Assembly: GCA_965197965.1 (NCBI GenBank)
Contig: OZ240235.1
Coordinates: 1,189,820 to 1,253,819, forward strand
DNA: 64,000 nt
Reading direction: 5' to 3'
Source of the DNA: Dehalococcoidia bacterium
GTDB taxonomy: Bacteria; Chloroflexota; Dehalococcoidia; Lucifugimonadales; QGNO01
How positions within the stretch are numbered: the first letter of the stretch is position 1; each line of letters starts with the position of its first letter. This document shows, piece after piece, positions 1 through 64,000 of this stretch. The position numbers and the translations under genes are program-made. The notes beneath the pieces were generated by a model. That model saw only the letters and a list, made by a program, of their open reading frames with translations, had not been told where the DNA came from and did not search any database.

Positions 1-212
1 GAGAAGATCGTAGGCCGGTAGCGGGTGAAATCGAAGTAGCGGCCGGGAGCGGCCAGCGACGCCAAATCGCGGGCGTCAATGTCCCGTTCCAGCCGTTCAA
101 GAGCAATGGTGGCCGACTTGCCCACGTTTACCCATGGCGACAGCGACCCTATAACGTGCGGCTGTCGCAGCTCAGGTAACGGCTCCAAGAGCTTGAAGTT
201 CCCTACCCACAT
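1..212 (-). CDS. PAC2-family (proteasome-assembly-chaperone-like) protein, N-terminal fragment; gene continues beyond the left edge
   Basis: Not in the ORF track because it runs off the window. Reverse-strand ATG at 212..210, frame open to base 1. My translation MWVGNFKLLEPLPELRQPHVIGSLSPWVNVGKSATIALERLERDIDARDLASLAAPGRYFDFTRYRP resembles PAC2-family N-termini (from memory, weak). Confidence 0.35.
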   Translation of the reverse strand, partial: MWVGNFKLLEPLPELRQPHVIGSLSPWVNVGKSATIALERLERDIDARDLASLAAPGRYFDFTRYRPTIF

Positions 213-221
213 GAAGGCCTC

Positions 222-824
222 TCAAGGGCCAAGGCGTTCAATTCGCCACCCTCCGCTTTCTTCCAGAGTATATCTCAAACGGTCGTGCAGGCGGTGCTCC
301 CTGGATTGCCAGAACTCCATCACCCTGACCCGCAGTCTATACCCGCCCCAGTCCGGCGGCCTGGGAACGTCGTCCCTGAACCTGGCGTCGTATTCGCTCC
401 AGCGCTCTTCTAGGCGCAGCCTATCGGGGATCACCCTGCTCTGCTCGGAGGCCCAGGCGGCTACCCGGCTTTCGCGGGAACGGCTTCGGAAGTAGGTATC
501 CGACTCCTCCGCCGTCGCCAGCTCGACGCTGCCCTCTGCCCTGACCTGGCGACTCAGCTTGGGCCAGTGGAACACCGCGGCGGCCTGGGGGTTCTCCCAC
601 AGATCCTTACCCTTGCGGCTGGTGTAGCCGGTGAAGAAGACAAGGCAGCCCTCATCGACGGCGCGCAGCAGCACCACGCGTGCGGAAGGCGCGCCATCAG
701 TGCCCGCGGTGGCCAGCACCATGGCGTCGGGAAAATCCTCGCCCGATTGCTGCGCCTCCTCGTACCACAGGTTGAACTGATGGAACGCGTCCTCCGAGAC
801 AGTATTCTCCTCTAGCGCCGACAT
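222..824 (-). CDS. pdxH: pyridoxamine 5'-phosphate oxidase
   Basis: 200 aa. ARVVLLR, GYTSRKG and C-terminal FWQSREHRLHDRLRY...WRIERLGP are PdxH family signatures. Confidence 0.9.
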   Translation of the reverse strand: MSALEENTVSEDAFHQFNLWYEEAQQSGEDFPDAMVLATAGTDGAPSARVVLLRAVDEGCLVFFTGYTSRKGKDLWENPQAAAVFHWPKLSRQVRAEGSVELATAEESDTYFRSRSRESRVAAWASEQSRVIPDRLRLEERWSEYDARFRDDVPRPPDWGGYRLRVRVMEFWQSREHRLHDRLRYTLEESGGWRIERLGP

Positions 825-986
825 GGTTGATTAGGCTAACAGCTACGGAACCTGCTTGCACTCCCAACTGGCAGAACCATCATCCTGAACCTCCCCAGCC
901 CGCTCACCCTGAGCTTGAAGTTTATCCTGAGCGTAGCCGAAGGAAAGGGAATGAGCGGGAGCAGCGCCAAGCCCGTTGCCGAACGC

Positions 987-1448
987 CTACCTGCCCCTCG
1001 ACTCCATCCACTCCTCGTGAGAGGGCACCTCTTCACCCACCACGTACAGCAGATAGTACGCCCCCGTATCGCCAAGGAACTTGAACTCCTTGCGCAGAGC
1101 GGCAACCGTTCCCTCGAAGCCGCCGTGGGAGCCAAGATAGCTCTTGAAAGAGCCGTGCTGATTCGCCAGTTCCACCATTTTGGCGGCGTTGCTCACAATA
1201 GCCTCTATCTTGCGGCGGTTCCGGATCACCCGCGTATCCTGGGCGGTCGCGTCTATTTCGCTCAAGGACATGCTTGCCACTCTCTCCGCGTCGAAGTTGT
1301 GGAACACCTCCCTTGTCCCCGGCCACTTGTTCTCCACAACCCTCCAGGAGATTCCGGTCTGAAAGATGGCCTTGCTCATGACGCCCAGGTAATCGCCCAG
1401 GCTTTGCGGATTGATCTGTTCGGGCGCTTTCATTTCGCCGCTGGGCAT
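987..1448 (-). CDS. DNA-3-methyladenine glycosylase I (Tag) family protein
   Basis: 153 aa. FQTGISWRVVENKW..F..FD..RVA........D..VIRNRRKIEAIVSNA matches the Tag layout. ORFs 915..1472(+) and 1033..1611(-) are shadow frames. Confidence 0.65.
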   Translation of the reverse strand: MPSGEMKAPEQINPQSLGDYLGVMSKAIFQTGISWRVVENKWPGTREVFHNFDAERVASMSLSEIDATAQDTRVIRNRRKIEAIVSNAAKMVELANQHGSFKSYLGSHGGFEGTVAALRKEFKFLGDTGAYYLLYVVGEEVPSHEEWMESRGR

Positions 1449-1609
1449 GTCTCCTCCATTTGGAACTGTTGACTATCGAATAGAATCCGTATTCTATACG
1501 AAAAGTGTCCGCTATAATGCCATGCAGACCTTTGCAAAACCTCTTCCCCCTTGACGGAGGAAGATTGAGATGGGGTGAACGCAAGGGTCTCCCATGCAGG
1601 AGGCGAACC

Positions 1610-2083
1610 ATGGCAAAGCGTTACTGGCTGTTCAAATCGGAGCCCGGCGCGTACTCCTTCGACGACCTGGTCGACGACGGTGTGGCCGAGTGGGACGGGG
1701 TGCGCAACTTCAAGGCGCGCAACTACCTGCGAGACGAGGTCAAAGAGGGCGACGGCGTTCTCTTCTACCACAGCAACGCCGACCCCATAGCCATCGTCGG
1801 CGCCGCCGAGGTGGTCCGTGAAGGCTACCCCGACGACACGGCGTGGGATCCAGGGTCAGACCATCCAGACCCCAAGAGCACGCCCGACAATCCAATCTGG
1901 TACATGGTAGACCTCAAGCCGCTGGAACGGTTCACCCGCATAGTGACCCGCGACGAGTTGAAAGAGGCGCCGCAGCTGGCGAGCATGGGCGTGCTCAAAC
2001 GCGGCAACCGCCTATCCATTCAGCCCGTCACCGAAGAAGAGTGGAACGCCGTCCGCGAAATGGGAGAGCCTGTAGCAGTTTAA
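1610..2083 (+). CDS. EVE (PUA-like) domain protein
   Basis: ATG 1610 preceded by GGAGG (1599-1603). MAKRYWLFKSEPGAYSFDDL...GVRNFKARNYLRDEVKEGDGVLFYHS is the classic EVE N-terminus. The track ORF start at 1505 was trimmed. Confidence 0.85.
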   Translation: MAKRYWLFKSEPGAYSFDDLVDDGVAEWDGVRNFKARNYLRDEVKEGDGVLFYHSNADPIAIVGAAEVVREGYPDDTAWDPGSDHPDPKSTPDNPIWYMVDLKPLERFTRIVTRDELKEAPQLASMGVLKRGNRLSIQPVTEEEWNAVREMGEPVAV

Positions 2084-2090
2084 GAAGACT

Positions 2091-2195
2091 ACGTAGGGGC
2101 AACCCTTGTGGTTGCCCTCTCCTGGGTATCTACGCGGGATACCCCTACAATACAGGTCGATCATGGCGATGCTATGAATATGGTCGGCATATCCG
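2091..2195 (+). repeat. REP-like double-hairpin unit, left copy flanking the RayT-like gene
   Basis: Hairpin GGGCAACC-cttgt-GGTTGCCC followed by hairpin GGGTATC-n7-GATACCC. About 105 bp is nearly identical to 2890..2994 in direct orientation. The tail (about 2234-2260) also resembles 3049-3078. Confidence 0.85.
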
Positions 2196-2256
2196 GCCCG
2201 TGGGCGACACTCCACCCAAGCCCCGCCCCCGCTTAACGTCGGCCCGGTGAGGGTGG

Positions 2257-2856
2257 TCATGGGAAATCTACCGCAGGGGCAGCGTTGAGGGCGACATCCG
2301 GGTTCTCACTGTCCAGCGCCCATTGCATCGGGTTGTTCGCTATGTATTCCCTGGCGCGGTCTAATTCGCGCCCGTCCCGGATGACGCGTTCGTAGTAGTT
2401 GCGTTGCCACAGACGCCTGTCGAAAGACTGCCACCCGCATGTGGTCACGCCTCTGGCGTACTCTATGGTTGTCAGGGATTAATATGCTCCCATCACATCC
2501 CCCAACGTGGGGGCAACCATTGTGGCTGCCCTCTTTCCTGTTGCCATACTATTGTCTTGGGCGCTCACGAGGGATACCCCTACGGGTTCGTTAATTACAA
2601 TGATACCGTGAATGTGGTTCGGCATGATAACGAACGCATCCAGGTCTATACCCGGGAACCGGCGTGGCAGCGTTTCCAACATCTCTTGTGTCATTATGCC
2701 CGCCTCGTTGAGGTGCATCTCATCTCCAACCACGTCTCCGAAGAGGCACAATCTGTTTTGGGTAACGGTGGTTACGAAATACGCTCCGGCACGGGAATAA
2801 TCGTAGCCCTTCAGACGAATCGAGCGCCTGCGTCGCGCTTCAGGGATGCTATCCAT
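2257..2856 (-). pseudogene. RayT-like REP-associated tyrosine (Y1, IS200/IS605-type) transposase, interrupted by an in-frame TAA
   Basis: ORFs 2479..2856 and 2257..2448 are in the same frame, separated by TAA at 2479-2481 (GDVMGAY*SLTTIEYARGVTTCGW). The N-part has the HUH motif (MPNHIHGII). The predicted catalytic Tyr region (RLWQRNYYERVIRD) lies after the stop. Confidence 0.8.
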
Positions 2857-2889
2857 ACGTCATTCTTCCCCTGTAACATAATCGTCCCA

Positions 2890-2994
2890 ACGTAGGGGCA
2901 ACCCTTGTGGTTGCCCTCTCCTGGGTATCCACGAGGGATACCCCTACAATACAGGTCGACCATGGCGATGCTATGAATATGGCCGGCATGTCCG
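2890..2994 (+). repeat. REP-like double-hairpin unit, right copy flanking the RayT-like gene
   Basis: Direct repeat of 2091..2195 with the same two hairpins and a few substitutions. Confidence 0.85.
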
Positions 2995-3092
2995 ACGCGA
3001 TGGTTCAACTCCGCGTGTCCTACGTGGGCATTTCATAAACCACTTCCTCAACGTCGGCTTCAGTGAGGGTGGGTCATGGGGCCACTAGTTCC

Positions 3093-4193
3093 CTAACGAG
3101 CTTGGCGAGCCTTGGAACCCTCGCCGATCAACGCTCGGATTCTCTTTTCCAAGCCATCACGCAACTCTTCGGGTGTTTCCCACACGACATGGTAGTGTTG
3201 CCGAACGTCAAAGTGTAGTTCATTCCGGTCTACGATGTCCTTCCGACACGAGCGAAGCACTGGAAGCCCCAGACCGTAAGCAAACCCCGCTTCGTAATAT
3301 ACACTGCCTCTCGCTCCTCTATCACCGTGGGTGAAATCGGCCACCATGAATCGAGACCGGCGAATCTCCCCTATGATTTCATCGTCAATTTTATCCACAT
3401 CTGGCTTGTCGCTGATTTTGAAGGCGTCGTAGCCAGCGTTCTCGACTGCCAGTCTTATACCTCTATTAAAGGCGTCATCCATACTCTCGTCAAACCACAT
3501 AGCTACAAACACTTGAGAAGAGTCTATATTGATTGTCTGATCTGCTATATGACTGTACCCATCAACTGTCACAGTGAAATGGCTCAGCACATCGCCCTGC
3601 CATTTGATCCAGCCGTTTCCCCGTAGATAGTCCATAAGGAATCGAATCTCACCAATCTGTAACGACTCGGACCAAGCCAGCGCCCCCCAAAAGGTAGGAC
3701 CTTCTGATATAGCTATACTCCCAAAAGGGTCTGGTTCGGCCGCAGGTGTGCCTAGCGACACACTGTCCCCAACGACTGATGTCAGATTGGACAAGTACCG
3801 CAGAAGCCTGTCCGCTCTTCGATGAACGGAGAGACACGGAGCATTCTTGGCCTCTTCTATCAACGCGGTAGTTACCTTTGGCCAAATATTACCCTGCTCC
3901 CTTAAGTCAATTAGAAGTGTGGTTAGACGAACTCTGACACTCGGGCTCACATCCCCTGCTTGAAGTGCCCCGGTTTCTCGAAGTCCGATAACGTAATTGC
4001 CATCAGACCTAGGTGCCTCCTCCACCTGAATAGCTCCACCGGCCTGAGAGAATGCTTTGCAAGGAAAATTAGGCCAGATGTAGTCGTTAGTGTTTATCTG
4101 ATTCCCTGCTATCAAATGACCTCCTCCTAACCTCTTACCACTGGGCTGCGAGGCTCCGAGACTCATAAGTTGCCAACAGTATACCCCCCTCAC
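3093..4193 (-). CDS. hypothetical protein with C-terminal nucleoside 2-deoxyribosyltransferase-like / TIR-like Rossmannoid domain
   Basis: 366 aa. GTG 4193 overlaps the SDR stop (GTGA); alternative ATG at 4166. The C-terminal part VFVAMWFDESMDDAFNRGIRLAVENAGYDAFKISDKPDVDKIDDEIIGEIRRSRFMVADFTHGDRGARGSVYYEAGFAYGLGLPVL follows the NDT/TIR-like layout. The N-terminal ~220 aa is unrecognised (possible wHTH). Visibly AT-richer than its neighbours. Confidence 0.6.
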   Translation of the reverse strand: MRGVYCWQLMSLGASQPSGKRLGGGHLIAGNQINTNDYIWPNFPCKAFSQAGGAIQVEEAPRSDGNYVIGLRETGALQAGDVSPSVRVRLTTLLIDLREQGNIWPKVTTALIEEAKNAPCLSVHRRADRLLRYLSNLTSVVGDSVSLGTPAAEPDPFGSIAISEGPTFWGALAWSESLQIGEIRFLMDYLRGNGWIKWQGDVLSHFTVTVDGYSHIADQTINIDSSQVFVAMWFDESMDDAFNRGIRLAVENAGYDAFKISDKPDVDKIDDEIIGEIRRSRFMVADFTHGDRGARGSVYYEAGFAYGLGLPVLRSCRKDIVDRNELHFDVRQHYHVVWETPEELRDGLEKRIRALIGEGSKARQAR

Positions 4194-4960
4194 CCCCTCA
4201 CCGACAGCTTGCCCGCCGAGTAACCTCCATCCACAAACAGCGTCTGTCCCGTGATGTACCCCGCCCGCGGCGAGGCCAGAAACGCCACCGCCTCAGCCAT
4301 ATCCTGCGGCGTCCCGGTCCTCCCCAGCGCCGTCTGCTCGATGAACGCCTTCTGATAAGCATCGCTGGGCGGACTCCACACCGGTGAATCGGTCATGGTG
4401 AGTCCCGGCGCCACCGCGTTGACGGTGACGGCGTGCGGACCCAGCTCCATTGCCAGGACGCGAGTGAACTGCAGCAAGCCCGCCTTGGACGCCGAGTACG
4501 CCGCACTGTTCACCCTTGCGTTCTCTCCTGCAGTGGACGCTATGCTTACGATGCGGCCCCCTTGGCCCTGGTCTATCATCGCCCTGGCCGCGGCCCGTGA
4601 GCAGAGGAAAGCCCCCTTCAGGTTCACCGCCATTATGCGGTCCCATTCCTCCTCGGTTATCTCCAGCACGCCGGAGTTGTGACCCACCCCGGCGTCGTTC
4701 ACCAGGATGTCCACCCTTCCGTATGTGCCGATTACTCCTTTGAACAACCGCTCCACCTGCGCCGAGTCCGATACGTCGCAGACGAAGACGCCCGCCGTGT
4801 TGCCCAAGGCCTCCAGCTCCTGCGACGTTTCCATGGCCAGGCTCTGATCGATGTCGGCGATGGCAATGACAGCCCCCTTTGCCGACAGGGCGGTAACAAT
4901 TGCCTTGCCGATACCTGCGGCGCCGCCGGTGACAACGGCCACCTTTCCTTCCAACTCCAT
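4190..4960 (-). CDS. SDR family oxidoreductase (FabG-like)
   Basis: 256 aa. TGGAAGIG cofactor motif and YSASKAG catalytic motif. Confidence 0.9.
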   Translation of the reverse strand: MELEGKVAVVTGGAAGIGKAIVTALSAKGAVIAIADIDQSLAMETSQELEALGNTAGVFVCDVSDSAQVERLFKGVIGTYGRVDILVNDAGVGHNSGVLEITEEEWDRIMAVNLKGAFLCSRAAARAMIDQGQGGRIVSIASTAGENARVNSAAYSASKAGLLQFTRVLAMELGPHAVTVNAVAPGLTMTDSPVWSPPSDAYQKAFIEQTALGRTGTPQDMAEAVAFLASPRAGYITGQTLFVDGGYSAGKLSVRG

Positions 4961-4970
4961 GAATCGCCTC

Positions 4971-6296
4971 CTATCCGGGTAGTGTGGCCGGCTCCTCCTC
5001 CGCCACAGCCTTGCGCTGCGGCGGCCTAGCCATGAACAGCAGAATGCCCGATGTGGCGAAGAAGCCCGCCGAGACCATCCACAGCGTCGTATGGGTTACC
5101 CCGGCATCCAAAAGGAACCCATAGACCGGGGGTCCCAATCCGGTCGCCGCCACCTGCACGGGGAACACTATGCCGCGGATGGTGCCCAAAAACCTCCGTC
5201 CAAAGTAGTTGGGCCAGATCAGATTGTTCGCCGTGATATAGGCGCCTCCTCCCGTAGCCCAGATCATGTTGTGGGCAAAGATGGTGTACGTCTGGCCGCT
5301 GGACAGTATCATGGGGATCATGGAAAGAGTGAAGACCAGCCCGCCGAATAGGGCCAGGTTCCGCGTCCTCACCTTCTCTCCAATAACGCCGAATACCACC
5401 ACGGAGAACATGAACGTGAACGGGTCCATCGCCGTGCCGAAAGCCACCAGCGCCGGCGACATGCCCGTCTCCTCCCAGTACGCCACTCTGTGAAGCAGCG
5501 TGCCCGCCAGTGCGAAGCCGCCCACGGCCAGCGCAAACAGTATCAGCCAGGACACGGGGTGCCGCAGCGCCTCCCTGGCTGTCCAGTCGGTCTCGACGAC
5601 CCTCCCCGACCCCAGGCCGGTGACGCCGGGCGATGGCGCGGTCCGCGTACCGTTCAAACCGTCGGGCTGAAGTCCCAGGTCGGAGGGTGCGCCCCGTAGA
5701 AAGAGAAGGCTCAACGGAACGGTGATTACCGCCGCCAGCACGCCCAGGATGGCCCACGCCTCACGCCAGCCTGTGTTTTGGATTATCCACTGCGCCGCCG
5801 GAATGATTAAGACCGTGCCTATCGCCATCCCCGTGGTGGCTATGGACATGGCGCGGCCCCGTTTCCTTACGAACCACTTGGCCACGGGCACCAGGGTGAG
5901 CAGGTTGCCTCCCGGCCCGCCTCCTAGTCCGACGCCGCCTGAGACCGCGAACAGCAGATAGAGCATCCATATCTGGTGTGTGTAGAACAGCCCAATCAAG
6001 CTGCCGCCTGCCACCAGACCGGCGATGAGCCCCAGCCACCGCGGACCAAACCTATCGATTATCACCCCAATGAGCGGCGCGGTGACCCCGCTTACCACCA
6101 GCCGGAACGTTATCGCCAGGGACAGCGCCCCCAGGCTCCAACCCATCTCCTCGCTCATCGGCGCTATGAAGAACGAGAACACCACCGGGTTCAGCGGCGA
6201 CGTGGCCATGTTGATAGCCAGAGCCGTAGCCACAATCACCCAGCCGTAGTAGAGCCGGGAGGGAATGGGAACGGGAACGGTGGGCAGCCTTTGCAT
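4971..6296 (-). CDS. MFS transporter
   Basis: 441 aa, about 12 hydrophobic segments, with a D-R-x-G-R-like loop (IDRFGPRW). Confidence 0.85.
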   Translation of the reverse strand: MQRLPTVPVPIPSRLYYGWVIVATALAINMATSPLNPVVFSFFIAPMSEEMGWSLGALSLAITFRLVVSGVTAPLIGVIIDRFGPRWLGLIAGLVAGGSLIGLFYTHQIWMLYLLFAVSGGVGLGGGPGGNLLTLVPVAKWFVRKRGRAMSIATTGMAIGTVLIIPAAQWIIQNTGWREAWAILGVLAAVITVPLSLLFLRGAPSDLGLQPDGLNGTRTAPSPGVTGLGSGRVVETDWTAREALRHPVSWLILFALAVGGFALAGTLLHRVAYWEETGMSPALVAFGTAMDPFTFMFSVVVFGVIGEKVRTRNLALFGGLVFTLSMIPMILSSGQTYTIFAHNMIWATGGGAYITANNLIWPNYFGRRFLGTIRGIVFPVQVAATGLGPPVYGFLLDAGVTHTTLWMVSAGFFATSGILLFMARPPQRKAVAEEEPATLPG

Positions 6297-6457
6297 AGAG
6301 GACTACATTAGGGCATAGGATAGCTTGAAGCAAGCTGGAGGTGTAGGCGGTACCGAGGCTAGGGCATACGTTGCGCCACATCAACGGATAGACGTAATCG
6401 GACGAGTGCAAAACTCCGCTAGAGCCTGTTAGGGTATGCTCCACAGAGGAGGGATGC

Positions 6458-6940
6458 TTGGAAACAGGTCGCCGCAAGACCGTGTATCTGGCCAATGCCT
6501 ACGGTTTCTCCACCCGGCAGCGCGCCACGGTGCTGCCGGAGCTGGTGACCGCGTTGGAATCCCTGGGGCTGGAGGTCTGGGAGCCTTTCCATCGCAACAA
6601 CCAGGAGGCCGGACTGAAGCCCGGCTGGGCCTACCGTGTCGGCCAGGCCGATGTGCGAGACGTGCGGGAAGCCGATGCCATCTTCGCCGTCGTCAACGGC
6701 GTGCCCCCGGACGAGGGAGTCATGGTGGAACTGGGCATCGCCGTCGCCCTCGGCAAGCCTACGTTCCTTTTCCGGGACGACTTCCGCCGCGCTACGGACT
6801 CAGAGCAATACCCGCTCAACCTCATGCTCTTCACCGGCATGCCGGAGCACGGATGGCAGGACTACTACTACACCTCGCTTGAGGAGATCGCCTCACCGGA
6901 CAAGATGCTGGCCCGCTGGGCCGCCGGCCATCCAACATAA
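6458..6940 (+). CDS. nucleoside 2-deoxyribosyltransferase family protein
   Basis: 160 aa. TTG start 6458 preceded by AGAGGAGGG. VYLANAYGFS...ADAIFAVVNG..PDEGVMVELGIAVALGKP matches the NDT family layout. Confidence 0.8.
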   Translation: METGRRKTVYLANAYGFSTRQRATVLPELVTALESLGLEVWEPFHRNNQEAGLKPGWAYRVGQADVRDVREADAIFAVVNGVPPDEGVMVELGIAVALGKPTFLFRDDFRRATDSEQYPLNLMLFTGMPEHGWQDYYYTSLEEIASPDKMLARWAAGHPT

Positions 6941-7010
6941 GATATGGGAATACGCCTTCTTCCATTTCCTTAGCGCGGGACCTCGGACTGTTACGAGCAT
7001 TACTCTGAGG

Positions 7011-9254
<2,244 letters not shown>

Positions 9255-9299
9255 CTAGTTCTGCCCCTGAAGCCACTCGTCGGTAAACTTCAGAACACT

Positions 9300-9500
9300 A
9301 CGTTTATGACTGCACCGTCTTGCTCGCGCAGGCGGGCATCCAGGGAGCGATGGGGGAGTCTGTCATTCTGAGACGCCCTGCGTCGAAGAATCCAAAGCCT
9401 CTCTCCGCAAAGCCGCGCTGTTTATTCGAACCGCCCACCGTCTTGCCCGCACAGGCGGGCATCCAGGGGCGATGGGATACTTCCAGCCGGCCACCCGTCG
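9300..9500. repeat. intergenic hairpin-repeat mosaic
   Basis: Two copies of CCGTCTTGC.CGC..GCGGGCATCCAGGG (9315-9345, 9438-9469) flank a GTCATTCTGAG...GAAGAATCCAAAGCCTCT..CGCAAAGCCGCG module (9362-9420). The same modules recur at 24.2, 30.1, 33.2 and 35.6 kb. Confidence 0.85.
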
Positions 9501-9503
9501 AGT

Positions 9504-9929
9504 CTACTGCCAAACGGCCAGCAGCACGCCTATGATGGCATACGATATCACCGGATATCCGATGTTGATGAGGAAGATCTTGAGGCCGCGGCCCTCGAAG
9601 CTGTAGGTCGTTGCGTACGACGTCGCGATAAACCCGATAGCTGCCAGCAGACCGAGGATGAGGCCGTCGACAACGCCTTCCGCTCCCATGCCTTGAATCA
9701 CCAGTGCCAGACCCAGGGTGAACACGAGCGCGCTCACAGCCGCCACCACATAGGGATACCACTGCCGTGCAGTCCCCTTCATCGCCTCCAAGTCCTCCAT
9801 CGTCAGGCCGACTCCCGCCATCCACGGCTTCCCCAACGCGCTGTACCACGCCGCGCCAAGCGCCTGGTTGATGATGATCCCCGCGATGATCGCCAGGTAG
9901 TTCAAGCTCCCAAGGTCTATGTTGTCCAT
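9504..9929 (-). CDS. DUF1761-family membrane protein
   Basis: Start at ATG 9929 (GAGGAG upstream). 141 aa with 4 hydrophobic segments. N-terminus MDNIDLGSLNYLAIIAGIIINQALGAAWYS is typical of DUF1761 (from memory). Confidence 0.65.
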   Translation of the reverse strand: MDNIDLGSLNYLAIIAGIIINQALGAAWYSALGKPWMAGVGLTMEDLEAMKGTARQWYPYVVAAVSALVFTLGLALVIQGMGAEGVVDGLILGLLAAIGFIATSYATTYSFEGRGLKIFLINIGYPVISYAIIGVLLAVWQ

Positions 9930-10130
9930 GACTCCTCGATTCTTCGGCTGGCGAAGGTCGGACCGTGTCCGCCTATCGCTCTCCCGGATTTTGGGCGTAT
10001 AGGCTATAGGAAAGAGCACGGGCGTTTCAATACCGTTGATGGGGGTGGACATCACCATCTCTGATTCACTACCCTCCACCCCAAACGACCCCCTACAGCA
10101 AAAGCGGTTCATTCAGAAGGAGGAACAGGC

Positions 10131-10346
10131 ATGAAGCTGCATTACTACCCAGAGACAGACAGCCTGTACGTCGAATTCAAGGCACGCCCCGGGGCGGAGA
10201 CCATCGAGGTCACTGAAGGGCTGAACGTAGACCTAGACGCTGACGGGGAAGTGGTTGGCTTCGACATAGACCAGGCATCCCGTCGCCTGGACCTGGCCAC
10301 GCTGGAAACAGAGGCATTGCCCCTACACAGTATCAGGGCAGGCTGA
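10131..10346 (+). CDS. DUF2283 domain protein
   Basis: 71 aa. MKLHYYPETDSLYVEF...VDLDADGEVVGFDI is the characteristic DUF2283 pattern. Confidence 0.75.
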   Translation: MKLHYYPETDSLYVEFKARPGAETIEVTEGLNVDLDADGEVVGFDIDQASRRLDLATLETEALPLHSIRAG

Positions 10347-10497
10347 TACGCCCGTTGGGGGCGTCCGAATAGTCAAGGGAGACATCAGCCATGCAGAAGA
10401 CGTTGCGCGTAAGAACCACGGCACAGCCCAGAGAAGTTGGCGGCTTATCGGAATCCGGCTCAACTATAGTACAATGGTATTGTTGAGGAGGTAGTAA

Positions 10498-10710
10498 ATG
10501 CCGGACGCTGAAATAGTCTTCCAGGTACGGGAATCCCCTGAGGGCGGCTATGAGGCCCGCGCTGTGGGTCACGGCATCTTCACAGAAGCCGAGAGCTGGG
10601 AGCATCTCCGAGAAATGATGCGGGACGCCGTGCTGTGTCACTTTGAGGAGGGAGAAGCGCCCCAATCTATTCGCGTCCATCTGGTTCAGGGTGAGGTAAT
10701 CCCTGTTTGA
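10498..10710 (+). CDS. hicB: HicB-like antitoxin (UPF0150-type)
   Basis: 70 aa. F.V.E..EGGYEA.A.G.GIFTEAESWEHLREMMRDAV pattern. 4-nt overlap (TTGA) with the downstream HicA. Confidence 0.6.
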   Translation: MPDAEIVFQVRESPEGGYEARAVGHGIFTEAESWEHLREMMRDAVLCHFEEGEAPQSIRVHLVQGEVIPV

Positions 10711-10958
10711 GGTTGCCGCGCAGCCTCTCTGGCATGGAATTGGCCGCCCTGCTGAGACGCAGCTACGGCTACCACGTCATACGGCAAACAGGCAGTCACA
10801 TGAGACTTGCAAGCGACTACAAGGGCTATGAGCATCGTATTTCTATTCCCATCCATAATCCACTAAAGGTTGGCACTCTAAGCGGTGTGCTCGGTGAAGT
10901 GGCAAACTACCTGGAAATAAGCGAAGGCCAATTGGCGCAAGAATTGTTTCAAGGATAG
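10707..10958 (+). CDS. hicA: HicA family toxin
   Basis: 83 aa. LPRSLSGMELAALLRR.GY...RQTGSHMRL matches HicA/YcfA. Confidence 0.75.
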   Translation: MRLPRSLSGMELAALLRRSYGYHVIRQTGSHMRLASDYKGYEHRISIPIHNPLKVGTLSGVLGEVANYLEISEGQLAQELFQG

Positions 10959-10997
10959 CTCATCACTGGACAACCCCCTAGTTAGGAGAGAGACCAC

Positions 10998-11957
10998 ATG
11001 GACTTTGGCTTTGGCGTGCCCACCCGCGGCCCTATGTCCGCGCCGCAAACGTTAGCCGCGCTCGTTGCTAGCGGCGAGGAGTTGGGATTCAGCTACATCG
11101 GCGTCCCCGACCACATAGTGGTGGCGCGACGCATCGACTCCACCTACCCCTACAGCGAAAGCGGAACCTTCACCGGCTGGGAATCCGGCGAATGCCTGGA
11201 GCAGCTTACCCTTCTCGCCTACCTGGCCGCCCATACCACAAGGGTGCGCCTGCTCTCCTCCGTCATGGTCGTGCCGCATCGCAATCCCGTGCACGCCGCC
11301 AAGATACTCTCCACCATAGACAACCTCTCCGGGGGTCGTCTCACCGTGGGCTGCGGCGCCGGCTGGATGCGCGAGGAGTTCGAGGCCATCGGCACGCCTC
11401 CCTTCGACAACCGCGGCTCCGTCAGCGACGAACACATACGCGTTTTCAAAGAGCTCTGGACCAGCGACGCACCGGCCTTTGAAGGCAAATACGCCGGGTT
11501 CTCCGACATCATCTTCAGCCCTCAGCCAGTCCAGAAGCCGCACCCCCCCATCTGGATAGGCGGCGAAAGCCCCGCCGCTCTGCGCCGGGCGGCCCGCCTG
11601 GGCGATGCCTGGTATCCCATCGGCAGCAACCCCACCTACCCCTTGCAGACCGTGCAGCAGCTTTCAGAAGCCATCCGCCGTCTTCATGGCTACGCCGAAG
11701 GGTTCGGACGCGACCCCATGGAGATAGACCTTGCCTTCAGCGCCGGCTGGTACAACGAAAAAGAAGCCCGCACCGGCCCCGACGGCGAGCGGCTAACCTT
11801 CACCGGCACGGCCCAGCAGATAGCGGACGACATCCTGTCGTTCCAGGAGTTGGGCGTGCGCCACCTCATGCTCGGCTTCCAAGCGCCGACCCTCGACCAA
11901 ACGCTGGAGCGAATGGGCTACTTCGCCTCAGAGATCATGCCCCTGACCATGCCATAG
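10998..11957 (+). CDS. LLM-class (luciferase-like) F420-dependent oxidoreductase
   Basis: 319 aa. GF..IGVPDH, P.QKPHPPIWIGG.SPAALRRAARLGDAW are typical of TIGR03619-type LLM enzymes. Confidence 0.85.
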   Translation: MDFGFGVPTRGPMSAPQTLAALVASGEELGFSYIGVPDHIVVARRIDSTYPYSESGTFTGWESGECLEQLTLLAYLAAHTTRVRLLSSVMVVPHRNPVHAAKILSTIDNLSGGRLTVGCGAGWMREEFEAIGTPPFDNRGSVSDEHIRVFKELWTSDAPAFEGKYAGFSDIIFSPQPVQKPHPPIWIGGESPAALRRAARLGDAWYPIGSNPTYPLQTVQQLSEAIRRLHGYAEGFGRDPMEIDLAFSAGWYNEKEARTGPDGERLTFTGTAQQIADDILSFQELGVRHLMLGFQAPTLDQTLERMGYFASEIMPLTMP

Positions 11958-11970
11958 TCGCCCCTCCTTT

Positions 11971-12003
11971 CGTCATTGCGAGCGCAGCGAAGCAATCCGG
12001 CGG
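11971..12003 (+). repeat. hairpin repeat, 'ATTGC' type
   Basis: CGTCATTGCGAGCGCAGCGAAGCAATCCGGCGG. Further copies at 24495-24527, 29973-30005, 35815-35847, 35945-35976 and a variant at 57525-57563. Confidence 0.85.
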
Positions 12004-12287
12004 CGAGGCGTCCTTCCCCGCGCCACCAGCCGCCCAACGCCCTTCGCTACTCCACCGCCATTCTGTCCATTTGCTCGCCTGCCTGGCTTGCGCTTGGGTT
12101 GTGGTGGTCGTGGTGGCAACCTTCCCGTCGAAGTACGCCCAGCCTTTGCCGCCCTTCTCAATTATGTAGTGCACCGGCTACAATTGCATATCAAGCTTGG
12201 AGAGAATTGTGCCATCGCATTTCAGCACCCTCAACACTTACTGCGTGTATGAATTCGCTGCACACGAGTCCCACGGGGAAGACAAGC

Positions 12288-12812
12288 ATGCGTGAAAAAA
12301 TAGACTTGAACGGGCGAACTTACCTAGTGAAATGGGTCAATGCGTCGGCAATTGGACCAGACTATCTTCCTAAGTTCCTATCGACTTCATACGAAGTGAC
12401 ACAAGTGTCGGGATACCTGTACTCAGACAGAGGAGTCGTCCTAGCAGCATATGAAGACGGCCGGTACGCGATTCCAGGGGGCCATCCACGGGAAGGCGAA
12501 TCGCCGTTGGACACACTGCGTCGTGAGGTACTAGAAGAGGTGTGTGTGTTGATATCTTCAAGGCCGGCTCCCGTATTGCTAGGTGGGGTGCTATGGCTTG
12601 CAGAGGGAAAACCACAAGCTTGGCAGCTCAGATACTCAGCCAAGGTAGCGAACATGCATCCCTTCGAACGCAAGTTCGAGACTGTTGGACGTGTGGTAGC
12701 ACCGAAGGCAGAAGTGTTGCGGATGTTGGGTCATCAAGGCAAGATAGCTTCACATGCTCTTTCACTTTCCAATATGAAACTTGGAAGTCCCGGGCCGGTG
12801 CCGTGGTCATGA
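12288..12812 (+). CDS. NUDIX hydrolase
   Basis: Nudix box GGHPREGESPLDTLRREVLEEVCV. Start placed at ATG 12288 (alternative ATG 12250). The track ORF start 11976 lies inside a repeat. AT-richer than the flanks. Confidence 0.7.
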   Translation: MREKIDLNGRTYLVKWVNASAIGPDYLPKFLSTSYEVTQVSGYLYSDRGVVLAAYEDGRYAIPGGHPREGESPLDTLRREVLEEVCVLISSRPAPVLLGGVLWLAEGKPQAWQLRYSAKVANMHPFERKFETVGRVVAPKAEVLRMLGHQGKIASHALSLSNMKLGSPGPVPWS

Positions 12813-12883
12813 CATGAACGGTGTGAACGGCATTATCCAAACTATGCCCCCGTTCACCCTGAGCCTGCCATCTATGAGCGCCC

Positions 12884-13759
12884 CTATACCGGGCTCATCG
12901 CCCCGCTCTCCACAAAGCGACGTATCTCCCCTTCCAACTCATCCGGCCTCTCCTGCGGAATAAAATGCCCCACGTCCTTCATAATGACGTGCTCAAAGCT
13001 GGGCGCGGCTTTCTGCAATAGCTGCAAAGATGGATTCGCCGACGGATGGCGCGTGGGGTTCTCGCTGGTGATGAGCAGTATGGGGAACGTGACCCTGGCC
13101 AGCCAGTCCTCCTGGTCGGCGGGAGCCTGCGCCGCCGTGAACTCCGCCTCTATCTCCGGCGTGCACTTCAGCTGCGCCTGTCCGTCCTCCAGCTCCTTCG
13201 TGCCGCCGTTTATGTACTCCCAGAGCAGGTCCGTCCTCCAGTTCCGGAACGCCTCCGCCTGGGAGTAGCGGTCGAAGATGGCCTGACGGCTAGGCCATAA
13301 AGAGCGGCGATTGCGGGCTACCCTCGCCGCCGCGCTGCGGTCGTGGTGGCTGCCCGGCTCCGGGTTGTGCACCGGCATGCCGGGCTCGATGATAATGGCG
13401 CCTCTCACCCGGTCGCTGATGAAGGAACCGCCTAGCGCCGCCAGCACCGCGCCCCTGGAATGGCCAATGAGCAATATGTCTCGCAGGTCCAGCCCTTCCA
13501 CGAACCCTTTCAGGTCCGGGGCCACGTTCTCCCAGTTGTAGCCGCCCGGCTTGTCGGAGTCGCCGTGACCCCGCAGGTCCATGGCCACCACGCGAAACTG
13601 TGAAGCCAGCCATTCTGCGGTCGGCCGCCATACCTGTGCGCACAGGCCTCTGCCGTGAAGCAGCACCGCCGGCGGGCCGCTGCCCGGCCACTCCAGGTAG
13701 TGCAGCCTTATCTCTGAAGTCTCGATGAACTTGCTCTCCGCTTCCAATGGTTCCTCCAT
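12884..13759 (-). CDS. alpha/beta hydrolase
   Basis: LLHGRG, MDLRGHGDSDKP, nucleophile elbow GHSRGA. Start ATG 13759 (alternative 13798). Confidence 0.85.
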   Translation of the reverse strand: MEEPLEAESKFIETSEIRLHYLEWPGSGPPAVLLHGRGLCAQVWRPTAEWLASQFRVVAMDLRGHGDSDKPGGYNWENVAPDLKGFVEGLDLRDILLIGHSRGAVLAALGGSFISDRVRGAIIIEPGMPVHNPEPGSHHDRSAAARVARNRRSLWPSRQAIFDRYSQAEAFRNWRTDLLWEYINGGTKELEDGQAQLKCTPEIEAEFTAAQAPADQEDWLARVTFPILLITSENPTRHPSANPSLQLLQKAAPSFEHVIMKDVGHFIPQERPDELEGEIRRFVESGAMSPV

Positions 13760-13828
13760 TGCCTGGGCTTCGCTTTTGCAGCCTATGGATAGTACCATAT
13801 GAAATCCAGACCGCCTTAGGAGAGCTTC

Positions 13829-14428
13829 ATGGACAACCCCGCATTGACCACCTACCCCGTCATTCCCGTCATAGCCAACCGGTGGAGTCCGCGCTCCTTC
13901 GACGCCGAGCGCCTTTTGGACACGCAGACCGTCGGCTCACTGTTCGAAGCGGCGCGCTGGGCCCCGTCCTCGGGCAACGAGCAGCCCTGGCGATACATCG
14001 TCGGCCTCAACTTCGACGAAGCTCACCGGGCCGTCTTGGACTGCCTCGCCGAGGGCAATCGGCTCTGGGCCGCTAAAGCCCCTCTGCTCTTCGTCGCCGT
14101 GTCCAAGGCCACCCGCAACGACCGCCCCAACCCGCACTTCGCCCACGACGTAGGGGCCTCCCTAGAGAACCTCTTCCTCCAGGCCATACACCTGGGACTG
14201 CACTGCCACTACATGGCCGGATTCTCAGCAGACAGTGTGCGCCAGACCTTCGGCGTGCCCGACGGATTCGAGCCGGTAACGGCGGGCGCCGTAGGCTACC
14301 TCGGCGACCTCAACCTCCTCCCCGACGAACTCAAGCAGCGTGAGCAGAGAAAGCGGGAGCGCAAGCCCTTCTCGGAGTTCGTCTTCACCGGCGCATGGGA
14401 AAGCCCCCTACCCGGATTGGATGGGTAG
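13829..14428 (+). CDS. nitroreductase family protein
   Basis: 199 aa. I.NRWSPRSF......L.EAARWAPSSGN.QPWR pattern. Confidence 0.85.
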   Translation: MDNPALTTYPVIPVIANRWSPRSFDAERLLDTQTVGSLFEAARWAPSSGNEQPWRYIVGLNFDEAHRAVLDCLAEGNRLWAAKAPLLFVAVSKATRNDRPNPHFAHDVGASLENLFLQAIHLGLHCHYMAGFSADSVRQTFGVPDGFEPVTAGAVGYLGDLNLLPDELKQREQRKRERKPFSEFVFTGAWESPLPGLDG

Positions 14429-14437
14429 GGGGCAGTC

Positions 14438-15274
14438 TCACACCGCCAAGTCAAATGGCAAGTCACTGATGTCGCGTAGTCTCCTGCCGGTCATGAGTAT
14501 GTCTAACAATTCAGCATCTGACTCGTTACCCACAACTGCATCCTTCAATTCCCTCAGCGCAAAATGGTAGATGCAGTCGATATCGCCTGTACCATAGGCC
14601 AGTGACGCTATTCGACCAGGAAGAGGTTCCCCTGTGACTACGACTATATGTGGTGTCTTGCCTTTTCGATTTCGCACCAGGTTCAAGCCCTCGGTGCGTG
14701 CGTTTTGAGAGCGGTCACTACGAATTGTCCACTTGCAAGAGACGCTCGCGTGCAGAATCTTCGCTTCCGAATTCGTGCGTCGCAGCGGGGTATAGCTAGC
14801 AACGGTATCGTTGTTCAAAAGGGATTCGTTCTCGTTGATTTTCGAGTCCGTAACCGGCTCTCGGCAGACAACAATGTCAGGCTTTACGATATAGTCGCCA
14901 AAGATGATCTGTAGCTCCTGATGCTCTTCAACCACTCGTCGCACATCGGACAAGTGTAAATACTGCTCGTAGTCACGGATGTCTCCGCCCATCGAGAATT
15001 CCCACTCGCCAGGGCGTAGATGAGCAAGTAACCCAAATGCGTCGCGTAGAAAGCTCCTTGTGGCCTCTTCGAATTGATGTCCCGCCGTCTGCCCAGCCAA
15101 TCTCTCAGACCCCACCGGAAGCCCAATGTTCTCGACTATGCCTCTGGCAATCCTCGCACTCGATGCACTTCCGCTGTCGGCGTTGTTCGGAATTCCAGAC
15201 GTATTCAGTCTCAATACGTCGTTGGCAATTTGGCGGTGGTAAGCTTGTCGGAGAGCTTCGATCCTGCCGGGCAT
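14438..15274 (-). CDS. type II restriction endonuclease, NgoMIV family
   Basis: 278 aa, collinear with NgoMIV as I remember it: LHASVSCKWTIRSDRSQNARTEGLNLVRNRKGKTPHIVVVTGEP, GTGDIDCIYHFAL, RLRDISDLPFDLAV. Contains the S-x-K catalytic motif. The start shares one nt with the MTase stop (TAATG). Confidence 0.85.
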   Translation of the reverse strand: MPGRIEALRQAYHRQIANDVLRLNTSGIPNNADSGSASSARIARGIVENIGLPVGSERLAGQTAGHQFEEATRSFLRDAFGLLAHLRPGEWEFSMGGDIRDYEQYLHLSDVRRVVEEHQELQIIFGDYIVKPDIVVCREPVTDSKINENESLLNNDTVASYTPLRRTNSEAKILHASVSCKWTIRSDRSQNARTEGLNLVRNRKGKTPHIVVVTGEPLPGRIASLAYGTGDIDCIYHFALRELKDAVVGNESDAELLDILMTGRRLRDISDLPFDLAV

Positions 15275-16650
15275 TACATCTTCACCAATCCGATCACGTA
15301 CTCTTTGTGCATACGCTCTTCAATCTGTGATTGCTGTAGCTGACCCCATCGAGCTGGCATCATACGTTTGTCACGATCCAACAGCCGTGTACCGATTCCC
15401 GCTAGAATGAAGCCGGCATGTTCACCGATGGCGGCGAGTCCCTTGTGTGTCTCTACATCCAGGCCCCTTAATTTCGAGGAACCTACTACTATCACAGCCG
15501 GCCGGCCTACTTTCAATACACGCTGCATCTCACAAATGACAGTCTTCATTTCCTCAAAGTAGCGACGCAATACAAGTGCCTTCTTATCATCGCGATTCGC
15601 CAGCTTGACCAACGTCTCTTCACACTGGCTCGGTAGCCCATCCCTGCGCAAGCCAGCAACCGCGTCGTGGCCTACATACTGCGCACGAATCTGGCTGAGG
15701 TCTGCAATCTTCCAACCAAACCACACCAGCGAAAACTTGTGTGCGCGCATATAGTCAATAGCGTTGTTGGCATAGGGTGGCGACGTCACAATCAGATCAA
15801 CACTCGCGGGCGGCAGGCTGGTGTCTGCCGCACTAGTGGCGTGAATGGATGCGGAGGGGAAGGCTTGCGCCTCATCTCCACCGGCTCCGCCTAAAAGAGT
15901 AGGCGTTGCAAGGCCGATTAAGTCGCGCTTACCGAGAGCCGCTACGTTACGCTCTAAACGCTTGCCAAACTCGATGAAGGCCGATACGGGTGTCTTATTT
16001 GTGTCCCTGTGAGGGCGGGTGTGTGCCAAGTCGCGCGCCAATGATACCCCACCAGACTTGGCAATGATTGTTGATGAGAACACTACCTGAAGGAAGCTGC
16101 GCATTCCTCCTTCTGGTAAAGCTTCAATGTGCTGCACGAGAGCAAGCAGTTCAAGCTGTTGCTGGGGCAGGAACCAATAACTTACGAATTCTCGTGTCTT
16201 CGCGTCGAACCTAAGGTTTAAATCCCTCAGTAGCCTCCAGCGGGATTGGTGATAGTCCTCACTTGCGCCAGCTATGATCTTCTTTCCCTCCCAGAGGGCG
16301 ACGACTGGATCAATGGGAGTCAACTTGGCTGTTGCAATCATTCGTGCCAGCGGATCAATGTCGCAGCCAACGGCTCGGCGTCCGAGCCGTATAGCTTCGA
16401 TGAGCGTAGTTCCGGAACCGAGCATGGGATCTAGAACGAGGTCGCCCGGGTTCGAGAGATGGCGAATCATGAACTCTGGCAACTGGGGCGGAAACTTAGC
16501 TGGGAAGGAGTGCCAAGCGTGAGAGCCGTAGCTGCCGTTCGTACCGTGGAAATCTAAGTTAGCACGCAGTGCTTCACGCGTCGCGTCAAGGCGGCTGCCA
16601 ATGTCATCTACTTGAACGGCGGAGTCGGAGGTGAGGTTCAAAAAGCTCAA
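15274..16650 (-). CDS. site-specific DNA amino-methyltransferase (N4-C/N6-A type)
   Basis: 458 aa. HSFPAKFPPQLP, motif I VLDPMLGSGTTLIEA, motif IV LIVTSPPYANN. Translationally coupled to the endonuclease gene. Confidence 0.85.
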   Translation of the reverse strand: MSFLNLTSDSAVQVDDIGSRLDATREALRANLDFHGTNGSYGSHAWHSFPAKFPPQLPEFMIRHLSNPGDLVLDPMLGSGTTLIEAIRLGRRAVGCDIDPLARMIATAKLTPIDPVVALWEGKKIIAGASEDYHQSRWRLLRDLNLRFDAKTREFVSYWFLPQQQLELLALVQHIEALPEGGMRSFLQVVFSSTIIAKSGGVSLARDLAHTRPHRDTNKTPVSAFIEFGKRLERNVAALGKRDLIGLATPTLLGGAGGDEAQAFPSASIHATSAADTSLPPASVDLIVTSPPYANNAIDYMRAHKFSLVWFGWKIADLSQIRAQYVGHDAVAGLRRDGLPSQCEETLVKLANRDDKKALVLRRYFEEMKTVICEMQRVLKVGRPAVIVVGSSKLRGLDVETHKGLAAIGEHAGFILAGIGTRLLDRDKRMMPARWGQLQQSQIEERMHKEYVIGLVKM

Positions 16651-16805
16651 AATAATCTCCCGGCTGCAACGTCCTTCAGTGTCTCCGCAACCTCAGGTGT
16701 ATATGAGTCCTCCGCTCGATTCATACGTCGCAGGCGAACTCGTGGTAATACTAGTAGTGGGGGCCATTGAAGGTCAATCCTCTCCTGTCTCCTTCCACCC
16801 ACCGT

Positions 16806-16834
16806 TTGACACCCCACCCCCACCCTCATATCAT
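16806..16834 (+). promoter_or_regulatory. candidate sigma70-type promoter TTGACA-N17-TATCAT
   Basis: TTGACA 16806-16811, 17-nt C-rich spacer, TATCAT 16829-16834, 27 nt upstream of ATG 16861. Near-twin at 22249-22277. Confidence 0.4.
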
Positions 16835-16860
16835 CCCCTTGCGACTCATAGGAGAACCGC

Positions 16861-17850
16861 ATGCCTGACATCCACGGTGAAGAAGAGCACGCCTCCTACG
16901 TGGGAATACCTACGTTCATCCATGCTCCCCTTGCCCTTACCGCCGCTGAGTTGAAGGAGATGGAGGCCGACATCGCCATTATTGGCGCACCCGCCGAGAT
17001 GGTGATCTACCGTCCCGGTGCCAGATTCGGCCCGCGAGCCATACGCCAGGCCGGCTACGTGGAGCACCCCAACGACTACATCTATCACATGGAGTTTGAA
17101 GTCCACCCTACGCGCATTCTCAAAGTGGTCGACTTTGGCGACGCCGCCTGTCCCCCCTTCTCCATCGAGCTCAGCCACCAGGCCATCCAGGCCAAGGTTT
17201 CAGAGGCCCTGGAAGCGGGCGCCGTGCCCGTTGTGCTCGGTGGCGACCACTCCGTCACGCTACCTAGCGCCACAGCCGTGGCCAAGAAGTACGGCTTCGG
17301 CAACGTGGGCATCGTCCACTTCGACGCCCACGCCGACACCTGGGACTCCGTATACGGGTCGCTGGTCTCTCACGCCAGTCCCATGCGCCGCCTCATAGAA
17401 AGCGGCGCAGTCCCCGGCAAGAACTTCGTTCAGGTGGGGCTGCGCGGCTACGCCCATGGGGAAGGGCTGCAGGAATGGATGCGAGGGCAGGGTATGCGCT
17501 GGCACCGGATGTCGGAGATCGAGCAGCGCGGCTTCGATGCCGTCCTCAGCGACGCCATTGTAGAGGCGCAGGACGGGCCGGAGCACATATATCTCTCCGT
17601 GGACATAGACGTGCTGGACCCCGCCTTTGCCCCCGGCACCGGCACGCCGGAGCCGGGCGGCCTCGCCACCATCGAGCTACTGCGAGCCGTGCGCCGCATC
17701 GCCTCGTCCGTGAACCTGGTCGGCATGGACGTTGTAGAGGTGTCTCCTCCCTACGACGGCCCCGCCGGCCTTGCCGCCGACGCCGCCAACCGCGTCATCC
17801 TGGAAGCTATCAGCGCCCTCGCCTGGCGCAAAAGCAAGGGAGGGCGCTAG
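16861..17850 (+). CDS. agmatinase/arginase-family ureohydrolase
   Basis: 329 aa. GGDHSVTLP, HFDAHADTW, SVDIDVLDPAFAPGTGTPEPGG metal-binding motifs. Confidence 0.9.
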   Translation: MPDIHGEEEHASYVGIPTFIHAPLALTAAELKEMEADIAIIGAPAEMVIYRPGARFGPRAIRQAGYVEHPNDYIYHMEFEVHPTRILKVVDFGDAACPPFSIELSHQAIQAKVSEALEAGAVPVVLGGDHSVTLPSATAVAKKYGFGNVGIVHFDAHADTWDSVYGSLVSHASPMRRLIESGAVPGKNFVQVGLRGYAHGEGLQEWMRGQGMRWHRMSEIEQRGFDAVLSDAIVEAQDGPEHIYLSVDIDVLDPAFAPGTGTPEPGGLATIELLRAVRRIASSVNLVGMDVVEVSPPYDGPAGLAADAANRVILEAISALAWRKSKGGR

Positions 17851-17856
17851 CCCTTC

Positions 17857-18345
17857 TCAGAGTTGATTGACTAAATAGAAAGCCACTTCCTTCGTTATGG
17901 TGTTGTTCACTACCATCCTGGCTCGGTATGCTCCTTCTCCCTCAGGAACGTTTAGCCCAACGCGTGCCGAGAAGGGCGTCCTAAACTTTTGTCCTGGCAG
18001 TGCCTTGACTGAACGGCCGACATTGAATCCACCCTCTATCCGGCTTAACTCTTGACCGTCCCCCGTTTCGAAAGTCAAGCGGAATCGGTTCTCTTGGTTG
18101 GTGAGATGCCAAGGTACTAGAATCCCAGCAGCAATGCTAAAATTAATGGGCTTCCCCTTGGGAGGTGCTAGTATCCTATCCCAGCCGCCACCTTGTATGT
18201 AAATCATACCGTTGGTAGTTTCTGCCCAGTTCGCAAGTATCAGCCATTCTATCTCTAAGTTCTCGATCGGCTCCACCACTGCCTCGGCAGGTCGCTCCGT
18301 CTTGGGCGATGCTTTCACTCCCCTCCGCTGATTCCTCGTTGACAT
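17857..18345 (-). CDS. hypothetical protein
   Basis: Start set at ATG 18345 (AGGAG upstream). The track ORF's extra 122 N-terminal aa overlap the opposite-strand gene and look non-coding. No family recognised. Confidence 0.5.
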   Translation of the reverse strand: MSTRNQRRGVKASPKTERPAEAVVEPIENLEIEWLILANWAETTNGMIYIQGGGWDRILAPPKGKPINFSIAAGILVPWHLTNQENRFRLTFETGDGQELSRIEGGFNVGRSVKALPGQKFRTPFSARVGLNVPEGEGAYRARMVVNNTITKEVAFYLVNQL

Positions 18346-18384
18346 TGACGACTCCTGTATACAATGTTTACAATGTAGTTTACA

Positions 18385-18744
18385 ATGAGCCAAGATGCAA
18401 ATCAAGACCCTTTCCAGGCACTGTTCCAGGTTCATGGCAAGGTTAAAGAACTTGAGATCGATGAAGAGTTCGCAGAGCATATGGTTGAAGTCAAGAGGCA
18501 GTATCCAAAGCACCAGATTTCTCCTGTTGAGGTCATAGAAGTTCATCAAAACGAACCTGAGTATTTTGAGAACGTGGGTGAGAATAGAAGGGCGCCTCTG
18601 ATTATGATCGGGGTGACAAATTCTGGTAGACTGGTGTCCGTGCCAATTGAGCCTACCAACAAGAAGGAGACGTGGCGCCCTGTGACTGCGTTTGAGTCGA
18701 ACAGCCATCACAGGCGGCGTTACCTAGAAAGGCGGGGAGAATGA
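18385..18744 (+). CDS. putative toxin, BrnT/DUF497-like
   Basis: 119 aa. The C-terminal ...GRLVSVPIEP....WRPVTAFESNSHHRRRY resembles the BrnT pattern (weak, from memory). 4-nt overlap with a downstream RHH gene. Confidence 0.4.
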   Translation: MSQDANQDPFQALFQVHGKVKELEIDEEFAEHMVEVKRQYPKHQISPVEVIEVHQNEPEYFENVGENRRAPLIMIGVTNSGRLVSVPIEPTNKKETWRPVTAFESNSHHRRRYLERRGE

Positions 18745-19073
18745 CACAAACTAAGAACAAAGACTATGTCTTGGGTCGCAACGTTACTGACTTGGCTCGT
18801 GTGAAGAGCAGTGGAACAGTAGTCATGTCATTGCGGCTCTCTGTTGAGGAATTTTCCGCGCTCAGTAACCTAGCTGAGTCAGAAGGAAAGACCGTCTCAC
18901 AGGTAGCCCGTGAAGGCATTAGGGAACGGCTAGAGCAAGCCAGCAAGAGGCACTATGAATACAATGCGACACTGGGAATCCCCCAGGTCGGTATAGATAT
19001 CTATTACGGTACACCTGTGCAGACTGGCACGAGTTCCCATTTAACTCAGGAAGAGTATACGCACGTAAGCTAA
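18741..19073 (+). CDS. ribbon-helix-helix (CopG/BrnA-like) antitoxin candidate
   Basis: 110 aa. VVMSLRLSVEEFSALSNLAESEGKTVSQVAREGIRERL is a typical RHH segment. Confidence 0.5.
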   Translation: MTQTKNKDYVLGRNVTDLARVKSSGTVVMSLRLSVEEFSALSNLAESEGKTVSQVAREGIRERLEQASKRHYEYNATLGIPQVGIDIYYGTPVQTGTSSHLTQEEYTHVS

Positions 19074-19209
19074 TCCTGCATCAGAGCAGCCTGGTGGCAG
19101 GGCAGGCATCGCCCCCCTCTTCACAACCCTCCACCCTCCAGCGGGTGTATAATAGCAATAGTGCCTTCCAGCCCTTGAAACGTGGCGGACTGAAACGTAG
19201 GAGCGATAT

Positions 19210-20115
19210 ATGAACCCCGTCATCCAGCTGCAGAAGCTCACCAAGTACTACGGTGAGCACAGGGGCGTCATCGATCTCGATATGGAGGTCCTGCCCGGTG
19301 GCGTTTTCGGCTATCTTGGCCCCAACGGCGCAGGCAAGACCACCACCATCCGTCTCCTCCTAGACCTCATCCGACCCACCGGCGGCGCAGCCAGGGTATT
19401 CGGCATGGACGCCCAGACCGCTTCCCTAGAGATTCGGCGGCGCATTGGCTATCTCCCCGCCGACCCTTCTCTCTATGCCAATCTCACCGGCGAGCAGTTT
19501 CTCCTCTACGCCGCCAACCTCAAGGGCGGCGTTCCCTGGCCCAATATCAAGCGCCTAGCCGACAGACTGGAGTGCGATCTTTCCCGCAACATTCGCACCC
19601 TGTCCCACGGCAACAGGCAGAAAATAGCCGTCATTCGCGCCTTCATGCACGAGCCGGAGCTTCTCATACTGGATGAACCTACCTCCGGCCTGGACCCCCT
19701 CATGCAGCAGGAGTTCGAGAGCATGGTCAGGGAGGTGAAGGCGGACGGAAGGACCGTCTTCCTCTCCTCCCACATTATTCCAGAGGTCGAGGAGCTTTGC
19801 GATAGGGTAGCCATCATCCGGGATGGCAGCCTCGTTGCCGTTGAAGACGTTGCAACCTTCAAGGCGCGCAGCATTCGCAGCCTGGAGCTTCGCTTCGGCG
19901 AGCCTCTGTCCGAAAACGCCTTCCAGGACGTCGACGGCGTGCGAAACGTGTCCGTCGACGGCAGCACCCTGAAGTGCGAGGTGGTAGGCTCCCTCGACCG
20001 GTTCATCAAGACGGCTGCCCGCTATGAAGTGGTGGACATGACCGTCCACGAGCCCAGCCTGGAAGAGGTTTTCCTGGCGTTCTACGGAGAGGAGGAATCG
20101 GATGCTTCTGCGTAA
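19210..20115 (+). CDS. ABC transporter ATP-binding protein
   Basis: Walker A GPNGAGKTT, signature LSHGNRQK, Walker B LLILDEPTSGLD. Confidence 0.9.
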   Translation: MNPVIQLQKLTKYYGEHRGVIDLDMEVLPGGVFGYLGPNGAGKTTTIRLLLDLIRPTGGAARVFGMDAQTASLEIRRRIGYLPADPSLYANLTGEQFLLYAANLKGGVPWPNIKRLADRLECDLSRNIRTLSHGNRQKIAVIRAFMHEPELLILDEPTSGLDPLMQQEFESMVREVKADGRTVFLSSHIIPEVEELCDRVAIIRDGSLVAVEDVATFKARSIRSLELRFGEPLSENAFQDVDGVRNVSVDGSTLKCEVVGSLDRFIKTAARYEVVDMTVHEPSLEEVFLAFYGEEESDASA

Positions 20116-20908
20116 CCTCTTTGTCAAGTCCCTGCTGGACCACCGCCGCGGCCTGGTCTGGTGGGTCCTGGGAATCGTCCTGCTCTCCGCGGCCATGACC
20201 TCCTTCTACCCCAGCATCTCCACCAACGATGCGGTCAAGGACTACGTGGACGCCTTCGACCCCGACCTGCTGGCCCTGTTCGGGTTTTCGGAGCTGTTGG
20301 ACATCACCTCCGGCGCAGGCTACCTCAACGCCGAGATGTTCGGCTTCATGGTGCCAGTGCTGGTCATTATATTCGCCGTCAGCCTGGGCGCATCCGCCAT
20401 AGCTGGCGAGGAAGACAGGCGCACCATGGAGATTCTCCTCTCCGAACCGGTCAGCAGACGGCGCGTCCTACTGGAAAAGTACGCCTTTCTCCTCGCCGCC
20501 AACGCCATGCTGGCCGTCGTAGTCTGGCTTTCCCTGGCCATCGGCGTCATCGTCTTCGATATGGAGGTCAGCATGTTCAAGCTGGCCGAGGCCACCATCA
20601 GCTCCGCGCTGCTCGGCCTCACCTTCGGCTCGCTGGCCTTTGCCGTCGGCGCTTTTACCGGCAACCGCGGGCTCAGCTTAGGCGTCTCCGCCGGAGCGGC
20701 GGCTGCCACCTACGTAATCAACAGCCTGGCCGCCATCGTAGACATCCTGGAGCCTGCCAAATGGCTCTCCCCGTTCTTCTATTACAACGGCAACGTGCCC
20801 ATAGCAAACGGCTTGGACCCGTTGCACGTCGGCCTGTTTCTTGTAGTAATCGCCGTCCCCGCCATAGCCGGCTACCTAGCCTTCCTCCGCCGCGACCTGC
20901 GGATTTGA
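20102..20908 (+). CDS. ABC-2 type transporter permease
   Basis: 268 aa, 6 hydrophobic segments, overlaps the ATPase gene by 14 nt. Confidence 0.8.
   Translation: MLLRNLFVKSLLDHRRGLVWWVLGIVLLSAAMTSFYPSISTNDAVKDYVDAFDPDLLALFGFSELLDITSGAGYLNAEMFGFMVPVLVIIFAVSLGASAIAGEEDRRTMEILLSEPVSRRRVLLEKYAFLLAANAMLAVVVWLSLAIGVIVFDMEVSMFKLAEATISSALLGLTFGSLAFAVGAFTGNRGLSLGVSAGAAAATYVINSLAAIVDILEPAKWLSPFFYYNGNVPIANGLDPLHVGLFLVVIAVPAIAGYLAFLRRDLRI
20872..20906 (+). repeat. 35-bp direct repeat (left) bracketing the hicAB cassette
   Basis: CTACCTAGCCTTCCTCCGCCGCGACCTGCGGATTT is the last codons of the permease gene. It is repeated at 21536-21570 with one mismatch. Confidence 0.9.
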
Positions 20909-20936
20909 ACTCCAAGTAACAGGGCAGGCCTCAACT

Positions 20937-21164
20937 TCACCGCTTCATCAGTACGGTGAATTCCTCTACGGAAAGGCCAGCATGCCGAATCAGTGCCCTT
21001 AACGTGCCACGAGCAATCTCTCTATGATCTGGAACCGAAAGGGTTGCCACTGATTCCTCTTTTGTCATGATGATATGGCTGCCAGCTTGCCTCGCAACCC
21101 TCCAACCCGCACTTTCAAATGCCCGCACCGCTTGCTGCCCAGAAACCACGGGCAGTACGGCCAT
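20937..21164 (-). CDS. hicA: HicA family toxin
   Basis: 75 aa. SGQQAVRAFESAGWRVARQAGSHIIM. Confidence 0.8.
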   Translation of the reverse strand: MAVLPVVSGQQAVRAFESAGWRVARQAGSHIIMTKEESVATLSVPDHREIARGTLRALIRHAGLSVEEFTVLMKR

Positions 21165-21479
21165 CTAAGCTGGTACCTCTACCACTATCTCAACTTCAGC
21201 AGTTTCAATAGTGAACGGTAGACTGTCCTCTTCTCTGGACTTCAGAATCTGCTTTATCTCTTCTCCTATAACCTGGGGGTCATCTTCTTGAGAAACCCGT
21301 CCGAACCCTTCGCTATCTCTTACTTCCAGTGAAAGACGGATAGCCTCCCGGATATTCTGAAGCGCCTCTTCTCTGCTTTCCCCCTGGCTCACGCACCCCG
21401 GTAGAGCGGGGCAGTGGATGGAATAGCCTCCCGCCTTTTCTGGCTCTAGTATGACGGTGAACTTTTTCTGCTTTTCCAT
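21165..21479 (-). CDS. hicB: HicB family antitoxin
   Basis: 104 aa. FTVILEPEKAGGYSIHCPALPGCVSQGESREEALQNIREAI. Confidence 0.8.
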   Translation of the reverse strand: MEKQKKFTVILEPEKAGGYSIHCPALPGCVSQGESREEALQNIREAIRLSLEVRDSEGFGRVSQEDDPQVIGEEIKQILKSREEDSLPFTIETAEVEIVVEVPA

Positions 21480-21535
21480 GCCTGGGCTCCTAGGTTAACT
21501 CTTGAAAGCATTATAGCACCCAGAAAGTGCATGCC

Positions 21536-21570
21536 CTACCTTGCCTTCCTCCGCCGCGACCTGCGGATTT
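21536..21570 (+). repeat. 35-bp direct repeat (right) bracketing the hicAB cassette
   Basis: CTACCTTGCCTTCCTCCGCCGCGACCTGCGGATTT followed by TAG. It would encode the same YLAFLRRDLRI* C-terminus as the permease. Confidence 0.9.
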
Positions 21571-21867
21571 AGAGGGGATAGGTAGGTTCGCTAATACGTT
21601 TGTGAACGCCCATTCCACTAGTAACTTGCTTATGGGCTGCTTGAGGATTCTAAATCGCACCTACTCGAATTCGCCTCAAGAAAACCCTTGACAGTTTACA
21701 CGGAAACGGATATTCTTTTGGCGAACAAATGGTCTGAGACTCTTCTGGCTTATATGGCTATTCCAGAAGTGCAACAGCCTAATTGGGGTAGACCCAAGCG
21801 AACAGCATTAGGGAGGCTAAAGTGATCGTCGAACATGTAGAACAAAAAGTTCAAATGGTGAAAGCCT

Positions 21868-22212
21868 TTGGAACAAAGGCACAAAAGGTCTCCGAGATGG
21901 GAGCGATTGGTGGTGGCGAACTTGTTAGGAACTAACGATAGTATAGACAACGTGATTAGATTAGGGATAATTGTACTCACTGTAGCGGTGGGCATCTTCA
22001 TTGACATCCTGATTTGGCCATTTACCAGCGAATTCTGGAGAGAAAATGTTCACAAAGTGTTCCTTGAACAGAAAGTAGATGCAGGATGGGCGGAGGGCAT
22101 GACTTGGATCTTGCTTGACGGCATATTTGCCGTGCTCATCATAGGTGGTATTGGAGTTATGCTGGCGTCGGGGACCGTCTCTTGGGTTGTTTCCAAACTG
22201 GGCATGCGATGA
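21868..22212 (+). CDS. hypothetical small membrane protein (uncertain)
   Basis: 114-aa ORF with a TTG start and two hydrophobic segments, in an AT-rich stretch. No family recognised. Confidence 0.3.
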   Translation: MEQRHKRSPRWERLVVANLLGTNDSIDNVIRLGIIVLTVAVGIFIDILIWPFTSEFWRENVHKVFLEQKVDAGWAEGMTWILLDGIFAVLIIGGIGVMLASGTVSWVVSKLGMR

Positions 22213-22248
22213 ACAAATAAAGCCCGCCCTTCCCCCCCTCCCCCCCAT

Positions 22249-22277
22249 TTGACACCGCACCCTCCCCTGCATATCAT
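22249..22277 (+). promoter_or_regulatory. candidate sigma70-type promoter TTGACA-N17-TATCAT
   Basis: TTGACA 22249-22254, C-rich 17-nt spacer, TATCAT 22272-22277, 31 nt upstream of ATG 22308. Similar beyond the hexamers to 16806-16834. Confidence 0.4.
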
Positions 22278-22307
22278 CCCAGGCAAGCCAACCAGGGGAG
22301 GGCCGCC

Positions 22308-23207
22308 ATGGAGCCTGATCGCTTCGACTACTCGCCGATCATAGACCGGCCCGTCATCAAATGGCCCAACGACGCCCGCGTCGCCCTCTGGGTCGCTCCC
22401 AACGTGGAGCACTACGACTACCTCCCTCCCCACAACCCCCACCAGAACGCCTGGCCGCGCACGCCGCACCCCGACGTCATGAGCTACGCCTACATGGACT
22501 ACGGCAACCGCGTCGGATTCTGGCGGCTCCTTGAGCTCTTCGACAAGCACAACATCCGCTGCACGCCCGCCCTCAACGTCGCCGTCCTCGACCACTACCC
22601 CGAAATACGCGACGCCATGGTGGAGCGCGACTGGGACTTCATGTCTCACGGCGTGTACAACACCCGCTACCTCTGGGGCGCTACTGAAGAGGAGGAGCGC
22701 GACTTCTACCAGGACACCATCGACACCATCCGCCGTCACACCGGCAAGCAGCTCAAAGGCATGCTCGGTCCCGCCCTCACCAACACCGATCGCACCCCCG
22801 ACCTCATGGCCGAAGCAGGCCTCATCTACCACACCGACTGGTTCCACGACGACCAGCCCTTTCCCATGAAGGTGAAGCAGGGCAGGCTCATCACCGTGCC
22901 CTACTCCATCGAGACCAACGACGGCGCGGCCAACATGCTCGGCTTTGAGGCCGACTACCTGGCCCAGATCATCAAGGATCAGTTCGACGTGCTCTACAAG
23001 GAGGGCGCGGAGAGCGGTCGCGTCATGTGCATCGCCCTCCATCCCTACTGGAGCGGCCAGGCTCACCGCATCCGCTACCTGGACGACGCCTTCACCCACA
23101 TCCTCTCCCACGATGGCGTATGGCAGGCCACCGCCGACCAGATCGCCGACTACTACATGGAGTGCTACTACGACCAGGTGGTCGAGTACACGGGGAGGGC
23201 GTCATGA
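22308..23207 (+). CDS. polysaccharide deacetylase family protein (PuuE/allantoinase-like)
   Basis: 299 aa. DRPVIKWPNDARVALWV.PNVEHY... and HPYWSGQAHRIRYLD resemble the PuuE-like subgroup. Confidence 0.75.
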   Translation: MEPDRFDYSPIIDRPVIKWPNDARVALWVAPNVEHYDYLPPHNPHQNAWPRTPHPDVMSYAYMDYGNRVGFWRLLELFDKHNIRCTPALNVAVLDHYPEIRDAMVERDWDFMSHGVYNTRYLWGATEEEERDFYQDTIDTIRRHTGKQLKGMLGPALTNTDRTPDLMAEAGLIYHTDWFHDDQPFPMKVKQGRLITVPYSIETNDGAANMLGFEADYLAQIIKDQFDVLYKEGAESGRVMCIALHPYWSGQAHRIRYLDDAFTHILSHDGVWQATADQIADYYMECYYDQVVEYTGRAS

Positions 23208-24118
23208 CCGGGGCTGCCCGCATGCCGGGCATGGACAACGAATACTACGACTTCTCCGCCATGGCGCACCGCCCGCCGTTGCAATGGCCCGACGGCGCAC
23301 ACGTCGCCCTCTGCGTCATCGTCAACCTGGAGCACTACGAATGGGACCTCTCCAAGATCAAGACCCGGCCCCAGAGCATGCCCGGCTTCAGAGCGCCCCT
23401 TCCCTACCCGGACATGCGCAACTTCTCACAGCGCGAGTACGCCAACCGCGTCGGCATCTTCCGTGTCATGGACGTGCTCGACAGGTACGGCATCCCGGCC
23501 ACCGTCGCCATGGACGCCGCCGTCGCCTCCAACTACCCCTTCCTCGTCGAGCAGTGCCAAAAGCGCGGCTGGGAGCTCATTGGGCACGGCCAGACCGCCA
23601 CCCGTCTCATCACCAGCGAGATGACGGAACAGGAGGAACGGGACTACATCCGGGGTTCCCTAGCCGCCTTGCAGGACGCCACCGGCAGCCGACCCGCCGG
23701 TTGGATGGGGCCCGGCTACTCCGAATCGACGCGCACGCCGCGCCTCCTCGCCGAGGAGGGGGTCCGCTACCTCTGCGACTGGCCCAACGACGACCAGCCG
23801 TACCGCATGAAGGTGCCCGGCGGCGAAATGTACTCGCTGCCCGTGCTCCTTGACCTCGACGACTTTCATCTCCTCTGGACGCGCATACTACCCGTCATGG
23901 ACTACACCCGCGCCCTCAAGGACAGCTTCGACAGGCTGTACCAAGAGGGCGAAAGCAACGGACGGCTCATGGTGCTCAACCTCCACCCCTGGCTCATCGG
24001 CCAGCCCTTCCGCTCCAAGTACCTGGACCAGGCCCTCTCCTACATCGCCGGCCACCAACGGGTCTGGAAAGCCACCGGCTCACAGATCATCGACTGGTAC
24101 GCATCCACCAACGCCTAG
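23204..24118 (+). CDS. polysaccharide deacetylase family protein (PuuE/allantoinase-like), paralog
   Basis: ATG 23204 overlaps the upstream stop (ATGA). HRPPLQWPDGAHVALCVIVNLEHYEW, HPWLIGQPFRSKYLD. Paralogous to the preceding gene. Confidence 0.75.
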   Translation: MTGAARMPGMDNEYYDFSAMAHRPPLQWPDGAHVALCVIVNLEHYEWDLSKIKTRPQSMPGFRAPLPYPDMRNFSQREYANRVGIFRVMDVLDRYGIPATVAMDAAVASNYPFLVEQCQKRGWELIGHGQTATRLITSEMTEQEERDYIRGSLAALQDATGSRPAGWMGPGYSESTRTPRLLAEEGVRYLCDWPNDDQPYRMKVPGGEMYSLPVLLDLDDFHLLWTRILPVMDYTRALKDSFDRLYQEGESNGRLMVLNLHPWLIGQPFRSKYLDQALSYIAGHQRVWKATGSQIIDWYASTNA

Positions 24119-24643
24119 CGCAGCCATCCGCACCGTAGGGGCAACCCTCGTGGTTGCCCTGGCCCGTACCCGACCATTCCCCGCACTGTCATTCTGAACG
24201 GAGCTCCCGCGGAGTGAAGAATCCAAAGCCTCTGCCCGCAAAGCCGTGCTGTTTACTCCAACCACCCCCTCCGTCATGCCCGTGACGACGGGCATCCAGG
24301 GGCGGGGCGGGGAGCCGCCGTCATCCGCACCGTAGGGGCAACCCTCGTGGTTGCCCTGGCCCATACCCGACCATTCGCCCCCGCACTGTCATTCTGAACG
24401 GAGCTCCCGCGGAGTGAAGAATCCAAAGCCTCTGCCCGCAAAGCCGCGTTGCTTAATCAAACCGCTCCTCCGTAGTGAGCAATCGCCCCCCTCTCGTCAT
24501 TGCGAGCGCAGCGAAGCAATCCGGCGGCCGGGGGGTTGTCATTCTTGAGCGCAGCGAAGAATCTTTTACCATAGCAAACTCCGTCCCCTTACCCGCAACT
24601 CCGCCCCGTTTGCCCGCCTGCCCTCTTGCCCGTCCGCCTCCCC
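24119..24643. repeat. intergenic hairpin-repeat mosaic with a 197-bp tandem composite
   Basis: GTAGGGGCAACCCTCGTGGTTGCCC at 24135-24159 and 24332-24356. GTCATTCTGAACGGAGCTCCCGCGGAGTGAAGAATCC modules at 24188 and 24388. ATTGC-type at 24495-24527 and ATTCT-type at 24538-24573. TTGCCCG-rich tail 24600-24640. Composite period 197 bp (24125 vs 24322). Confidence 0.9.
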
Positions 24644-25555
24644 CTACCCCCACCACCGCATGCTCTCACCGTAGGGGCGGGTCTTCTCCTCCGGGCCGGG
24701 CTTGCGGAACACAAACAGGTGCTCGTGCATTATGAGAAGGAAATTCTTATCGCGAGACAGGCGAGTCCACAGGCCCTCCGTCTGGGTATTCCACTGAGCC
24801 TTGACAATGTCCTCTTTGAGGATGAATCCGGCCTCCAGGAACGCCTGCATGACGCGAAACGCTATTGGCGTGTAGTGCTTGTTGCGGCGCGTATCGCCCA
24901 CCAGGATGGCGCAGTAGTGATCGGGCTTCAGCACGCGGAAGCACTCATCCGCCACCAGCCTCATCTGCTCCACAAACTCCGCTATGTCGCGCACCTTGGA
25001 CAGGTCGCCGTTATGCGCCGCTTCCTTGCCCGAATACTTGATGATGTTCGCGTAGGGAGGATGCGTGGCGATGAGGTCGATTGAGTCCGCCTCTATCTTG
25101 TCCAGGCGCCGCGCGTCTCCCTGGTACAGACGTATGTCGACCGGTTCCAGCGGCTCCTCCAGCCTGCCCGAGAAGTTGAGCGCGTCCATGGTCAGCATCA
25201 GCGAGTCGCGGTTGACGTCCACGCCTATGCCGTGGCGGCCCGTCAGCTTGCACTCCACGAGTGTCGTGCCGCCGCCCGCCATCTGGTCGAGCACCGTGTC
25301 CCCGGGCAGCGAGTACCTCTCGATGACGTTGCGAACTATCTGCGGAGCCCAGTTGCCCCGGTAGGCGGCGCGATGCGTGGCCCATCTGCCCCGCTTGGGA
25401 AACGACCACAGCGTGGTGGTCTCCGTCTTGAAATCGTCTGGCTGGAGCTTCTTGGGACGCTGGTGTCCCTTGAGGCGGATCTCGACTTCCCCAGCCGATA
25501 CGGTCTTTTGGCGGGCAAGGAAAGACAGGTAATCGGCTTGTGTAATGAGCCGCAT
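24644..25555 (-). CDS. site-specific DNA amino-methyltransferase (N6-A/N4-C type)
   Basis: 303 aa. LWSFPKRG..ATH..YRGNWAPQI, motif I VLDQMAGGGTTLVE, motif IV IDLIATHPPYANII (unusual His before PPY). Confidence 0.8.
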   Translation of the reverse strand: MRLITQADYLSFLARQKTVSAGEVEIRLKGHQRPKKLQPDDFKTETTTLWSFPKRGRWATHRAAYRGNWAPQIVRNVIERYSLPGDTVLDQMAGGGTTLVECKLTGRHGIGVDVNRDSLMLTMDALNFSGRLEEPLEPVDIRLYQGDARRLDKIEADSIDLIATHPPYANIIKYSGKEAAHNGDLSKVRDIAEFVEQMRLVADECFRVLKPDHYCAILVGDTRRNKHYTPIAFRVMQAFLEAGFILKEDIVKAQWNTQTEGLWTRLSRDKNFLLIMHEHLFVFRKPGPEEKTRPYGESMRWWG

Positions 25556-25556
25556 T

Positions 25557-25619
25557 GATCAGACCGCCAGAGCGATCCGATCTTACGGATCATTTTCAAA
25601 AGATCAAGATCAAATGATC
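25557..25619. promoter_or_regulatory. GATC cluster / inverted-repeat operator-like region upstream of the methyltransferase gene
   Basis: GATC at 25557, 25574, 25579, 25588, 25602, 25608 and 25616. Inverted repeats GATCCG-n6-CGGATC (25574-25591) and AGATCA AGATCA aa TGATCT (25601-25620). Confidence 0.6.
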
Positions 25620-25633
25620 TAACAAACCGCCGA

Positions 25634-26431
25634 CTATCTCAGAACCCTGTAGTGTCCGCCATCCAGGAACTGCAAGACCCCGTTATCACGCAGAACCTGT
25701 AGCTGCTGACGAATCTTGGGCTGGACGTTTCTATTCTCTGGGTGAAGGCCGCCTAGATAACCTTCAAAAGCCTTGTAGAAGCCCTGAAGGACGAACTCAT
25801 CGGAGTTAGTCATCTCTTGCATCTTTCTGACGCACATGAGGATATCCGCAGTCCATCCCCCTTTGGCATTCTCACCCTGGCCAAGAAAAGCGAACCGGCT
25901 CCAAGCGTCGCGTACATCTTGAGACGGCAAAGCTTTTTCATTCTCTACAACTGTGACACGCGCGTCTCCCGGTAGCTCACGCAACAAGATATTGGAGCCT
26001 ACCCATCCGGCACGGCGTGCCCATGGAGGTAAAGGAGGACGTTTTTCAATGATAGCAGGCGTTATGAAGTACCCAGGCACAATGAATAAGTCCATAACCA
26101 CCCATCTCTGTCGAGAGTAGCGAAGGAATATGTAGTTAGGCGCCAGCCCGTCTTGGATGGCTTTCATCTTGGGCCAATAGGCAGAATTGGAGGCTTTCCT
26201 GCCAAAAGTCTTGTCCGCGCTTTTCAGTTGGTAGCTGGCCTTACAGTCCGGGCAATCGTAATCCCTTACTCTTGCGTTTGCCCGCAACTGGTCCAAATGC
26301 TCTGATGGACATGCCGGGCAGAACAGGTTCTCCCTTGCCCAATGTTCGGTAATTACTCGTGCTATCTGCGAATGGCTCTGGTAACCCTCAGCCAAGGACG
26401 GGTCTAAGTTCAGATCCACGTACAACTCCAA
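25634..26431 (-). CDS. DpnI-family (methyl-GATC-directed type IIM/IV) restriction endonuclease homolog
   Basis: 265 aa, collinear with DpnI as I remember it: YQSHSQIARVITEHW, FCPAC, RDYDCPDCKASYQLKS, RRAGWVGSNI, KIRQQLQVLRDNGVLQF (C-terminal winged helix). Confidence 0.85.
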   Translation of the reverse strand: MELYVDLNLDPSLAEGYQSHSQIARVITEHWARENLFCPACPSEHLDQLRANARVRDYDCPDCKASYQLKSADKTFGRKASNSAYWPKMKAIQDGLAPNYIFLRYSRQRWVVMDLFIVPGYFITPAIIEKRPPLPPWARRAGWVGSNILLRELPGDARVTVVENEKALPSQDVRDAWSRFAFLGQGENAKGGWTADILMCVRKMQEMTNSDEFVLQGFYKAFEGYLGGLHPENRNVQPKIRQQLQVLRDNGVLQFLDGGHYRVLR

Positions 26432-26746
26432 TTAGGTATATGCTCATTGCACGTTCACAACAGTGGATGGATATTCCTTCCTAATGCTATAATCTAGATT
26501 GTTATGGGTAGTAGTTAATAAGTAGTTAATAAGAAGAACCCGTTAGGTTCCTCCTATGAGGACGGGCAGATACAAAAGTGGCTAGGAGGCAGGGTAGCGA
26601 CTTCCAGTCCAACGACTTACTACGGCTCATACGCAAAGCTTTAGGCCGCCCCCTTCCTTCGGGGCTGATCCTAATAACAGTACGGCTTGCCAAACTGCGA
26701 TGGTTCTGAGGTTGACGAGTCGCAAGGCTTCTCACCTCCTTTCAAG

Positions 26747-26775
26747 CGGAGACTCCGATTACCCCGGAGTCTCCG
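26747..26775. terminator. perfect 11-bp hairpin (CGGAGACTCCG-attaccc-CGGAGTCTCCG)
   Basis: Read directly. The stop codon of the 280-aa gene (26759-26761) sits in the loop. No clear U-tract on either strand, so terminator function is uncertain. Confidence 0.4.
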
Positions 26776-27601
26776 TAGTATTGACGATATGTCCATTGCT
26801 CTCGACTTGCCGTTCATTGGCACGTTGTTGCTCTAGTTGTCGCCTGCCTCTGGCTCGGAACACTTTGCCGAGTGCCGCCCAGACCTCATCGAATTCTTTA
26901 TCCTCGAATTCAGCAAGGTCTTGCTCTGAGATTACCAATGAGCCAGAGGGTGCAGATATATCTGTGGAGGCACCGGTTGTAGCCCTTTGGGTTTGTTGTG
27001 GCTTAGGCGGGTCGTTGGGTAGTACATAATCTGGTTCTGAAGGGGCTTCAAAAACGGGCATTATGGTTGTTCTCTCAACCGACAGATATGTATGCCCACC
27101 AGATGATACCAATACCCCTATATCACGCGCAGAGTCCATCAGAACCCGAAGAGCCGAGCCTACTCTGTTGGACTCTATCTCAAACTCACGTTCTAGAACG
27201 TTCCGCATCTCGGCATCTTGGGGTAGATGCTGACCCTTGAAGCGCATAGCCACTTCCCTGAACAGCGGTATCCGTAGAAATGATTCTCGAAGGGCATCGC
27301 TCTTTTCTTCTGGTGAAGTAGGCTTGATAATAGCCTTCGCCAAGTCTGTAGTAGACAACTCCTCTCCTGCTTTCGTTAGCAACCCAAATTGTCTCGCAGT
27401 CAGTCCACGAAGCAAAAAGCCACTACTCTTGGCTGAGACGCCAAGGTTTATTGCCAATGTACTTTGGGTTAGCCTTCCGGCACCGCCTCGTTCAACCGCT
27501 TCCGCTATTTGCAGAGCAGTACCGAAATCATAAGCAGGGAACAGATAGCGAGACCTAACCGGTTGTTTGCGAACCCTACCATTATTACTCTCAACAGCCA
27601 T
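26759..27601 (-). CDS. hypothetical protein, probable winged-helix DNA-binding N-terminal region
   Basis: 280 aa. Two similar segments (FGTALQIAEAVERGG..LTQSTLAINLGVS; LSTTDLAKAI...) suggest wHTH modules. Acidic/basic C-terminal tail. No family recognised. AT-rich islet. Confidence 0.55.
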   Translation of the reverse strand: MAVESNNGRVRKQPVRSRYLFPAYDFGTALQIAEAVERGGAGRLTQSTLAINLGVSAKSSGFLLRGLTARQFGLLTKAGEELSTTDLAKAIIKPTSPEEKSDALRESFLRIPLFREVAMRFKGQHLPQDAEMRNVLEREFEIESNRVGSALRVLMDSARDIGVLVSSGGHTYLSVERTTIMPVFEAPSEPDYVLPNDPPKPQQTQRATTGASTDISAPSGSLVISEQDLAEFEDKEFDEVWAALGKVFRARGRRQLEQQRANERQVESNGHIVNTTETPG

Positions 27602-28568
27602 CTAGTGACCACCTCCCAATTCTATGCTACTTACTATATTAAGGATCACTCTACAGCCCCACTTACAGCCTGTCAAGGGAGTATACATCACACTTTTGAG
27701 TTTTGTTGAGTATTGACATACGGGGACAGTTGTACCTGTTCAGGGATGTTTGTATCTCAATTGCTTCCTCCAAGGCAACGTAGTCATGCCATTCGTTGCC
27801 ATACAATTTGCTAAAGTTAATACTCATTCTCATAAGAGAGCAGATATATATTCCCTTAAAAAACACGTAGCTAAGGTATGTTATTCTCATAGCAATAAGT
27901 GGAGCAGTTGCAAATCAAATGAGAAAGTTCCAGCACGCTTCTAAATCTTGTACATGGGAGGTGTGGCATGTACGGACCGCGAGGAGATTGGAAGTCTGCC
28001 GCCGCCGAGAATCTGCGTCGCATGGGCAGGGGGGACAGCGCTAAGGCGCTCTACGGGGTCAAGGATAAGCCCAAGCGCCAGCACGACGAGCGCCTAGCCC
28101 GCGAATGGCGCAAGAAAGCCAAGCGACAGGCAAGGAGCAACACGCCCCCTACATCCTTCTTTGCCCGGCTGAGAAGACTCCTGCGCCTCTGAGAACGGCA
28201 ACGATAGACGGACGGGTCTAAGGTAAGACAACACCCCCCGCCACCCACCCCTTTCCCATACCTGCACTCTGCCCTTATCCTCTATCCATGAGCACCACCT
28301 GCAAACTACCGCCTGCCAGCATCGGCCCGCGCCATCTCCCTCTCCAGACGGCCCTGCACCGTCTCTCCCTCCTCAATGACAATCGTCGCATCCATGACAG
28401 CTTAGGATTTGTTTTCCCATATTTCCAGAAAAAGTGGGGCGTTCTAGCTTTGGAAGTTGACATAACGTTTGAAACAATTCGACTCCCTGCCCCCTCCCCT
28501 TCCATGAGTACACCGATACCATTTTCTGATAGAGTCGGTAACGCTGGATGAACGCAAAGGAGGGAATC

Positions 28569-29819
28569 ATGGCCGCTAAAGCTCCATCACACATCGTAAT
28601 CAAGGCAGGCACGCTCGCCGACGGCAAGGGCGGCCCATCCCGGCAGGGCATGGCCGTCGTCGCGGAGGGCAGCCGCATCACCCACGTCGTCCCCCAGGCG
28701 GACGTAGCCCTCCCTGAAGGCGCTACCGTGGAGACCTACGACTTCCCGGAAGCCACCCTTGTCCCCGGCCTCGTCGATTGCCATACCCACACCAACATGC
28801 CCGGCGACGGCACCTCCGTCGATGACGTTGGCCTGGAGTCCTACGAAATGCACATACTGCAGGGCGTGAAGCAGGCGCGGCTGGCCCTAGAGACCGGCGT
28901 GACCACCATGCGCGACAACGGCGGCTGGCACAGGAGCGTCTTCTGGCTCAAAGAGGGCATCCGCCGTCAGCTCGTAGCCGGGCCGCGCATACTGGCGTCG
29001 GGAAGGCCCATCACCATGACCGGCGGCCACTGCTGGATGATGGGCTCTGAGGCCGACGGGGTCGACGGCGTGCGCCAGGCCGTGCGGGAGCTGGTCTGGG
29101 AAGGCGCGGACTTCATAAAGGTCATGGCCACCGGCGGCTCCACGCTGGGCAGCATGCCGGAGCGCCCCTCCTACACCGTGGAGGAGTTGACCGCCGTCGC
29201 CGACGAAGCGCATCGCCGCAATCGCCTTGTCGGCGCGCATACCATAGCCACAAAGGGCATCGAGAACGCTCTGGACGCCGGCGTGGACATGCTCATCCAC
29301 TGCACCTTTGTCCAGCCCGACGGCTCCATAAAGTACGACCCTCGCGTCGGGGAGCGCATCGCGTCAACGGGCACCTGGGTCAACCCCACCATCCACGTGC
29401 GGCGCTCCTCCGTCCAGTTGCTGGAAGCGAAGCGTGAGGAGGAGGGACTAACCCCGGCTGAAGAGGTCCAGCTAGTTGAGGCCGTCAAGTCGGTGGACGA
29501 CCGCGTGGAAGTGACCCGCCGCCTCATCAAGGACGGCGCCCAAGTCATAGGCGGCTCCGACTGCGGCTGGTATGTCTACCAGTTCGGCCTGTTCCACAAG
29601 GAGCTGGAGACGCTGGTCATGTCCGGCATGACGCACGGAGACGCTCTGCTCGCCGGAACCAGCGAAGCCGCCAAATCGCTGGGCGTCGCCGATCAGGTGG
29701 GCTCCATCGAGCCGGGCAAAGAAGCCGATTTTCTGCTGACCAACGGCGACCCCACGCAAAACATCAGCCACTTGCAGAACGTCGTCGCCGTGTTCAAAAG
29801 CGGGACCAGGGTGAAGTAG
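28569..29819 (+). CDS. amidohydrolase family protein (metal-dependent, imidazolonepropionase-like)
   Basis: ATG 28569 preceded by AAGGAGGG. GLVDCHTH, GADFIKVMATGG, GAHT, GSDCG motifs. Confidence 0.85.
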   Translation: MAAKAPSHIVIKAGTLADGKGGPSRQGMAVVAEGSRITHVVPQADVALPEGATVETYDFPEATLVPGLVDCHTHTNMPGDGTSVDDVGLESYEMHILQGVKQARLALETGVTTMRDNGGWHRSVFWLKEGIRRQLVAGPRILASGRPITMTGGHCWMMGSEADGVDGVRQAVRELVWEGADFIKVMATGGSTLGSMPERPSYTVEELTAVADEAHRRNRLVGAHTIATKGIENALDAGVDMLIHCTFVQPDGSIKYDPRVGERIASTGTWVNPTIHVRRSSVQLLEAKREEEGLTPAEEVQLVEAVKSVDDRVEVTRRLIKDGAQVIGGSDCGWYVYQFGLFHKELETLVMSGMTHGDALLAGTSEAAKSLGVADQVGSIEPGKEADFLLTNGDPTQNISHLQNVVAVFKSGTRVK

Positions 29820-30250
29820 GGCATCCGCCCCGCCATTCCGAGGAACGGAAGCAACCCGGCCGGCCGCACCGTAGGGGCAACCCTCGTGGTTGCCCCGGCC
29901 GCGCCCCGCCGCGGCCTCCCCTAGCCTGCACCCGGCTATTTCCACTCACTCCCTCCGTCATTGCCTCCATTTCGTCATTGCGAGCGCAGCGAAGCAATCT
30001 GGTGGCGCGGGGCGAGCAACGCGCACTCCCCTCTGTCATTCTGAACGGAGTTCCGCGGAGTGAAGAATCCAAAGCCTCTGTCCGCAAAGCCGCGACGTTT
30101 AATCGAACTGCCCCCTCCGTCATGCCCGTGACGACGAGTACCCAGGGGCGGCGGGGAGCCTGTCATTCTGAACGTAGCTACGCGGAGTTAAGAATCCAAA
30201 GCCTCTGTCTACAAAGCCGCGCCGTTTAATCGAACTGCCCCCTGGGAAGC
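29820..30250. repeat. intergenic hairpin-repeat mosaic
   Basis: GTAGGGGCAACCCTCGTGGTTGCCCC 29871-29896. ATTGC-type 29973-30005. Two GTCATTCTGAACG...GAAGAATCCAAAGCCTCTGTC modules starting at 30045 and 30162. CCGTCATGCCCGTGACGACG hairpin about 30116-30150. Confidence 0.9.
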
Positions 30251-31903
30251 CTAGATCTCTAGGAGCCTAGCCGCCACCACGCGCGCTTCGTCCCAACTCT
30301 GCACCCTCTGGTCTAATGGTACGTGCTTGAGAATATTGAGGGCCTCAAGATTCCTGGCAGGCATCCCGGCCAGGCCCATCACTATGCAGCCGGTTTCGTA
30401 GCTCGTGGCGGTCTCGATGAGTCGCTCGATCACCATGGCCGCACTCTCGTCTATGTAAACCGTGTTGGAAAAGTCCAGAATCACGACCTCGTGCTCACGG
30501 ATGTCTTCGCCAATGGTGTCCAACAGCTTCCTGGACGATGCGACGGTAAAGGAGCCTCTCAGCGCAACCAGTCCAACCCTGGCCGAGAAGTCTTCCAGAT
30601 CGTCCTCTCTCGCTCTGCCGCCGAAGAAGCTCTGGTCCAGAATGGGCACTGAGACCACGCTGTCCAGCTCCAGCCTTTCGAACTGGCGCGCGCTGGTTAC
30701 TGCGGCGGCTATCATACCGGCCGCTATAGCGGTGACCAAGTCCAGGAACACGGTGAGACCTAGGGTTAGCAGCATGACCACCATGTGCTCACGCTGAATG
30801 CGGAACAATCTGGTGACAAATCTCCATTCCATGGTGTCCAAGGCAACTTTCATGAGGATGCCCGCCAAGAGGGCGTTGGGAATCTTGGCTACATAGTCTT
30901 CTAGGGCCAGAATCATAACCACCAGGATAACCACGGCAATCACGCCTGCAACAACGGTAGTCCCACCCGCCCTAATGTTGGCTATGGTGCTTGGGGTGGC
31001 CCCGGACCCGGGCAGACCCTGGATGAATCCGGTGACCACGGCGCCTAGGCCCTGGGCAAACAGCTCCTTGTTGGGGTCGTGACGTGCCCGCGTCATGGAG
31101 TCACCCACAAGCGCGGTCAGCAAGGTGTCCGCAGACCCTACAAGGGCTAGGACCATCGCGGGCTCAATGGCGCGCACCAGTGCGTCGAAGGAAAGGGCTG
31201 GCATCTTGAGGACAGGCAGGTCAGTGGGTACGTTGCCGATGGTAGGAGCGTTGCTAAACCATAGGACGGTCACGATTATACCCGCGAAGAGGGCGACCAG
31301 GGTAGACGGCAAATACTTGTCTAGTCTGCTTGGCCATATAATGGCTACGCCAAGGGTGACTCCCGCTATGCCTACGGCGCTGATATCAAAGCCCTCTATT
31401 ATTCCTGAGAAGTTTCGCATAGCTTCAACTGGCCCGCCGGTTACGGGATCAGCTCCCATGAAGGGCAGAATCTGAACCGATAGGATTATTATTCCAACCC
31501 CTGTCATAAACCCGGCTACGACAGAGTAGGGCGTGTAAGATACGAAACGTCCAATTCGCAGAAAGCCGAAAAGCATCTGGATAAGGCCCGCCATGATGAC
31601 AATGGTAAATGCCTGGGCCATGTTTTCAGCGTAGCTGGTGACGATGACGGCCATGGCCACGGTCATTGAACCCGTGGGACCCGATATAAGTGACCTAGTG
31701 CCTCCGAACACGGCGGCAAAGAACCCTACGGCGACCGCTCCGTATATTCCGGCGGCGGGTCCCAGTCCTGATGACACGCCAAATGCCAAGGCCACGGGCA
31801 GACCCACCACAGCCGCAGTGATGCCGCCAAGAACGTCTCCGAACATGGTCTGGAAGCTGTAACGCTGGGGAAGTTGCGCAAGACGATCCAGCAAACCGGT
31901 CAC
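30251..31903 (-). CDS. SulP family inorganic anion transporter with C-terminal STAS domain
   Basis: 550 aa. N-terminal D..GG.TAAVVGLP.ALAF, many TM segments, and an STAS-like C-terminus (VVILDFSNTVYIDESAAMVIERL). Confidence 0.9.
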   Translation of the reverse strand: MTGLLDRLAQLPQRYSFQTMFGDVLGGITAAVVGLPVALAFGVSSGLGPAAGIYGAVAVGFFAAVFGGTRSLISGPTGSMTVAMAVIVTSYAENMAQAFTIVIMAGLIQMLFGFLRIGRFVSYTPYSVVAGFMTGVGIIILSVQILPFMGADPVTGGPVEAMRNFSGIIEGFDISAVGIAGVTLGVAIIWPSRLDKYLPSTLVALFAGIIVTVLWFSNAPTIGNVPTDLPVLKMPALSFDALVRAIEPAMVLALVGSADTLLTALVGDSMTRARHDPNKELFAQGLGAVVTGFIQGLPGSGATPSTIANIRAGGTTVVAGVIAVVILVVMILALEDYVAKIPNALLAGILMKVALDTMEWRFVTRLFRIQREHMVVMLLTLGLTVFLDLVTAIAAGMIAAAVTSARQFERLELDSVVSVPILDQSFFGGRAREDDLEDFSARVGLVALRGSFTVASSRKLLDTIGEDIREHEVVILDFSNTVYIDESAAMVIERLIETATSYETGCIVMGLAGMPARNLEALNILKHVPLDQRVQSWDEARVVAARLLEI

Positions 31904-32082
31904 CTCCAGCGGTATCCTATACAGATAGAGTATTGATGTCTAACGGTGGGCCGCGACCTAGTATCATCAATAACAAGTTCTAAAGTAAAGAGGGTTGACC
32001 TCCAAACGGAAACTGGAAAAATATGAGAGCTTGTGCAAGACTGGTCGACGGTCAAACCCTTGAATAGGCGTGAAAATCAGCC

Positions 32083-33168
32083 ATGTGGCAAGTAACTGAG
32101 CAAGATCTAGAATCAATAGCCATAGGCGCCGGTATACTCGGCACCGGCGGGGGCGGTAATCCATACATAGGGATGCTACGCGCCAGGCAGGCCATACGGG
32201 AGAACGGCCCCGTCAACGTCCTCTCCCCCGGTGAGCTTGGCAACGACGACCAGATCATCTGCGTCGGCGGCATTGGCGCTCCTACGGTTGGTATAGAGAA
32301 GATGCGCGACAAGCAGGCCTACTACGCCCTTCGCGCCATCGAGGAATACACCGGAACCAGGGCCACTTCCCTCGTCTCCAACGAGATCGGCGGTAGCAAC
32401 TCCCTGGAGCCGATCATCCCCGCCGCCATGTCCGGCCTTCCCGTGGTGGACGCCGACGGCATGGGCCGCGCCTACCCTGAGTTCCAGATGAAGACCTATT
32501 TTGTCTATGGCGTTCCCTACGTCCCCATGGCCGTCTCCGACGAAAAGGGGAACACCGCAATCATCCCGGAGGCAATCAGCGCCAAGTGGGTGGAGCGCAT
32601 GGCGCGCGCCCTCACTATCCAGATGGGCTGTGTGGCTTGCTACGCCATTGCGCCGATGACCGCGGAACAGATACACAACACTGCCGTGCTCGATTCGTTG
32701 ACCTTGACCAAGAAGCTGGGAGACGCTGTGAAGAGGGCGCGTCGCCAGCATGAGGACCCGATCGACGCCATTCTGGAGGCCCATCCCGGAAAAGTGCTGT
32801 TCCAGGGCAAGATCGCCGACCTGGAGCGCCGCACAACCCAGGGCTTCGCGCGCGGAAACGTCACCATAGAAGGCATGGGGCAATACAACGGCGATCGCAT
32901 GCGAATAGAGTTTCAGAACGAGAATCTGATCGCCAGCATCGACGGCGAGGTCGTCTGCATAGTCCCGGACCTGATCTGCGTCGTCGATACGGAGCGCGGC
33001 GAGCCGATAACGACGGAGCTGTTGCGCTACGGGTTCCGCGTCACCGTGCTCGGCTTTCCCGGGCCTCACCTCTGGACTGCTCCGCCAGGATTGGCCGTGG
33101 CTGGGCCCAAAGCCTTTGGCTACGACGTGGAATTCACCCCGCTGGCGCTGGATGGGAACGGCCACTGA
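32083..33168 (+). CDS. DUF917 domain protein (hydantoinase-associated)
   Basis: 361 aa. IAIGAGILGTGGGGNPYIG and VVDADGMGRAYPE are characteristic of DUF917. Confidence 0.8.
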   Translation: MWQVTEQDLESIAIGAGILGTGGGGNPYIGMLRARQAIRENGPVNVLSPGELGNDDQIICVGGIGAPTVGIEKMRDKQAYYALRAIEEYTGTRATSLVSNEIGGSNSLEPIIPAAMSGLPVVDADGMGRAYPEFQMKTYFVYGVPYVPMAVSDEKGNTAIIPEAISAKWVERMARALTIQMGCVACYAIAPMTAEQIHNTAVLDSLTLTKKLGDAVKRARRQHEDPIDAILEAHPGKVLFQGKIADLERRTTQGFARGNVTIEGMGQYNGDRMRIEFQNENLIASIDGEVVCIVPDLICVVDTERGEPITTELLRYGFRVTVLGFPGPHLWTAPPGLAVAGPKAFGYDVEFTPLALDGNGH

Positions 33169-33360
33169 CACCTTGGGAGACCCTTGCACAACTGCCCGCC
33201 ACAAGCCCAAACTGTCATTCTGAGCGCAGCGAAGAATCTGCGTCGCAGGGAGACAAGCGGACATATCGGCAAGACGCACACCCAACCACCCGCCAGCCCG
33301 TCCATCCCCCCACACCGTCTTTCCTACGCAGGCAGGAACCTAGGGGCGGCGGGGCGGGAA
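33169..33360. repeat. intergenic hairpin repeats
   Basis: GTCATTCTGAGCGCAGCGAAGAATC 33214-33238, plus a degenerate CCGTC...GGGGCGGCGGGG module about 33316-33355. Confidence 0.75.
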
Positions 33361-33413
33361 GTGACGATAGGACGCTTTAGGCGTGGTGGGTCTATCCCAA
33401 CAGAGGACAGGAT

Positions 33414-33959
33414 ATGAACCAAGCCGTCAACAGAAAGCTGAAACTGTACATTGCCACAAGCATGGACGGTTACATTGCAGGGCCCAACGGTGAAATCGAC
33501 TGGCTGGAGGCCGCGGGCAACCTGGACTACGGCTACCACGATTTCTACTCCTCCATAGACACCACTGTGATGGGCAGCTCCACTTACAAGCTGACCCTAA
33601 CCGTTGAGGAGTTCCCTTACGCGGACAAGGCCAACTACGTGTTCACCAGACACGCGCCCCCTCCGGACACGGCCAACGTACGGTTTGTCTCGAGAGATAT
33701 CGCCTCCTTCGTGGAATCGTTGAAAAGCTTGCCAGGGAAAGACATATGGCTTGTTGGAGGGGAACAAATCAACACCGTTATGCTCAACGCGGGACTCATA
33801 GACGAGATCATACTCACCGTCTTTCCCTTGGTCTTAGGAGACGGCATCCCCCTCTTTGCTCCCGGAGCAAAACGGACCGGCTTCCGCGCCACCGGCTGCC
33901 AGTCCTATGAAACCGGCCTTGTCCAGTGGCGAATGACCAACACTCAGTCACCCTTGTAG
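33414..33959 (+). CDS. dihydrofolate reductase family protein (RibD C-terminal domain)
   Basis: 181 aa. KLKLYIATSMDGYIAGPNGEIDWL, IWLVGGEQI, DEIILTVFPLVLGDGIPLF. Confidence 0.8.
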   Translation: MNQAVNRKLKLYIATSMDGYIAGPNGEIDWLEAAGNLDYGYHDFYSSIDTTVMGSSTYKLTLTVEEFPYADKANYVFTRHAPPPDTANVRFVSRDIASFVESLKSLPGKDIWLVGGEQINTVMLNAGLIDEIILTVFPLVLGDGIPLFAPGAKRTGFRATGCQSYETGLVQWRMTNTQSPL

Positions 33960-33987
33960 AATAGCCGGCAGAAAGGTTGTACAACAC

Positions 33988-35526
33988 ATGCGCATTGGCA
34001 TAGACGTAGGCGGAACCAATACGGACGCAGTCCTTCTGGAAGGCGCAAAGCTGGTGGCCCAGGCAAAACGCCCCACTACGGCGGACGTTACCTCAGGCAT
34101 CTTTGCCGCCCTAAAGGCCATCCTTGAATCCGGTCCGCGAGGCGCATCCATTGAAGCCGTGATGCTTGGCACAACCCACTTCACCAATGCCCTGCTGGAG
34201 CGCAAGTCCCTTTCCCCTACGGCCACCCTCCGCCTCTGCCTGCCGGCCACTACGCTGTTGCCTCCATTGATAGACTGGCCCGACGAACTCAGGGAGGCCA
34301 TTGGCGGGCATACCTACATGGTGCGCGGCGGCCATGAGTTCGATGGCCGGGAGATATCCGAAACCGACCATGAGGAGATACGACGCGCTGCTAGAGATAT
34401 GCTCGACAAAGGCGTGCGGGCCGTGGCGGTGAGCGGGGTGTTTTCTCCCGTGGACACCTCTCACGAGCAGCAGGCGGCGGACATCATCAGAGAGGAGGCG
34501 CCCCATCTCAGGGTAACGCTTTCATCAGACATAGGCCGCGTAGGCATATTGGAGCGGGAGAACGCCGCCACTTTGAACTCCTGCCTGGTGGAAATGGCGG
34601 AGCGCACCATCCACGGCATCCAGGATGCCGCCAAGTCGCTGGGACTGGACGCTCCCCTGTTCCTCAGCCAGAACGACGGCACCCTGATGGACGCCGCATT
34701 CGCTGTGCGCTATCCCGTGTTCACCATCGCTTCCGGTCCCACTAACAGCATGAGAGGAGCCGCCTTCCTTTCCGGCGTACGCGACGGTATCGTTATCGAC
34801 GTAGGAGGCACCTCCACCGATGGCGGTGCGCTGGTCGGCGGATTCCCCCGTGAAGCCTCAATCGCAGTCAACGTGGCAGGTGTGCGCACCAACTTCCGCA
34901 TGCCCGACGTGTTCTCCATCGCCCTGGGAGGAGGCAGCATCATAAAGAGCAATCCTCTGCGCATAGGTCCTCAGAGCGTTGGCTATCGCCTGGTTGAGCA
35001 GGGGCTGGTCTTCGGTGGGTCCACCAGCACCGCTACCGACGTAGCTGTCGCCGCCGGCCTTGCCGATATAGGCGATGCAAGCGCCGTCGGGACTCTGGAC
35101 AAATCCCTGGTGAACGAGGCCATGGCCCAAATCCAGTGTAAGCTGGAGGATGTGGTCGACCAGCTGAAGCTCAGCGCCGCCGCCGTACCAGTGGTACTGG
35201 TGGGCGGCGGGAGCATTCTGGTCAAGGGCTCCCTTGCCGGCGCATCCGAGGTGCTGCGGCCCGACCACGCCGAGGTTGCCAATGCCATAGGTGCGGCCAT
35301 TGCCCAGGTTGGTGGCCAGGTGGAGAAAGTCTACTCCCTTGCCGACGTAAGCAGGGAAGAGGCGCTCTCCAATGCAAAGCAAGAGGCCTTGGATAAAACA
35401 ATAGGCGCGGGTGCAGATCCCTCGACGCTAGAAATCGTCGAAGTGGAAGAGGTGCCGCTGGCTTACCTGCCCAGCAACGCCGTGCGTGTCCGCGTCAAGG
35501 CCGTGGGAGACCTGGTCGGCGTCTGA
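33988..35526 (+). CDS. hydantoinase/oxoprolinase family protein
   Basis: 512 aa. MRIGIDVGGTNTDAVLL, IASGPTNS, VIDVGGTSTD. Confidence 0.85.
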   Translation: MRIGIDVGGTNTDAVLLEGAKLVAQAKRPTTADVTSGIFAALKAILESGPRGASIEAVMLGTTHFTNALLERKSLSPTATLRLCLPATTLLPPLIDWPDELREAIGGHTYMVRGGHEFDGREISETDHEEIRRAARDMLDKGVRAVAVSGVFSPVDTSHEQQAADIIREEAPHLRVTLSSDIGRVGILERENAATLNSCLVEMAERTIHGIQDAAKSLGLDAPLFLSQNDGTLMDAAFAVRYPVFTIASGPTNSMRGAAFLSGVRDGIVIDVGGTSTDGGALVGGFPREASIAVNVAGVRTNFRMPDVFSIALGGGSIIKSNPLRIGPQSVGYRLVEQGLVFGGSTSTATDVAVAAGLADIGDASAVGTLDKSLVNEAMAQIQCKLEDVVDQLKLSAAAVPVVLVGGGSILVKGSLAGASEVLRPDHAEVANAIGAAIAQVGGQVEKVYSLADVSREEALSNAKQEALDKTIGAGADPSTLEIVEVEEVPLAYLPSNAVRVRVKAVGDLVGV

Positions 35527-36019
35527 GCCACCCCGGCTCCACCCTGCCCCCAGCCAAACGGGCAAACGGGGGTTGGGTGTCATTCTGAACGGAGCTCCGG
35601 CGGAGTGAAGAATCCAAAGCCTCTATCAGCAAAGCCGCGCTGTTTAATCGACCCGCCCCCCACGTCTTTCCCGCGAAGGCGGGCATCCCTGTGTGGAGGG
35701 AAGCCACAGTCACTCCGTACCGGACACCGCACCGTAGGGGCAACCCTCGTGGTTGCCCCGGCCGCGCCCCGCCGCGGCCTCCCCTGGCCCTGTACACGGC
35801 CTTCTCTCATCCATCGTCATTGCGAACGCAGCGAAGCAATCCGGCGGTGGGGTCGGGCTTGCCCGCTTGCCCATTTGCCCATTTGCCCCGGCCGCGCCCC
35901 GCCGCGGCCTCCCCTGGCCCTGTACACGGCCTTCTCTCATCCATCGTCATTGCGGGGAACCGAAGCAATCCGGCGGTGGGGTCGGGCTTGCCCGCTTGCT
36001 CGCTTGCCCCGGCCCTCCC
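35527..36019. repeat. intergenic hairpin-repeat mosaic with a 130-bp tandem composite
   Basis: GTCATTCTGAACGGAGCTCCGGCGGAGTGAAGAATCC from 35579. GTAGGGGCAACCCTCGTGGTTGCCCC 35734-35759. The composite GCCCCGGCCGCGCCCCGCCGCGGCC...CGTCATTGCG...GCAATCCGGCGG...CTTGCCCGCTTGC occurs twice (35755 and 35885). Confidence 0.9.
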
Positions 36020-36928
36020 TCACAGAAACTCCTGCGCCAGCCAGATCAAAGCCGTCGACGTAACTAGGCTCACCGCCGTGCTGAGCGCTACGGCGCTGGT
36101 CACCCTCTGAGGTCTCGCATCGAACTCCGTTGCCAGTATGGTTACGTACACGGCCGTGGGCATCCCTGCCAGGACAACCACCGTCTGCTGAGTAACGCCG
36201 TCTATCCCCAGGAGCAGCGTCACCCCAAGGGCCAGCAGCGGAGAAAGCAACAGCCGCACTACGGACGCCGCTCCCGCCGGCACGAGGTCCTCCTTCCAAG
36301 AAGCCCGAGCCAGTTGAATGCCCAGCACTATCACCATGGTAGGAATGGCTGCATCCGCCAGGATATCCAGTGGAATCTCCACCAGGCCCGGCAGCGACAC
36401 CTTGAACGGATTCAGCACCAGGGCAGCGATCACGGCGTAGAAAATGGGAAGCCGCAGCACCGTAATCAACCCCTGTTTTACGCCCAACTTGCCGCTGGAC
36501 GCAACGTATATAGCCAGCGTTCCCGCCATTAAAGATTGCGGGGCAAAGAACAGTATGGCCCGTTCCAGTCCCGCTTCTCCAAAGGCGAACAGAGCTACCG
36601 GAAGCCCGTAGTTGGCTGCGTTCATGAACATGGTGCTGAGCAGAAAAGCGCTGCGGTCCTGCCCCTTTAGTCCGGCTCTCCAGCTTATTAGAAAGCAAGA
36701 AGCATAGAAAATCGGTCCCCAGACCGCCTGAAACGCAAAGACGTTCACCACGTCCCTGGTGGGTATCTCCGCATCGTAAAGCGAAGCAAAGACCAGCGCG
36801 GGAGAGAACACGTAGAGGGCCAGCCTGCCCACGGAGCGCGCGTCAATGTGCAGAGTGCGGCCCAAGACCGCACCCACTCCCGCCATGATGAATACGGGTA
36901 AGACCGCATTGCCCAGAATGTTAAACAC
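36020..36928 (-). CDS. AEC (auxin efflux carrier) family transporter
   Basis: 302 aa. MFNILGNAVLPVFIMAGVGAVLGR and about 10 TM segments. Confidence 0.85.
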   Translation of the reverse strand: MFNILGNAVLPVFIMAGVGAVLGRTLHIDARSVGRLALYVFSPALVFASLYDAEIPTRDVVNVFAFQAVWGPIFYASCFLISWRAGLKGQDRSAFLLSTMFMNAANYGLPVALFAFGEAGLERAILFFAPQSLMAGTLAIYVASSGKLGVKQGLITVLRLPIFYAVIAALVLNPFKVSLPGLVEIPLDILADAAIPTMVIVLGIQLARASWKEDLVPAGAASVVRLLLSPLLALGVTLLLGIDGVTQQTVVVLAGMPTAVYVTILATEFDARPQRVTSAVALSTAVSLVTSTALIWLAQEFL

Positions 36929-37150
36929 TTGCCGCCTTACAATATCACATGGCCTGCTCTAACCTTGCTACAATCGATGCTGGATTTCCCATCGCTGCCG
37001 TTTTCAGTAAAACGGGAGCAATCGACCAAAGGTGATCCCAAGCCCGCTCATGGTGAGCTTAGAGTTTATCCTGAGCACAGCCGAAGGGAACCATTTGAGC
37101 GGAGAGATAGCCATTAGCCAAGACACCCAGTGAGCCTCTAAAATGTCATC

Positions 37151-37858
37151 ATGTGCGGTAGATTTACACTGATCAGTGACAGGCAAGGAATCCAGCAGCG
37201 ATTCGGGGTTTCCACGGAAGGGATAGACCTTTCCCCCAAGTACAACGTGGCGCCGGCTCAAGAGGTGCTCATCATTACCAACGAAGGCAAGAGTCGCGCC
37301 GAGTTGGTGCGCTGGGGCCTGGTGCCCTGGTGGGCCAAAGACGTCTCCGTGGGCAACCGCATGATCAACCTGCGAGACGACTCCCTGGAGAAGCCGCGTT
37401 TCCGCGGCATGTTTCAGAAGAGGCGCTGCTTGGTCCTAGCCGACGGCTTCTACGAGTGGCTTCGTGAGGGACCGCGACGTATACCGCTGCGTTTCGTACT
37501 CAAGTCGGGAAACCTCTTCGCCTTTGCCGGGCTGTGGAGCGTGTGGAAATCGCCGGAAGGCCAGTGGCTGCGCAGCTGCTCCATCATCACCACGGGGCCC
37601 AACGTCCTCATGGAGCAGGTGCACAACCGCATGCCCGTCATTTTGCCCAGAGATGACGAAGAGCTATGGATCGACCCCGGAGTTGCCGACGCTGCGCCGC
37701 TGTTGGGCCTACTCAAACCCCTCGACGCCTCTGAGATGGACGCTTACGAGGTGTCCACCCTGGTCAACTCCGCATACAACGACGACCCCGAGTGCATAGC
37801 CCGCGTGCCTGAAAGCCACGGCGGAACGTCACAAAGCGGCCGGCAACTGTCCTTCTAA
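37151..37858 (+). CDS. SOS response-associated peptidase (SRAP/YedK family)
   Basis: N-terminal MCGRF with catalytic Cys2. YNVAP, W.L.PWWAK, ADGFYEW, NRMPVIL. Confidence 0.9.
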   Translation: MCGRFTLISDRQGIQQRFGVSTEGIDLSPKYNVAPAQEVLIITNEGKSRAELVRWGLVPWWAKDVSVGNRMINLRDDSLEKPRFRGMFQKRRCLVLADGFYEWLREGPRRIPLRFVLKSGNLFAFAGLWSVWKSPEGQWLRSCSIITTGPNVLMEQVHNRMPVILPRDDEELWIDPGVADAAPLLGLLKPLDASEMDAYEVSTLVNSAYNDDPECIARVPESHGGTSQSGRQLSF

Positions 37859-37898
37859 CGGCTTCCCCCACTCATCCCTATGGCGCAACTCCCGCACC

Positions 37899-37923
37899 GT
37901 AGGGGCAACCCTCGTGGTTGCCC
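37899..37923 (+). repeat. GTAGGGGCAACC hairpin repeat
   Basis: GTAGGGGCAACCCTCGTGGTTGCCC, the same element as at 2093, 2892, 24135, 24332, 29871 and 35734. Confidence 0.85.
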
Positions 37924-37983
37924 TGCCCTGTACCTGGCCGTTCCCGCACCCCGCCTCCTCCCCCTCCTACCTATGACGCAATC

Positions 37984-39222
37984 CTATCCGGCACCGCTCC
38001 CGTAGATGACCGTATCGGGCTTGAAGGCCGCCCATGCGAACCAGAAGTGGTTGGCGTGGACTACCGGAGTCAGCCTGCTGCCCGCCAGCGCGCCTTCGAC
38101 CGACTCGCCCAGGATGTTCCACCTGCTGCCCGTCTCATCGTCCACAAAGCCGTCGTCATCGGCGCTGAAGGTCAGCTTTCGACCGCCTGCCACGGGTTCG
38201 AACACTCCCGTGGAGCCCACGTCCTTGGAATCCACGATCACACTTCTATCGAGCGCGGAGACCGTGCCCGGCTTGAAGAAGATCACGATCTCCTGGCCGC
38301 CCACCGTGTCGTGTATTACCCGTTCTTGCTCCAGCAGAGAGAACGGGTAAGCCGCGTCCGCGCCGTCTATGCTCACCGCCGCTATGCGCTCTTTGGGCAG
38401 CAGTCTGGAGTCCATGTCGCCCCGGAACAGGAACGGCGGGTTGTCCACTCTATCGTACCCCGAATAGGGGTTCTCTCCGTAGCGTCGTGTAAAGCCCGTG
38501 GCCCGCGATAGCACCTGGCTGTCCGGGTTGGCCTCTTTGAAGTCGCTCCAAGCAATGATAGAAGCGGGAACCATGGTCAGTTCACGACCGGCCAGCGTTC
38601 CCACTATCCCCTCTCCGGTGAACTGCTGCCACCAGGACTGGGTCTGCCTGTCGTACATGATGAGATCGCTGTTCCGCAGGTTGCCGGACACGCCAAAGTC
38701 GAGCACCTCTCCTTCAAAACGGCGGTCGAAGGCAAGTGCCGAGTTGCATAGGGGGCAGAACGTTACCGATACAGGCGCTCCGCCTATCTCGTCGTTGACT
38801 ATTTCGTGCCAGGTCAAAATCTGTATCGGATAAGCCCTGGCTTCACCGTTGACCTCGACCAAAATGACCGGTTCCTTATCTCCCAGCCAGCCGTCCGCCT
38901 CCTCGACCGTGACGAAACTGGGATTGTCTATAGGCGGAATGCCATCCCTGCCCACGCCGCCGGAGAATATCTCCCCGTAATCCACGGTATGGCGGCTGAA
39001 GTCGGTGTCCCAAGCTCCGGTGGAAATGCGCGCCGCGCTCAGCTTCTCTTGGTAGTTCGGGTCCGCGTCTATGCCGGGGGCCAGTCCTCCGGGCGCAGGG
39101 GTCGAGGCAGTGTCCGTGCCGTCCACGGGGCCGGTCGAATCGCCCCAGTTCAATGCTAATGTTCCTATAATAGTGGCAGTCCCTATGACCACCGCCAGTA
39201 CAAGCCAGGGTATCTTACGCAT
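37984..39222 (-). CDS. DUF3179 domain protein (secreted/membrane-anchored)
   Basis: 412 aa. N-terminal TM. RDGIPPIDNPSFV, AYPIQILTWHEIVND, VTFCPLCNS are DUF3179 hallmarks. Confidence 0.8.
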   Translation of the reverse strand: MRKIPWLVLAVVIGTATIIGTLALNWGDSTGPVDGTDTASTPAPGGLAPGIDADPNYQEKLSAARISTGAWDTDFSRHTVDYGEIFSGGVGRDGIPPIDNPSFVTVEEADGWLGDKEPVILVEVNGEARAYPIQILTWHEIVNDEIGGAPVSVTFCPLCNSALAFDRRFEGEVLDFGVSGNLRNSDLIMYDRQTQSWWQQFTGEGIVGTLAGRELTMVPASIIAWSDFKEANPDSQVLSRATGFTRRYGENPYSGYDRVDNPPFLFRGDMDSRLLPKERIAAVSIDGADAAYPFSLLEQERVIHDTVGGQEIVIFFKPGTVSALDRSVIVDSKDVGSTGVFEPVAGGRKLTFSADDDGFVDDETGSRWNILGESVEGALAGSRLTPVVHANHFWFAWAAFKPDTVIYGSGAG

Positions 39223-39252
39223 TACCTGCCCGCGACTTCCAGATCTGGCTGC

Positions 39253-41334
39253 TCATGGACTCACCGCCTCTTCGCAATCCGGGAGAGGGAGGCTCCCTAG
39301 GTCGTTGTCCTCAATACCCTGCAAGGCTGTTGGGATGCAACCGGTAAATCGATTGCCTATCAATAAAAGCCTCCCCAGGTTTGTGAGGTTATCCAGCTCC
39401 GGCGGAATGCTCCCACTCAAGTAGTTTTCGCTGAGGTCCAGAAACCACAGCTTCGTCAGGCTGCCCAGCTCCGGCGGGATGCTCCCGTTTAGGTAGTTCC
39501 TGCTGAGAACCAGCGTTCTGAGCTCGGCTATCTCCCCCAGCTCAGGCGGAACCGTGCCCGTGAGTCTATCGCGCACGATGCCATGCGAGTCACGGCCTCG
39601 AAGAATCAACCTGTGGACACGGGACGGCTCGCCGCGCAGGGTGACCCCCTCCCACTCTTCCATGGGAGCGCTCTCGCTCCAGTTCAACTCGACACCCCCT
39701 CCAAGCCTGTCCCGGACGCTCAGCAGGACCTCGCAGTCGCGGACCAGGCCAGGATTAGCCTCCGGCTCCGGGACGATGCGGCCCGACGAGCACCCCGCCA
39801 AGTCAACGGGCCTCCCGGACAGCGGCGGGCTCAATGCCTGGAAACGATCCTCCTTATCCAGCCCCATCAGAAAGCGTATGTCCGCCCCGTCGCGGGCTAC
39901 CGTCGCCAGGAGATGTGCCGGATGGTAGATCGCTATCCTGGACCCATCCGGCGACCATGCGGCCCTGGTACTTGGCAAGCCGGGGGCCAAACTCCGCAGG
40001 CCCGTGCCATCCGACCGCACAATATATGCTGTGTTGAGAAGATATGCTGCGCGGTTACGAAATTCTGTGTCAATAAGATCTGCTTGGTCGAAAAGATACG
40101 CTTTACCGGCAATGAAGAGCAGCTCTGACCCATCGGGAGACCAAGACACCTGTGAGACTCGTGAGGGCTCTCGTGAGGACCATACTGTGGGGTCGTTGGG
40201 CTCACCGCGCCAGACCGTGCGTAGGCCTGTGCCATCGGGCCTGACCGCGTAGATTATGGGCGCATCTCCGACAATTGAGGCGAAGGCCAGCTCCTCTCCG
40301 TCCGGGGACCAGGTGGCGGCCGCCGTGGTAGCTCCTATCCGGGTCAACCCTGCTCCATCGGAACCAATGACATAGAGCCCGCCAATGCCGTCGCCAAACT
40401 CTCCCTCATCCGCAATGAACGCCAAGCGCTGACCGTCAGGCGACCAGACCGGGGGGTACAGGGCAACCCAGCTAGTGGTGTCATGCGGTTGCGATGCCGC
40501 CGGTGCATCCGGAGATATTATGACTAGTTTCATATCGTCGTCACCCGGAAAGATTCCATGTACTATGGAGGTGTTTGCAACGATGACGAGCTGTGTCCCA
40601 TCCGGTGACCAGACGGGGTAGTGATCGAAACGCTCGTTGTTCGTCAGTCGCTTCTTATCGGTGCCGTCTATGTTAACCATGGCGATCTCGTAACCCTCAG
40701 AGTACTCGCCGAACGGGCCTGGCTCGTCGGGCATGTATCCACAGGTGGAGTAGACGATCCGAGAGCCGTCCGGCGATACGTCGGCGTAGAACCCGTACTC
40801 GAATCTGTAAGTGCCGCCGTATCCCCCGCTTTCGTGGTAGTCCACATCTGCATCAGCCACTTCTCTCACCTGAGCGCCTGCGATGTCCAACGCCAGGATC
40901 AAATCGTCATGGTCGAACACCAGGTGAGTGCCCCCTCCTGCCCAATGAATGAAATGCTCGTGCAAGTCTATATAATCTCCGTAGATACTAGGGCCGCACG
41001 GCTCGGTCGGGTCCGAGTGTGCAATCAACGTGGGTGTGGGCGTCGGGGTTGGTGTGGGTACCGACGAGGGTGTGGGCGTCGGGGTTGGTGTGGGTACCGA
41101 CGAGGGTGTAGGCGTCAGTGCTGTAGCCGTAGCTCTAGCAGATAAAAGCTGCTGAGCTAGCTGGTCTTGAAGATTCGGCGTGGAGGTCGGTGGCGGTGGC
41201 GGTACGGGCGTAGCCGTCGGGGTTGGTGTAGGCGATGGCGTCGGTTCAGGCATCCCGGTGCAACCGGAAATTGCCGACGCCAGCGCTAGCGCAACCGTTC
41301 CCAGTACCAGCAATTGGGTTGTCTGCTTTATCAT
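39253..41334 (-). CDS. lipoprotein: Pro/Thr linker + TolB-like (PD40) beta-propeller + C-terminal plant-type leucine-rich repeats, copy A
   Basis: 693 aa. Lipobox SAISGC. PTPTPT linker. Repeated WSPDG motifs. C-terminus LTGTVPPELGEIAELRTLVLSRNYLNGSIPPELGSLTKLWFLDLSENYLSGSIPPELDNLTNLGRLLLIGNRFTGCIP. Confidence 0.85.
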   Translation of the reverse strand: MIKQTTQLLVLGTVALALASAISGCTGMPEPTPSPTPTPTATPVPPPPPTSTPNLQDQLAQQLLSARATATALTPTPSSVPTPTPTPTPSSVPTPTPTPTPTLIAHSDPTEPCGPSIYGDYIDLHEHFIHWAGGGTHLVFDHDDLILALDIAGAQVREVADADVDYHESGGYGGTYRFEYGFYADVSPDGSRIVYSTCGYMPDEPGPFGEYSEGYEIAMVNIDGTDKKRLTNNERFDHYPVWSPDGTQLVIVANTSIVHGIFPGDDDMKLVIISPDAPAASQPHDTTSWVALYPPVWSPDGQRLAFIADEGEFGDGIGGLYVIGSDGAGLTRIGATTAAATWSPDGEELAFASIVGDAPIIYAVRPDGTGLRTVWRGEPNDPTVWSSREPSRVSQVSWSPDGSELLFIAGKAYLFDQADLIDTEFRNRAAYLLNTAYIVRSDGTGLRSLAPGLPSTRAAWSPDGSRIAIYHPAHLLATVARDGADIRFLMGLDKEDRFQALSPPLSGRPVDLAGCSSGRIVPEPEANPGLVRDCEVLLSVRDRLGGGVELNWSESAPMEEWEGVTLRGEPSRVHRLILRGRDSHGIVRDRLTGTVPPELGEIAELRTLVLSRNYLNGSIPPELGSLTKLWFLDLSENYLSGSIPPELDNLTNLGRLLLIGNRFTGCIPTALQGIEDNDLGSLPLPDCEEAVSP
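41044..41126. repeat. 36-bp tandem repeat inside the Pro/Thr linker coding region
   Basis: GTGTGGGCGTCGGGGTTGGTGTGGGTACCGACGAGG occurs exactly twice (41044-41079, 41080-41115), plus a partial third. It encodes PSSVPTPTPTPT. Confidence 0.9.
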
Positions 41335-41462
41335 GACGTCCTCGCCGGGTGAGTAGGGAGATTATACATAGAGTACGCTGCAATAGTGGGAATGGATTCC
41401 CAACCGGGCGAGACGAGGCTAGCAGGTACTTTACAGCTACCGCGACTTCCAGATGTGGCTGC

Positions 41463-43475
41463 TCATGGACTCACCGCCTCTTCGCAATCCGGGAGACTGG
41501 GGCTCCCAAGGTCCTCGTCCTCAATGTTTCGCAAGGCTGTTGGGATGCAACCGGTAAATCGATTGCCCCACAAGTAAAGCCTCCTCAGGTTTGTGAGGTT
41601 ACCCAGCTCCGGCGGGATGCTCCCACTTAAGTAGTTATTAATGAGGACCAGGCTCCTCAGCTTCGTCAAGCTGCCCAGCTCCGGCGGGATGCTCCCGCTC
41701 AAGTAGTTCCAGTCGAGTGCCAGCGCCCTGAGCTCGTCCAGACCCCCCAGATCAGGCGGCAACGTGCCTGTAAGTTTATCGCGCGCTATGCCGCTGCCAT
41801 AGCCTGGAAGAATCAAACTGCGGACACGGGACGGCTCGCCGCCCAGAGTGACCCCTTCCCACTCTTCCATGGGAGCGCTCTCGCTCCAGTCCAACTCGAC
41901 ACCCCCTCCAAGCCTGTCCCGGATGCTCAGCAGGACCTCGCAGTCGTGGACCAGGCCCGGATTGGCCTCCGGCTCCGGGACGACGAGGCCCGCCGAGCAC
42001 GCCGCCAGGTCCACCGGCCTCCCGGACAGCGGCGGGTTCAATGCCTGGAAACGACCCTCCTTACCCAGCCCCATCAGAAAGCGCAGGTCTGTCCCGTCCC
42101 GAGCTACCGTCGCTAGGAGATGTGCCGGATGGTAGACCGCTATCCTCGATCCGTCCGGCGACCATGCCGCCCTGGTACTTGGCAAGCCGGGGGCCAAACT
42201 CCGCAGGCCCGTGCCATCCGACCGCACAATATACGCTGCGTTGAGAAGATTTGCTACGCGGTTAAGAAATCTTGTGTCAAGAAGATCTGCTTTGTCGAAA
42301 AGATACGCTCCGCCTTCAAGAAAGAGCAGCTCTGACCCATCGGGAGACCAGGACACCTGTGAGACTCGTGAGGGCTCTCGTGAGGACCATACTGTGGGGT
42401 CGTTGGGCTCACCGCGCCAGACCGTGCGCCTGCCTGTGCCGTCGGGCCTGACCGCGTAGATTATGGGCGCATCTCCGTCAATCGAGGCAAAGGCCAACTC
42501 CTCGCCGTCCGGGGACCATGTGGCCGCCGCCGTAGTATCTCCTATCCGGGTCAACCCTGCTCCATCGGAACCAATGACATAGAGCCCGTCAACGCCGTCG
42601 CCAAACTCTCCTTCATCCGCGATGAACGCCAAGCGCTGACCGTCAGGAGACCAGACCGGGGGGTACAGGGCAACCCTACCAGTAGAGGAAAGTCGTTGCG
42701 ATGCCTGTGCATCTGCAGATAATATGACTAGTTTTATACCCTCATATGTGTCTGAAACGATGGCGACCTGCGTCCCATCCGGTGACCAGACGGGATAGAG
42801 ATGGAAACGCTGGTTATACGTCAGTCGCTTCTTATCGGTGCCGTCTATATTCATCGTGGCGATCTCGTAACTCTCAAGGTACTGGCTACGTTCTGGCTCG
42901 TTGAGCATGTATTCACAGGTGGAGTAGACGACTTGAGAGCCGTCCGGCGATACGTCGGCGTAGAACCCGTACTCGAATCTGTAAGGGTCAAAGTATGCCC
43001 CGCTTTCCTGGTAGTCCCCATCTGCATCGGCCACTTCTCTCACCTGAGCGCCTGCGATGTCCAGCGCCAGGATTAGATCGTCATGGTCGAACACCAGGTG
43101 TGTGCCCCCTCCTGCCCAATGAATGAAATGCTCGTGCAAGTCTCCATAATTTCCGTAGTACCCGATTTCATGAGGACCACACGGCCCTAGAATCTCTATG
43201 TTGGAGGGCGATGGCGTCGGTGTTGGTGCAGGCGTAGCAGTCTGGGTAGGCGTCGGTGGCGGTACGGGCGTGGGTGTGGAGGTCGGCGTGGGTGGCGGTA
43301 CAGGTGTGGGCGTAGCCGTGGAGGTTGGTGTAGGTGTCAGAGTAGACCCGTCCAACGATGGGGTGACTATCTCATTAGAACATCCGGCCAGAAGCACGGC
43401 AACGAGCATCAGAGCCGGAGCAGGCCAACTTGCGATCGCTCTCAACATTGCTGCCTCCGTTGCTATAGTCAGCAA
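41463..43475 (-). CDS. lipoprotein: Pro/Thr linker + TolB-like beta-propeller + plant-type LRR, copy B (tandem paralog)
   Basis: 670 aa (possible start at ATG 43448). Lipobox LLAGC. Same architecture as copy A, with long stretches of near-identical DNA. Confidence 0.85.
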   Translation of the reverse strand: MLTIATEAAMLRAIASWPAPALMLVAVLLAGCSNEIVTPSLDGSTLTPTPTSTATPTPVPPPTPTSTPTPVPPPTPTQTATPAPTPTPSPSNIEILGPCGPHEIGYYGNYGDLHEHFIHWAGGGTHLVFDHDDLILALDIAGAQVREVADADGDYQESGAYFDPYRFEYGFYADVSPDGSQVVYSTCEYMLNEPERSQYLESYEIATMNIDGTDKKRLTYNQRFHLYPVWSPDGTQVAIVSDTYEGIKLVILSADAQASQRLSSTGRVALYPPVWSPDGQRLAFIADEGEFGDGVDGLYVIGSDGAGLTRIGDTTAAATWSPDGEELAFASIDGDAPIIYAVRPDGTGRRTVWRGEPNDPTVWSSREPSRVSQVSWSPDGSELLFLEGGAYLFDKADLLDTRFLNRVANLLNAAYIVRSDGTGLRSLAPGLPSTRAAWSPDGSRIAVYHPAHLLATVARDGTDLRFLMGLGKEGRFQALNPPLSGRPVDLAACSAGLVVPEPEANPGLVHDCEVLLSIRDRLGGGVELDWSESAPMEEWEGVTLGGEPSRVRSLILPGYGSGIARDKLTGTLPPDLGGLDELRALALDWNYLSGSIPPELGSLTKLRSLVLINNYLSGSIPPELGNLTNLRRLYLWGNRFTGCIPTALRNIEDEDLGSPSLPDCEEAVSP

Positions 43476-43585
43476 CCTCTATGCCTATGTCTACGACTCT
43501 CGCCGTTCTTTGGATTCTTTAGAAGCTGTACACAAAGCCACCCCGCCAATCAATTCAGAGATGTTGGCTAAGGTGCACGGCTGGA

Positions 43586-44242
43586 TTACAAGGCATGGTC
43601 CAAGACAATGACGCGGGTGGCGCCTGGCAGATCACCGGAGGAAATAGTCGTCTCGCTCTCACCCACGCGCTGCACGTCGCTCTTACCCCTGGCGAAGTCC
43701 TCCGCCGTGTATTTGGTATAGGTGCAGTTCGCATTGGTGAAGTGCATGGGGATGACCGCCTTTGGCTTCATGTTGTCCACCAGCTTGTTGAGCGCTTCCA
43801 GGTCGATGGTAGGCCCCCCACCCGCTACGGCGAGAAGCACGTCCACCTCGCCTATTTCCGATAGCTGCTGCGAGCTTAGCTGGTGGCCAAGGTCTCCTAG
43901 ATGGCAGAACTTGACCCCGTCCACGTCGAAGCAGAAGACGGTATTGGGGCCGCGCTGTGCTCCCTGTTCCGTGTCATGGTAGGTGGCAACGCCGTGGAAC
44001 TGAATCCCCCTAGCGTCCTGAGGCCCCGTACCCCGTACGACTTCGGGGCTGCCTCCCACGTCTGCGGTGTGATTGTGGTCGTTATGCTCGTGGCTTACCG
44101 TGACCACGTCTGCCGCCTCATTGATTCTGGCGTAGCCGACCAGGCCGCCGTCTGATTGAGACTTGTACGGATCGGTGATGATTCTTGTGCCGTCATCGGC
44201 GGTTATGAGAAAAGAAGCGTGGCCCAGCCATTTCAACTTCAT
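43586..44242 (-). CDS. MBL-fold metallo-hydrolase
   Basis: 218 aa. MKLKWLGHASFLI, VTVSHEHNDH, CHLGDLGH. Confidence 0.8.
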   Translation of the reverse strand: MKLKWLGHASFLITADDGTRIITDPYKSQSDGGLVGYARINEAADVVTVSHEHNDHNHTADVGGSPEVVRGTGPQDARGIQFHGVATYHDTEQGAQRGPNTVFCFDVDGVKFCHLGDLGHQLSSQQLSEIGEVDVLLAVAGGGPTIDLEALNKLVDNMKPKAVIPMHFTNANCTYTKYTAEDFARGKSDVQRVGESETTISSGDLPGATRVIVLDHAL

Positions 44243-44330
44243 AACGTAGCCCCCTAACTGATTCTTAGAATGCTTCTCAGGCTAAATTACCCCCACGGTA
44301 TCCACTGCGTCAAGCTGGATACAACGCCCC

Positions 44331-45929
44331 CTACGCTTCGTGCACTATCTCCCCACCGACCATGGTCATTTCCACCGGGATTTCCATGATGGACTCCGGT
44401 TCCACCGCCGTTGGATCATCTGCCAGCACCACCAGGTCTGCCAGCTTGCCGGCTTCTATAGACCCCTTAGCGCCCTCCTCGAAAGAGGCGTATGCCCCAT
44501 TTATGGTGTATATCTTCAGCGCTTCTTCCACGGTCACGCGCTGGCTGGGTCCCCAAACGTTCCCATGCATATCTGTCCTGGTCACGCAAGCCTGGATCCC
44601 CATAAGAGGCGGGTACATGCCGCAGGGGTAATCGGCGGCCCCAGTGGATACTATCCCACTGTCTATGAAAGAGCGCTGGGCAAACATCCACTCCAACCGT
44701 TCCTTCCCGTAATACTTCATCTTCTCCCCATGGTAGTAAACGTAAGTGCAGAAAGGAGTTGCTACGCAGCCCAGCGCTCTCATGCGCCGCAGGATGTCCG
44801 GATTCACCACGGTGCAATGCTCAATGCGGTGCCGCGTGTCCGTCCTTGGATATTCGGCCTGCGCCTTCTCGTAAGCGGTGAGCACCTGCTCTATCGCCGA
44901 GTCGCCGTTTGCGTGGATGCAAATCTGGAACCCGGCGCGGTGCCATTCCATCACCATGCGCTCGGTCTCTTCAGGCCCCACTGCCAGAAAGCCGCGGTCA
45001 TCATCGCTCCCCTCGTAGGGACGGGACAGGTAGGCGGTACGAGACGCTATACCCCCATCGACCGATACCTTGATCCCGCCGAGGCGCAGGCGGTCATCTC
45101 CAAAGCCGGATCTTACGCCCGCGTCGCGCAGCGCCGGAAAATGACTGCGATGCATCAGCAGGTACACTCTCAAAGGCAGCTCCCCTTTTCGACGCGCTTC
45201 CTGATAAACGCGGAACTCATCCGCCGATACCATGGCGTCGTGGACGGAGGTGGCGCCAGCTTTCGCGTACATATCCATGATGATCTTCAACCCGTTGTGG
45301 CGGTCATCGTCCGTTGGCTGGGGTATCAGATCCCTTTCCACCCATTCCGCGGCGTGCTGGTAGACCACGCCCGTCAGCTCTCCGCTGGCGGGGTCCTTTT
45401 CCAGATAGCCCCCCGGCGGCGCCTGCGTATCCCGGTTGTACCCGGCGGCTTCCAGGGCTTTAGAGTTGAAGTAATAGACCAGGCCGGCGCGGTGCGCCAC
45501 AAAGATGGGATGTTCCCTGCTCACGGCATCCAGGTCTGCTCTATTGAGGAAGCGATTTTCCACCGTCTTGGTGTCATCAAAGTTGAAGCCCTGTACCCAT
45601 TCCCCCGGTCTTTTCTTGGATGCCTGATCCCTTAACGCGTCTTGTATCGCCTCTATGCTCGGTTGAGCGCAGTCTGCCTGCGTTACGTGACGTACGCCGC
45701 TGCTCATAACATGAGTATGCGCATCTATGAAGCCGGGGAGCACTGTCTTGCCGCCTACGTCCAGAACCCTGGTGCTTGGGCCGGTAAGCCCCTCCATATC
45801 CTGGTTGGAGCCAACACCGGTGATCCTGCCGTCCGATATGGCAATGGCCCCGGCGCGCGGCATGCTGGGGTCGATTGTGATGACGTTAGCGTTCTTGATT
45901 ACTATCTCCGCTTTCAGACCGCCGACCAT
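44331..45929 (-). CDS. amidohydrolase (amidohydrolase_3 / YtcJ-like)
   Basis: Start at ATG 45929 (GGAGGAAGGA upstream). GFIDAHTH, HANGD, IEHC, GSIEAGKLADLVVL. Confidence 0.85.
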   Translation of the reverse strand: MVGGLKAEIVIKNANVITIDPSMPRAGAIAISDGRITGVGSNQDMEGLTGPSTRVLDVGGKTVLPGFIDAHTHVMSSGVRHVTQADCAQPSIEAIQDALRDQASKKRPGEWVQGFNFDDTKTVENRFLNRADLDAVSREHPIFVAHRAGLVYYFNSKALEAAGYNRDTQAPPGGYLEKDPASGELTGVVYQHAAEWVERDLIPQPTDDDRHNGLKIIMDMYAKAGATSVHDAMVSADEFRVYQEARRKGELPLRVYLLMHRSHFPALRDAGVRSGFGDDRLRLGGIKVSVDGGIASRTAYLSRPYEGSDDDRGFLAVGPEETERMVMEWHRAGFQICIHANGDSAIEQVLTAYEKAQAEYPRTDTRHRIEHCTVVNPDILRRMRALGCVATPFCTYVYYHGEKMKYYGKERLEWMFAQRSFIDSGIVSTGAADYPCGMYPPLMGIQACVTRTDMHGNVWGPSQRVTVEEALKIYTINGAYASFEEGAKGSIEAGKLADLVVLADDPTAVEPESIMEIPVEMTMVGGEIVHEA

Positions 45930-46143
45930 ATCCTTCCTCCTTGGTGAGGAGTGTGTTCTCACCCTATCTTATACCGTCTGCCCCTGCCTAACTTTACACA
46001 CTTATCTTGACACTACCATCCAGGCAGCGGCTGGGGGGTAGGACGAGATAGCCCCTCTCGGCAGCAACACCGACGCCCTTTTATGCTATATTTGGAATGT
46101 GACCGCCAAGCGCCGTACACTTTAGATTCGGAGGACTACGGAA

Positions 46144-46641
46144 ATGATAGGCGACAATCTTCGGGATGCGCTAAACCAGCAGATCACCAACGAGTTGAGC
46201 GCAGCCTACTTCTACCTGTCCATGGCGGGATATTTCGAGTCTTTGAGCCTGCCCGGTTTTGCCAGTTGGATGAGGCTTCAACACCAGGAAGAAACAGACC
46301 ACGCTATGAAGATATTTGACTTCGTGACCGACAAGGGCGGACGCGTGACCCTTGGGCCTATAGACGCCCCCACTTCCGAGTTCGATTCAGTGGAAGCGGC
46401 CATTGGACAGGCTCTGGAGCACGAGCGACGCGTCACCGCGGATATCTACTCTTTGCACGAAGTGGCGCAGCAGGAGCGCGACTACGCCGCTCACGTCCTC
46501 CTTGAGTGGTTCTCAGAGGAGCAGGTGGAGGAGGAGAAGACCATAGAGGAGCTTTTGGACCATGTGCGTATGGTCGGCGACAACGGAGCGGGACTGCTGA
46601 TACTGGATGCGCGGCTGGGCAGCCGCACCAGCGCCGAGTAA
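46144..46641 (+). CDS. ftn: ferritin (non-heme bacterial type)
   Basis: 165 aa. LNQQITNELSAAYFYLSMAGYF, QEETDHAMK, ALEHERRVT ferroxidase-centre residues. Confidence 0.9.
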   Translation: MIGDNLRDALNQQITNELSAAYFYLSMAGYFESLSLPGFASWMRLQHQEETDHAMKIFDFVTDKGGRVTLGPIDAPTSEFDSVEAAIGQALEHERRVTADIYSLHEVAQQERDYAAHVLLEWFSEEQVEEEKTIEELLDHVRMVGDNGAGLLILDARLGSRTSAE

Positions 46642-46658
46642 CGCGGGGAGTCTTCGGT

Positions 46659-47087
46659 ATGACGCAAGACCAGCAGCCGATAGCGCACACGTCTCACACG
46701 GAGATAACCCTTGACCAGCTGGGCAATATGCAGCCGGGGTTGGCGCGTCTGATGGCGGAGGTCAGCGATAGGTACTGGATCATCTACTACGCGGCCAAGG
46801 GCGGAAACTGGAAGCTGGCGGCACTTCAGTCGTCTGAACTGGAAAAGGCGTTCAAGATAGGAGAGGTGACCAGACCCAGGTATACGGCCCATCTGGAGGC
46901 CTTTATCAAGGGGCCGTTGGCAGCCATCAACAAGGCCATTGAGGAACAGGACTGGGATGCCTTTGAGCACAGCTACAATGTAGGCATCACCGCGGCCAAC
47001 GCCTATCACCGTGAATACAACCACGAGGAGATTGTCTGGCAGCTGCCGGACGAGCCTCCCAAGCACCTCAGGCTCACGCCAAGCTAA
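46659..47087 (+). CDS. hypothetical protein
   Basis: ATG 46659, 17 nt after the ferritin stop. 142 aa. The track ORF start 46506 overlaps ferritin and was trimmed. No family recognised. Confidence 0.5.
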   Translation: MTQDQQPIAHTSHTEITLDQLGNMQPGLARLMAEVSDRYWIIYYAAKGGNWKLAALQSSELEKAFKIGEVTRPRYTAHLEAFIKGPLAAINKAIEEQDWDAFEHSYNVGITAANAYHREYNHEEIVWQLPDEPPKHLRLTPS

Positions 47088-47166
47088 CCCCGAGGTGCCT
47101 TCAACAGTTGACAAGAGCAGCCCATAATGCGAATATATGTTCTAGCTCACTAGAGGTCATCTCGCT

Positions 47167-47940
47167 ATAGCATCGACGATTGAATGGACGGACGAAACCT
47201 GGAACCCGGTCACGGGGTGCACGCGGGTATCCCCAGGGTGCGACCACTGTTACATGTTCGCCCTGTATCCACGGCTGATGGCAATGGGCGTGCCAGGGTA
47301 CGAGAGCGATCCGCGTGATGTGCGGCTGTTGCCGGAGAGACTCGAGGCTCCCCTAAGCTGGGCGAAACCCCGTCGCGTCTTCGTCAACAGCATGTCGGAC
47401 GTTTTCCACCCACGTGTACCCTACGACTTCATCAACGACATCTTTGACGTGATGCGTGATGCGGCGGAGCGGCGAGGGCACGTCTTCCAGGTCCTCACAA
47501 AGCGGCCTGGGCGAGCCGTCGGCTGGTGGAAGGCCAACGAGGCCCGCTACGGAGGCGAGTGGCCAAACGGTGTTTGGATTGGCACCTCAGTAGAGAATCA
47601 GAAATACGCGCCGCGCATCGCGGTGCTGGCGCGGCTGCCGGCAACGGTGCGCTTCGTGTCCGCGGAGCCCTTGCTTGGGGAGGTAGACCTCCGGCAGTGG
47701 CTTCACGCCGGCGTACTCCATTGGGTGATAGCCGGAGGGGAGAGTGGGCCGAGAGCGCGGCCAATGGACTTGGAATGGGCGCGAGACCTCCGAGACCAGT
47801 CTATTGAGGCAGGCGTAGCGTTCTTTCTCAAGCAGCTGGGCGGCCGCCGCGGCAAGCGGTCGGGAGAAGAAGCGACGATAGATGGGCGCATGTGGCGTGA
47901 GTTCCCAGAGCTGATAGAAGGAAAACCGGATGCCGCCTAG
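47167..47940 (+). CDS. phage Gp37/Gp68 family (DUF5131, three-Cys-motif) protein; no canonical start codon
   Basis: The frame is open from 47146. The conserved N-terminus IEWTDETWNPVTGCTRVSPGCDHCY lies upstream of the first ATG (47254). Between the upstream TAG (47143) and 47254 there is no ATG/GTG/TTG. ATA at 47167 sits 10 nt after AGAGG, where homologs would have the start. Confidence 0.7.
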   Translation: MASTIEWTDETWNPVTGCTRVSPGCDHCYMFALYPRLMAMGVPGYESDPRDVRLLPERLEAPLSWAKPRRVFVNSMSDVFHPRVPYDFINDIFDVMRDAAERRGHVFQVLTKRPGRAVGWWKANEARYGGEWPNGVWIGTSVENQKYAPRIAVLARLPATVRFVSAEPLLGEVDLRQWLHAGVLHWVIAGGESGPRARPMDLEWARDLRDQSIEAGVAFFLKQLGGRRGKRSGEEATIDGRMWREFPELIEGKPDAA

Positions 47941-49024
47941 AACGACAACCTGGCCTCTTGACCCGCACACCAAAGGCAAGCACATGGTGCTAAAGCACTA
48001 CATGGGAGCATTGCTACCTATCTTGACCAGTTGGAACGGACGGGTTCTATTTATCGACGCATTCGCAGGGCCTGGCGAATACTCAAACGGAGAGCCTGGG
48101 TCACCCGTCATAGCGTTGCAGGCGCTGATTGACCATCGCGACAGAGATCGAATCCGGAGTGAAGTCAACTACTTTTTTATCGAGAAAGACGAAGCTCGGA
48201 GCAAGCACCTTGAAGAGGCTCTTGGAGAGCTTCAGCCATCGCTGCCTCCCAACTGCAACTACGAAGTCATCAACTCGACGTTTGACGAAACGCTCTCAGG
48301 TGTTCTCGACAATATCGACCAACAGAACGCCCGTCTAGCTCCCGCATTTGTGATGATCGACCCGTTTGGTGTCTCCGAGACGCCGATGAGTACCATTGGA
48401 AGGATACTGAAGAATCCCCAATCGGAAGTCTACATCTCGTTCATGTATAGGGATATAAACAGGTTTAGGGAACATCCTAATTTTGAAAGACACCTAGACG
48501 AACTGTTTGGTTGTTCAAGATGGCGGCAAGGCATAGACTTGGCCGAAGGTAAGGAGAGAAAGGACTTCTTCTATAGCTTGTACAAGGATCAACTTAAGGC
48601 CAACGGAGCTAAGTACGTCGTACACTTTGAACTATACGAGGCGCAGCAACTAGTCTACGCAATCTTCTTTGGCACTCAACAGCTAAAAGGATGCGACAAG
48701 ATGAAGCAGGCAATATGGAAGGTCGCGCCGTTCGGTGATTTCAGATTCCGCGGGAGTCAACTTAGTCAATTTGTACTTGGGGAAGGACTGGTTGATTTAA
48801 GCCTCCTTGAGAAGGCACTTCAAGAGCAGTTCCGCTCGAGAGGATGGCAGAAAATAGAGGACGTGGAAGACTTTGTGAAGTCCGACGCCACAGGCTTTCA
48901 TTCTGGCCATCTCAAGCGCAAGACTCTCACCCCGATGGAGAAGAACGGCAAGATAGAAGTGGAACGTCCCCCAGGTAGAAGCAAGGCATACTTTTCTGAT
49001 GGAACACGTATTCTTTTCCTGTAA
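47930..49024 (+). CDS. tcmP: three-Cys-motif partner protein TcmP
   Basis: 364 aa. W.LDPHTKGKH.VLKHYMGALLPIL......FIDAFAGPG.Y matches the TIGR04474-type N-terminus (from memory). Overlaps the Gp37 gene by 11 nt. AT-richer. Confidence 0.7.
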   Translation: MPPRTTTWPLDPHTKGKHMVLKHYMGALLPILTSWNGRVLFIDAFAGPGEYSNGEPGSPVIALQALIDHRDRDRIRSEVNYFFIEKDEARSKHLEEALGELQPSLPPNCNYEVINSTFDETLSGVLDNIDQQNARLAPAFVMIDPFGVSETPMSTIGRILKNPQSEVYISFMYRDINRFREHPNFERHLDELFGCSRWRQGIDLAEGKERKDFFYSLYKDQLKANGAKYVVHFELYEAQQLVYAIFFGTQQLKGCDKMKQAIWKVAPFGDFRFRGSQLSQFVLGEGLVDLSLLEKALQEQFRSRGWQKIEDVEDFVKSDATGFHSGHLKRKTLTPMEKNGKIEVERPPGRSKAYFSDGTRILFL

Positions 49025-49105
49025 TGGAGCATAAAGGGCAGGCTAGAATTTACTACTGCCCTGAACCCCCTTGTCTCTTTGCCTGTTTACGACCAAAATA
49101 CAGCA

Positions 49106-49783
49106 ATGCTCCTCGTCATAGACACCTCTACCAGATACGCCGGCGTCGCCCTTGCCAGCGAGACGCGGATTCTCCAGGCCGCTCACTGGCGCTCCCGGCA
49201 AAACCACAGCGTGGAGCTCCTTCCCACCATCGAATCTCTGCTGCAACGAGAGTCGACATCCGTGGAAGAACTGACCGGTGTTGCCGTCGCCATCGGCCCC
49301 GGCGGATTTAGCGCCCTGCGAGTCGGCATCAGCGTCGCCAAGGGCCTTGCTTGGTCCTCGGACCTACCCCTGGTTGCCGCCACCACCCTTGAGATGGAGG
49401 CCTTCCCCTATATTCAGGCGGGACTGCCCGTCTGCGCCGTGCTAGACGCGGGCCGTGGACAGGTAAGCTGGGCACTGTTTGAAGCTCGTGGAGATCGAAT
49501 AGCGCAGACCTCCGAGGAGGCCATCGCCACCCCTCAGGAAATCCTTCAATCGCTTTCCGGCCCCTCTATTCTCTGCGGTGAAGCATTGGAGTTGCACCGG
49601 GAGGCGTTCACCGCCGGCATGCCGCCTCACGTCAAGCCGGCGCTTCCCTACCTGCCCGGCCAGAGACTGCTTTCGCTTGCCTATCTTGGCCTATCCAGGC
49701 TTCAGGCCGGGCTGACCGTCGACGTACTCTCCGTACAGCCCCTCTACCTTAGGCGTCCCACAATCACCGAGCCACGGCGCTAG
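49106..49783 (+). CDS. tsaB: tRNA t6A biosynthesis protein TsaB
   Basis: MLLVIDTSTRYAGVALA..., AVAIGPGGFSALRVGISVAKGLA. ATG 49106 (the track start 49079 is TTG). Confidence 0.8.
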   Translation: MLLVIDTSTRYAGVALASETRILQAAHWRSRQNHSVELLPTIESLLQRESTSVEELTGVAVAIGPGGFSALRVGISVAKGLAWSSDLPLVAATTLEMEAFPYIQAGLPVCAVLDAGRGQVSWALFEARGDRIAQTSEEAIATPQEILQSLSGPSILCGEALELHREAFTAGMPPHVKPALPYLPGQRLLSLAYLGLSRLQAGLTVDVLSVQPLYLRRPTITEPRR

Positions 49784-49911
49784 TTACTTCATCCGCCGTT
49801 GACGCCTTCAAGTCCTCACGGTAGCATTACGGAAACCGTAATCCAATGAGCCCGTTTCCTTGCCCGGCAAGCAATGCGGTAAAGACGGGCGGCATTTAAG
49901 AGAGGCTTCAT

Positions 49912-50364
49912 ATGCAACGAACCCTGGTACTTGTCAAGCCTGACGGCGTGCAGCGCGGCCTGATTGGCGAGGTCATTTCACGCTTGGAAAACCGCGGCCT
50001 CAAAATAGTGGGGCTAAAGCTCCTGCAGATGTCCGATGATCTAGCGCACAGCCACTACGGCGCCCACGTAGACAAGCCGTTCTTTAAGGGGCTGGTCAGC
50101 TTCATCACTTCGGCGCCCCTGGCGGCCATGGTCGTTGAAGGAAAGGACGCCGTGGATGTTGTGCGGAAGACCATGGGCGAAACCGATCCTGCAAAGGCCG
50201 GACCCGGTACTATTCGCGGCGACCTTGCCCAGGATATCGGACGCAACATCGTCCACGGCTCGGACTCTCCGGATGCCGCCGCCAAAGAGATAGCCCTCTT
50301 TTTCAAGCCTTCCGAGGTGGTGGACTACGATCGGAGCACAGACCCCTGGCTCATTGAATCCTAA
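49912..50364 (+). CDS. ndk: nucleoside-diphosphate kinase
   Basis: 150 aa. [30 protein letters not shown] active-site His. Confidence 0.95.
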
Positions 50365-50740
50365 CGATCTGCTTTGCCCTGGACCAGCGTTCTTCCAACC
50401 GGTAATACTCCCGTTCCTGGGGGGCAAAGAGATGGGCGATAACATCCCCAAAATCCAACAGGAGCCATCCTGAGTCCAGCCCGCCTTCACGGTGATGCAG
50501 CGCACTCCCCGACTGCTTCAACTGCTGCGCCACGTCCTGGGCCAGCGCTTCCATCTGGCGGCGGCTCTCCGCAGTCAGTATTACAAAGAAGTCCGCAAAG
50601 CTGCTCAACTCACGGATATCCAGCAACAGGATGTCCGATGCCTGCTTCTCTTCCGCTACTTCTACTATCTTGTGCGCTACTTCCAGGGGTTCCAGGCGTT
50701 GCTCCTTATTTGTAGACACCCCAATTATAGGAACACGCAT
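50351..50740 (-). CDS. rsfS: ribosome silencing factor
   Basis: 129 aa. [55 protein letters not shown]. The 3' end overlaps ndk by 14 nt. Confidence 0.9.
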
Positions 50741-50827
50741 ACGTTCCGGTCAATTTTAACGGAGCATCCTCAGCCGGATGCCCAGCAAAGCAGGCTACCG
50801 GCGCCGTATGCTATCCTTATAGCTGAT

Positions 50828-51922
50828 ATGTCTACTGCCAAGCCCCGTGTGGTCGTCGCCATGAGCGGCGGCGTCGATTCCTCCGTTGCGGCCCTCCTCC
50901 TCAAGGAGCAGGGCTACGACGTAGTGGGCGTTACCATGCGCCTGTTCCCCTATGATGAGGACAACGCCCTCACCCAGTACAACAAGGGGTGCTGCACCCC
51001 GCAGGACGTGGAAGACGCCCGGCGCGTCTGCCAGATCATCGGCGCTCCCCACTACCTGATGAACTTCGAGCGCGAGTTCCAGCAGTTCGTCATCGACTAT
51101 TTCTGTGACGAATACGCCCGTGGACGCACCCCGCACCCCTGCCTTGCCTGCAACGATAAGATCAAGTTCTCCTTCCTCTTCCAGCGCGCCATTGCCCTGG
51201 ACGCCGGATACGTCGCCACCGGCCATTATGCCCGTGTCCATGAACAAGACGGCGCATACCGGCTTCTCAAAGGCATAGATCAGGCCAAGGACCAGTCCTA
51301 CGTCCTCTTCACGCTGCGCCAGGAGGAGCTGCGACGCACTCTGCTGCCCGTGGGCTGGTACACCAAGCCGCAGATCCGCGACTTTGCTCTTAACGCCGAC
51401 CTGCCCGTGGCCGGCAAGCCTGACAGCCAAGAGATATGCTTCATCCCGGACGGCGATTACCGCTCCTTTATCAAAGAGCGCGTTGTTCCCTCTCCCGGCG
51501 AAATTGTGGACACGGAAGGCAACGTTCTTGGCTGGCATAACGGTGTCCAAGACTTTACCGTCGGGCAGCGCCGCGGCCTGGGAATCACCGCGGGCAAGCC
51601 CCTGTTTGTTCTCGGCATAGACGCCCAGCGGCATCGAGTGATTGTTGGCGAAGCGAAAGACCTGCTCAGCCATGCTCTGCAGGCTTCACAGGTCAGCTTC
51701 ACAGGCGGCGCTCCTTCAGGCCCTGTCCAAGTCGACGCCAAGATTCGCTACAAGGCTTCCGAGGCGCCTGCCGTCCTCTACCCCAGCGGTGACTCCGCTG
51801 TCATTCGCTTCCAAACCCCTCAGCGCGCCGTCACGCCCGGCCAGGCCGTCGCCTTCTACCGCCAAGACGAGCTCATCGGCGGCGGCATCATTGAAGGCCC
51901 CCTCTTGGATTCGCTGGCGTAA
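50828..51922 (+). CDS. mnmA: tRNA 2-thiouridine(34) synthase
   Basis: ATG 50828. VVVAMSGGVDSSVAA PP-loop, GCC.PQD, CN..IKF, DQSY.L. The track ORF start 50492 is antisense to rsfS. Confidence 0.95.
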   Translation: MSTAKPRVVVAMSGGVDSSVAALLLKEQGYDVVGVTMRLFPYDEDNALTQYNKGCCTPQDVEDARRVCQIIGAPHYLMNFEREFQQFVIDYFCDEYARGRTPHPCLACNDKIKFSFLFQRAIALDAGYVATGHYARVHEQDGAYRLLKGIDQAKDQSYVLFTLRQEELRRTLLPVGWYTKPQIRDFALNADLPVAGKPDSQEICFIPDGDYRSFIKERVVPSPGEIVDTEGNVLGWHNGVQDFTVGQRRGLGITAGKPLFVLGIDAQRHRVIVGEAKDLLSHALQASQVSFTGGAPSGPVQVDAKIRYKASEAPAVLYPSGDSAVIRFQTPQRAVTPGQAVAFYRQDELIGGGIIEGPLLDSLA

Positions 51923-51934
51923 CCCCTCCACCTG

Positions 51935-51971
51935 TTGCCCGCTTGCCTTTTTGCCCGCTTGCCCGTCTGCC
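51935..51971 (+). repeat. 37-bp TTGCCCG-rich repeat, left of vapBC
   Basis: TTGCCCGCTTGCCTTTTTGCCCGCTTGCCCGTCTGCC, 34/37 identical to 52782-52818. Related tracts at 24600-24640, 35860-35890 and 35985-36010. Confidence 0.85.
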
Positions 51972-52021
51972 GTAAGCAACCTACACTATTCCCATGTCCC
52001 CGGAGCACTGGGGCTTCTCCC

Positions 52022-52417
52022 CTATTGGACTGACGGATTGCCCGATATGGCCGCGAATGTCTGGTCAAAGGTCTTGATGTCTCGAACCCCACGCCTTCTG
52101 CAACTGGCTAGGTGGCAGAGGTCCCGGGCCTGTAGCGCGGGATATTGCTCGTGGAGTTGACGGGCCAGAGCCACGTCCGCCTCATCCAACGGCCAAACCT
52201 CAACTCCGGCGCTTGCCATCAAACCTAGCGTCGCATCCAAGGTTTGCAGTCTTCCGGTGGGTAAATAAGCATGGGCCAGTTCCTGCATTACCTCTGCTGA
52301 AGTACACAGCGGCATCCCACTCCGATTGGCTTCGATGAAGAAGTCCTGGGCGTATGTCCGGAGTGCGTGAGGGCGTCCCACCGCGTACATGAACACGTTG
52401 GTGTCAACGAATATCAC
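52022..52417 (-). CDS. vapC: PIN-domain toxin (VapC family)
   Basis: 131 aa. MIFVDTNVFMY with acidic PIN residues. 4-nt overlap with the upstream antitoxin gene. Confidence 0.8.
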   Translation of the reverse strand: MIFVDTNVFMYAVGRPHALRTYAQDFFIEANRSGMPLCTSAEVMQELAHAYLPTGRLQTLDATLGLMASAGVEVWPLDEADVALARQLHEQYPALQARDLCHLASCRRRGVRDIKTFDQTFAAISGNPSVQ

Positions 52418-52689
52418 GTGCCCGTCACTCCTGCCCCGCGGGACTTGTTCATAACGCGCAGGTGCTCATCCCAATCCGGTTCCGTCTCCGGACCATCCAG
52501 CGCTGCGCAAGTCCGGAAGAACTCCTTTACCTCATCCGGGGACTCGAACACCTTGACGCGCTGGCGTGCTTCAAGGCGCTCTCGGGCGGCTGCACGCAAC
52601 CACGCGCTGAGGGACATGCCCTCCTGCCGGGCCTGGTGAACGAAGCGGTCTCGGTCTGCATCCGGCATCACCAACTGCACTCTGGCCAT
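52414..52689 (-). CDS. VapB-type antitoxin candidate
   Basis: 91 aa, upstream of and overlapping vapC. ...RDRFVHQARQEGMSLSAWLRAAARERLE is RHH-like. Confidence 0.6.
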   Translation of the reverse strand: MARVQLVMPDADRDRFVHQARQEGMSLSAWLRAAARERLEARQRVKVFESPDEVKEFFRTCAALDGPETEPDWDEHLRVMNKSRGAGVTGT

Positions 52690-52781
52690 ATCTACCTCCA
52701 GATGACCTACGGTGAGTGTGTAACATCGTTACACATACGCTTTTCGAAGTCAAGCGACTGTACGAGCCTACTACTGCCCTT

Positions 52782-52818
52782 TTGCCCGCTTGCATTTTTG
52801 CCTGTTTGCCCGTCTGCC
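52782..52818 (+). repeat. 37-bp TTGCCCG-rich repeat, right of vapBC
   Basis: TTGCCCGCTTGCATTTTTGCCTGTTTGCCCGTCTGCC. Confidence 0.85.
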
Positions 52819-52869
52819 CCGACATTTCCACCTTGTAACCCCAACTCGCCATCGTGTATCGTCTCATCC

Positions 52870-53871
52870 ATGAAGCCGACCTGGTTAGAAGAGAACCTCC
52901 TCATCCAGAAAGGCTACTCGCTCATTGCCGGAGTTGACGAAGTGGGACGCGGCCCCCTGGCCGGCCCAGTCGCCGCTGCCGCCGTCATCCTGGACCCCGG
53001 TGCTGACCATGACTGGTATGAAGACCTGGACGATAGCAAAGTCGTTCCTCCCCGCAAGAGGCAGCAACTGGCCAAGCTGATCCATGCGCATGCCAGCGCC
53101 GTCAACGTCGCCTTCGTTGAGTCGCAGGAAATCGATGCCTTCGGCATTGTCCCCGCTACCAAAACGTCCATGGCTCGCGCCATCGCCGGGCTCAAGGTCA
53201 AACCCGACCACGTCCTCATCGATGCCGTTCCGCTGCCTGAGATCAGCATCCCCTTCCGCGCCGTGATAAAGGGCGACGCTCTCTGCCGCTCCATAGCCGC
53301 CGCATCCATTGTGGCCAAGGTCGCCAGAGACCGCCGCATGAGGCAGGAGCACCGCATTCATCCCGCCTACGGCTTTTCCAGGCACAAGGGATACGCCTCA
53401 CCCGAGCATCTGAAGAAGCTCGATGAGCTTGGCCCCTGCTCCATCCACCGCCGATCATTTGCTCCTATTCGCAATCTTCTCCAGCCTCCCGCCGACGTAT
53501 CTGCCAGCACTCGCTCCCGTGGCCGCGCCGCCGAAGCCGCAACTGCCGTCTTCCTGGAATCGCGGGGGTATCGCGTACTGGAGCGCAGTTTCACCTGCCG
53601 CTGGGGAGAAATCGATCTCATAGCTCAGCACGGCGAAACCATCGCCTTCGTAGAGGTCAAGTCCCGTCGCAATAGCTCCATGGGTACTCCGTTCGAATCC
53701 ATAACGCGGAAAAAGCAGCGCAGTCTCGTACTTTCGGCACAGGAGTTCATTCAACAGCGCAGCTTGGAGAATGCGGCGTGGAGAATCGACGTTGTCTCGG
53801 CGCGCTTGAAAACCTCCAACGATGGCGCTTATTCCTTCGAGCACTTGGAGAATGCCGTCATGGGCTTTTGA
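52870..53871 (+). CDS. rnhB: ribonuclease HII fused to a YraN-family (UPF0102) endonuclease domain
   Basis: ATG 52870. RNase HII motifs IAGVDEVGRGPLAGPV, DDSK, SIAAASIVAKV. The C-terminal ~120 aa GRAAEAATAVFLESRGYRVLERSFTCRWGEIDLIAQHGETIAFVEVKSR matches YraN. One continuous frame. Confidence 0.85.
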   Translation: MKPTWLEENLLIQKGYSLIAGVDEVGRGPLAGPVAAAAVILDPGADHDWYEDLDDSKVVPPRKRQQLAKLIHAHASAVNVAFVESQEIDAFGIVPATKTSMARAIAGLKVKPDHVLIDAVPLPEISIPFRAVIKGDALCRSIAAASIVAKVARDRRMRQEHRIHPAYGFSRHKGYASPEHLKKLDELGPCSIHRRSFAPIRNLLQPPADVSASTRSRGRAAEAATAVFLESRGYRVLERSFTCRWGEIDLIAQHGETIAFVEVKSRRNSSMGTPFESITRKKQRSLVLSAQEFIQQRSLENAAWRIDVVSARLKTSNDGAYSFEHLENAVMGF

Positions 53872-54212
53872 CGTATTGCCGTCCAGCCCTTGACACGCCA
53901 AAACGGTAGAGGAGTAGACTGGGAGCAGCCCTGCACAACCTCCACTGGGCCGTTGCTGCGGCGCTTCTCGCACCCCGATGCGCCAGGCCTGTATATATCG
54001 GTTGTTCAGGGCTACTTGCTTATATTACGCAGGATGCTAGGCCTTGGATTCATCAGACGGACATGATTTAAGCGGAACGGGCCGCCCAATCCCAAGGAGC
54101 AGTTCTCTCTCATCCCAACGGGTCGCACCTGCTCTCTGCACTGACTCCGTTAGATATGACTAACGCTATGTGGTAAAATTCTCTGACTCACAAACCGTTC
54201 GGCCATACCAAA

Positions 54213-54551
54213 ATGCCTATCCATGACTATCGTTGCAAGCAGTGCGCAAAAAGGAGCTCTCACTTCTTCCGTTCTTTCTCAGAGGTGAGCCAGCCTGATT
54301 GCCCGCACTGCGGCAGCTCCAACGTTGTGCGCCTCCTCTCCAAATTCGCCGTCCACCAGTCATGGGACTCCGGCATAAATCTTCCTTCCCAGGAAACCAT
54401 GTCCGACTTCGATGAGAACGACCCTGATAGCATGAGGCATTTTGTGCAAGGCATGCGCCGCGATATGGGTGACGAGTGGGGACACGACTTCGACGAGTTT
54501 ATTGAAGAGGCCGAAACGGAAAGAATGACCGACGATGGGTTAGACTACTAG
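54213..54551 (+). CDS. FmdB-family zinc-ribbon protein
   Basis: MPIHDYRCKQC....CPHCGS; acidic tail. Confidence 0.75.
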   Translation: MPIHDYRCKQCAKRSSHFFRSFSEVSQPDCPHCGSSNVVRLLSKFAVHQSWDSGINLPSQETMSDFDENDPDSMRHFVQGMRRDMGDEWGHDFDEFIEEAETERMTDDGLDY

Positions 54552-54611
54552 TCGCCTCTCCCGGCGTTGTGCAGATCCAGCATCTAAGCAGAAGAGGAAT
54601 TTCTTATACAT

Positions 54612-55589
54612 ATGACCTTTGAACCTAATGAAGTCGCCTTTACCTCATCTACCATCTACCGCCTGGCCCAGGCCGTGGAAACGCATGTCCAAAACCACGA
54701 GTTGGCGGCGCGTCTCCGGACGTTGGCCGTCCGGATAGAGTCGCAGCCTTACATTGGTGATTCCCCGGGACTCTCGGAAACGGCCTCCCTGGCATCCGGA
54801 TTGAACCGCTTCATTGGCTCTCTGCGTCACTTTGGCCGCAAGCAGCACGACGCCAGGGTTGCCGCGGACCTCAGGGAAATCCTGCAAGTAACGGAAAACG
54901 CCCTCGCCGCACAGGCCAGAATGTCGGGCGCCCAGCGCGTCGCCGGTCTCTATGTCATAGTCGATCCTGAGCACACCAACGGTAGAAACGTGGTCGACGT
55001 CGCCCGCGCCGCCCTCAAAGGCGGGGCATCTGCAATTCAGTATAGAGACAAAGTCCACACCATAGGTGAGCAGCTACCCGTGGCCCATGATTTGAGGGAC
55101 CTGTGCGAACAATACAACGCCTCTTTCTTAGTCAACGATAGCGCCAGTCTGGCCACGTCATCCGGTGCTCACGGCCTTCACCTTGGGCAGAAAGACCTGC
55201 CCATATATGAAGCGCGCCGTATTCTCTATTCAAGCCAGTTCATCGGCAAGTCCAATGCTCTGCTGGAGGAAGCCCAGACCGCCCTGTCTGAAGGGGTAGA
55301 CTACATTGGCGTTGGCGCAATATTCCCCACCAACGCAAAGACGAATATACGGCTCGCCGGCATAGAGACCCTGCGCATCGTGCGGCAATTCGTTTCAGAC
55401 ATTCCACTGGTGGCTATAGGCGGCATCGACCTGGACAATCTAGACGCTGTCCTCAACGCCGGGGCCGGCAGCGTTTGCGTAATCAGCGCTGTCTGCCAAG
55501 CCAGCGATCCGGAGCAAGCGGCCGCTGTTCTGGTGGAACGCATCAAAGCACACCAAGCCGCCGCGGCGGAGGACGCCGGTGGAGTATAG
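54612..55589 (+). CDS. thiE: thiamine-phosphate synthase with an N-terminal extension of about 110 aa
   Basis: The C-terminal ~210 aa has LYVIVDP, IQYRDK, LVNDS, GLHLGQ.D, IGVGAIFPT..K, VAIGGI. The N-terminal part is unrecognised. Confidence 0.8.
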   Translation: MTFEPNEVAFTSSTIYRLAQAVETHVQNHELAARLRTLAVRIESQPYIGDSPGLSETASLASGLNRFIGSLRHFGRKQHDARVAADLREILQVTENALAAQARMSGAQRVAGLYVIVDPEHTNGRNVVDVARAALKGGASAIQYRDKVHTIGEQLPVAHDLRDLCEQYNASFLVNDSASLATSSGAHGLHLGQKDLPIYEARRILYSSQFIGKSNALLEEAQTALSEGVDYIGVGAIFPTNAKTNIRLAGIETLRIVRQFVSDIPLVAIGGIDLDNLDAVLNAGAGSVCVISAVCQASDPEQAAAVLVERIKAHQAAAAEDAGGV

Positions 55590-56235
55590 CCAAGCACTAT
55601 CTCTCATAGCGAGTCAGGCACAAAGCAAGCTGGCTCTCACTCATCAAGCCCGTGAGCAGGCTTTACCGCTAAGCCGCAAGATAATCCAGCTTTCCGCCGC
55701 CGCCATACGTTCCGCTCACCGCCGTGAATTCGACGACTCTCGCCGCATCCTTGCCCAGGCAAAGGACAACATAACGCAGCTGAAGCACGCACTGGCAGAC
55801 CACCCGGACCTCTACCACTCCGGCTACGTATCAGACGCACAGAAAGAGTACGCGGAGGGCTGGGCAACTCTGGCCTTTCTCTCCGGAGATACGCTATCTG
55901 GCCCGGACGAGCTGGGTATCCAGATGTCCGCCTACCTCAACGGCCTGGCCGAAGCAGCCAGCGAGTTGCGTCGCAGCATCCTGGATGCTTTGCGCCGCGA
56001 CGACATGGCGCCCTGTGAGACCTGGATGCAGACCATGGACCAGGTCTATAGTCTCCTCATCACATTGGACTTCCCGGAAGCGGTCACAGGCGGCCTGCGC
56101 CGCACCACGGATCAGCTTAGAGGAGTTCTGGAGCGCACCCGCGGAGACCTCACCATGGCCTTGCGCCAGCACTCCTTGGAACAACGCCTTTCAGATTTCC
56201 AGTCCTCTGCCGGAGGCCCAGATACCCACGGTTAG
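55579..56235 (+). CDS. translin-family (COG2178-like) protein
   Basis: 218 aa, GTG start overlapping the thiE end. AREQALPLSRKII.LSAAAIRSAHRREF..., DAQKEYAEG, YLNGLAEAASELRR, LRRTTDQLRGVLERTRGDLT follow the archaeal/bacterial translin-like pattern (from memory). Confidence 0.6.
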   Translation: MEYSQALSLIASQAQSKLALTHQAREQALPLSRKIIQLSAAAIRSAHRREFDDSRRILAQAKDNITQLKHALADHPDLYHSGYVSDAQKEYAEGWATLAFLSGDTLSGPDELGIQMSAYLNGLAEAASELRRSILDALRRDDMAPCETWMQTMDQVYSLLITLDFPEAVTGGLRRTTDQLRGVLERTRGDLTMALRQHSLEQRLSDFQSSAGGPDTHG

Positions 56236-56240
56236 CCGGA

Positions 56241-56906
56241 CTAGCTGAGTCTATCCCTCGTCCCCATTGCTTCCAGTACGCTTGGGTCGGAAAGGACCAG
56301 CGGCGTTGTCTTGATATGCTCCGGGGACACTATCCCCGCTGAGAACACCATCCGCATTGCCTGCGGCACCGTCAAGTCCGTGTCCAGCACCTGGTCAAGC
56401 GGTATTATTGCCACCCAACCTGAGTTTGGCAGTGGCGCCGTTGGCACGTACACCACCGCCAGGTTCATCCCTTCGGAATTTTGAGTAAGGCTGGTCAAGA
56501 ATCCCACGCTCCAAGCGCCCGTCCTAGGATACTCTATCAAGACAACCCGCTTGAACCCGGTCTCGTTGACCCTGGAACCGGTAAAAGACTCTACAAACTG
56601 CCTGGACGCAGAGTAGATGTGTCCCACCACGGGAATCCGCAGAGTAAGCGCCTGTCCCCACCCAATGGCTATCCTTCCCGGGCCAACGGCAAAGAACAGA
56701 CCGGCCAAATACAAGAGGAGCAATGATAGGACAAGACCCAGGCCGGGGAAACCTATGTCCACTCCGTACCGGTCCAAGACCCACTGCACCACCGGCTGCA
56801 ACAGGCCGTCCAGCGTGACAAACAGCCACCGCACTACTACATACGTCAGCGCCAGGGGAACAAGCAGCAAAATCCCAGCGAGCAGGGCGCGCCGCAGATG
56901 GCCCAT
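56241..56906 (-). CDS. DUF502 membrane protein
   Basis: Start at ATG 56906. LLLVPLALTYVVVRWLF, RIPVVGHIYSASRQ, VYVPTAPLPNSGW. Confidence 0.7.
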   Translation of the reverse strand: MGHLRRALLAGILLLVPLALTYVVVRWLFVTLDGLLQPVVQWVLDRYGVDIGFPGLGLVLSLLLLYLAGLFFAVGPGRIAIGWGQALTLRIPVVGHIYSASRQFVESFTGSRVNETGFKRVVLIEYPRTGAWSVGFLTSLTQNSEGMNLAVVYVPTAPLPNSGWVAIIPLDQVLDTDLTVPQAMRMVFSAGIVSPEHIKTTPLVLSDPSVLEAMGTRDRLS

Positions 56907-57217
56907 GAAACGCCGTTCAGTCCTCCCTACGAAACTACGACGCAGCAGGATTGACAGACGTCTTCTTCTCTGGTTTCCTCGCTTTTCTTTCACCTATTCC
57001 TCAACTGCAGACCACTATACCTACGATTATACCAGAGCCTTGTCTGCCTAGCCGTCTTCAGATTCTGCTTCCACTCACCTTGAGTATATGTTGCAGGCTG
57101 AGCGGGCCGCATTCCACACGCCACTGATCTAGTCGGATACATGCCGTACATGCGTACAGCCCCTTGTCAAATGAAACCAACCGATGGTAGCCTGCGAATC
57201 ACGGAGGTGATGAAGCC

Positions 57218-57490
57218 ATGGTCATGGACGGTAAGACCCATCTGGAGATAAAGTACTGCTCACCCTGAGGGTACTTCCCCCAGGCCTCTTGGATAGGGGC
57301 CGAATTCAATCGCCAATTTGGCGGCAATGTGGCAATCACCCTGACGCCGGTAGGTGAGGGAAGGCTAGAGGTCTACGTAGACGGCGACCTCATCTTTGAC
57401 AGAAAAGCAATCGGCCACTACCCCAGTATGCCCGACGTGACTCAGATGAAGCTGACCGCCCAAGAGAAGTCGCCCGCCTTGAGCGAATAG
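57218..57490 (+). CDS. SelW/Rdx-family selenoprotein (CxxU) with in-frame UGA at 57266-57268
   Basis: Absent from the ORF track. GGAGG 57203-57207, ATG 57218, TGA 57266, TAG 57488. Translation MVMDGKTHLEIKYCSPUGYFPQASWIGAEFNRQFGGNVAITLTPVGEGRLEVYVDGDLIFDRKAIGHYPSMPDVTQM... fits the Rdx fold pattern, with UGA at the second redox position. Confidence 0.75.
57283..57301 (+). other. candidate bacterial SECIS hairpin
   Basis: GGCCUC-UUGGAUA-GGGGCC (6 bp including one G.U; 7-nt loop with GG), starting 15 nt after the UGA. Small, and folded by eye only. Confidence 0.35.
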
Positions 57491-57657
57491 GGCGGAAAAG
57501 CGCTCGTACGGGCGTACTCCACAGCGTCATTGCGAACCCCGATTGCATCGGGGTGTGGCAATCTGGCGGACGGGAGAGTCCCCTTACGTCAAACCCTGGA
57601 TATCCCCCTGTATCGGAGCACAGGTGTATGCTTCGCGGGTATGACGGACGATACGGC
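57491..57657. repeat. intergenic hairpin repeat (ATTGC-type variant with inner hairpin)
   Basis: CGTCATTGCGAACCCCGATtgcATCGGGGTGTGGCAATC (57525-57563). Outer arms ATTGC/GCAAT, inner stem CCCCGAT/ATCGGGG. Confidence 0.7.
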
Positions 57658-59430
57658 CTACCCGTCGGGCGGGAGTACGCGCACGGTGATGACATCGGTG
57701 CCGTGGTACTGCTGGTGCCGCACGGAAGAAGCGTAGCCCCTCAGCAACCGTAGAGACATCTCGTTCTCCACCGGCGCCTCTGAATCGTGCTGCTGTACCT
57801 GGCGTATGCGGTCTTCTATATTGCCCTCTTCGCTTGCTCCGCCAATGAACTCCAGGTCCGCCGCCGGGCCCTCGCTGGAGGCCACAACCACCAGCCTCCG
57901 TTCCTCCTCCTCGGGACTTTCACTATCCTCCTCTTCCATTGCCAGGGCCTCCAGGTCCAGAGGAGCAAGGGTCAGGAGGGTCTCCTCCGCCACCGCACTT
58001 AGCCTATCCTTCATAGCATCGCTCCATCCCCGGCTGTTGGCGAACTTACGTATGAACTCGTTCAGCTCCGGCAGCACCTCTATGTCCAGCCGGGACTGGA
58101 AACGCATGCGCCTGGGGTTGGTAAGCTCCAAATACAGGATCATGACAATGGCGGCAAATCCCCCCGTGGTGATGCCGCTCTTAAAAAGCCCGCCTACAAC
58201 TGGACCAAGGTCTGGAAGAGAGAACAGGCTGAACTGGAAGGCGGCCCCTATCCAGAAGCATATCCCCACCACGGCAACCTTTGACTGGTTTTGCTCCGTT
58301 TGTATAACTGTGCGAGCCCCGTCCACAAAGAGGGTACCCGTCACCAGAAGCAGGTAGCCGGTCATCACCGGGCCGGGGATGGTGCTGAAGAGAGCGGAGA
58401 CCTTGGGCAGAAACGCCATGGCTATGAATATGAAGCCTATGCTGTATCCAACACGGCGGGATGCTATACCCGTTGTCCTTATGAAGGAGCCTGCCCCGGA
58501 GTGAATTATGTTGGGCACGGCGCCTGCCAGTCCGGCCATCAGGTTGCTTGCGCCGCCACCCGCCAGGGTCCCCTGGATCTGTCTGAAGTCTATGGCTCTG
58601 CTCTCCCTCCAAGACACCCTCTGAATGTTGATAGCCTCCCCTGTTGCCTGGATGGAGAATATCACCCCAAGGAACAGGAAGGAGGGCAGGAGGGTCCAAA
58701 AGGGAATGCCGAAGTCCAGCGCCAGGCCGGGGGCCGAGCTTGGTATTCCTACCCAGGGCGCATCAACTATCCTGCTCACGTCGTATATACCCAGCGCTGC
58801 GGCGGCGGCCGTGCCGACAACTATGCCGATGACCGGCCCCCACAGCCGAAGCAGCGCAGCGCCTCGCAGTGTCAGCGCCGCTACCACCACAAGAGTGACC
58901 AGAGCCGTCAGCGGCGCCGCAATGGGATCTTCCAGGGAAGCCTCGTCCAGCAGATGGAAGACCACCGACGCCAGTGTTATTGAGAGGATGGTGACAATGA
59001 TGCCGCCCACGGTGGGGGTGACCACGCGCCGCAGTATGAACAACCACTTGGAGACAACCAGCTGGGCTATGGCCGCCACCAGCACCAGGGTACTCAAGGT
59101 AGCCGGCCCTCCATCCACCACCGCCGTTATGCAGAATGGTATGGAGACGGCAGCGGTGAACATGGGCAGCATGGCCCCCGCTCCCAGCGGCCCAATGCGA
59201 CGAACCTGCAGCAGGGTGGACAGGCCAACCACCACCAGCGAGGCGAAGACCATCCAATCCAGGTATGAATCGCCGCGGCCCGACGCGTTGGCCACGATCA
59301 CCGGCGTCACCAGCAGGGTGGCCGCAGCCATCAGGCTGAATTGAGCGCCGTGACCCAGAGACAGGAGAATCGGGGGATTCTCGTGCCCTTCGTATCGCGG
59401 GTTTCCTGTCTGTGTTGCCGTGGTGCTCAC
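57658..59430 (-). CDS. NCS2 (xanthine/uracil permease) family transporter with a C-terminal cytoplasmic domain of about 150 aa
   Basis: 590 aa. LSLGHGAQFSLMAAATLLVTPVIVA and about 12 TM segments. The C-terminal soluble part (FIRKFANSRGWSDAMKDRLSAVAEETLLTL...LVVVASSEGPAADLEFIG) resembles an anti-sigma-factor/HATPase-like fold (weak). Confidence 0.75.
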   Translation of the reverse strand: MSTTATQTGNPRYEGHENPPILLSLGHGAQFSLMAAATLLVTPVIVANASGRGDSYLDWMVFASLVVVGLSTLLQVRRIGPLGAGAMLPMFTAAVSIPFCITAVVDGGPATLSTLVLVAAIAQLVVSKWLFILRRVVTPTVGGIIVTILSITLASVVFHLLDEASLEDPIAAPLTALVTLVVVAALTLRGAALLRLWGPVIGIVVGTAAAAALGIYDVSRIVDAPWVGIPSSAPGLALDFGIPFWTLLPSFLFLGVIFSIQATGEAINIQRVSWRESRAIDFRQIQGTLAGGGASNLMAGLAGAVPNIIHSGAGSFIRTTGIASRRVGYSIGFIFIAMAFLPKVSALFSTIPGPVMTGYLLLVTGTLFVDGARTVIQTEQNQSKVAVVGICFWIGAAFQFSLFSLPDLGPVVGGLFKSGITTGGFAAIVMILYLELTNPRRMRFQSRLDIEVLPELNEFIRKFANSRGWSDAMKDRLSAVAEETLLTLAPLDLEALAMEEEDSESPEEEERRLVVVASSEGPAADLEFIGGASEEGNIEDRIRQVQQHDSEAPVENEMSLRLLRGYASSVRHQQYHGTDVITVRVLPPDG

Positions 59431-59507
59431 CTCCTGAGCATGTGATTTGGTTAAAATACCACATTACGCGCCGGAAATTGGCGCCGAGCAAGACAGAGCG
59501 CAACTTT

Positions 59508-60137
59508 CTACTTGGAAGGAGCCTTGATCAGTGCCCCGCCCACTATGCGGAGCAGCTTGGCAACCCAAAGGATGAGGCGCAACGCGAACTCCAGCGCGAT
59601 GAGGAACGCCAGATAGTACAAAATGTTCTCTGTGTAGCTCTCGGCCTCCAGCAACGTGTCCAGAGAGTCTGAGATGGTGAAGAAGGAGGTATTGACGACA
59701 AATATGCCGAGGACGGCGAACGGGAGAATCTTCGCCAGATCCATGGACAGGGCTTCGTTGTAGTAAGAAGCCACGCGGATGGCGCTTACCGTGGCCAGCG
59801 CCATCAACAGTATTTCCGTAAAGGACTGCTGTTTGGAAAGAAAGGTCAGTATCAGCGTGAGAATAGCGAACCAGAAGAAGGCGAATACGGGAAATACGAT
59901 GAGGTATTTAACGACGTACATCACGATTTGGAGGAAGGCGCGCACCCAACGAAAGCGGGACTCTTGATACTTGGACAGGTCTATCTGGAACATGTCTCTG
60001 GTCGCGACAAACCTGTAGAAGTTGAAGACGAAGACGGCGTACACCACCATGCCCAGGATGTACACCACCACGGGACGCAGCAGGTCTATGGCGTCGTACA
60101 CGTTCAATCCGCTGGGGAGGAAGTCGTTGATGTCCAT
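59508..60137 (-). CDS. hypothetical membrane protein
   Basis: 209 aa, 5-6 hydrophobic segments, no family recognised. Confidence 0.5.
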   Translation of the reverse strand: MDINDFLPSGLNVYDAIDLLRPVVVYILGMVVYAVFVFNFYRFVATRDMFQIDLSKYQESRFRWVRAFLQIVMYVVKYLIVFPVFAFFWFAILTLILTFLSKQQSFTEILLMALATVSAIRVASYYNEALSMDLAKILPFAVLGIFVVNTSFFTISDSLDTLLEAESYTENILYYLAFLIALEFALRLILWVAKLLRIVGGALIKAPSK

Positions 60138-60533
60138 AAGCCTCTTACCTCACAGTTGAACTCCGCTCTCTACATATCTGCGGCAAGCGGGCAGGACCGG
60201 CACATGTTGTTTTTATCACGCTTTGCTAGTTACCGACAAGGCATGGACGGGCAGACGTCAAAAAGCTGCTGTTAGAACTAGTGCCGCCATCATTGCCTAG
60301 CGTCCCGATTCCGTGAGATGAACGTCTCCAAGCTGGCCTCCTACGACATTGTAGTTAGCGGAGCGGCGGGGCTTTTCAACATCGTAGTTTGCTGATTATC
60401 GGAGTGGGGATGTACAAGGGTTAGAGAGTTCGCCTCGGAGAACGCTTCCGGCCAGAACCGGGCGAATCCCCAGCAAATACCGTTCCCCGCAGAGTCAACG
60501 CTGTGGACGGTGGCGTCGCCCTTCGCGCCGCGT

Positions 60534-61724
60534 TCACCAACTGTGGGACTCTTCTGCGTAGACGTGGTCGGGCAATGTATAGCGAATTCCTTCCTCGTCG
60601 AATAACGAAGTATCGAGCAGGGACGTGAACCTAGTGAAGTTGCTGTCTTGGCGACGTCCCCGAAACAGCTTGCTCAGGACGTTGCCGTAGCGTTGCTGCA
60701 TCCTGAACCACCAGACGGCTCCAAAGGAGGAGATTGGCGGATACATCAGTGAATCGGAGAACTCTCTTCCGATAAGTCCGCGGGAGAGCTTGTACACGTA
60801 CTTGGCCAGATTGCGTCGCTCCTCCGGCCCGGTCATCCCGGCAATCAACGGAGCTGAGTTGACCAGGGAGTGCGCCATAACGATCGACTCCAGTGGGGGA
60901 TCAGGCTCGCACATGAGGGCTATCTCCCACAGTCTCAGTGCTTCATCGGCATCACGGAAAAGGATGGTTTCAGGAATGCCCATCAAGTAACCGCTGTAGC
61001 GCCAAACGGCCATGAAGCTATTGTACTCTTCGTCAGTGTAATCAGCCCCCAGGGTTTTCATGTGCTTCAGCAGCCGTGCCGAGAAAGCGGAAATGGCGTA
61101 ACCCAAGTGCGCAGCGCTGATCGGCGTACCCCAAGCTTCGGTATCCCAGTCCTCCGATCCGTTCAGGAGGAGTCTTAACCGTGCGTGAACTATCCTGATG
61201 CGAACCGAAAGCTTCCAGCCGTCTCCATACCTATACAGGCCGCCAGGAAGGAATATCTCCATCATGTGACGGTTATTTTGTCCCAAACGCCTGACGCCCT
61301 GGTCGCGCACCCGCCCGGTGATGAAGAAGGACTTTGCTATGTTGGTTGTAAAGCCTTCTACCAGAACGCCTGCGACGAATGCTGCCAGGGTAACCTGCGA
61401 GTTTCTGAAAAACATGCGGACAGCCGGGGCGAATGCTGAATAGTCGAGCCACTCCGGCTGAGTTTCCGCTTCTTTGAAGAATTTTCGCAGCGAGTCCGGC
61501 GCGTTCCTTAGAGCCTCCTCACCTTCCTCATTCATAGTCGCTTGGATGAGCTTCGCTGACTCTTTTGGACTAAATTCCGCGAGGTCTTCTGCCAACTCTT
61601 CGGCCAATGGGTCTCCAATGAGTGTGTGCGCAAGGTACTTGTCCGCTATATCTGGTGCAATGGCGCGCGCCTTTTCATAGCCTGGACTGTAGTCAGTCGG
61701 GATGATCATTCCTTCTACGCTCAT
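60534..61724 (-). CDS. oxygenase MpaB family (DUF2236) protein
   Basis: 396 aa. ...VRIRIVHARLRLLL..., W.TEAWGTPISAAHLGYA resemble DUF2236 (from memory). Confidence 0.65.
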   Translation of the reverse strand: MSVEGMIIPTDYSPGYEKARAIAPDIADKYLAHTLIGDPLAEELAEDLAEFSPKESAKLIQATMNEEGEEALRNAPDSLRKFFKEAETQPEWLDYSAFAPAVRMFFRNSQVTLAAFVAGVLVEGFTTNIAKSFFITGRVRDQGVRRLGQNNRHMMEIFLPGGLYRYGDGWKLSVRIRIVHARLRLLLNGSEDWDTEAWGTPISAAHLGYAISAFSARLLKHMKTLGADYTDEEYNSFMAVWRYSGYLMGIPETILFRDADEALRLWEIALMCEPDPPLESIVMAHSLVNSAPLIAGMTGPEERRNLAKYVYKLSRGLIGREFSDSLMYPPISSFGAVWWFRMQQRYGNVLSKLFRGRRQDSNFTRFTSLLDTSLFDEEGIRYTLPDHVYAEESHSW

Positions 61725-61763
61725 TGCTCACCTCGCGTTAACCTTACCCTCGGCATTATAGCT

Positions 61764-63971
61764 TCATCCTTCTTGCGATTCTACCCGTAAATCGGGAAGC
61801 CAGCTCAGCCAGGATGGCAGGTACCAGTTCCGCTCGCCGAGCAACTGCATACTGGCAGGAACGAGGATGCTGCGCACCAGGGTTGCGTCCAGAAAGACGG
61901 CCACGGCAAGCCCGAACCCCGCTTGCTGATTGATAACCATATCACCCGAGGCGAACCCGCTGAACACCGCCACCATGATGAGCGCCGCGCCCGTGATGAG
62001 GCTGGATGTGGAGCGGAGGCCGTATGCCACTGACTCGGCATTGTTGTGCGTCTGGTCGTAGCGCTCACGGATGCGGCTGAGCATGAAGACGTGGTAGTCC
62101 ATTGAGAGCCCGAATAAGATGGCGAAGAGCACCAGGGGCAGCCACGCCTCGATAGTCTCGACCTGCTGGAACCCGAAGATATCCGCGCCGACGCCCTTCT
62201 GGAAGACGAGCACCATCAACCCGTAAGCAGCGCCCACCGAAAGGAGGTTCATTATGATCGCCTTGATGGGGATGATGATGGAGCGGAAGACAATCAGCAG
62301 AAGCACGAAGCTCACGCCAAGGATGAACGCAAAGATGATGGGGAGGTAGGTGATGAGGTCCTGGTTGAAGTCCATGTATTCGGCGGAGATGCCGCCCACG
62401 TATGCTTCTGCCGGGACGCCGGAGAACGCCGCGGGAACGTAGTCGTTCCGCAGCCGGTCTATCACGTCAAAGGCCTGCTCGCCGCTTGGAGCGCCATACA
62501 CCGGCACGGCTATTAGCGTCAGGTTGCCATGGGCAACCGGCGGAAGGGCCACCAGCTCCGGGTCATTCGCTATGGACTGATTGAACTTCTGGAGGGCTCC
62601 GGCAACCGCCGGGTCGCTGATGTCTCCGTCGATAACGATCCTGGCCGGGTTGACAGCGCCGAACCCCAGGAGAAAGTCCTGCTCTAGCGCGCCGAAAGCC
62701 TCGCGAGTATGCGACTCCTCCGGGAACGTCTCGACGCTGTTGAAGCCGGTGTTGATGCCGAAGTAGTTCACCGACGCCCATACCATCAGTCCGCCAACTA
62801 CCAGGATGCTAAGTGCTGGGAACCGCATCGTATTCCGCGTTATGAACTCCCAGAAACCTTCGCGCTGTCCCTCGGAAGCCCCGGCCGCCGCTCTTCCGAG
62901 GAACGGGAGCCGGAAGCGGTCTACGCGCGGCCCAAGCACCATCAGAATGGCAGGAAGCAGCGTGAGCGACGCTGTAACCGAAACAATGACCACCGCGATG
63001 GCGCCAAGGGCCGTTGCTAAGAACAGTGTGTGGGGCACGATGAACACGCCGAGGAGCGCAATGACCACGGTCATGCCGCTGAAGAACACCGTGCGGCTGG
63101 CTGTCGCACCTGCCTTGATGACCGCCTCCCGGGTGCTCAGCCCCCGCGCCAGCTCCTCGCGGAAGCGGGACACCACAAAGAGGCAGTAGTCTATCCCCAC
63201 CGCAAGACCGATCATAGTTATCCATAGCAGCACGAAGAAGACCAGCTCCCCAAAGATGTTGCCTATGACTGCCACTATCGCCAGTGTGACCAGAATCGAA
63301 ACGATTGCCAGACCTATCGGTATCAATGCAGCCACCACAGCGCCGAAGAGCACCAGCAGTATGAGGAGCGCCACCGGAACACCAATCCGCTCACCCTGCT
63401 CCAGGTCCATCGCCGACAACTCCGCCTGCTCGTACCGGCTGCTCGCATCGCCAACGATCAGCACGCGGAAACCGTCCTGGCGGTCCGTCTCCTGAACAAC
63501 GTGGATGATCTCCTCCACGTTGTCCAGCGCCTCCCCTATCGAGCCGGTAAGCTGGAGAGCAATGAGGGCGCCTCTGCGGTCATTGGAAACGAACGCGAGG
63601 GCTTCGAATGGGTTGTTGGCATACGCTTCGTAGTAGTTCACCCCGCTTTCCACGACGCCCGGGCCCAGCGCACGGAGCTCGCCCGTGACCTCTTCCACCT
63701 TCTCCCGAAACGCGGCGTCGTCCACCGTCAGCGCTTCTGACTGAATGATGATGATCTCAGCGGGCGGAGGCTCGATAGGGGTGCCTTCCAGCAACTCGGT
63801 GGCTGTTACCGAATCAATCTCGCCAAACCTTGGGATCAAGCGCAGTTCCGTGGTAGTGGCAGTGGGAAGCCACTGGCCAATGATCCCGAGAGCAACCAGA
63901 CTCAACAGGAACCATATGCCGATGGTTACCCAAGGCCTGCGTGAACTGATGCGTGCTAAAGATTCGGTCAA
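61764..63971 (-). CDS. MMPL/RND-superfamily transporter
   Basis: 735 aa. Two blocks of 5-6 TM segments, each after a periplasmic domain. GVGIDYCLF / GLSMDYHVFMLSRIRE motifs. Confidence 0.9.
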   Translation of the reverse strand: MTESLARISSRRPWVTIGIWFLLSLVALGIIGQWLPTATTTELRLIPRFGEIDSVTATELLEGTPIEPPPAEIIIIQSEALTVDDAAFREKVEEVTGELRALGPGVVESGVNYYEAYANNPFEALAFVSNDRRGALIALQLTGSIGEALDNVEEIIHVVQETDRQDGFRVLIVGDASSRYEQAELSAMDLEQGERIGVPVALLILLVLFGAVVAALIPIGLAIVSILVTLAIVAVIGNIFGELVFFVLLWITMIGLAVGIDYCLFVVSRFREELARGLSTREAVIKAGATASRTVFFSGMTVVIALLGVFIVPHTLFLATALGAIAVVIVSVTASLTLLPAILMVLGPRVDRFRLPFLGRAAAGASEGQREGFWEFITRNTMRFPALSILVVGGLMVWASVNYFGINTGFNSVETFPEESHTREAFGALEQDFLLGFGAVNPARIVIDGDISDPAVAGALQKFNQSIANDPELVALPPVAHGNLTLIAVPVYGAPSGEQAFDVIDRLRNDYVPAAFSGVPAEAYVGGISAEYMDFNQDLITYLPIIFAFILGVSFVLLLIVFRSIIIPIKAIIMNLLSVGAAYGLMVLVFQKGVGADIFGFQQVETIEAWLPLVLFAILFGLSMDYHVFMLSRIRERYDQTHNNAESVAYGLRSTSSLITGAALIMVAVFSGFASGDMVINQQAGFGLAVAVFLDATLVRSILVPASMQLLGERNWYLPSWLSWLPDLRVESQEG

Positions 63972-64000
63972 GGGACATCTCCTATTCCTGAAAAGGGGCT

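Follow-up and report, generated by a model that had tools for sequence, protein, structure and literature searches.

How does a nuclease of the DpnI family, expected to act on DNA with methylated GATC sites, come to be kept next to an intact amino-methyltransferase gene? Methyl-directed nucleases are thought to be solitary, their weak point being a foreign methylase that turns them on the host. In the window (the whole 64,000-nucleotide stretch of DNA analysed), the two genes lie on the same strand, 78 bp apart, with the methyltransferase downstream, just as a sequence-only reading of the locus had described them; that reading was also right in calling the arrangement paradoxical. The pairing is stable and conserved where it ought to be self-destructive, probably a sign that self DNA is marked here in a manner not yet recognised.

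The upstream gene (25634..26431, minus strand, an ORF of 265 aa) encodes a DpnI/Drg-family nuclease, with matches to the Pfam families DpnI (PF06044; E=1.6e-54, 184.8 bits against a cut-off of 26.7) and DpnI_C (PF17726; E=3.1e-20, 72.6 bits against a cut-off of 23), to the PADLOC model mREase_II (4.8e-61) and to the structure of DpnI itself (PDB 4esj; E=4.2e-49), with which it is collinear across residues 5-263. The true start is probably the GTG at 26419, giving a protein of 261 aa, since this is the length of the homologs, which begin with MDLNLD. The protein comprises a PD-(D/E)XK domain with D57...Q68-L-K70, a Cys4 zinc site (C38, C41, C60 and C63, aligning with C34, C37, C56 and C59 of DpnI) and a C-terminal winged helix, and the residues that read GATC and its methylation are kept both in the catalytic domain (S17, Q18, N48, R126, L129, R135, W138, G140) and in the winged helix (K229, R231, Q232, Q235). 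The gene is under purifying selection (dN/dS 0.12-0.35). Because close relatives lacking a methylase share every one of these reading residues, the nuclease is, judging by its residues, methyl-directed and independent of the methylase, and residue conservation together with the existence of solitary close relatives suggests that it would cleave Gm6ATC exclusively. An altered methylation preference, which the sequence-only reading had entertained, finds no support: the DNA-contact residues of the paired clade are the same as those of its solitary relatives, and the NS that takes the place of DG at positions 78-79 marks the whole clade, not just its paired members.

Is such a nuclease catalytically competent? 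Three DpnI residues, D53, K66 and E25, are retained as D57, K70 and E29, and the HMMER alignment places Q68 of the window protein on E64 of DpnI (YQLKS vs FELKS), so that the glutamate-to-glutamine change noticed earlier does fall in the catalytic column. Published work lists E25, D53, E64 and K66 as the catalytic residues of DpnI, the E64A mutation of which eliminates its activity, and this strict PD-(D/E)XK set is incomplete in the window nuclease, in keeping with the norm of its family: across 150 family representatives (50% clustering), the position of E64 holds Q in 69 and E in 67, while Q occupies it in all 120 of the closest nuclease homologs, and D53, K66, E25 and the four cysteines are near-invariant among the Q-type members. 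The corresponding residue is Q or N in HinP1I, MspI and Mrr, all of them active members of the PD-(D/E)XK group. QxK is one of the two major, ancient variants of the DpnI family, and probably no defect. A PD-QXK Mrr catalytic domain is also mentioned in PMC11037411.

The downstream gene (24644..25555, minus strand, 303 aa, intact) encodes an amino-methyltransferase of a permuted family, matching Pfam N6_N4_Mtase (PF01555; E=5.7e-25, 89 bits against a cut-off of 26.7) and PADLOC MTase_II (PDLC03376; 1.1e-75), and the HMM searches thus bore out the families first proposed for both genes. Its motif I (DQMAGGG, residues 90-96) comes before motif IV (THPPY, 164-168), and its halves align with PDB 2zie in the reverse order (36-114 on 191-265 and 142-223 on 23-101), an arrangement that is the permuted counterpart of the beta-class order (IV, target-recognition region, I). 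The HPPY had been correctly spotted in place of the standard (D/N/S)PP(Y/F), and 2zie, the closest solved sequence relative, has SPPY; 118 of its 120 nearest homologs nevertheless have THPPY, and HPPY is the hallmark of the whole circularly permuted methylase family, so that the label “atypical” given to the motifs of both proteins does not hold. The gene evolves under purifying selection (dN/dS 0.10-0.18), and the predicted structure (pLDDT 81, pTM 0.86) is a complete Rossmann methyltransferase fold whose top fold matches are the Trm11 m2G methyltransferases of tRNA (TM ~0.45), alongside weak HMM matches to TIGR01177, Trm14 and UPF0020. Archaeal Trm11 (tRNA m2G10; PDB 6zxw, 5e71), the best of these fold matches, shares the I-then-IV order, whereas the window protein lacks a THUMP domain, has halves that match DNA beta-class enzymes and belongs to a restriction-cassette context.

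How often do such genes meet? Among 77 typed DpnI-family loci of species-representative genomes, an intact amino-methyltransferase gene lies next to the DpnI-family gene in 17, more often beside Q-type (14/39) than beside E-type nucleases (3/38; Fisher p=0.005), the majority of DpnI-family genes, Q-type ones included, being solitary. The earlier assertion that the family normally has no cognate methyltransferase therefore stands for most loci and fails for these 17. A check of co-occurrence, as had been proposed, found the module to recur: the order nuclease, spacer, methylase, with a spacer of 78-92 bp, is present in nine places with at least four unrelated sets of flanks, and HPPY genes or their fragments adjoin DpnI-family genes in distant phyla as well (L014, L015, L060, L029 and L068), with L060 combining an HPPY neighbour with an E-type nuclease. 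Two familiar categories fit the pair poorly: a stand-alone type IIM/IV nuclease would have no companion methyltransferase, whereas the intact neighbour here is conserved in nine places, and a conventional type II endonuclease would need its methylase, whereas the close nuclease relatives L002, L003 and L172 are solitary and the methyltransferase of L173 is split, with identical nuclease DNA-contact residues in all four. The ORF upstream (26759..27601, 280 aa) was considered as a further part of the module and rejected, having no family matches and giving way to other genes in L162 and L171.

What, then, does the methylase modify? The HPPY family is very large, with over 7,700 database clusters; thermophilic archaea have it in abundance, and it occurs in Chloroflexota too. 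Eighty metagenome loci centred on the methyltransferase contained a DpnII-family endonuclease (PF04556, 4.8e-16) in 23 cases, in 20 of which the HPPY enzyme was the only methylase of the locus, and a Dam-like D12 methylase in seven; a DpnI-family ORF was found in none of the 80. The cassette of Fusobacterium vincentii has the order Dam-like, DpnII, Mrr_cat, HPPY, cassettes of Dam-like, DpnII and HPPY genes occur on viral or mobile-element contigs, and many contigs with HPPY-family cassettes are strongly depleted of GATC; in the window itself, no DpnII-family or Dam-like ORFs were found. As HPPY enzymes are often the sole protective methylase in DpnII/MboI-type cassettes, the gene neighbourhood suggests that the window methyltransferase would act on GATC in double-stranded DNA, and an activity confined to single-stranded DNA, as in DpnA, fits poorly with the 20 loci in which HPPY is the only methylase beside a DpnII-type enzyme.

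Both the GATC specificity and the nature of the modified base rest on this neighbourhood; no HPPY enzyme of measured specificity was found in the literature (HPPY and MJ0598 included) or in the homolog searches. A search starting from an archaeal HPPY member beside a DpnII-like gene returned generic names only, NCBIfam holds no equivalog for the methylase, and the Sulfolobus, archaeal-survey and Fusobacterium methylome papers do not assign the family. To our knowledge, every characterised DpnII-family system methylates N6-adenine. M.MjaIII has been argued to be an m6A enzyme (PMC2615612, which does not state its family membership). HPPY takes the “second methylase” slot that is filled in pSRQ700 by DpnA-type N6-adenine enzymes, and distant HPPY enzymes encoded by conjugative plasmids, whose annotation is that of adenine methylases, have a DpnI_C-like winged helix. 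For a protein of ~190 aa (“cluster 1”) that is recurrently encoded next to HPPY genes, sequence comparison with Pfam and PDB gave no relatives.

The spacer between the two genes (25556..25633, minus strand, 78 bp) is itself unusual in holding seven GATC sites (plus-strand starts at 25557, 25574, 25579, 25588, 25602, 25608 and 25616) in a window where GATC is depleted overall (observed/expected 0.64), seven sites within 62 bp having a Poisson probability of 3.9e-10, or 2.5e-5 when corrected for scanning the window. Promoter-like, sigma-70-type boxes (-35 TTGATC at 25607..25602 and -10 TAAGAT at 25585..25580, with a 16-nt gap) and the predicted transcript start are all overlapped by GATC sites. 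A GATC-rich spacer with 4-7 sites is kept in L162, L163, L164, L165, L001, L171, L173 and L174, whose genes have dS values of 1-2, and in three loci the -35 box reads TTGACC or TTGACG. The spacer may well be the methyltransferase's own promoter, an assignment that we infer, as a stricter promoter scan did not include the spacer among its calls. GATC clusters accompany 13 of 20 methylase-paired DpnI-family loci vs 1 of 63 others (Fisher p=1.9e-9), and they are also found in other methylase-paired DpnI-family modules of Nitrospirae and Acidobacteriota. The GATC-cluster spacer is limited to the DpnI-paired clade and missing upstream of most other HPPY genes, and therefore it is no general autoregulation device of the HPPY family.

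The explanation that we tentatively prefer, while according it somewhat less than even confidence, is that an active Gm6ATC-dependent nuclease coexists with a GATC methylase that makes a mark other than the nuclease's substrate, most simply N4-methylcytosine. The DpnI/Drg-type nuclease would cut double-stranded GATC with N6-methyladenine in each strand, its targets being DNA from Dam-positive hosts or DNA modified by a phage Dam, while the HPPY methylase, derived from DpnII/MboI-type cassettes, would mark GATC with something other than m6A, most plausibly N4-methylcytosine. That the product would not be fully N6-methylated GATC is suggested by the stability of the pair and by the nuclease being solitary in close relatives. 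Such a counter-mark would block DpnII-type enzymes, would give no licence to DpnI-type cleavage and may even block it, so that host GATC could stay uncleavable even after foreign Dam methylation while Dam-modified invaders would be cut; with GATC covering the -35 and -10 boxes and the early transcript, the methylase gene could be under methylation-sensitive control, be it autoregulation or the sensing of Dam. DpnI reads the N4 of the GATC cytosine, which we take to support the plausibility of a cytosine mark, as we do the SPPY motif of 2zie and the sister SPPY methylase of the window, partnered with an NgoMIV-family enzyme whose site lacks adenine; a block of DpnII-type or DpnI-type enzymes by N4-methylcytosine in GATC is assumed. 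The precedent of the DpnII systems, the second-methylase slot and the winged helix and annotation of the plasmid HPPY enzymes favour m6A instead, and the clade-specific GATC spacer, the negative promoter scan and the fold matches to tRNA m2G enzymes likewise count against the preferred reading.

A fuller two-mark scheme, which strikes us as possible yet rather doubtful, would have the HPPY mark veto the cell's own Gm6ATC nuclease, with the GATC-dense promoter sensing methylation; the mark would be N4-methylcytosine or possibly N2-methylguanine, the latter option arising from the Trm11-like fold and the unusual histidine. We know of no N2-methylguanine mark in DNA. If true, the two-mark scheme would allow a methyl-directed nuclease to be kept safely even though phage or plasmid Dam enzymes methylate the chromosome, and it would account for the occurrence, next to Q-type DpnI homologs of Nitrospirae and Acidobacteriota, of methylases of the HPPY or DpnA-like kind together with GATC clusters.

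Were the methyltransferase instead a true Gm6ATC (Dam-isospecific) enzyme, the pair could be a conditional device, with the gene normally kept off through its GATC-studded promoter until foreign Dam, or another trigger, methylated the cluster and switched it on, whereupon hemi- or partly methylated DNA would be completed and then phage, possibly also host, DNA destroyed. This is unlikely without being negligible: the classically m6A-blocked DpnII-type partners of the family, the slot shared with DpnA-type adenine enzymes, the DpnI_C-like winged helix of the plasmid relatives and the confinement of the GATC cluster over -35 and -10 to the DpnI-paired clade (with clusters in the Nitrospirae and Acidobacteriota modules, too) all agree with it, but any leak would be lethal and yet the pair is stable across deep divergence, its seven sites would make the cluster an obvious target for cleavage, no conserved repressor gene belongs to the module (upstream genes differ among the window, L162 and L171) and the sequence carries no sign of inducibility.

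Less probable still is ordinary juxtaposition, in which a stand-alone type IIM/IV nuclease and an orphan or leftover methyltransferase of non-GATC or otherwise irrelevant specificity (the first of the possibilities raised in the sequence-only reading) would have been brought together by defence-gene clustering and shared ancestry. The mostly solitary habit of DpnI-family genes, the nuclease's outliving the loss of the methyltransferase, the other R-M system and HicAB pair in the window and the conflict-free methyltransferase neighbours of winged-helix nucleases reported in PMC11037411 are what such a history would leave; gene order and a conserved spacer that persist amid unrelated flanks are not, and unrelated specificity is disfavoured by the family's place in DpnII/Dam-type cassettes, by the conserved GATC cluster of the promoter-like region and by the HPPY genes and fragments beside DpnI-family genes in distant phyla.

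Might the Q-type protein rather be a weak or dead reader of methyl-GATC, forming an epigenetic or regulatory module with a Dam-like methyltransferase and binding the methylated cluster? We regard this as improbable. The loss of DpnI activity in E64A, the enrichment of intact methyltransferase neighbours in the Q-type and a winged helix that binds fully methylated GATC, and so could occupy the cluster, speak for it; the near-invariance of D53, K66, E25 and the zinc site in Q-type proteins, which would be unexpected of a dead nuclease, speaks against it, as do the Q-type state of half the family, mostly in solitary genes, the E-type nuclease of L060 with its HPPY neighbour and the PD-QXK precedents (Mrr, HinP1I and MspI) introduced above, and this idea, too, already present in the sequence-only reading, survives in weakened form. 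Finally, a conventional type II pair, with a DpnI-fold enzyme for which GATC would be the substrate when unmethylated or modified in another way, and a protecting methyltransferase, would suit the operon-like gene order, the GATC depletion of the window and the normal role of the methyltransferase family against DpnII-type enzymes, but is very improbable, all residues of the methyl cleft and of the winged-helix methyl pocket being kept and identical in relatives lacking the methyltransferase, where a methylation-blocked enzyme would be unable to survive alone.

Where might the module have come from? The nuclease gene has a GC content of 0.50-0.51 and the region upstream, to ~28.0 kb, one of 0.43-0.51, against 0.60-0.67 in the flanks, so that the AT-richness seen earlier is real, while the methyltransferase gene (0.61-0.64) is host-like. 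In L059, L060 and L078, 3'-truncated Dam-like genes abut the nuclease start (in L060, the Dam-like gene ends just past its DPPY and the HPPY gene is retained), and DpnI-family genes have DpnII C-terminal fragments beside them in L071 and L054 and HPPY fragments in L029, L068 and L015. Drg, the “dam-replacing gene”, offers a precedent, low GC included (PMC4269198, PMC516771). Read together, these remnants suggest that the module most likely arose when a GATC cassette lost its endonuclease gene and its Dam-like gene to an incoming DpnI-type gene. Viruses were dismissed as the source: 2.9 million viral contigs contained a single full-length DpnI-family gene and eight HPPY genes, and the nuclease had no PHROG match. 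Direct repeats were likewise dismissed as island boundaries, the element being dispersed, with seven copies in the window.

Set beside known systems, the window nuclease shares with R.DpnI of Streptococcus pneumoniae (PDB 4esj, 4kyw; type IIM) the two-domain architecture, the zinc site, the D...xK motif, the residues reading GATC and its methylation and the winged-helix recognition helix KIRQQLQ; it differs in having Q for the metal-binding E64, P for E228 and NS rather than DG at 78-79 (the latter two being clade-wide) and in preceding an intact methyltransferase gene, where R.DpnI precedes dpnD. Drg/NmeBII, the namesake of PF06044, is likewise a low-GC DpnI-family gene at a former GATC methylation locus, and the truncated Dam-like genes abutting DpnI-family genes in related loci strengthen the likeness; in Neisseria, however, the methylase was replaced, whereas here one cassette methylase is kept intact and conserved. 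DpnII/LlaDCHI/MboI-type cassettes also have HPPY in the second-methylase position, often as the sole methylase, but the endonuclease slot of the window is of the DpnI type, a Dam-like gene is missing, and the permuted HPPY enzyme stands in place of the DPPY beta-class DpnA.

In type II R-M switches governed by promoter methylation, such as CfrBI, the hexamers of the methylase promoter contain target sites of the system. The present spacer resembles these switches, and Dam-sensitive promoters with GATC in the -10 or -35 box, in having the system's target sites within the putative methylase promoter hexamers, and differs in that 4-7 sites take the place of one, that the companion nuclease is methylation-dependent and that the promoter is a predicted one. 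The winged-helix type IV nucleases surveyed in PMC11037411 similarly combine a PD-(D/E)XK domain, a winged helix and a methyltransferase neighbour, and raise the same question of genomic conflict; the directly adjacent 4mC/6mA methylases in that survey, the only one known to us to have looked, are reported as frameshifted, whereas here the methylases are intact and conserved, and a conserved GATC element goes with them. We found no earlier description of a stable combination that unites a Gm6ATC nuclease with a methylase of GATC systems and a control element dense in GATC. Knowing what HPPY does would give a function to a family of methylases that is very large and uncharacterised, and would uncover a protective counter-mark or else a conditional device that methylates and then cuts, and the idea of the “dam-replacing gene” would be extended to DpnI-type genes generally taking over GATC restriction cassettes.

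Besides the pair, the window carries another R-M system and a HicAB pair, and a sister permuted methylase with SPPY is partnered there with an NgoMIV-family enzyme, the site of which, GCCGGC, contains no adenine.

The nuclease gene (26431..25634, minus strand) encodes 265 aa when counted from a TTG, the true start being probably the GTG at 26419, judging from homologs of 261 aa that open with MDLNLD, and its product matches the Pfam models DpnI (E=1.6e-54) and DpnI_C (E=3.1e-20), the PADLOC “type II methyl-directed restriction enzyme” (4.8e-61) and, across its whole length, the solved DpnI structure 4esj (E=4.2e-49). The methyltransferase gene (25555..24644, minus strand, 303 aa from an ATG) follows 78 bp after it and matches N6_N4_Mtase (5.7e-25) and, end to end, a PADLOC type II methyltransferase model (1.1e-75); the ORFs and profile matches thus bear out the sequence-only reading, which had placed a DpnI-family nuclease and an amino-methyltransferase 78 bp apart on one strand.

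That reading had also called both catalytic motifs atypical and had put an E-to-Q change at the catalytic column of the nuclease. The column is right, as window Q68 aligns with DpnI E64, named in the DpnI papers among the ligands of the catalytic metal, and D53, K66 and E25 are retained. Neither motif, however, is unusual within its family: QxK is present in 120/120 of the closest nuclease homologs and THPPY in 118/120 of the closest methyltransferase homologs, and among 150 DpnI-family representatives (clusters at 50% identity) 69 have Q (“Q-type”) and 67 have E (“E-type”) at this column. Since D53, K66, E25 and the four zinc cysteines are near-invariant in Q-type proteins, these nucleases arguably retain catalysis, and the Q is no lesion of the window gene. 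Active PD-(D/E)XK enzymes having Q or N at this position include HinP1I, MspI and Mrr. A “PD-QXK” Mrr catalytic domain has also been mentioned (PMC11037411).

According to the DpnI papers, the G:C pairs are read by N48, R126, R135, S17 and the D78 carbonyl, the A:T pairs by Q18, and the two methyl groups are contacted by L129, R135 and W138 (the last supported by G140), while the winged-helix pocket consists of E228, K229, R231, Q232 and Q235. All of these are kept in the window protein but E228, a position variable family-wide, and the nuclease would, hence, be expected to read fully N6-methylated GATC. The recognition residues are the same in methyltransferase-paired relatives and in close relatives without a methyltransferase (L002-L009, L172), which argues that the nuclease is independent of its partner, just as a methyl-directed enzyme predicts.

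The methyltransferase is circularly permuted with respect to the beta class: its residues 36-114 correspond to the AdoMet half at the C-terminus of 2zie, and its residues 142-223 to the motif-IV half at the N-terminus. A confident alignment-based model (pLDDT 81, pTM 0.86) finds its top fold matches, with a modest TM of ~0.45, in archaeal Trm11 m2G tRNA methyltransferases, a resemblance that explains the “TRM11 family” names some members bear at NCBI. The window holds a second restriction-modification pair (14438-16650, minus strand), in which an NgoMIV-family endonuclease gene (14438..15274, E=1.5e-102), its site presumably the adenine-free GCCGGC, overlaps by one base the gene of a 458-aa amino-methyltransferase (15274..16650) sharing the permuted motif order of the HPPY enzyme, its motif IV (SPPY) coming after motif I.

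The order of nuclease, 78-92 bp spacer and methyltransferase is common to the window, the syntenic L162, L171 (where the neighbours differ: RNase_T and transglutaminase), L163 and L165 (flanked by TauE and TGT), L164 (PALP and TGT), L173 and L174 (DLH) and L001, whose pairing was established by similarity, with nuclease identities to the window down to 58%. The nuclease has dN/dS values of 0.12-0.35 and the methyltransferase of 0.10-0.18, dS reaching 1-2 in distant pairs, and, on this comparative footing, the two genes are a module. In L173 the methyltransferase frame breaks inside its variable insert, leaving two ORFs (184 + 150 aa; L173:3864-4917), and this may be either a genuine loss of function or an indel of the long-read assembly; in the otherwise similar L174 the gene is intact (349 aa). 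Among 80 nuclease-centred loci drawn from species-representative genomes, an intact HPPY gene adjoins the nuclease in L001, L014, L015 (both Nitrospirae, with the two genes divergent) and L060 (Parcubacteria, E-type), and fragmentary ones occur in L029, L068 and L015; intact methylase neighbours accompany 14/39 Q-type versus 3/38 E-type proteins (p=0.005).

Seven GATC sites lie within the 78-bp spacer (Poisson P of seven sites in 62 bp = 3.9e-10; 2.5e-5 once all positions are allowed for), and the cluster is kept, with 4-7 sites each, in 8/8 related modules. The aligned core, TAGATCATTTGATCTTGA(T/C)C, ~16 nt, TA(A/G/C)GATCNGATCGCTYYGGCG, ends a few bases before the ATG and might be read as a sigma-70-type promoter (-35 TTGATC at 25607..25602, -10 TAAGAT at 25585..25580) whose two putative hexamers are alike overlapped by GATC sites, the -35 being TTGACC or TTGACG, nearer the consensus, in three loci; a stricter promoter scan leaves this element out, and its promoter function is therefore putative. 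Comparison with the HPPY-centred loci indicates that the cluster is not a general feature of HPPY genes. Similar clusters are present in the L014/L015 divergent intergenic region and in Acidobacteriota modules with methylase-paired DpnI-family genes. Clusters of this kind occur in 13/20 methylase-paired DpnI-family loci versus 1/63 others (Fisher p=1.9e-9). Some Q-type homologs, from Acidobacteriota and other hosts, have an intact DPPY beta-class methylase 16-22 bp upstream (L018, with the methylase at L018:4822-5985, L032, L041, L064, L073, L074, L075 and L026). This methylase shares 52% identity with the second one of the LlaDCHI GATC system (pSRQ700), as opposed to 43-45% with its best alphaproteobacterial matches, and matches CcrM in the PDB at E=3.2e-56. 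Its frame continues through a cluster of 5-7 GATC sites (translated ..DLDL..MDRS..) and on into a conserved ~66-aa C-terminal region with the last residues IKTETEIYLAQ.

Eighty metagenome loci, each centred on an HPPY relative of 48-63% identity, contained a DpnI-family protein in 0/80 cases (a positive control was included), a DpnII-family endonuclease in 23/80 (PF04556, E=4.8e-16; PADLOC REase_II), the HPPY enzyme being the sole methylase in 20 of these 23, and a Dam-like D12 methylase in 7/80 (PF02086, E=3.1e-64); GATC is all but missing from many of the contigs concerned. Cassettes run Dam-like, DpnII, Mrr_cat, HPPY in Fusobacterium vincentii and Dam-like, DpnII, HPPY on contigs classed as viral. 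These contexts assign the family to GATC restriction systems as a member apparently able to protect dsDNA alone, and the window enzyme, too, would be expected to act on GATC in duplex DNA; homolog and literature searches found no HPPY member with measured specificity. The commonest HPPY neighbour (43/80 loci) is a family of about 160-210 aa (e.g., L106:5824-6549(+), L130:5902-6573(-), L089:5958-6599(+)) with the motifs DF.V...tPKH.H..iDLy.K and QED.N(F/Y)P, without sequence relatives in Pfam or the PDB, often the only neighbour, sometimes alongside a DpnII-like gene, and possibly an undescribed restriction endonuclease. HPPY methylases that are more distant, at 27-31% identity and with the motif WWHPPY, are widespread on conjugative plasmids (858 plasmid records; e.g., L170:1627-2523 of N. 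gonorrhoeae, L166:2537-3421 of A. faecalis). The gonococcus also carries the DpnI-like Drg nuclease (PMC4269198).

A nuclease predicted to read fully N6-methylated GATC, a methyltransferase predicted to act on duplex GATC and their apparent long coexistence together make a paradox. Beside DpnI-family genes, Dam-like genes are truncated and HPPY genes can remain intact. The simplest fit to the HPPY contexts would be a GATC mark other than N6-methyladenine, favoured because HPPY is the sole protector against DpnII-type enzymes and a stable partner of DpnI-type enzymes and, in a cassette that also has Dam, adjoins an Mrr-like gene. The obvious candidate is N4-methylcytosine, toward which count the DpnI contact to cytosine N4, the SPPY of 2zie, the nearest solved sequence relative, and the sister SPPY methylase partnering an enzyme of presumably adenine-free site. 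Host GATC pre-marked in this way would be uncleavable even after foreign Dam methylation, and Dam-modified invading DNA would be cut, a scheme that is a serious contender while falling somewhat short of probable; that the pair reflects a new two-mark logic has a realistic, if clearly smaller than even, chance. Alternatively, the HPPY mark might be m6A, as in every characterised DpnII-type system known to us, the HPPY gene holding the slot taken by DpnA-type adenine enzymes in pSRQ700 and the plasmid HPPY enzymes having a C-terminal domain that resembles, at an hhalign probability of 89.8%, the winged helix of DpnI; the GATC-studded promoter would then have to hold the enzyme off, yielding a conditional methylate-then-cut device, which seems unlikely. 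Mere juxtaposition, to be weighed against the gene order kept across loci, seems more unlikely still, and a nuclease that is a dead reader, with Q at the metal-ligand column and the other catalytic residues in place, is decidedly doubtful. A conventional pair with a methylation-blocked endonuclease is very improbable, given the close relatives of the nuclease that have the same recognition residues and no methyltransferase.

Wrecks of GATC cassettes often adjoin DpnI-family genes, around position 6001 of each nuclease-centred locus: Dam-like genes 3'-truncated exactly at the nuclease gene start (L059, L060, L078), C-terminal DpnII fragments (L071, L054), the HPPY fragments already listed and a degraded copy of the ~160-210-aa family (L022). 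Cassette replacement thus looks like a general pattern beyond Neisseria. An ancestral cassette of Dam-like, R and HPPY genes may have lost the dam 3' end and the R gene to a DpnI-type gene, giving exactly the L060 arrangement, from which further erosion could lead to that of the window. The neisserial dam-replacing gene has a GC content below that of its host (PMC4269198, PMC516771), a feature common to it and the window nuclease. The component families are already known, and what appear to be undescribed are the stable module with its conserved GATC element, the placement of the HPPY family in GATC cassettes and the excess of intact methylases next to Q-type homologs of DpnI; the one survey to have looked at such adjacent amino-methylases reported them as frameshifted (PMC11037411).

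The AT-richness previously noted is confirmed, GC being 0.50-0.51 across the nuclease gene and, from there upstream as far as ~28.0 kb, 0.43-0.51, versus 0.60-0.67 in the flanks; the methyltransferase gene is host-like (0.61-0.64). GATC is scarce in the window (161 observed vs. 252 expected, O/E 0.64, maximal-order Markov model); of the 4-bp palindromes, CTAG alone has a lower ratio. Upstream of the nuclease lies a 280-aa ORF (26759-27601, minus strand) for which Pfam, NCBIfam, PADLOC and PHROGs gave no match, and after it comes the stretch with the region's highest AT content (27602-28250, GC 0.43; promoter-like sites at 27676-27648); the slot is variable, since L162 carries AAA_21 and DUF4276 genes there. 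A ~200-bp dispersed repeat with the hairpin core GTAGGGGCAACCCTCGTGGTTGCCC, reading ..GNHEGCPYG.. in spurious ORFs, has 7 copies in the window (24119-24534, 29855-30283; also 2093, 2892, 35734 and 37899), with tandem copies on each side of the stretch holding the module and an amidohydrolase gene. A HicA toxin gene (20937-21164) and a HicB-like antitoxin gene (21165-21479) lie on the minus strand (20937-21479) a few kb from the module.

Follow-up and report, generated by a model that had tools for sequence, protein, structure and literature searches.

A conserved GATC-packed element at the 5' end of a methyltransferase gene adjoining a DpnI-family nuclease gene in Dehalococcoidia

In the 64,000-nucleotide stretch of Dehalococcoidia DNA analysed here (hereafter the window), the spacer between a DpnI-family nuclease gene and a DNA methyltransferase (MTase) gene was found to be packed with GATC sites. 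The cluster is real, non-random, under selection and physically tied to the start of the downstream gene, and it is restricted to one group of GATC-related cassettes, in which it forms a conserved and selected regulatory element. We give an even chance to the reading that the cluster constitutes the MTase's own promoter and 5' leader, with an activity that depends on the state of GATC methylation.

Results

A dense GATC cluster in a nuclease-MTase spacer

Seven GATC sites, starting at positions 25557, 25574, 25579, 25588, 25602, 25608 and 25616, were read directly from the sequence, in agreement with the first-pass annotation, as were both inverted repeats it had described (GATCCG-n6-CGGATC and AGATCA-AGATCA-aa-TGATCT). 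The sites were numbered #1-#7 along the minus, MTase-coding strand (25616, 25608, 25602, 25588, 25579, 25574 and 25557, respectively). The whole cluster lies inside the 78-bp spacer through which the minus strand passes from nuclease to MTase (Table 1). On this strand the stop codon of the nuclease gene occupies 25634-25636 and the ATG of the MTase gene 25553-25555, the site at 25557 being 1 nt away from the ATG.

The expectation of fewer than one GATC by chance was also borne out: about 0.15 sites are expected in 63 bp, and the Poisson probability of finding at least seven is 3e-10 (approximately 2e-5 when corrected for a scan of the whole window). Every other 63-bp stretch of the window contains at most three GATC sites, and when the spacer was shuffled 200,000 times the maximum reached was four. 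The window as a whole is depleted in GATC, with 161 sites compared to 291 expected from dinucleotide shuffles (Markov O/E 0.63, z = -8.3), making GATC the most significantly depleted of the 4-bp palindromes.

Table 1 Positions of the features discussed. Coordinates refer to the window unless preceded by a locus label.
Feature	Position	Strand	Basis
303-aa DNA methyltransferase, N6_N4 family, circularly permuted	24644..25555	-	Pfam N6_N4_Mtase; motif order
Seven-GATC cluster	25557..25619	.	Site list and count statistics
78-bp nuclease-MTase spacer, read as putative MTase promoter and 5' leader	25556..25633	-	Travels with MTase start; GATC conservation
Perfect palindrome AGATCA-TT-TGATCT (sites #1 and #2), abutting/overlapping putative -35	25607..25620	.	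Direct reading; 9/11 aligned loci
Putative -35 hexamer TTGATC (site #3)	25602..25607	-	CTTGA invariant, 11/11 aligned loci
Putative -10 hexamer TAAGAT	25580..25585	-	T-A-n-G-A-T invariant at fixed spacing, 11 loci
Inverted repeat GATCGC-TCTG-GCGGTC (site #6), around predicted transcription start	25562..25577	-	GATCGCT invariant
261-aa DpnI-family nuclease, PD-(D/E)XK + winged-helix, QxK variant	25634..26419	-	Pfam, PDB, PADLOC
CcrM-like MTase (6PBD, 1e-55) followed by Q-type DpnI homolog	L018:2000-3792
PDDEXK_11 nuclease followed by HPPY MTase	L100:2930-4532

Conservation of the cluster across related loci

The nuclease-MTase pair was identified at ten loci besides the window (L001-L007, L016, L099 and L101), seven of them from Dehalococcoidia MAGs and three found via MTase homologs. 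A lack of GATC clustering at orthologous loci had been named in the first-pass annotation as evidence against a function; clustering was instead present at all ten, with 4-7 GATC sites just upstream of the MTase ATG. Sites #1, #2, #3, #5 and #6 are kept out to loci whose nucleases share 49-67% identity, and sites #4 and #7 are found in close relatives only. Among the close loci (dS 0.15-0.44), 140 of 140 GATC positions are identical, compared to 215 of 250 (86%) of the other spacer bases (p = 1e-7), and among the distant loci 75% of the GATC bases are conserved as opposed to 55% of the other spacer bases (p = 0.002).

In three loci (L003-L005) a gene encoding 329 amino acids has been inserted after the nuclease gene and the GATC cluster remains beside the MTase start; the cluster therefore belongs to the 5' region of the MTase gene. 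The inserted gene itself (L003:4831-5823, L004:4829-5818, L005:4830-5816) is an orphan without any family match. The insertion lies directly upstream of the cluster, and the nuclease 3' end is repeated directly, over 19-26 bp, at its borders.

The nuclease and MTase genes are the only two genes common to all pair loci, which limits possible trans-acting factors to these two proteins or to general host factors. Together with the cluster, the pair was found in four unrelated genomic contexts. As the element moves with the cassette into all four, a GATC cluster of the replication-origin or sequestration type was rejected. Descent of the promoter from a phage or mobile element was likewise rejected, since all 26 hits of TANGATCNGATCGCTNNGG in a scan of viral contigs were coding matches in frame, none of them close to an MTase or nuclease; a nuclease-based scan of viral sequences gave nothing relevant.

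Architecture of the putative promoter

Read along the coding strand, the spacer sequence is TAGATCATTTGATCTTGATC-N16-TAAGATCGGATCGCT-ctg-GCGGTC-tgatca-ATG, and in an alignment of 11 loci the segments CTTGA, TTT, TAnGATCnGATCGCT and ATGCGG were invariant. The invariant arrangement CTTGA-N-TAnGATCnGATCGCT has a spacing resembling that of sigma-70 promoters, and the region as a whole can be read as one, comprising a candidate -35 hexamer, a gap of 16 nt, a candidate -10 hexamer, a GATC at the predicted start and a palindrome just upstream. The last three bases of the -10 hexamer open GATC site #5, and across the 11 loci GATC overlaps the presumed -35, -10 and +1 regions. The putative -35 is TTGACG in L007 and TTGACA in L017 and L109, and the putative -10 is TAAGAT, TAGGAT or TACGAT. 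The inverted repeat around the predicted start has GCGGTC or GCGATC as its right arm in 10 of 11 loci, giving the general form GATCGC-N4-GCGRTC, and GGCGG (25564-25568) is the sole Shine-Dalgarno-like element.

A general promoter scan did not call the element, the hexamer pair scoring 8/12 against a cut-off of 9/12. Each of 18 cassette loci contained the composite pattern TTGAYN-N16-18-WANGATC-N0-2-GATC a single time, always where and in the orientation expected, and the 705 kb scanned had no further occurrence outside the cassette position. Being derived post hoc, the pattern shows specificity and is not an independent test.

The DpnI-family nuclease

The identities assigned to both flanking genes in the first-pass annotation were correct. 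The nuclease matches Pfam DpnI (PF06044, 1.6e-54) and DpnI_C (PF17726, 3.1e-20) in a full-length two-domain architecture, as well as PDB entry 4ESJ (4e-49 over residues 5-263) and the PADLOC model mREase_II ('Type II methyl-directed restriction enzyme', 4.8e-61). Its start is probably GTG 26419 and not TTG 26431, given that homologs are 261 aa long and that GGAG is found 8 nt upstream.

Residues were mapped onto R.DpnI following the published structural work (PMC4117772, PMC3424567). The methyl-cleft residues L134, R140, W143 and G145 (L129, R135, W138 and G140 in DpnI) and the guanine and adenine base contacts Q22, N52 and R131 (Q18, N48 and R126 in DpnI) are present, and the K, R and Q of the recognition helix are conserved. 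Of the catalytic site, E29, D57 and K70 are present (E25, D53 and K66 in DpnI), and the metal ligand E64 is replaced by Q68. Glutamine occupies this position in all 120 of the closest homologs and glutamate in all 120 of the closest relatives of the pneumococcal DpnI. Among 149 family representatives (50% identity) 69 have Q and 68 have E, with the other catalytic residues being conserved, which makes QxK an ordinary variant of the family rather than evidence of decay. Sites of the QxK and NxK types occur naturally in HinP1I and MspI, and EcoRI E111Q binds DNA and barely cuts it. In DpnI itself, the E64A substitution abolishes activity (PMC3424567).

Judged by the strict conservation of D57, K70 and E29, the protein probably functions as a nuclease and not as a repressor. 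The dN/dS of its gene was 0.10-0.36. A dead nuclease serving purely as a reader was rejected as the main reading, because the change of E64 to Q is clade-wide, the D, K and E25 equivalents are kept, and no residue distinguishes nucleases with an MTase partner from those without one. Cleavage of unmethylated GATC by the DpnI homolog, as in conventional restriction-modification (R-M), is also unlikely, since close Q-type relatives stand alone in L111, L017 and L109 and the protein has an intact methyl cleft. The DpnI-like genes of L004 (4720-4795, in the recognition helix) and L007 (4013-4794, mid-gene) have apparent frameshifts, which may be real decay or long-read assembly errors and were left out of the evidence.

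The HPPY methyltransferase

The MTase matches Pfam N6_N4_Mtase (PF01555) with 89 bits, compared to a cut-off of 26.7. Motif I, VLDQMAGGGTT (MAGGGTT at residue 92), precedes motif IV, THPPY (residue 164), so that the enzyme is permuted and lacks the beta-class order of motif IV, target-recognition region and motif I: residues 23-117 correspond to profile positions 117-214, and residues 142-223 to the N-terminal DPPY region of 2ZIE, the SPPY-type enzyme that is its closest solved relative (7e-12). In motif IV (ATHPPYA) a histidine replaces the usual D, N or S; it is invariant in 121 family members, and HPPY falls outside both the SPPY (m4C) and the D/NPPY (m6A) rules. The literature searched yielded nothing usable on the HPPY motif or on GATC methylation in Dehalococcoidia. 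With more than 7,700 detected homologs, the HPPY MTases make up a large and so far uncharacterised family.

DpnII cuts unmethylated GATC, and a gene for a DpnII-like restriction endonuclease adjoins the MTase homolog in 17 of 82 loci (homologs 50-63% identical). In addition, GATC ranks in the top three palindromes by depletion in every host contig. Both observations make it likely that the MTase is GATC-specific, a specificity transferred from the neighbours of enzymes at 58% identity. The commonest neighbour of the MTase family, present in 44 of the 82 loci, is a family of ~160-215 aa proteins (for example L012:2559-3176, L024:124-708 and L028:4458-5099, and 41 other loci), for which Pfam, PADLOC and PDB gave no match and which may be an undescribed restriction endonuclease; other neighbours include small PD-(D/E)XK proteins.

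Upstream of MTase homologs with 50-63% identity from 80 metagenomic loci, 0-2 GATC sites were found within 120 bp, L009-L015 likewise had at most two, and the cluster is therefore specific to one cassette group and not a property of the MTase family. The dN/dS of the MTase was 0.10-0.19.

Coexistence of an MTase and a methylation-dependent nuclease

A GATC adenine MTase next to a Gm6ATC-dependent nuclease should be lethal or in genetic conflict. In line with this, a published survey reported that m4C/m6A MTase genes directly adjoining PD-(D/E)XK-wH (DpnI-type) genes were frameshifted (PMC11037411). Contrary to the genomic expectation for the DpnI family, an intact MTase with a predicted GATC specificity adjoins a DpnI-type nuclease in 11 loci. 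The two proteins co-diverge (Spearman rho = 0.93, 36 comparisons), and both genes are under purifying selection, the MTase in most lineages.

Some relatives have lost the MTase. In L107 and L108 the DpnI-like gene is intact and the MTase is a pseudogene (L107:3864-4772, L108:1825-2733) with three in-frame stops and degraded motifs, THPPY having become IHHPY, of which the gene caller reported a 117-aa fragment; the promoter retains 4-5 GATC sites. This loss looks like conflict resolution, and neutral loss is possible as well. No MTase is left in L017 and L109/L110, which share 80% identical nuclease genes; a homologous TTGACA...GATCAACGATCnCGATC element with three sites (L017, L109) has been kept there between diverged flanks. 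No GATC cluster was found at L111 (Q-type) or at an E-type locus of Psychrobacter, and no residue was found that separates MTase-paired from unpaired nucleases.

As to how the two proteins coexist, the possibilities that the MTase makes a cytosine mark, and that it makes m6A with methylation gated by the promoter and possibly read by the nuclease, appear about evenly balanced.

Different cassettes behind a shared GATC element

Two further loci, L018 and L100, occupy one chromosomal site between Asp_protease and adh_short/GlnA genes, with flanks that are 86-88% identical, and encode different cassettes (Table 1). Each cassette is preceded by a homologous region with 6-7 GATC sites in the same grammar. 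The homology between the loci is 77% across the cluster and stops right after GATCGATCGCC. The cassette behind the seven-site cluster of L100, which is comparable to that of the window, contains no DpnI-like gene, and a DpnI homolog is therefore not required for the element to persist; by the same reasoning, its presence in L018 shows that the HPPY MTase is not required either. The L018/L100 site is an analogue, in the Chloroflexi, of the pneumococcal dpn locus with its alternating cassettes.

Other features of the neighbourhood

The first-pass annotation had also counted a 280-aa winged-helix protein among the players at the locus. This ORF (26759-27601, minus strand), located upstream of the nuclease gene, was present in the window only and absent from every related locus, and it had no match in Pfam, NCBIfam, PADLOC, PHROG or PDB and none to any HTH family; it was consequently rejected as a regulator and has the look of an accessory gene carried at a variable position.

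Tandem intergenic repeats with units of ~64 and 90 nt (CTGTCATTCTGAACGGAG...GAGTGAAGAATCC...), 92-94% identical, are found at 24119-24468 and 30033-30243, where they flank the MTase, the nuclease, the 280-aa ORF and an amidohydrolase gene; they may be REP/MITE-like elements. A HicA/HicB toxin-antitoxin pair (20937-21479, minus strand), conserved in L002, is encoded ~3 kb beyond the MTase. Further away, another N6_N4 MTase with circular permutation, 458 aa long (15274-16650, minus strand), has motif I (LVLDPMLGSGTT) near its N-terminus followed by an m4C-type TSPPY motif IV, and no partner nuclease was identified for it. The neighbourhood has something of the flavour of a defence island.

Discussion

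Proposed role of the element

The first-pass annotation had suggested a methylation-sensing operator or leader for the MTase. The part concerning a conserved and selected element in the 5' region of the MTase gene stood, and the position and grammar of the sites fit a promoter or operator that would be able to read GATC methylation; we infer from the sequence the promoter role, the GATC target of the MTase, the effect of methylation on transcription and the sign of the feedback.

In the mechanism we envisage, the GATC tetramers would coincide in part with the -35 (TTGATC), with the -10 at its 3' edge (TAAGATC) and with the region of the start (GATCGC), the palindrome pair lying just upstream. 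The MTase would methylate its own promoter, and this methylation would change how the promoter is engaged by RNA polymerase and possibly also by the methyl-GATC-reading DpnI homolog. The resulting feedback would keep MTase output within a narrow range, which would matter because the neighbouring gene encodes a nuclease of a family that cuts methylated GATC. The element is not strictly an autoregulatory device of this MTase, as in L018 the corresponding promoter would drive a CcrM-like (probably GANTC) MTase, and as it persists without an MTase in L017 and L109. Moreover, should the MTase make Gm6ATC, DpnI would find no better substrate in the genome than the cluster in its fully methylated form, and autoregulation of a simple kind would leave the survival of the cell unexplained.

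Alternative explanations

This paradox would be removed if the HPPY MTase made GATm4C, or another mark that is not m6A, compatible with or protective against the DpnI homolog, in which case the two genes would form a complete self/non-self system, m6A denoting foreign and m4C self DNA, and the cluster would serve ordinary cognate-site feedback on the MTase promoter. Such a protective cytosine mark, which we consider rather unlikely, differs from the favoured reading in chemistry only. It would render all four nuclease partnerships of the family (DpnII-like, PDDEXK_11, the ~200-aa family and DpnI-like) free of conflict with a single modification type, and it agrees with the stable retention of both genes under purifying selection and with the SPPY type of the nearest solved MTase relative. 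Furthermore, Asp78 of DpnI hydrogen-bonds the cytosine N4 of GATC (PMC4117772), with which N4-methylation should interfere. Weighing against it, HPPY conforms to neither motif rule, searches of the literature turned up no GATm4C MTase, and the MTase loss in L107/L108 resembles the resolution of a conflict, neutral loss being possible too. To our knowledge, the cognate MTases of DpnII-family enzymes, where characterised, make m6A. With m6A retained, the DpnI homolog could instead operate the element as a switch: it would bind the fully methylated cluster, its winged-helix and catalytic domains each reading one Gm6ATC, and shut off the MTase promoter or cut it, with adenine methylation staying too low for genome-wide self-restriction. 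The conserved methyl cleft and recognition helix, the separate Gm6ATC sites bound by the two domains of DpnI (PMC4117772), the co-divergence of the pair and the occurrence of the cluster downstream of DpnI-like genes even where the MTase is decayed or gone are all consistent with this. We nevertheless judge it distinctly unlikely, as L100 has a comparable cluster and no DpnI-like gene, paired and unpaired nucleases have no distinguishing residue, and the strict conservation of D57, K70 and E29 points to a probably working nuclease, for which cutting its own locus would be costly. A more far-reaching version, also rather unlikely in our estimate, is that adenine MTase and DpnI-type nuclease form one stable, co-evolving module in which a promoter saturated with GATC serves as an epigenetic safety catch, the nuclease reading the promoter and self-methylation staying below the cutting threshold, or as a trigger that is switched on with foreign Dam and turns both the invading DNA and the infected cell into substrate. 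If this were true, a host writing the very mark cut by its own restriction enzyme would be its defence logic.

We regard two further explanations as highly unlikely, the second by a little the more so. The GATC stretch could be a fixed promoter or junction of a hot spot exchanging GATC-targeting cassettes, where cleavage at the sites may stimulate exchange and the presence of the element beside the MTase would be inherited and not tuned. The different cassettes of L018 and L100 at one site, with homology ending just past the cluster, suggest as much, as do the insertion with its flanking repeat immediately upstream of the cluster in L003-L005 and the replacement of the MTase just past the cluster in L017 and L109, and syntenic GATC cassettes have a precedent in the dpn locus of the pneumococcus (PMC4471560). 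Junctions, however, fall in intergenic DNA regardless, the cluster accompanies the nuclease-MTase pair into four unrelated contexts, and site-by-site purifying selection argues for a sequence-specific function beyond that of a breakpoint. Alternatively, the palindromic GATCs could act in RNA, weakly terminating transcription of the nuclease gene at AGAUCA...UGAUCU and the UUUU after it and, in read-through transcripts, hiding the MTase AUG in a leader hairpin, so that the MTase would be translated from its own promoter only. The spacer RNA is predicted to fold with -39.5 kcal/mol (z = -4.0), pairing both the AUG and GGCGG in a hairpin, AGATCA-TT-TGATCT is also a stem predicted by RNAalifold, and the consensus stems are retained in 9-11 of 11 loci. 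In the 11-locus alignment, though, there was no covariation (covariation term +0.29, double change in 1 of 16 pairs), and GAUC is self-complementary, so that clustered sites produce stems automatically and RNA structure is inseparable from plain sequence conservation; no terminator was called. An unknown host factor acting on the element has less support.

Comparison with known systems

The kind of element described here is known; the GATC-packed variant and the stable pairing of a DpnI-type nuclease with an MTase have not been described in the literature searched. The closest likeness is to the CfrBI R-M system, which is controlled by methylation of its cognate site in the promoter region (bioRxiv 10.64898/2025.12.04.692298): as there, the predicted promoter region of the present MTase includes the presumed cognate sequence, through which the enzyme's own methylation would feed back. 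CfrBI combines a single site, placed in a divergent M/R promoter, with a conventional restriction enzyme. The loci studied here differ in having co-directional genes, a nuclease from a methylation-dependent family, and 5-7 sites that extend over the putative -35, -10 and +1 regions and a palindrome upstream of them.

Dam-dependent GATC regulation is also known from pap and the IS10 transposase promoter of Gammaproteobacteria. A Dam-regulated group of GATC sites lies upstream of agn43 (PMC4752239). These systems likewise have several GATC sites within tens of base pairs of a promoter and their methylation sets expression, but they require a competing DNA-binding protein (OxyR or Lrp) and the orphan Dam; in the present case the conserved module contains no such protein, the regulated gene would be that of the MTase itself, and the host is a GATC-depleted member of the Dehalococcoidia. 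In R-M systems with C proteins, a small HTH controller gene and a C-box operator are conserved, whereas here no gene other than those of the nuclease and the MTase is common to all loci.

Alternative GATC-targeting cassettes at one site, as in the swap between L018 and L100, are found in the pneumococcal dpn locus, where DpnI, DpnII, DpnIII and MjaIII-like cassettes alternate (PMC4471560), and in the Neisseria dam-replacing gene, a DpnI-family gene in place of a GATC methylation system (PMC4269198). No GATC-rich promoter was found for these loci in the literature searched, and the DpnI-type nuclease and GATC MTase are mutually exclusive in them, while both are intact, co-evolving and part of one cassette in the loci studied here. 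The nuclease resembles R.DpnI (PDB 4ESJ / 4KYW) in its two domains, zinc cysteines, D53/K66/E25 equivalents, methyl cleft and recognition helix, and differs in the replacement of Glu64 by Gln and of E228 by Pro and in the intact MTase gene attached. DpnI-type enzymes have been treated as stand-alone and incompatible with GATC methylation, yet at least 11 loci from uncultured Dehalococcoidia keep both genes intact. If the MTase makes m4C, this would represent a new type of self-mark protecting against a methylation-dependent enzyme, and if it makes m6A, a tightly gated self-targeting pair.

Follow-up and report, generated by a model that had tools for sequence, protein, structure and literature searches.

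PADLOC lists 145 phage defence candidates (PDC), PDC-M30 among them; what defines these candidates is that they lie embedded within BREX, DISARM or type I RM systems (Payne et al., bioRxiv 10.1101/2024.01.29.577857). The two-gene locus described here lies in a 64,000-nucleotide stretch of a Dehalococcoidia genome (contig OZ240235.1; the whole stretch is referred to as the window). It resembles PDC-M30 in that its genes, adjacent and co-oriented, score 187.1 bits (TcmP) and 264.3 bits (DUF5131) on the PADLOC models PDC-M30A and PDC-M30B, although its DUF5131 scores slightly higher on PDC-M41B (274.8 bits). The pair is already catalogued as candidate PDC-M30 and is a typical member of a known uncharacterised family. 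Related copies have a DrmMI-like or type IIG methylase on one side and a DrmD-like HKD-SNF2 helicase on the other, which matches the mode in which PDC candidates were discovered, whereas the window copy, unlike those discovery loci, is embedded in no defence system.

DUF5131 is a curated radical SAM subgroup that shares its megacluster with spore photoproduct lyase, and a CX6CX2C motif has been reported for the subgroup, Megacluster-5-2 (PMC9477430). The window DUF5131 matches this subgroup (SFLD; RadicalSAM.org Megacluster-5-2, beside spore photoproduct lyase in 5-3) exactly in its CX6CX2C, whereas the CX3CX2C spacing of canonical radical SAM enzymes is absent from it. TcmP resembles the RlmJ/DUF519 family of 23S rRNA m6A2030 methyltransferases in its top structural match (2oo3), its motif I and an acidic-Pro-aromatic motif after strand beta4, but differs from RlmJ in its lack of a Pfam match, in having DPF or DPY instead of DPPY, in an extra C-terminal winged helix and in an obligate radical-SAM neighbour. 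Beyond radical-SAM classification and survey mentions, no functional study of DUF5131, TcmP, PF07505 or PDC-M30 was found in the literature, which agrees with an earlier sequence-only reading of this DNA that regarded the biochemical function of both proteins as unassigned.

Start codons other than AUG can tune dosage naturally, as the AUU of infC does. The GTG of E. coli lacI is a further non-AUG start tuning dosage (PMC11445065), and in Listeria, where the order of start efficiency was measured as ATG > ATA > ATT in rsbW, ATG-to-ATA changes tune the stoichiometry of partners (PMC13068326). The ATA at the beginning of the window DUF5131 is like these cases in being a one-base start change that would lower the translation of one partner and shift stoichiometry. 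It differs in that it is no laboratory or strain-level variant but is fixed across several species-level lineages, and in that it affects a candidate defence-module enzyme.

Organisation of the locus and its predicted proteins

The locus is an intact two-gene operon coding for a DUF5131 radical-SAM-type protein and TcmP, both on the forward strand. The DUF5131 (Gp37/Gp68) gene (47167..47940) has 257 codons, from an ATA start to a TAG stop at 47938-47940, and overlaps tcmP (47930..49024), which codes for the 364-aa three-Cys-motif partner protein, by 11 nt (47930-47940). A Shine-Dalgarno of its own, GAAGGA (47917..47922), can be read from the sequence 7 nt before the tcmP ATG at 47930, and TcmP would be translatable independently of DUF5131. 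In profile searches the pair is flanked by ferritin (PF00210), a 142-aa ORF to which these searches assigned no family, and tsaB (TIGR03725); the wider flanks comprise ferritin, orf142, tsaB, ndk, rsfS and mnmA. No DISARM, BREX or restriction-modification core genes lie beside the window pair (DrmMI-like and DrmD-like neighbours occur in other genomes only), no nuclease, helicase or other effector adjoins it, and mobility genes and flanking repeats are absent around it, att-like repeats being represented by short chance repeats only. Fusion or coupling of the upstream ORF with DUF5131 is ruled out by the differing frames and the intervening TAG at 47143.

The GC content is 0.495 for tcmP (GC3 0.562) and 0.628 for DUF5131 (GC3 0.725), with a GC3 of 0.70-0.77 in the neighbouring genes. 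The 11-nt overlap, the position between ferritin genes and tsaB and the AT-richer tcmP had all been pointed out in the sequence-only reading and are borne out here, with the refinement that a lower GC3 in TcmP is a family-wide property and not a local oddity (mean difference 0.11 over 73 loci). As a local mark of recent transfer, the AT-richness is partly supported only, because low GC3 is family-wide. Replacement of tcmP alleles is nonetheless supported by synonymous divergence (dS).

The pair has its own conserved promoter-like sequence (47101..47136), in which TTGACA (47108-47113), a 17-nt spacer and TG-c-GAATAT (47128-47136) can be read. TTGACA and TGCGAATAT are invariant in 8/8 aligned syntenic genomes, whereas the TCAACA and CATAAT of an overlapping candidate listed by a scan (TCAACA-N16-CATAAT, 47101-47128) vary. 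Downstream, an inverted repeat TTCTAG-N4-CTAGAG (47140..47155) spans the in-frame TAG and most of the Shine-Dalgarno of DUF5131. Its stems pair in 100% of cells over seven distinct sequences and its loop varies (CTCA, TTCG, TTCA, CACG, CACA), with no compensatory double changes or covariation in the stems among these seven; the repeat may form an RNA hairpin or serve as a DNA operator. The 5' region overall folds no better than shuffles (z = +0.84), and Rfam gave no matches at E<=1 within 46500-49500. A riboswitch or known RNA in the leader is rejected on these two results and the lack of covariation in the repeat. Pattern scans of JGI metagenomes with the 5' region returned zero matches.

Translated from ATA 47167, DUF5131 matches PF07505 with 279.7 bits (cutoff 28.9) over profile positions 2-243 of 243, and it also matches phrog_2045 and, weakly, TIGR04471 (radical SAM mobile pair protein A, E 5.7e-7). 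Its three-Cys motif C18-X6-C25-X2-C28 (47218..47250; GCTRVSPGCDHC) is the predicted [4Fe-4S]/SAM cluster site, and C18, C25 and C28 are invariant in an alignment of 49 homologues; the protein is predicted to be a radical SAM enzyme. Its AF2 model appears TIM-barrel-like, with low confidence in the Cys loop, and gave weak Foldseek matches (best E 4.5e-3), lipoyl synthase among them. TcmP matches TIGR04474 with 192.8 bits (cutoff 53) over residues 12-265. Both HMM scores thus exceed their cutoffs and agree with the identities first proposed for the two proteins, Gp37/Gp68 (DUF5131) with three cysteines and TcmP. The TcmP family comprises 3,892 clusters at 50% identity (E<=1e-3). Sequence and profile searches of the PDB found no relatives of either protein, and neither has a solved structure.

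The AF2 model of TcmP (pLDDT 80, pTM 0.78) consists of a methyltransferase-like domain (residues ~12-265) and a winged helix (residues ~291-364), and its strand order fits the class I (Rossmann-like seven-strand) fold. The top PDB match in Foldseek was 2oo3 (DUF519/RlmJ family, E 9.3e-6) and the next were class I SAM methyltransferases; there were 115 PDB matches at E<=1e-3, nearly all of the best 50 listed are class I methyltransferases, and Trm5a, METTL16, fibrillarin and TrmR are among the matches listed. Pfam gave no RlmJ match and only a sub-threshold match to GMT-wHTH (residues 283-349), and an RlmJ sequence compared with the TcmP profile in hhalign gave a probability of 1.8%, which is not significant, with the motif I region aligned as expected. 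Motif I, D43-A-F-A-G-P-G49 (48056..48076), corresponds to the SAM-binding glycine loop of class I methyltransferases; D43, F45, G47, P48 and G49 are invariant in 55 aligned homologues, and a short form of TcmP has DGFAGAG at this position. A motif IV-like D144-P-F-G147 (48359..48370) comes after predicted strand beta4 and is similar to the (D/N)PP(Y/F) of amino-methyltransferases. It is invariant in the alignment, with DPY in short TcmP alleles, and may have a catalytic role. Overall, the model argues for an RlmJ-like class I SAM-binding fold joined to a winged helix, and the latter suggests DNA binding.

The ATA start codon of DUF5131

The DUF5131 frame is closed upstream by a TAG at 47143-47145, and the ORF listing and the sequence agree that no in-frame ATG, GTG or TTG occurs between this stop and the ATG at 47254; ATA is the only near-cognate codon from the stop to codon 5. 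The ATA at 47167 lies 10 nt downstream of a Shine-Dalgarno-like AGAGG (47152..47156) and aligns codon-for-codon with the ATG of homologues beginning MASTIEWTDETWNP, and in the syntenic genome L006 an identical AGAGG stands at the same spacing ahead of an ATG. These observations uphold the initial proposal of ATA 47167 as the start, of a conserved N-terminus upstream of the first ATG and of the lack of canonical starts before 47254. Among 86 loci, the codon at the aligned position 1 is ATG in 44, GTG in three, TTG in two and ATA in four; in the remainder a different codon occupies this position, and most of them have a canonical start 1-2 codons further upstream. Two more ATA cases were found beyond this survey. 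An ATT at 47179 is less likely as a start, being 21-22 nt from the Shine-Dalgarno, with codons 3-4 upstream of it varying synonymously only.

ATA is carried by seven assemblies from different samples (the window, L001, L002, L008, L010, L089 and L090), and the flanks of these syntenic Dehalococcoidia genomes diverge by up to 14.5%. The ATA-bearing sequences group in a single clade, and L006, with its ATG, is the sister of this clade. A single change of ATG to ATA, in the common ancestor of several species of uncultured Dehalococcoidia, is shown by this grouping. Among the ATA genomes, DUF5131 has a dN/dS of 0.07-0.13 and a dS of 0.18-0.40, similar to tsaB and ndk. In codons 2-29, pairs of ATA genomes have 5-7 synonymous and 0 non-synonymous differences (the window/L001 pair is identical there and falls outside this range), and all nine variable sites are third positions, the chance of which is about (1/3)^9. 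By these substitution patterns, DUF5131 is shown to have been under strong purifying selection since the change from ATG to ATA. This evolutionary evidence points to translation of DUF5131 from ATA 47167.

The first canonical ATG (Met30, 47254..47256) is the start used by public gene calls. The public protein P0004 (NCBI, ENA) has 228 aa and is 100% identical to the Met30-start product, and 15/15 listed members of its 17-member cluster at 90% identity are called at 213-232 aa. With a Met30 start the Cys motif is lost from the product.

It might be argued that the change to ATA inactivated DUF5131, leaving a pseudogene or a 228-aa Met30 protein without the Fe-S motif, with TcmP working alone. 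A canonical start is indeed lacking before 47254, downstream starts are used in all public gene calls, and AUA initiates poorly, its efficiency in E. coli being ~1-2% of that of AUG (bioRxiv 10.1101/063800); the efficiency figures are those of E. coli and Listeria, whereas the host here is a member of the Chloroflexota. We regard inactivation as very improbable, because the frame is intact in all seven ATA genomes with a dS comparable to the housekeeping flanks, the low dN/dS and the synonymous-only changes upstream of the first ATG are not those of a dead gene, and Met30 has no Shine-Dalgarno before it in the sequence; a pseudogene and a Met30 isoform are both rejected on the dN/dS and the synonymous-only N-terminal segment. 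That ATA is a sequencing or assembly error for ATG, from which it differs by one base in metagenome-assembled genomes, is next to impossible, since the seven independent assemblies sharing it differ at many nearby sites and carry two different partner genes, and the ATG of syntenic L006 indicates that assemblers are able to report either base. The three options left by the sequence-only reading are thus reduced to a rare ATA start, with the sequencing error excluded and a recent inactivation strongly disfavoured.

Inheritance of the pair and its genomic context

The dS of DUF5131 is on par with that of the housekeeping flanks, and DUF5131 is shown by this agreement in divergence to be vertically inherited with them. 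The tcmP half has a different history. A replaceable cassette (47895..49058), containing the last ~15 codons of DUF5131 and the whole of tcmP, is delimited by breaks in blastn homology; syntenic L006, L089 and L090 lack DNA homologous to it and have a short TcmP of the PDC-M41A type instead (275 bits on PDC-M41A for the L006 protein). Long and short partners both match TIGR04474 at 200-202 bits, yet are 26% identical. Between the window and L008 or L010, dS is ~1.0 in TcmP and 0.18-0.32 in DUF5131, with the TcmP dS jumping at codons ~40-60. Judged by these breaks in homology and divergence, the tcmP half is shown to have been replaced by recombination with distant alleles, including those of the different short class. 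Because one DUF5131 lineage takes M30A in the window and M41A in L006, L089 and L090, PDC-M30 and PDC-M41 look like partner variants of a single system. The turnover of TcmP alleles resembles that of a specificity determinant.

The DUF5131-TcmP pairing is near-obligate: a DUF5131 gene is in the same locus, usually immediately upstream, for 79/80 GTDB species loci found with TcmP, in line with the conserved pair recognised at the outset. The genomic position of the pair differs in almost every other genome. In one defence-island copy, with a DUF5131 87% and a TcmP 68% identical to those of the window, the gene order is AbiEii/AbiEi, a type IIG or DrmMI-like methylase, the pair, an HKD+SNF2 helicase and TIR, and in two of three near-identical islands TcmP is IS-disrupted or fragmented. 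Across the 80 GTDB loci, an HKD-SNF2 helicase is present in 12, mostly directly downstream of tcmP, and a type IIG-like gene lies upstream of the pair in eight. Of 180 phage records with DUF5131, 169 have no detectable TcmP, and solitary phage DUF5131 genes are found in lytic gene clusters; ten Gordonia phages have the full pair, which in ThankyouJordi lies between the integrase and the immunity repressor. Carriage of the pair by phages and islands, as first suggested, is therefore supported by the defence-island copy and the phage records, but obvious defence islands account for only about a quarter or fewer of the homologous loci. Many loci, the window's included, lie among housekeeping genes, and the immediate neighbours are mostly housekeeping. 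The neighbour survey covers the genes directly beside the pair in the first 41 GTDB loci and consists of family counts rather than per-protein calls, so that defence enrichment is semi-quantitative.

Proposed function of the pair

On balance, we favour the view that the pair forms a SAM-dependent module for nucleic-acid modification or defence, with a low dosage of its radical-SAM subunit. TcmP would select and present its target, a nucleic acid (most probably DNA) that it may also methylate, and DUF5131 would act on the same site via a [4Fe-4S]/SAM-derived radical. The joint output would be a modification or lesion used for self/non-self discrimination or phage restriction. The AUA start would lower the synthesis of DUF5131 to a few percent of that from an ATG while tcmP keeps its own ATG and Shine-Dalgarno, so that the module would run with a scarce radical-SAM subunit, which presumably limits cost or self-damage in a long-resident chromosomal copy. 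Counted against this view are the housekeeping flanks of the window pair and the lack of an effector beside it, its long vertical inheritance, which is more suggestive of a domesticated function than of a mobile defence island, the low-confidence Cys loop and weak structural matches of the DUF5131 model, the lack of a sequence match of TcmP to RlmJ, and the DPF/DPY of TcmP motif IV, in which the canonical DPPY is absent.

In wybutosine biosynthesis, the class I methyltransferase Trm5 and then the radical SAM enzyme TYW1 act on the same base. The pair is like Trm5-TYW1 in combining a class I methyltransferase fold with a radical SAM protein, and TcmP has Trm5a among its closest structural matches, but DUF5131 and TYW1 have no homology. 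By this analogy, the two proteins of the pair might act in sequence, first the methyltransferase and then the radical SAM enzyme.

An alternative that we find possible but unlikely is that the pair is a housekeeping rRNA or tRNA modification enzyme, domesticated among translation-related genes, and not a conflict system. In structure, TcmP comes closest to RNA methyltransferases (RlmJ family, Trm5a, fibrillarin, METTL16, TrmR), tsaB, mnmA and rsfS are nearby, and the vertical inheritance with dS equal to the flanks, the strong purifying selection, the absence of flanking repeats and mobility genes and the frequent housekeeping neighbours of homologous loci are all consistent with such a role. 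But the location of the pair differs in nearly all other genomes, copies occur in defence islands and at prophage moron positions, and TcmP is IS-disrupted or fragmented in two of the three near-identical islands. The swapping of 26%-identical long and short partners at one site (dS about 1-2) is also unexpected of an enzyme whose cellular RNA target does not change, and the winged helix of TcmP suggests DNA binding.

Somewhat less likely still is a toxic or abortive-infection module in which TcmP is an inert sensor or DNA-binding adaptor and DUF5131 a radical effector kept scarce by AUA; DUF5131 would then damage nucleic acid or deplete SAM. A dangerous effector fits a weak start codon, DUF5131 and the DNA-acting spore photoproduct lyase belong to one radical SAM megacluster, related copies are associated with genes for AbiE, TIR and a nuclease-helicase, and the phage records without TcmP imply that DUF5131 may act alone. 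However, the invariance of motifs I and IV in the 55 TcmP homologues, retained in long and short forms, argues for catalysis over an inert adaptor. The gene disrupted in island copies is TcmP and not DUF5131, and solitary DUF5131 genes in phage lytic clusters are hard to square with a self-toxic effector.

A more specific version of the favoured module joins three elements, and as a whole we hold it to be doubtful: the pair would be a radical-SAM system for nucleic-acid modification or restriction in which TcmP, in its long winged-helix or its short form, is a swappable subunit with an RlmJ-like methyltransferase fold, giving target specificity to a conserved radical SAM enzyme related to spore photoproduct lyase; PDC-M30 and PDC-M41 would be two partner variants of this system; and AUA, beyond dimming expression, would be an IF3-sensitive switch, raising the radical-SAM subunit when initiation fidelity drops, e.g., under stress or when a phage takes over.

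The DUF5131/TcmP family is very large and has no assigned reaction, and as it joins a radical SAM enzyme to a methyltransferase fold, solving the pair could reveal new nucleic-acid chemistry. The locus offers a natural experiment, in that otherwise syntenic long-read genomes combine one vertically inherited DUF5131 with no fewer than four divergent TcmP alleles from two classes, and base-modification motifs could be compared across them. Standard gene callers systematically shorten the ATA-start DUF5131 and thereby remove its catalytic motif, which affects at least 17 sequence variants. As judged from its conservation, the locus is also a clean multi-species case of an AUA initiation codon maintained in bacteria.

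Genes, signals and predicted folds of the module

We consider it established that the DUF5131-tcmP operon is intact, under selection and equipped with a conserved promoter-like sequence, and that the partner of DUF5131, modelled as a methyltransferase-fold, winged-helix protein, is exchanged by recombination. The DUF5131 gene, on the plus strand from ATA 47167 to 47940, translates into 257 aa, which match PF07505 (DUF5131) over its full length at 279.7 bits and include GCTRVSPGCDHC, i.e., C18-X6-C25-X2-C28. It overlaps by 11 nt with tcmP (47930-49024, plus strand), whose 364-aa product matches TIGR04474 at 192.8 bits. These HMM searches bear out the family identities proposed by the sequence-only reading, and its coordinates, overlap, Cys motif, start region and flanks held up equally on re-examination.

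Just 5' of the module lies a promoter-like TTGACA-N17-(TGc)GAATAT (47101-47136), which does not vary among the eight syntenic genomes. The module probably has a promoter of its own, because this element is unchanged amid variable intergenic bases. An inverted repeat, TTCTAG-N4-CTAGAG (47140-47155), spans the in-frame stop and reaches into the Shine-Dalgarno sequence of DUF5131; its stems are kept among genomes, with a variable 4-nt loop and a shortened version in the syntenic genome L006. The repeat may equally be an RNA hairpin or a DNA operator, as compensatory changes in the stems are absent among the genomes compared.

The module is flanked by a ferritin gene, a 142-aa ORF, tsaB, ndk, rsfS and mnmA. 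A search for family matches to the 142-aa ORF found none; the ORF is retained under purifying selection (dN/dS ~0.11-0.13). The window, L001 and L089 have the ferritin gene 5' of the 142-aa ORF (46103-46658); in L002, L010, L090 and L006 it is deleted or reduced. Adjoining mnmA, on the minus strand, is a VapBC-like toxin-antitoxin pair (52022-52689) made up of a 131-aa PIN protein (52022-52417) and a 91-aa partner (52414-52689). Since L008 and L010, both syntenic, lack any counterpart of 51900-52806, this segment is an insertion. The gene at 52462-53871 appears, from the Pfam annotation of its L001 orthologue, to fuse an RNase HII domain to a UPF0102 (YraN-like) domain.

Within the radical SAM superfamily, DUF5131 forms a curated subgroup (SFLD; RadicalSAM.org Megacluster-5-2) with the characteristic motif CX6CX2C, and spore photoproduct lyase belongs to the same megacluster (PMC9477430). 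The window protein also has a weak match (E 5.7e-7) to the model of radical SAM mobile pair protein A. In its AF2 model (pLDDT 69) the beta/alpha core is predicted with confidence and the Cys loop is not, and Foldseek gave only weak TIM-barrel matches, lipoyl synthase among them. The TcmP model (pLDDT 80, pTM 0.78) has as its best PDB match 2oo3, a DUF519/RlmJ-family protein, followed by class I SAM methyltransferases, among them Trm5a, fibrillarin, METTL16 and catechol O-methyltransferases. Among its invariant residues are D43-x-F-x-G-P-G49, E85, which closes the second strand, and D144-P-F-G147, which follows the fourth. In the model this layout corresponds to motifs I, II and IV of amino-methyltransferases, except that motif IV reads DPF where theirs is DPPY. 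A confident helix-helix-helix-hairpin unit spans residues 291-364 and has a sub-threshold GMT-wHTH match. Sequence and profile searches of the PDB returned no solved relatives of either protein.

Partner exchange and genomic context of the pair

At this chromosomal site the two genes have separate histories. GC and GC3 are lower in TcmP than in its DUF5131 partner almost everywhere, with a mean GC3 difference of 0.11 over 73 loci (0.725 vs 0.562 in the window). The AT-richness of tcmP that had been noticed from the sequence is thus correctly observed, but it is a family trait and not a local feature. Between the window and L008 or L010, DUF5131 has a flank-like dS of 0.18-0.32; TcmP dS is ~1.0, with the jump at codons ~40-60, just past the conserved motif I. 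In L006, L089 and L090, the segment ~47895-49058, which comprises the last ~15 DUF5131 codons and the entire tcmP, is swapped for an unrelated-looking gene of 234-279 aa. The replacement is a TIGR04474 member too (200-202 bits), shares only 26% identity with the window TcmP, has no winged helix and scores 275 bits against PDC-M41A, the TcmP-type component of a PADLOC phage defence candidate. Across the syntenic genomes the TcmP alleles group as window/L001/L002, L008, L010 and L089/L090/L006. A single DUF5131 lineage, passed on vertically, thus has partners of either the M30A or the M41A type, consistent with a slightly higher score of the window DUF5131 against the M41B than against the M30B model. 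These comparisons are evidence that PDC-M30 and PDC-M41 partners can replace each other at one orthologous locus, and such turnover of TcmP is the pattern to be expected of a specificity or conflict-exposed subunit.

The TcmP family comprises 3,892 clusters at 50% identity (E<=1e-3). Scanning GTDB with a TcmP alignment yielded 80 loci, mostly in Dehalococcoidia, Caldilineaceae, Longimicrobiales and Gemmatimonadota, with some gammaproteobacterial MAGs. DUF5131 is in the same locus in 79 of them, usually just 5' of tcmP in the same orientation, and in some cases 3' of it or convergent. PADLOC assigns the pair to PDC-M30; the PDC systems are 145 untested candidates found by their embedding in BREX, DISARM or type I RM loci (10.1101/2024.01.29.577857). 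A defence-island copy (DUF5131 87% and TcmP 68% identical to those of the window) is part of the gene series AbiEii/AbiEi, type IIG or DrmMI-like methylase, pair, HKD+SNF2 helicase and TIR protein (PDC-S66), and the window's homology to it is confined to 47162-48960. The HKD-SNF2 gene is found in 12 of the 80 GTDB loci, mostly directly 3' of tcmP, and a type IIG-like gene in 8. As judged from gene neighbourhoods, the defence association is real but partial, because the other immediate neighbours mix housekeeping genes with scattered defence genes.

The order type IIG/DrmMI-like methylase, DUF5131, TcmP and HKD+SNF2 (DrmD/DrmC-like) helicase repeats at L004 (1757-11947), L007, L013, L016 and L039, often with AbiEi/AbiEii before it and the TIR protein (PDC-S66) after it. 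This gene order may represent a larger DISARM-like system, with the pair as a core part and not a passenger. Three near-identical defence islands, L003 (6764-9437), L005 (7224-7861) and L004 (6764-7858), carry an identical DUF5131, and TcmP is intact in one of the three: IS elements (DDE transposases) interrupt the L003 copy and the L005 copy is fragmented. TcmP may be costly, or under relaxed selection, in these islands. Among phage records, DUF5131 occurs in 180, mainly of Mycobacterium, Gordonia and Burkholderia phages, and TcmP in only 11. In the temperate Gordonia phage ThankyouJordi (L087, 4980-6847), DUF5131 (gene 41) and TcmP (gene 42, which carries a methyltransferase annotation) are convergent, with the integrase (gene 38) on one side and the immunity repressor (gene 43) on the other; in actinobacteriophages this interval is a typical site of lysogenically expressed genes.

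The account that we favour, with modest confidence, is that the module serves in conflict by marking or damaging nucleic acid: TcmP would bind SAM and a nucleic-acid target, which it may methylate, DUF5131 would perform radical chemistry on the same target, and the AUA start would hold the radical-SAM subunit scarce. Confidence in the protein identities and in the start codon is much higher than in this overall picture, and DNA modification specifically is a tentative reading. A domesticated RNA-modification enzyme seems unlikely, since the turnover of TcmP at one site argues against a fixed cellular RNA substrate, and we give still less credence to a toxic effector with an adaptor partner.

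The ATA start codon and its annotation

The in-frame stop TAG (47143-47145, plus strand) is followed by the codons CTC ACT AGA GGT CAT CTC GCT ATA GCA TCG ACG ATT GAA TGG, and the earliest in-frame ATG, GTG or TTG past it is ATG 47254. The Shine-Dalgarno sequence AGAGG is placed 10 nt 5' of ATA 47167, which is the only near-cognate initiator at or 5' of codon 3. The sole alternative, ATT (codon 5), stands 21-22 nt away from the Shine-Dalgarno sequence and is preceded by two codons that vary only synonymously. The predicted N-terminal peptide from the ATA start is (M)ASTIEWTDETWNPVTGCTR; close homologues (72-90% identical) open with MASTIEWTDETWNP or MPSTIEWTDETWNP, with ATG at the position of the window's ATA.

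DNA was recovered for six more syntenic genomes (L001, L002, L008, L010, L089 and L090) from separate ENA or NCBI assemblies; L008 and L010 represent their species in GTDB and are named as Dehalococcoidia MAGs. The ATA is found in all six, and the syntenic L006 has ATG instead, preceded by the same Shine-Dalgarno sequence. In the DUF5131 tree the seven ATA sequences group as a single clade, sister to L006. The simplest history is one G-to-A change in a common ancestor. Among ATA genomes, DUF5131 dS (0.18-0.40) is close to that of tsaB and ndk. Over the 29 codons from ATA to Met30, each pair of ATA genomes differs by 5-7 synonymous and no non-synonymous changes, except the window and L001, which are identical there. 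The nine variable sites of this segment are all third codon positions, and it is therefore translated in the DUF5131 frame. AUA initiation of DUF5131 is thereby supported by comparative evidence.

Three options had been left open for the ATA, and it is the rare start, conserved and selected, that stands. Recent inactivation or truncation of DUF5131 is improbable, and we reject it on pairwise dN/dS of 0.07-0.13 and the synonymous-only variation between ATA and Met30. A sequencing error is practically inconceivable, as the ATA is common to seven separate syntenic assemblies despite 5-14.5% divergence in the tsaB-ndk flank.

In E. coli, AUA initiates at ~1-2% of the AUG level (10.1101/063800), and in Listeria rsbW ATG-to-ATA changes lead to less translation and a shifted partner stoichiometry (PMC13068326). 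By analogy, we infer that the DUF5131:TcmP ratio is low in the ATA clade, because tcmP retains ATG and its own Shine-Dalgarno sequence (GAAGGA, 7 nt 5') while DUF5131 starts at ATA.

Public calls for this DUF5131 lineage start downstream and lose the three-Cys motif. The public protein identical to the window's (P0004) is annotated as 228 aa starting at Met30, and in its 17-member 90%-identity cluster each of the 15 members listed has a called length of 213-232 aa, vs 257 aa here; gene callers therefore miss the start in many related assemblies. The affected entries are window 47254-47940 and the protein clusters P0004 and P0391-P0404. Judging from the sequences, the ATA start is the cause of these truncations, which amount to a systematic error of annotation.

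The module belongs, as a typical member, to a known but functionally blank family, and its earlier description was accurate. What is added here is an ATA start kept under selection over several species-level lineages, the systematic truncation of ATA-started DUF5131 proteins in public annotations, and evidence that PDC-M30 and PDC-M41 partners exchange at one orthologous locus.

Follow-up and report, generated by a model that had tools for sequence, protein, structure and literature searches.

The window analysed here, a stretch of 64,000 nt from a Dehalococcoidia bacterium, very probably contains a functional gene for a SelW-like (Rdx) selenoprotein of about 90 residues, in which an in-frame UGA is read as selenocysteine (Sec). 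The comparative data reveal a conserved Rdx gene under selection, whose second redox residue comes from a site-specifically decoded UGA and which has, downstream of this codon, a hairpin specific to the Sec forms. Standard gene callers miss the gene because the in-frame TGA encodes selenocysteine. A preliminary description of the locus had proposed such a hidden selenoprotein gene, with a CxxU motif encoded through the TGA, and the evidence from family membership, selection and the hairpin supports it.

On re-reading, the positions of the GGAGG, the ATG, the TGA and the TAG, as well as the length of 90 codons, were all exactly as first given (Table 1). Translation of the frame yields MVMDGKTHLEIKYCSP, then the TGA, then GYFPQASWIGAEFNRQFGGNVAITLTPVGEGRLEVYVDGDLIFDRKAIGHYPSMPDVTQMKLTAQEKSPALSE; the segment after the TGA begins with GYFPQASWIGAEF, and the C-terminal end reads GHYPSMPDVTQMKLTAQEKSPALSE. 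The ATG at 57224, which aligns with the start of the related gene L002, could be an alternative start; L002 has AGGAGG 6 nt upstream of its own ATG. A block upstream of the Rdx gene, kept in L001, L003 and L004, could, to judge from its sequence, be an extended -10 promoter of this gene; a consensus scan of the + strand called neither a sigma-70 promoter nor a terminator, this block included. The initial statement that no + strand ORF is listed in this region holds for the full frame and fails for a 53-aa + strand ORF, from GTG 57329 to 57490, which appears in the ORF list at a lowered length threshold.

Table 1. Features of the Rdx locus, numbered from the first nucleotide of the window
Feature	Positions	Strand	Description
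Candidate promoter	57164-57193	+	TTGTCA (57164-57169), 18-nt spacer, TGgTAGCCT extended -10-like (57185-57193); read from sequence
Ribosome-binding site GGAGG	57203-57207	+	Kept in L001, L003, L004
Rdx gene frame	57218-57490	+	90 sense codons, one internal TGA
CDS part 1	57218-57265	+	16 codons, MVMDGKTHLEIKYCSP; beta1 and first redox Cys, C14
In-frame TGA, proposed selenocysteine codon U17	57266-57268	+	Second position of the CxxU motif
CDS part 2	57269-57487	+	73 codons, remainder of the Rdx thioredoxin-like domain
Bacterial SECIS-type hairpin	57283-57301	+	Stem 57283-57289 / 57295-57301, loop UGGAU 57290-57294
Stop codon TAG	57488-57490	+	Common to all close relatives

With Cys put in place of the TGA, the product scores 54.3 bits against the Pfam profile Rdx (PF10262; curated cut-off 22.6) and 44.7 bits against TIGR02174 (CXXU_selWTH, covering SelT/SelW/SelH; cut-off 34.2). 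The Rdx match covers profile positions 2-70 and spans the TGA, and the 73 residues after the TGA match Rdx alone at 33 bits. The Rdx (SelW/SelT/SelH-like) identity first assigned by eye is therefore borne out by two curated cut-offs, far above chance. The cut-off of the Campylobacter-type equivalog NF041051 (SelTWH_Campy) was not reached (57.7 versus 88 bits), and the product is related to this subfamily without being a member. Sequence matches in the PDB comprise 2fa8, 2p0g, 2obk, 3dex, 2ojl and 2oka. Their CxxC, like that of the relatives, aligns with the CSPU of the window's product, which places the TGA at the second position of the CxxC/CxxU redox motif, as had been claimed.

The structure was modelled with AlphaFold for the L002 product, which is 74% identical to that of the window, using a 102-sequence alignment. 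The model (pLDDT 93) shows the topology beta1 / CxxU loop / alpha1 / beta2-beta3-beta4 / alpha2, that is, the thioredoxin-like beta-alpha-beta-beta-beta-alpha fold of the Rdx family, with the redox motif between E5-12 and H18-35. C14-S-P-U17 follows beta1 near the N-terminus, as is characteristic of the Rdx CxxC/CxxU motif. The model superimposes on SelW-related crystal structures with TM scores of 0.78-0.82 and an rmsd of 1.4-1.5 Å, and on mouse SelW (2npb) with a TM score of 0.76; thioredoxins come next, with TM scores of about 0.5. The bacterial SelW-related structures 2fa8 (Atu0228), 2obk, 2p0g, 2oka, 2ojl and 3dex thus resemble the model closely (TM of about 0.8), whereas the crystallized proteins differ from the window's product in having CxxC instead of CxxU, in their sequence identity of 23-29% and in the absence of a SECIS. 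Mammalian selenoprotein W (2npb) and MIEN1 (2ljk) share the Rdx fold and a CxxU/CxxC motif in the beta1-alpha1 loop (TM 0.76 and 0.65, respectively), but their sequence identity to the window's product is only about 20%.

Related DNA was collected from metagenome assemblies (L001-L004, L014, L015, L018 and L019-L028) and from six Dehalococcoidia MAGs (L005-L010), three of them closed chromosomes; the JGI metagenome collection, scanned with an unbiased TGH pattern, gave no match. All 24 related Sec-type sequences, with amino acid identities of 39-100%, share the TGA at this codon, and 23 of them keep an open frame as far as the normal stop, the exception being L001. The TGA is thus fixed in a set that draws on many samples and covers no fewer than four divergent lineages. 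For the codons that follow it, omega amounts to 0.03-0.15, at dS values of 0.2-0.56. At codon positions 1, 2 and 3, the variable sites number 4, 4 and 11 in the 14 upstream codons and 3, 2 and 12 in the 20 codons from the TGA to GTG 57329, and the variation beyond this GTG is likewise codon-periodic. No in-frame ATG, GTG or TTG occurs within these 20 codons, which vary by codon position and are, therefore, translated in frame, so that the TGA must be read. Additionally, 10 further contigs encode a 100% identical protein and show 1-9 nt differences, all synonymous and located on both sides of the TGA. These substitution patterns indicate purifying selection before as well as after the TGA, and also on the 20 codons that precede GTG 57329; a conserved in-frame UGA with coding conservation on either side is what is expected of a selenoprotein gene. 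The preliminary description had regarded a frame not conserved downstream of the TGA as grounds for rejecting the gene; the low omega and the codon-periodic substitutions document its conservation there.

The hairpin noted shortly after the UGA is present, with a stem one pair longer in the RNAfold prediction than originally drawn: a 7-bp stem (GGCCUCU/AGGGGCC) closed by the 5-nt loop UGGAU, with a free energy of -12.3 kcal/mol. The stem starts 14 nt and the apical loop 21 nt after the UGA. The bSECIS model specifies an apical loop of 3-9 nt on a stem of 4-16 bp, a G in the first two loop positions, a UGA-to-loop distance of 16-37 nt and a minimum free energy of -7.5 kcal/mol or lower (PMC13188914), and the hairpin lies within all four limits (loop of 5 nt and stem of 7 bp, UGGAU, 21 nt and -12.3 kcal/mol). 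It bears no sequence similarity to the E. coli fdhF-type SECIS elements, and no Rfam family matched. The SECIS of eukaryotes is located in the 3' UTR and has an architecture other than the bacterial one (PMC1088965).

Taken alone, the hairpin folds no better than chance relative to shuffles of this G+C-rich sequence (z = -1.1; 29 of 200 fold as well), and its significance derives from the comparison of related sequences. The 20-nt block CAGGCCTCTTGGATAGGGGC is invariant across the 11 sequences of the first set, and only one of seven third-codon positions within the hairpin is variable, versus 68 of 80 elsewhere (Fisher p = 2e-4). In a 10-sequence alignment, 95.7% of the cells are paired, compared with 33-59% when the 3' arm is slid, and RNAalifold independently gives the same helix. 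Two-sided changes affect three of the seven stem pairs, with a covariation score reached by none of 500 shuffles, this covariation going back to some four substitution events, which fall in two divergent lineages. They comprise U.G to G-C in L014/L015 and, in L018, C-G to A-U, U.G to G-U and U-A to C-G; some of them stem from non-synonymous substitutions. The conservation of the loop is not independent evidence for an RNA element, because UGGAU is also held by a Trp codon conserved family-wide. Cys forms pair at 1-5 of the seven stem positions. One of them, L016 (58% identical), keeps the peptide QASWIG, yet only three of its seven stem positions are paired, and among its changes are some (ATA to ATT, GGG to GGT) at just those synonymous sites where the Sec forms are frozen. 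The suggestion of a plausible bacterial SECIS position has thus gained from the fit to the published model, from covariation and from the absence of the helix in the Cys forms.

An exhaustive search of 1.8 billion representative proteins retrieved 133 short relatives, which we sorted by their redox motif: 57 have CxxC, 39 CxxW and 3 CxxG, while 23 are truncated just past the motif and 11 fall into other categories. In all three lineages checked, the W of CxxW corresponds to a TGA in the DNA, translated under an alternative genetic code. Archaeal homologues (EIKYCVPCGH and EIKYCVPCKY) have Cys at the TGA column, and the closest Cys forms, with 58% and 51% identity, read EIKYCAVCGYFA and EITYCVPCGYFA. 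Cys is aligned to the UGA in L011-L013, L016, L017 and the 57 CxxC representatives, as expected for a selenoprotein gene. In public gene calls, the Sec-TGA is rendered as Trp or Gly (L002, 252-518; L014, 371-667; L015, 215-511; L018, 66-326), apparently by callers that resort to code 4 or 25 when contigs are short. The calls for L014 and L015 also read through the true TGA stop, which adds a false tail (…TIDG-U-YQINLAL). The public records of the clade consist either of a nameless 53-aa fragment (NCBI, ENA and Logan) or of a product with Trp in place of Sec.

Sec machinery was sought in the window and in the surroundings of the relatives. ARAGORN found no tRNA-Sec in the 64-kb window, Rfam at gathering thresholds no RNA family, and a Pfam scan of 40 window ORFs no SelA, SelB or SelD; the 20-kb flanks of the relatives contain no selA, selB, selD or tRNA-Sec. 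A scan of the window for TGA-interrupted ORFs with a nearby Cys returned 32 matches, including the Rdx frame, and no second selenoprotein gene. Most of these matches lie within or antisense to real genes, and two intergenic candidates, at 60318-60605 and 51994-52338, have translations that look non-coding. Sec use is documented in the class: Dehalogenimonas alkenigignens encodes selC, a Sec-specific elongation factor (selB), Sec-synthesis genes and Sec-containing SelD and FdhA (PMC4918011), and two Dehalococcoidia MAGs, with 46-49 genes each, belong to the top ten of BSepDB by size of the bacterial selenoproteome (PMC13326102). The syntenic neighbours of the Rdx gene, a divergent DUF502 gene and a convergent permease of the xanthine/uracil family, offer no functional clue; one Cys-form relative is located in a different context, with RmuC and TauE.

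Several other genes of the window deserve mention. Two restriction-modification-like gene pairs are located at 14438-16650 (-) and 24644-26431 (-); in one, an NgoMIV-family endonuclease adjoins an N6/N4 DNA methylase, and in the other, a DpnI-family (methyl-directed) endonuclease adjoins a second N6/N4 methylase. Two tandem paralogues of about 680 aa, at 39253-41334 (-) and 41463-43475 (-), carry WD40-like PD40 beta-propeller repeats and, at the C-terminus, leucine-rich repeats. At 7011-9233 (-), a haem peroxidase of 740 aa with two domains, of the KatG-type catalase-peroxidase class by its Pfam architecture, suggests that the lineage can deal with oxygen or peroxide, in contrast to those organohalide respirers that are strict anaerobes. 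The ORF at 52462-53871 (+) encodes a fusion of RNase HII with a UPF0102 (YraN-like) domain; the start of this 469-aa ORF is probably placed too far upstream, since relatives call a 333-aa product. The same is probably true of the MnmA ORF at 50492-51922, which has about 118 residues ahead of its first domain.

It is exceedingly improbable that the locus is a pseudogene, that is, a former CxxC Rdx gene killed by a TGC/TGT-to-TGA nonsense mutation. Cys-form homologues at 51-58% identity, the additional frameshift in L001 and the lack of Sec machinery in the window and the relatives' flanks would fit such a history, but a TGA shared by all 24 sequences, which come from many samples and represent four or more divergent lineages, would not, nor would a downstream omega of 0.03-0.15 and a frame intact to the shared TAG in 23 of the 24. 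The Cys forms are, moreover, separate lineages, so that the decayed CxxC gene envisaged as a refutation in the preliminary description does not account for the locus. As for L001, its Rdx gene is frameshifted by one extra G in a G-run, and on the same contig (ERZ25069688 contig_13, about 3600-10160) MnmA, ThiE, a 218-aa gene and DUF502 (twice) are also frameshifted relative to the window. Frameshifts thus affect four of nine neighbouring genes in L001, none in L005 and only one in L010, which has the distinctive residues of L001, yet an intact Rdx frame. Because four of the nine conserved neighbours are frameshifted too, the break in the Rdx gene is attributed to an assembly error; L001 looks like an indel-ridden long-read assembly, whose broken genes should not be taken for pseudogenes, and the pseudogene reading of its Rdx gene was rejected. 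The selection data effectively refute the pseudogene reading. We give scarcely any credence, either, to the idea that translation is confined to the 53-aa ORF from GTG 57329, with the upstream part as an untranslated leader, even though NCBI, ENA and Logan record the clade by this fragment. Variation in the 20 codons that separate the TGA from the GTG is almost exclusively at third positions, as it is in the 14 upstream codons, and the match to the Rdx profile (positions 2-70) extends across the TGA. Furthermore, GTG 57329, the start chosen by gene callers, is CTG in L005 and L009, and the annotated fragment therefore lacks a conserved start codon; of the protein, it also leaves out beta1, the redox motif and the greater part of alpha1.

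Read-through of the UGA without Sec, either by genome-wide reassignment (code 4 or 25) or by hairpin-promoted near-cognate decoding as Trp or Cys, would explain why the source gene callers gave W or G at this codon in relatives and would agree with the lack of Sec machinery in the window. We consider it very unlikely. TGA is the terminator of 8 of the 21 Pfam-supported genes of the window, so that its recoding is site-specific and not a genome-wide reassignment; homologues have, at the aligned position, the catalytic Cys and neither Trp nor Gly; loop size, loop G, spacing and energy of the hairpin all agree with the SelB-type bSECIS model; and Sec use is on record for Dehalococcoidia (PMC4918011, PMC13326102). 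There is a very slim chance that the lineage lacks canonical SelA, SelB, SelD and tRNA-Sec altogether and that the hairpin promotes UGA decoding in some other way, by Cys or Trp insertion or through a non-canonical factor, or, in a milder version, that a conserved peptide already in place served as the base on which the bSECIS was built. Of the apical loop (UGG AU), the first three bases are the invariant Trp codon and the last two those next to it; Cys forms keep or nearly keep this loop, and only the arms are specific to the Sec forms. If the bSECIS did arise in this way, it would suggest an easy path from Cys to Sec in Rdx proteins.

For the favoured selenoprotein gene, translation would start at ATG 57218 (or 57224), and at UGA 57266 the ribosome would insert selenocysteine instead of terminating. 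The hairpin inside the CDS would act as a bacterial SECIS that recruits SelB-GTP-Sec-tRNA(Sec); we infer both the recruitment of SelB and the actual insertion of Sec by analogy with established bacterial Sec decoding. The predicted product has a thioredoxin fold, in which C14-S-P-U17 occupies the loop that connects strand beta1 to helix alpha1. C14 and U17 presumably cycle between the selenolate/thiol and a reversible selenenylsulfide, as would suit a thiol-dependent oxidoreductase.

SelW-like CxxU proteins have been catalogued as a bacterial selenoprotein family since 2004-2005 (PMC1088965, PMC1794560). In the Sargasso Sea survey, their 48 genes made them more numerous than any other selenoprotein family (PMC1088965), and they are recorded across phyla (PMC1794560). 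Like the gene in the window, these bacterial selenoproteins have the same domain above cut-offs, a CxxU motif with Sec in second place, a length of about 75-100 aa and a SECIS hairpin just past the UGA within the CDS, and their Sec and Cys forms coexist. The window's Dehalococcoidia clade is only 30-58% identical to other representatives, and its product stays below the NF041051 cut-off. The gene is, thus, a genuine but ordinary SelW-like selenoprotein gene, belonging to a group of orthologues that has gone unannotated in its uncultured Dehalococcoidia lineage. Since the family has been catalogued for two decades, this addition will not surprise a specialist, and the known picture of Sec decoding and Rdx proteins is unchanged by it.

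The main value of the finding lies in annotation, as databases lack the redox-active half of the protein for this clade. About half of the family's short representatives in the library of 1.8 billion proteins carry an artefact, be it CxxW, CxxG or truncation. With the correct call, this uncultured lineage of Dehalococcoidia, which is widespread and occurs in many samples, gains a selenoprotein, and this implies that it requires selenium.
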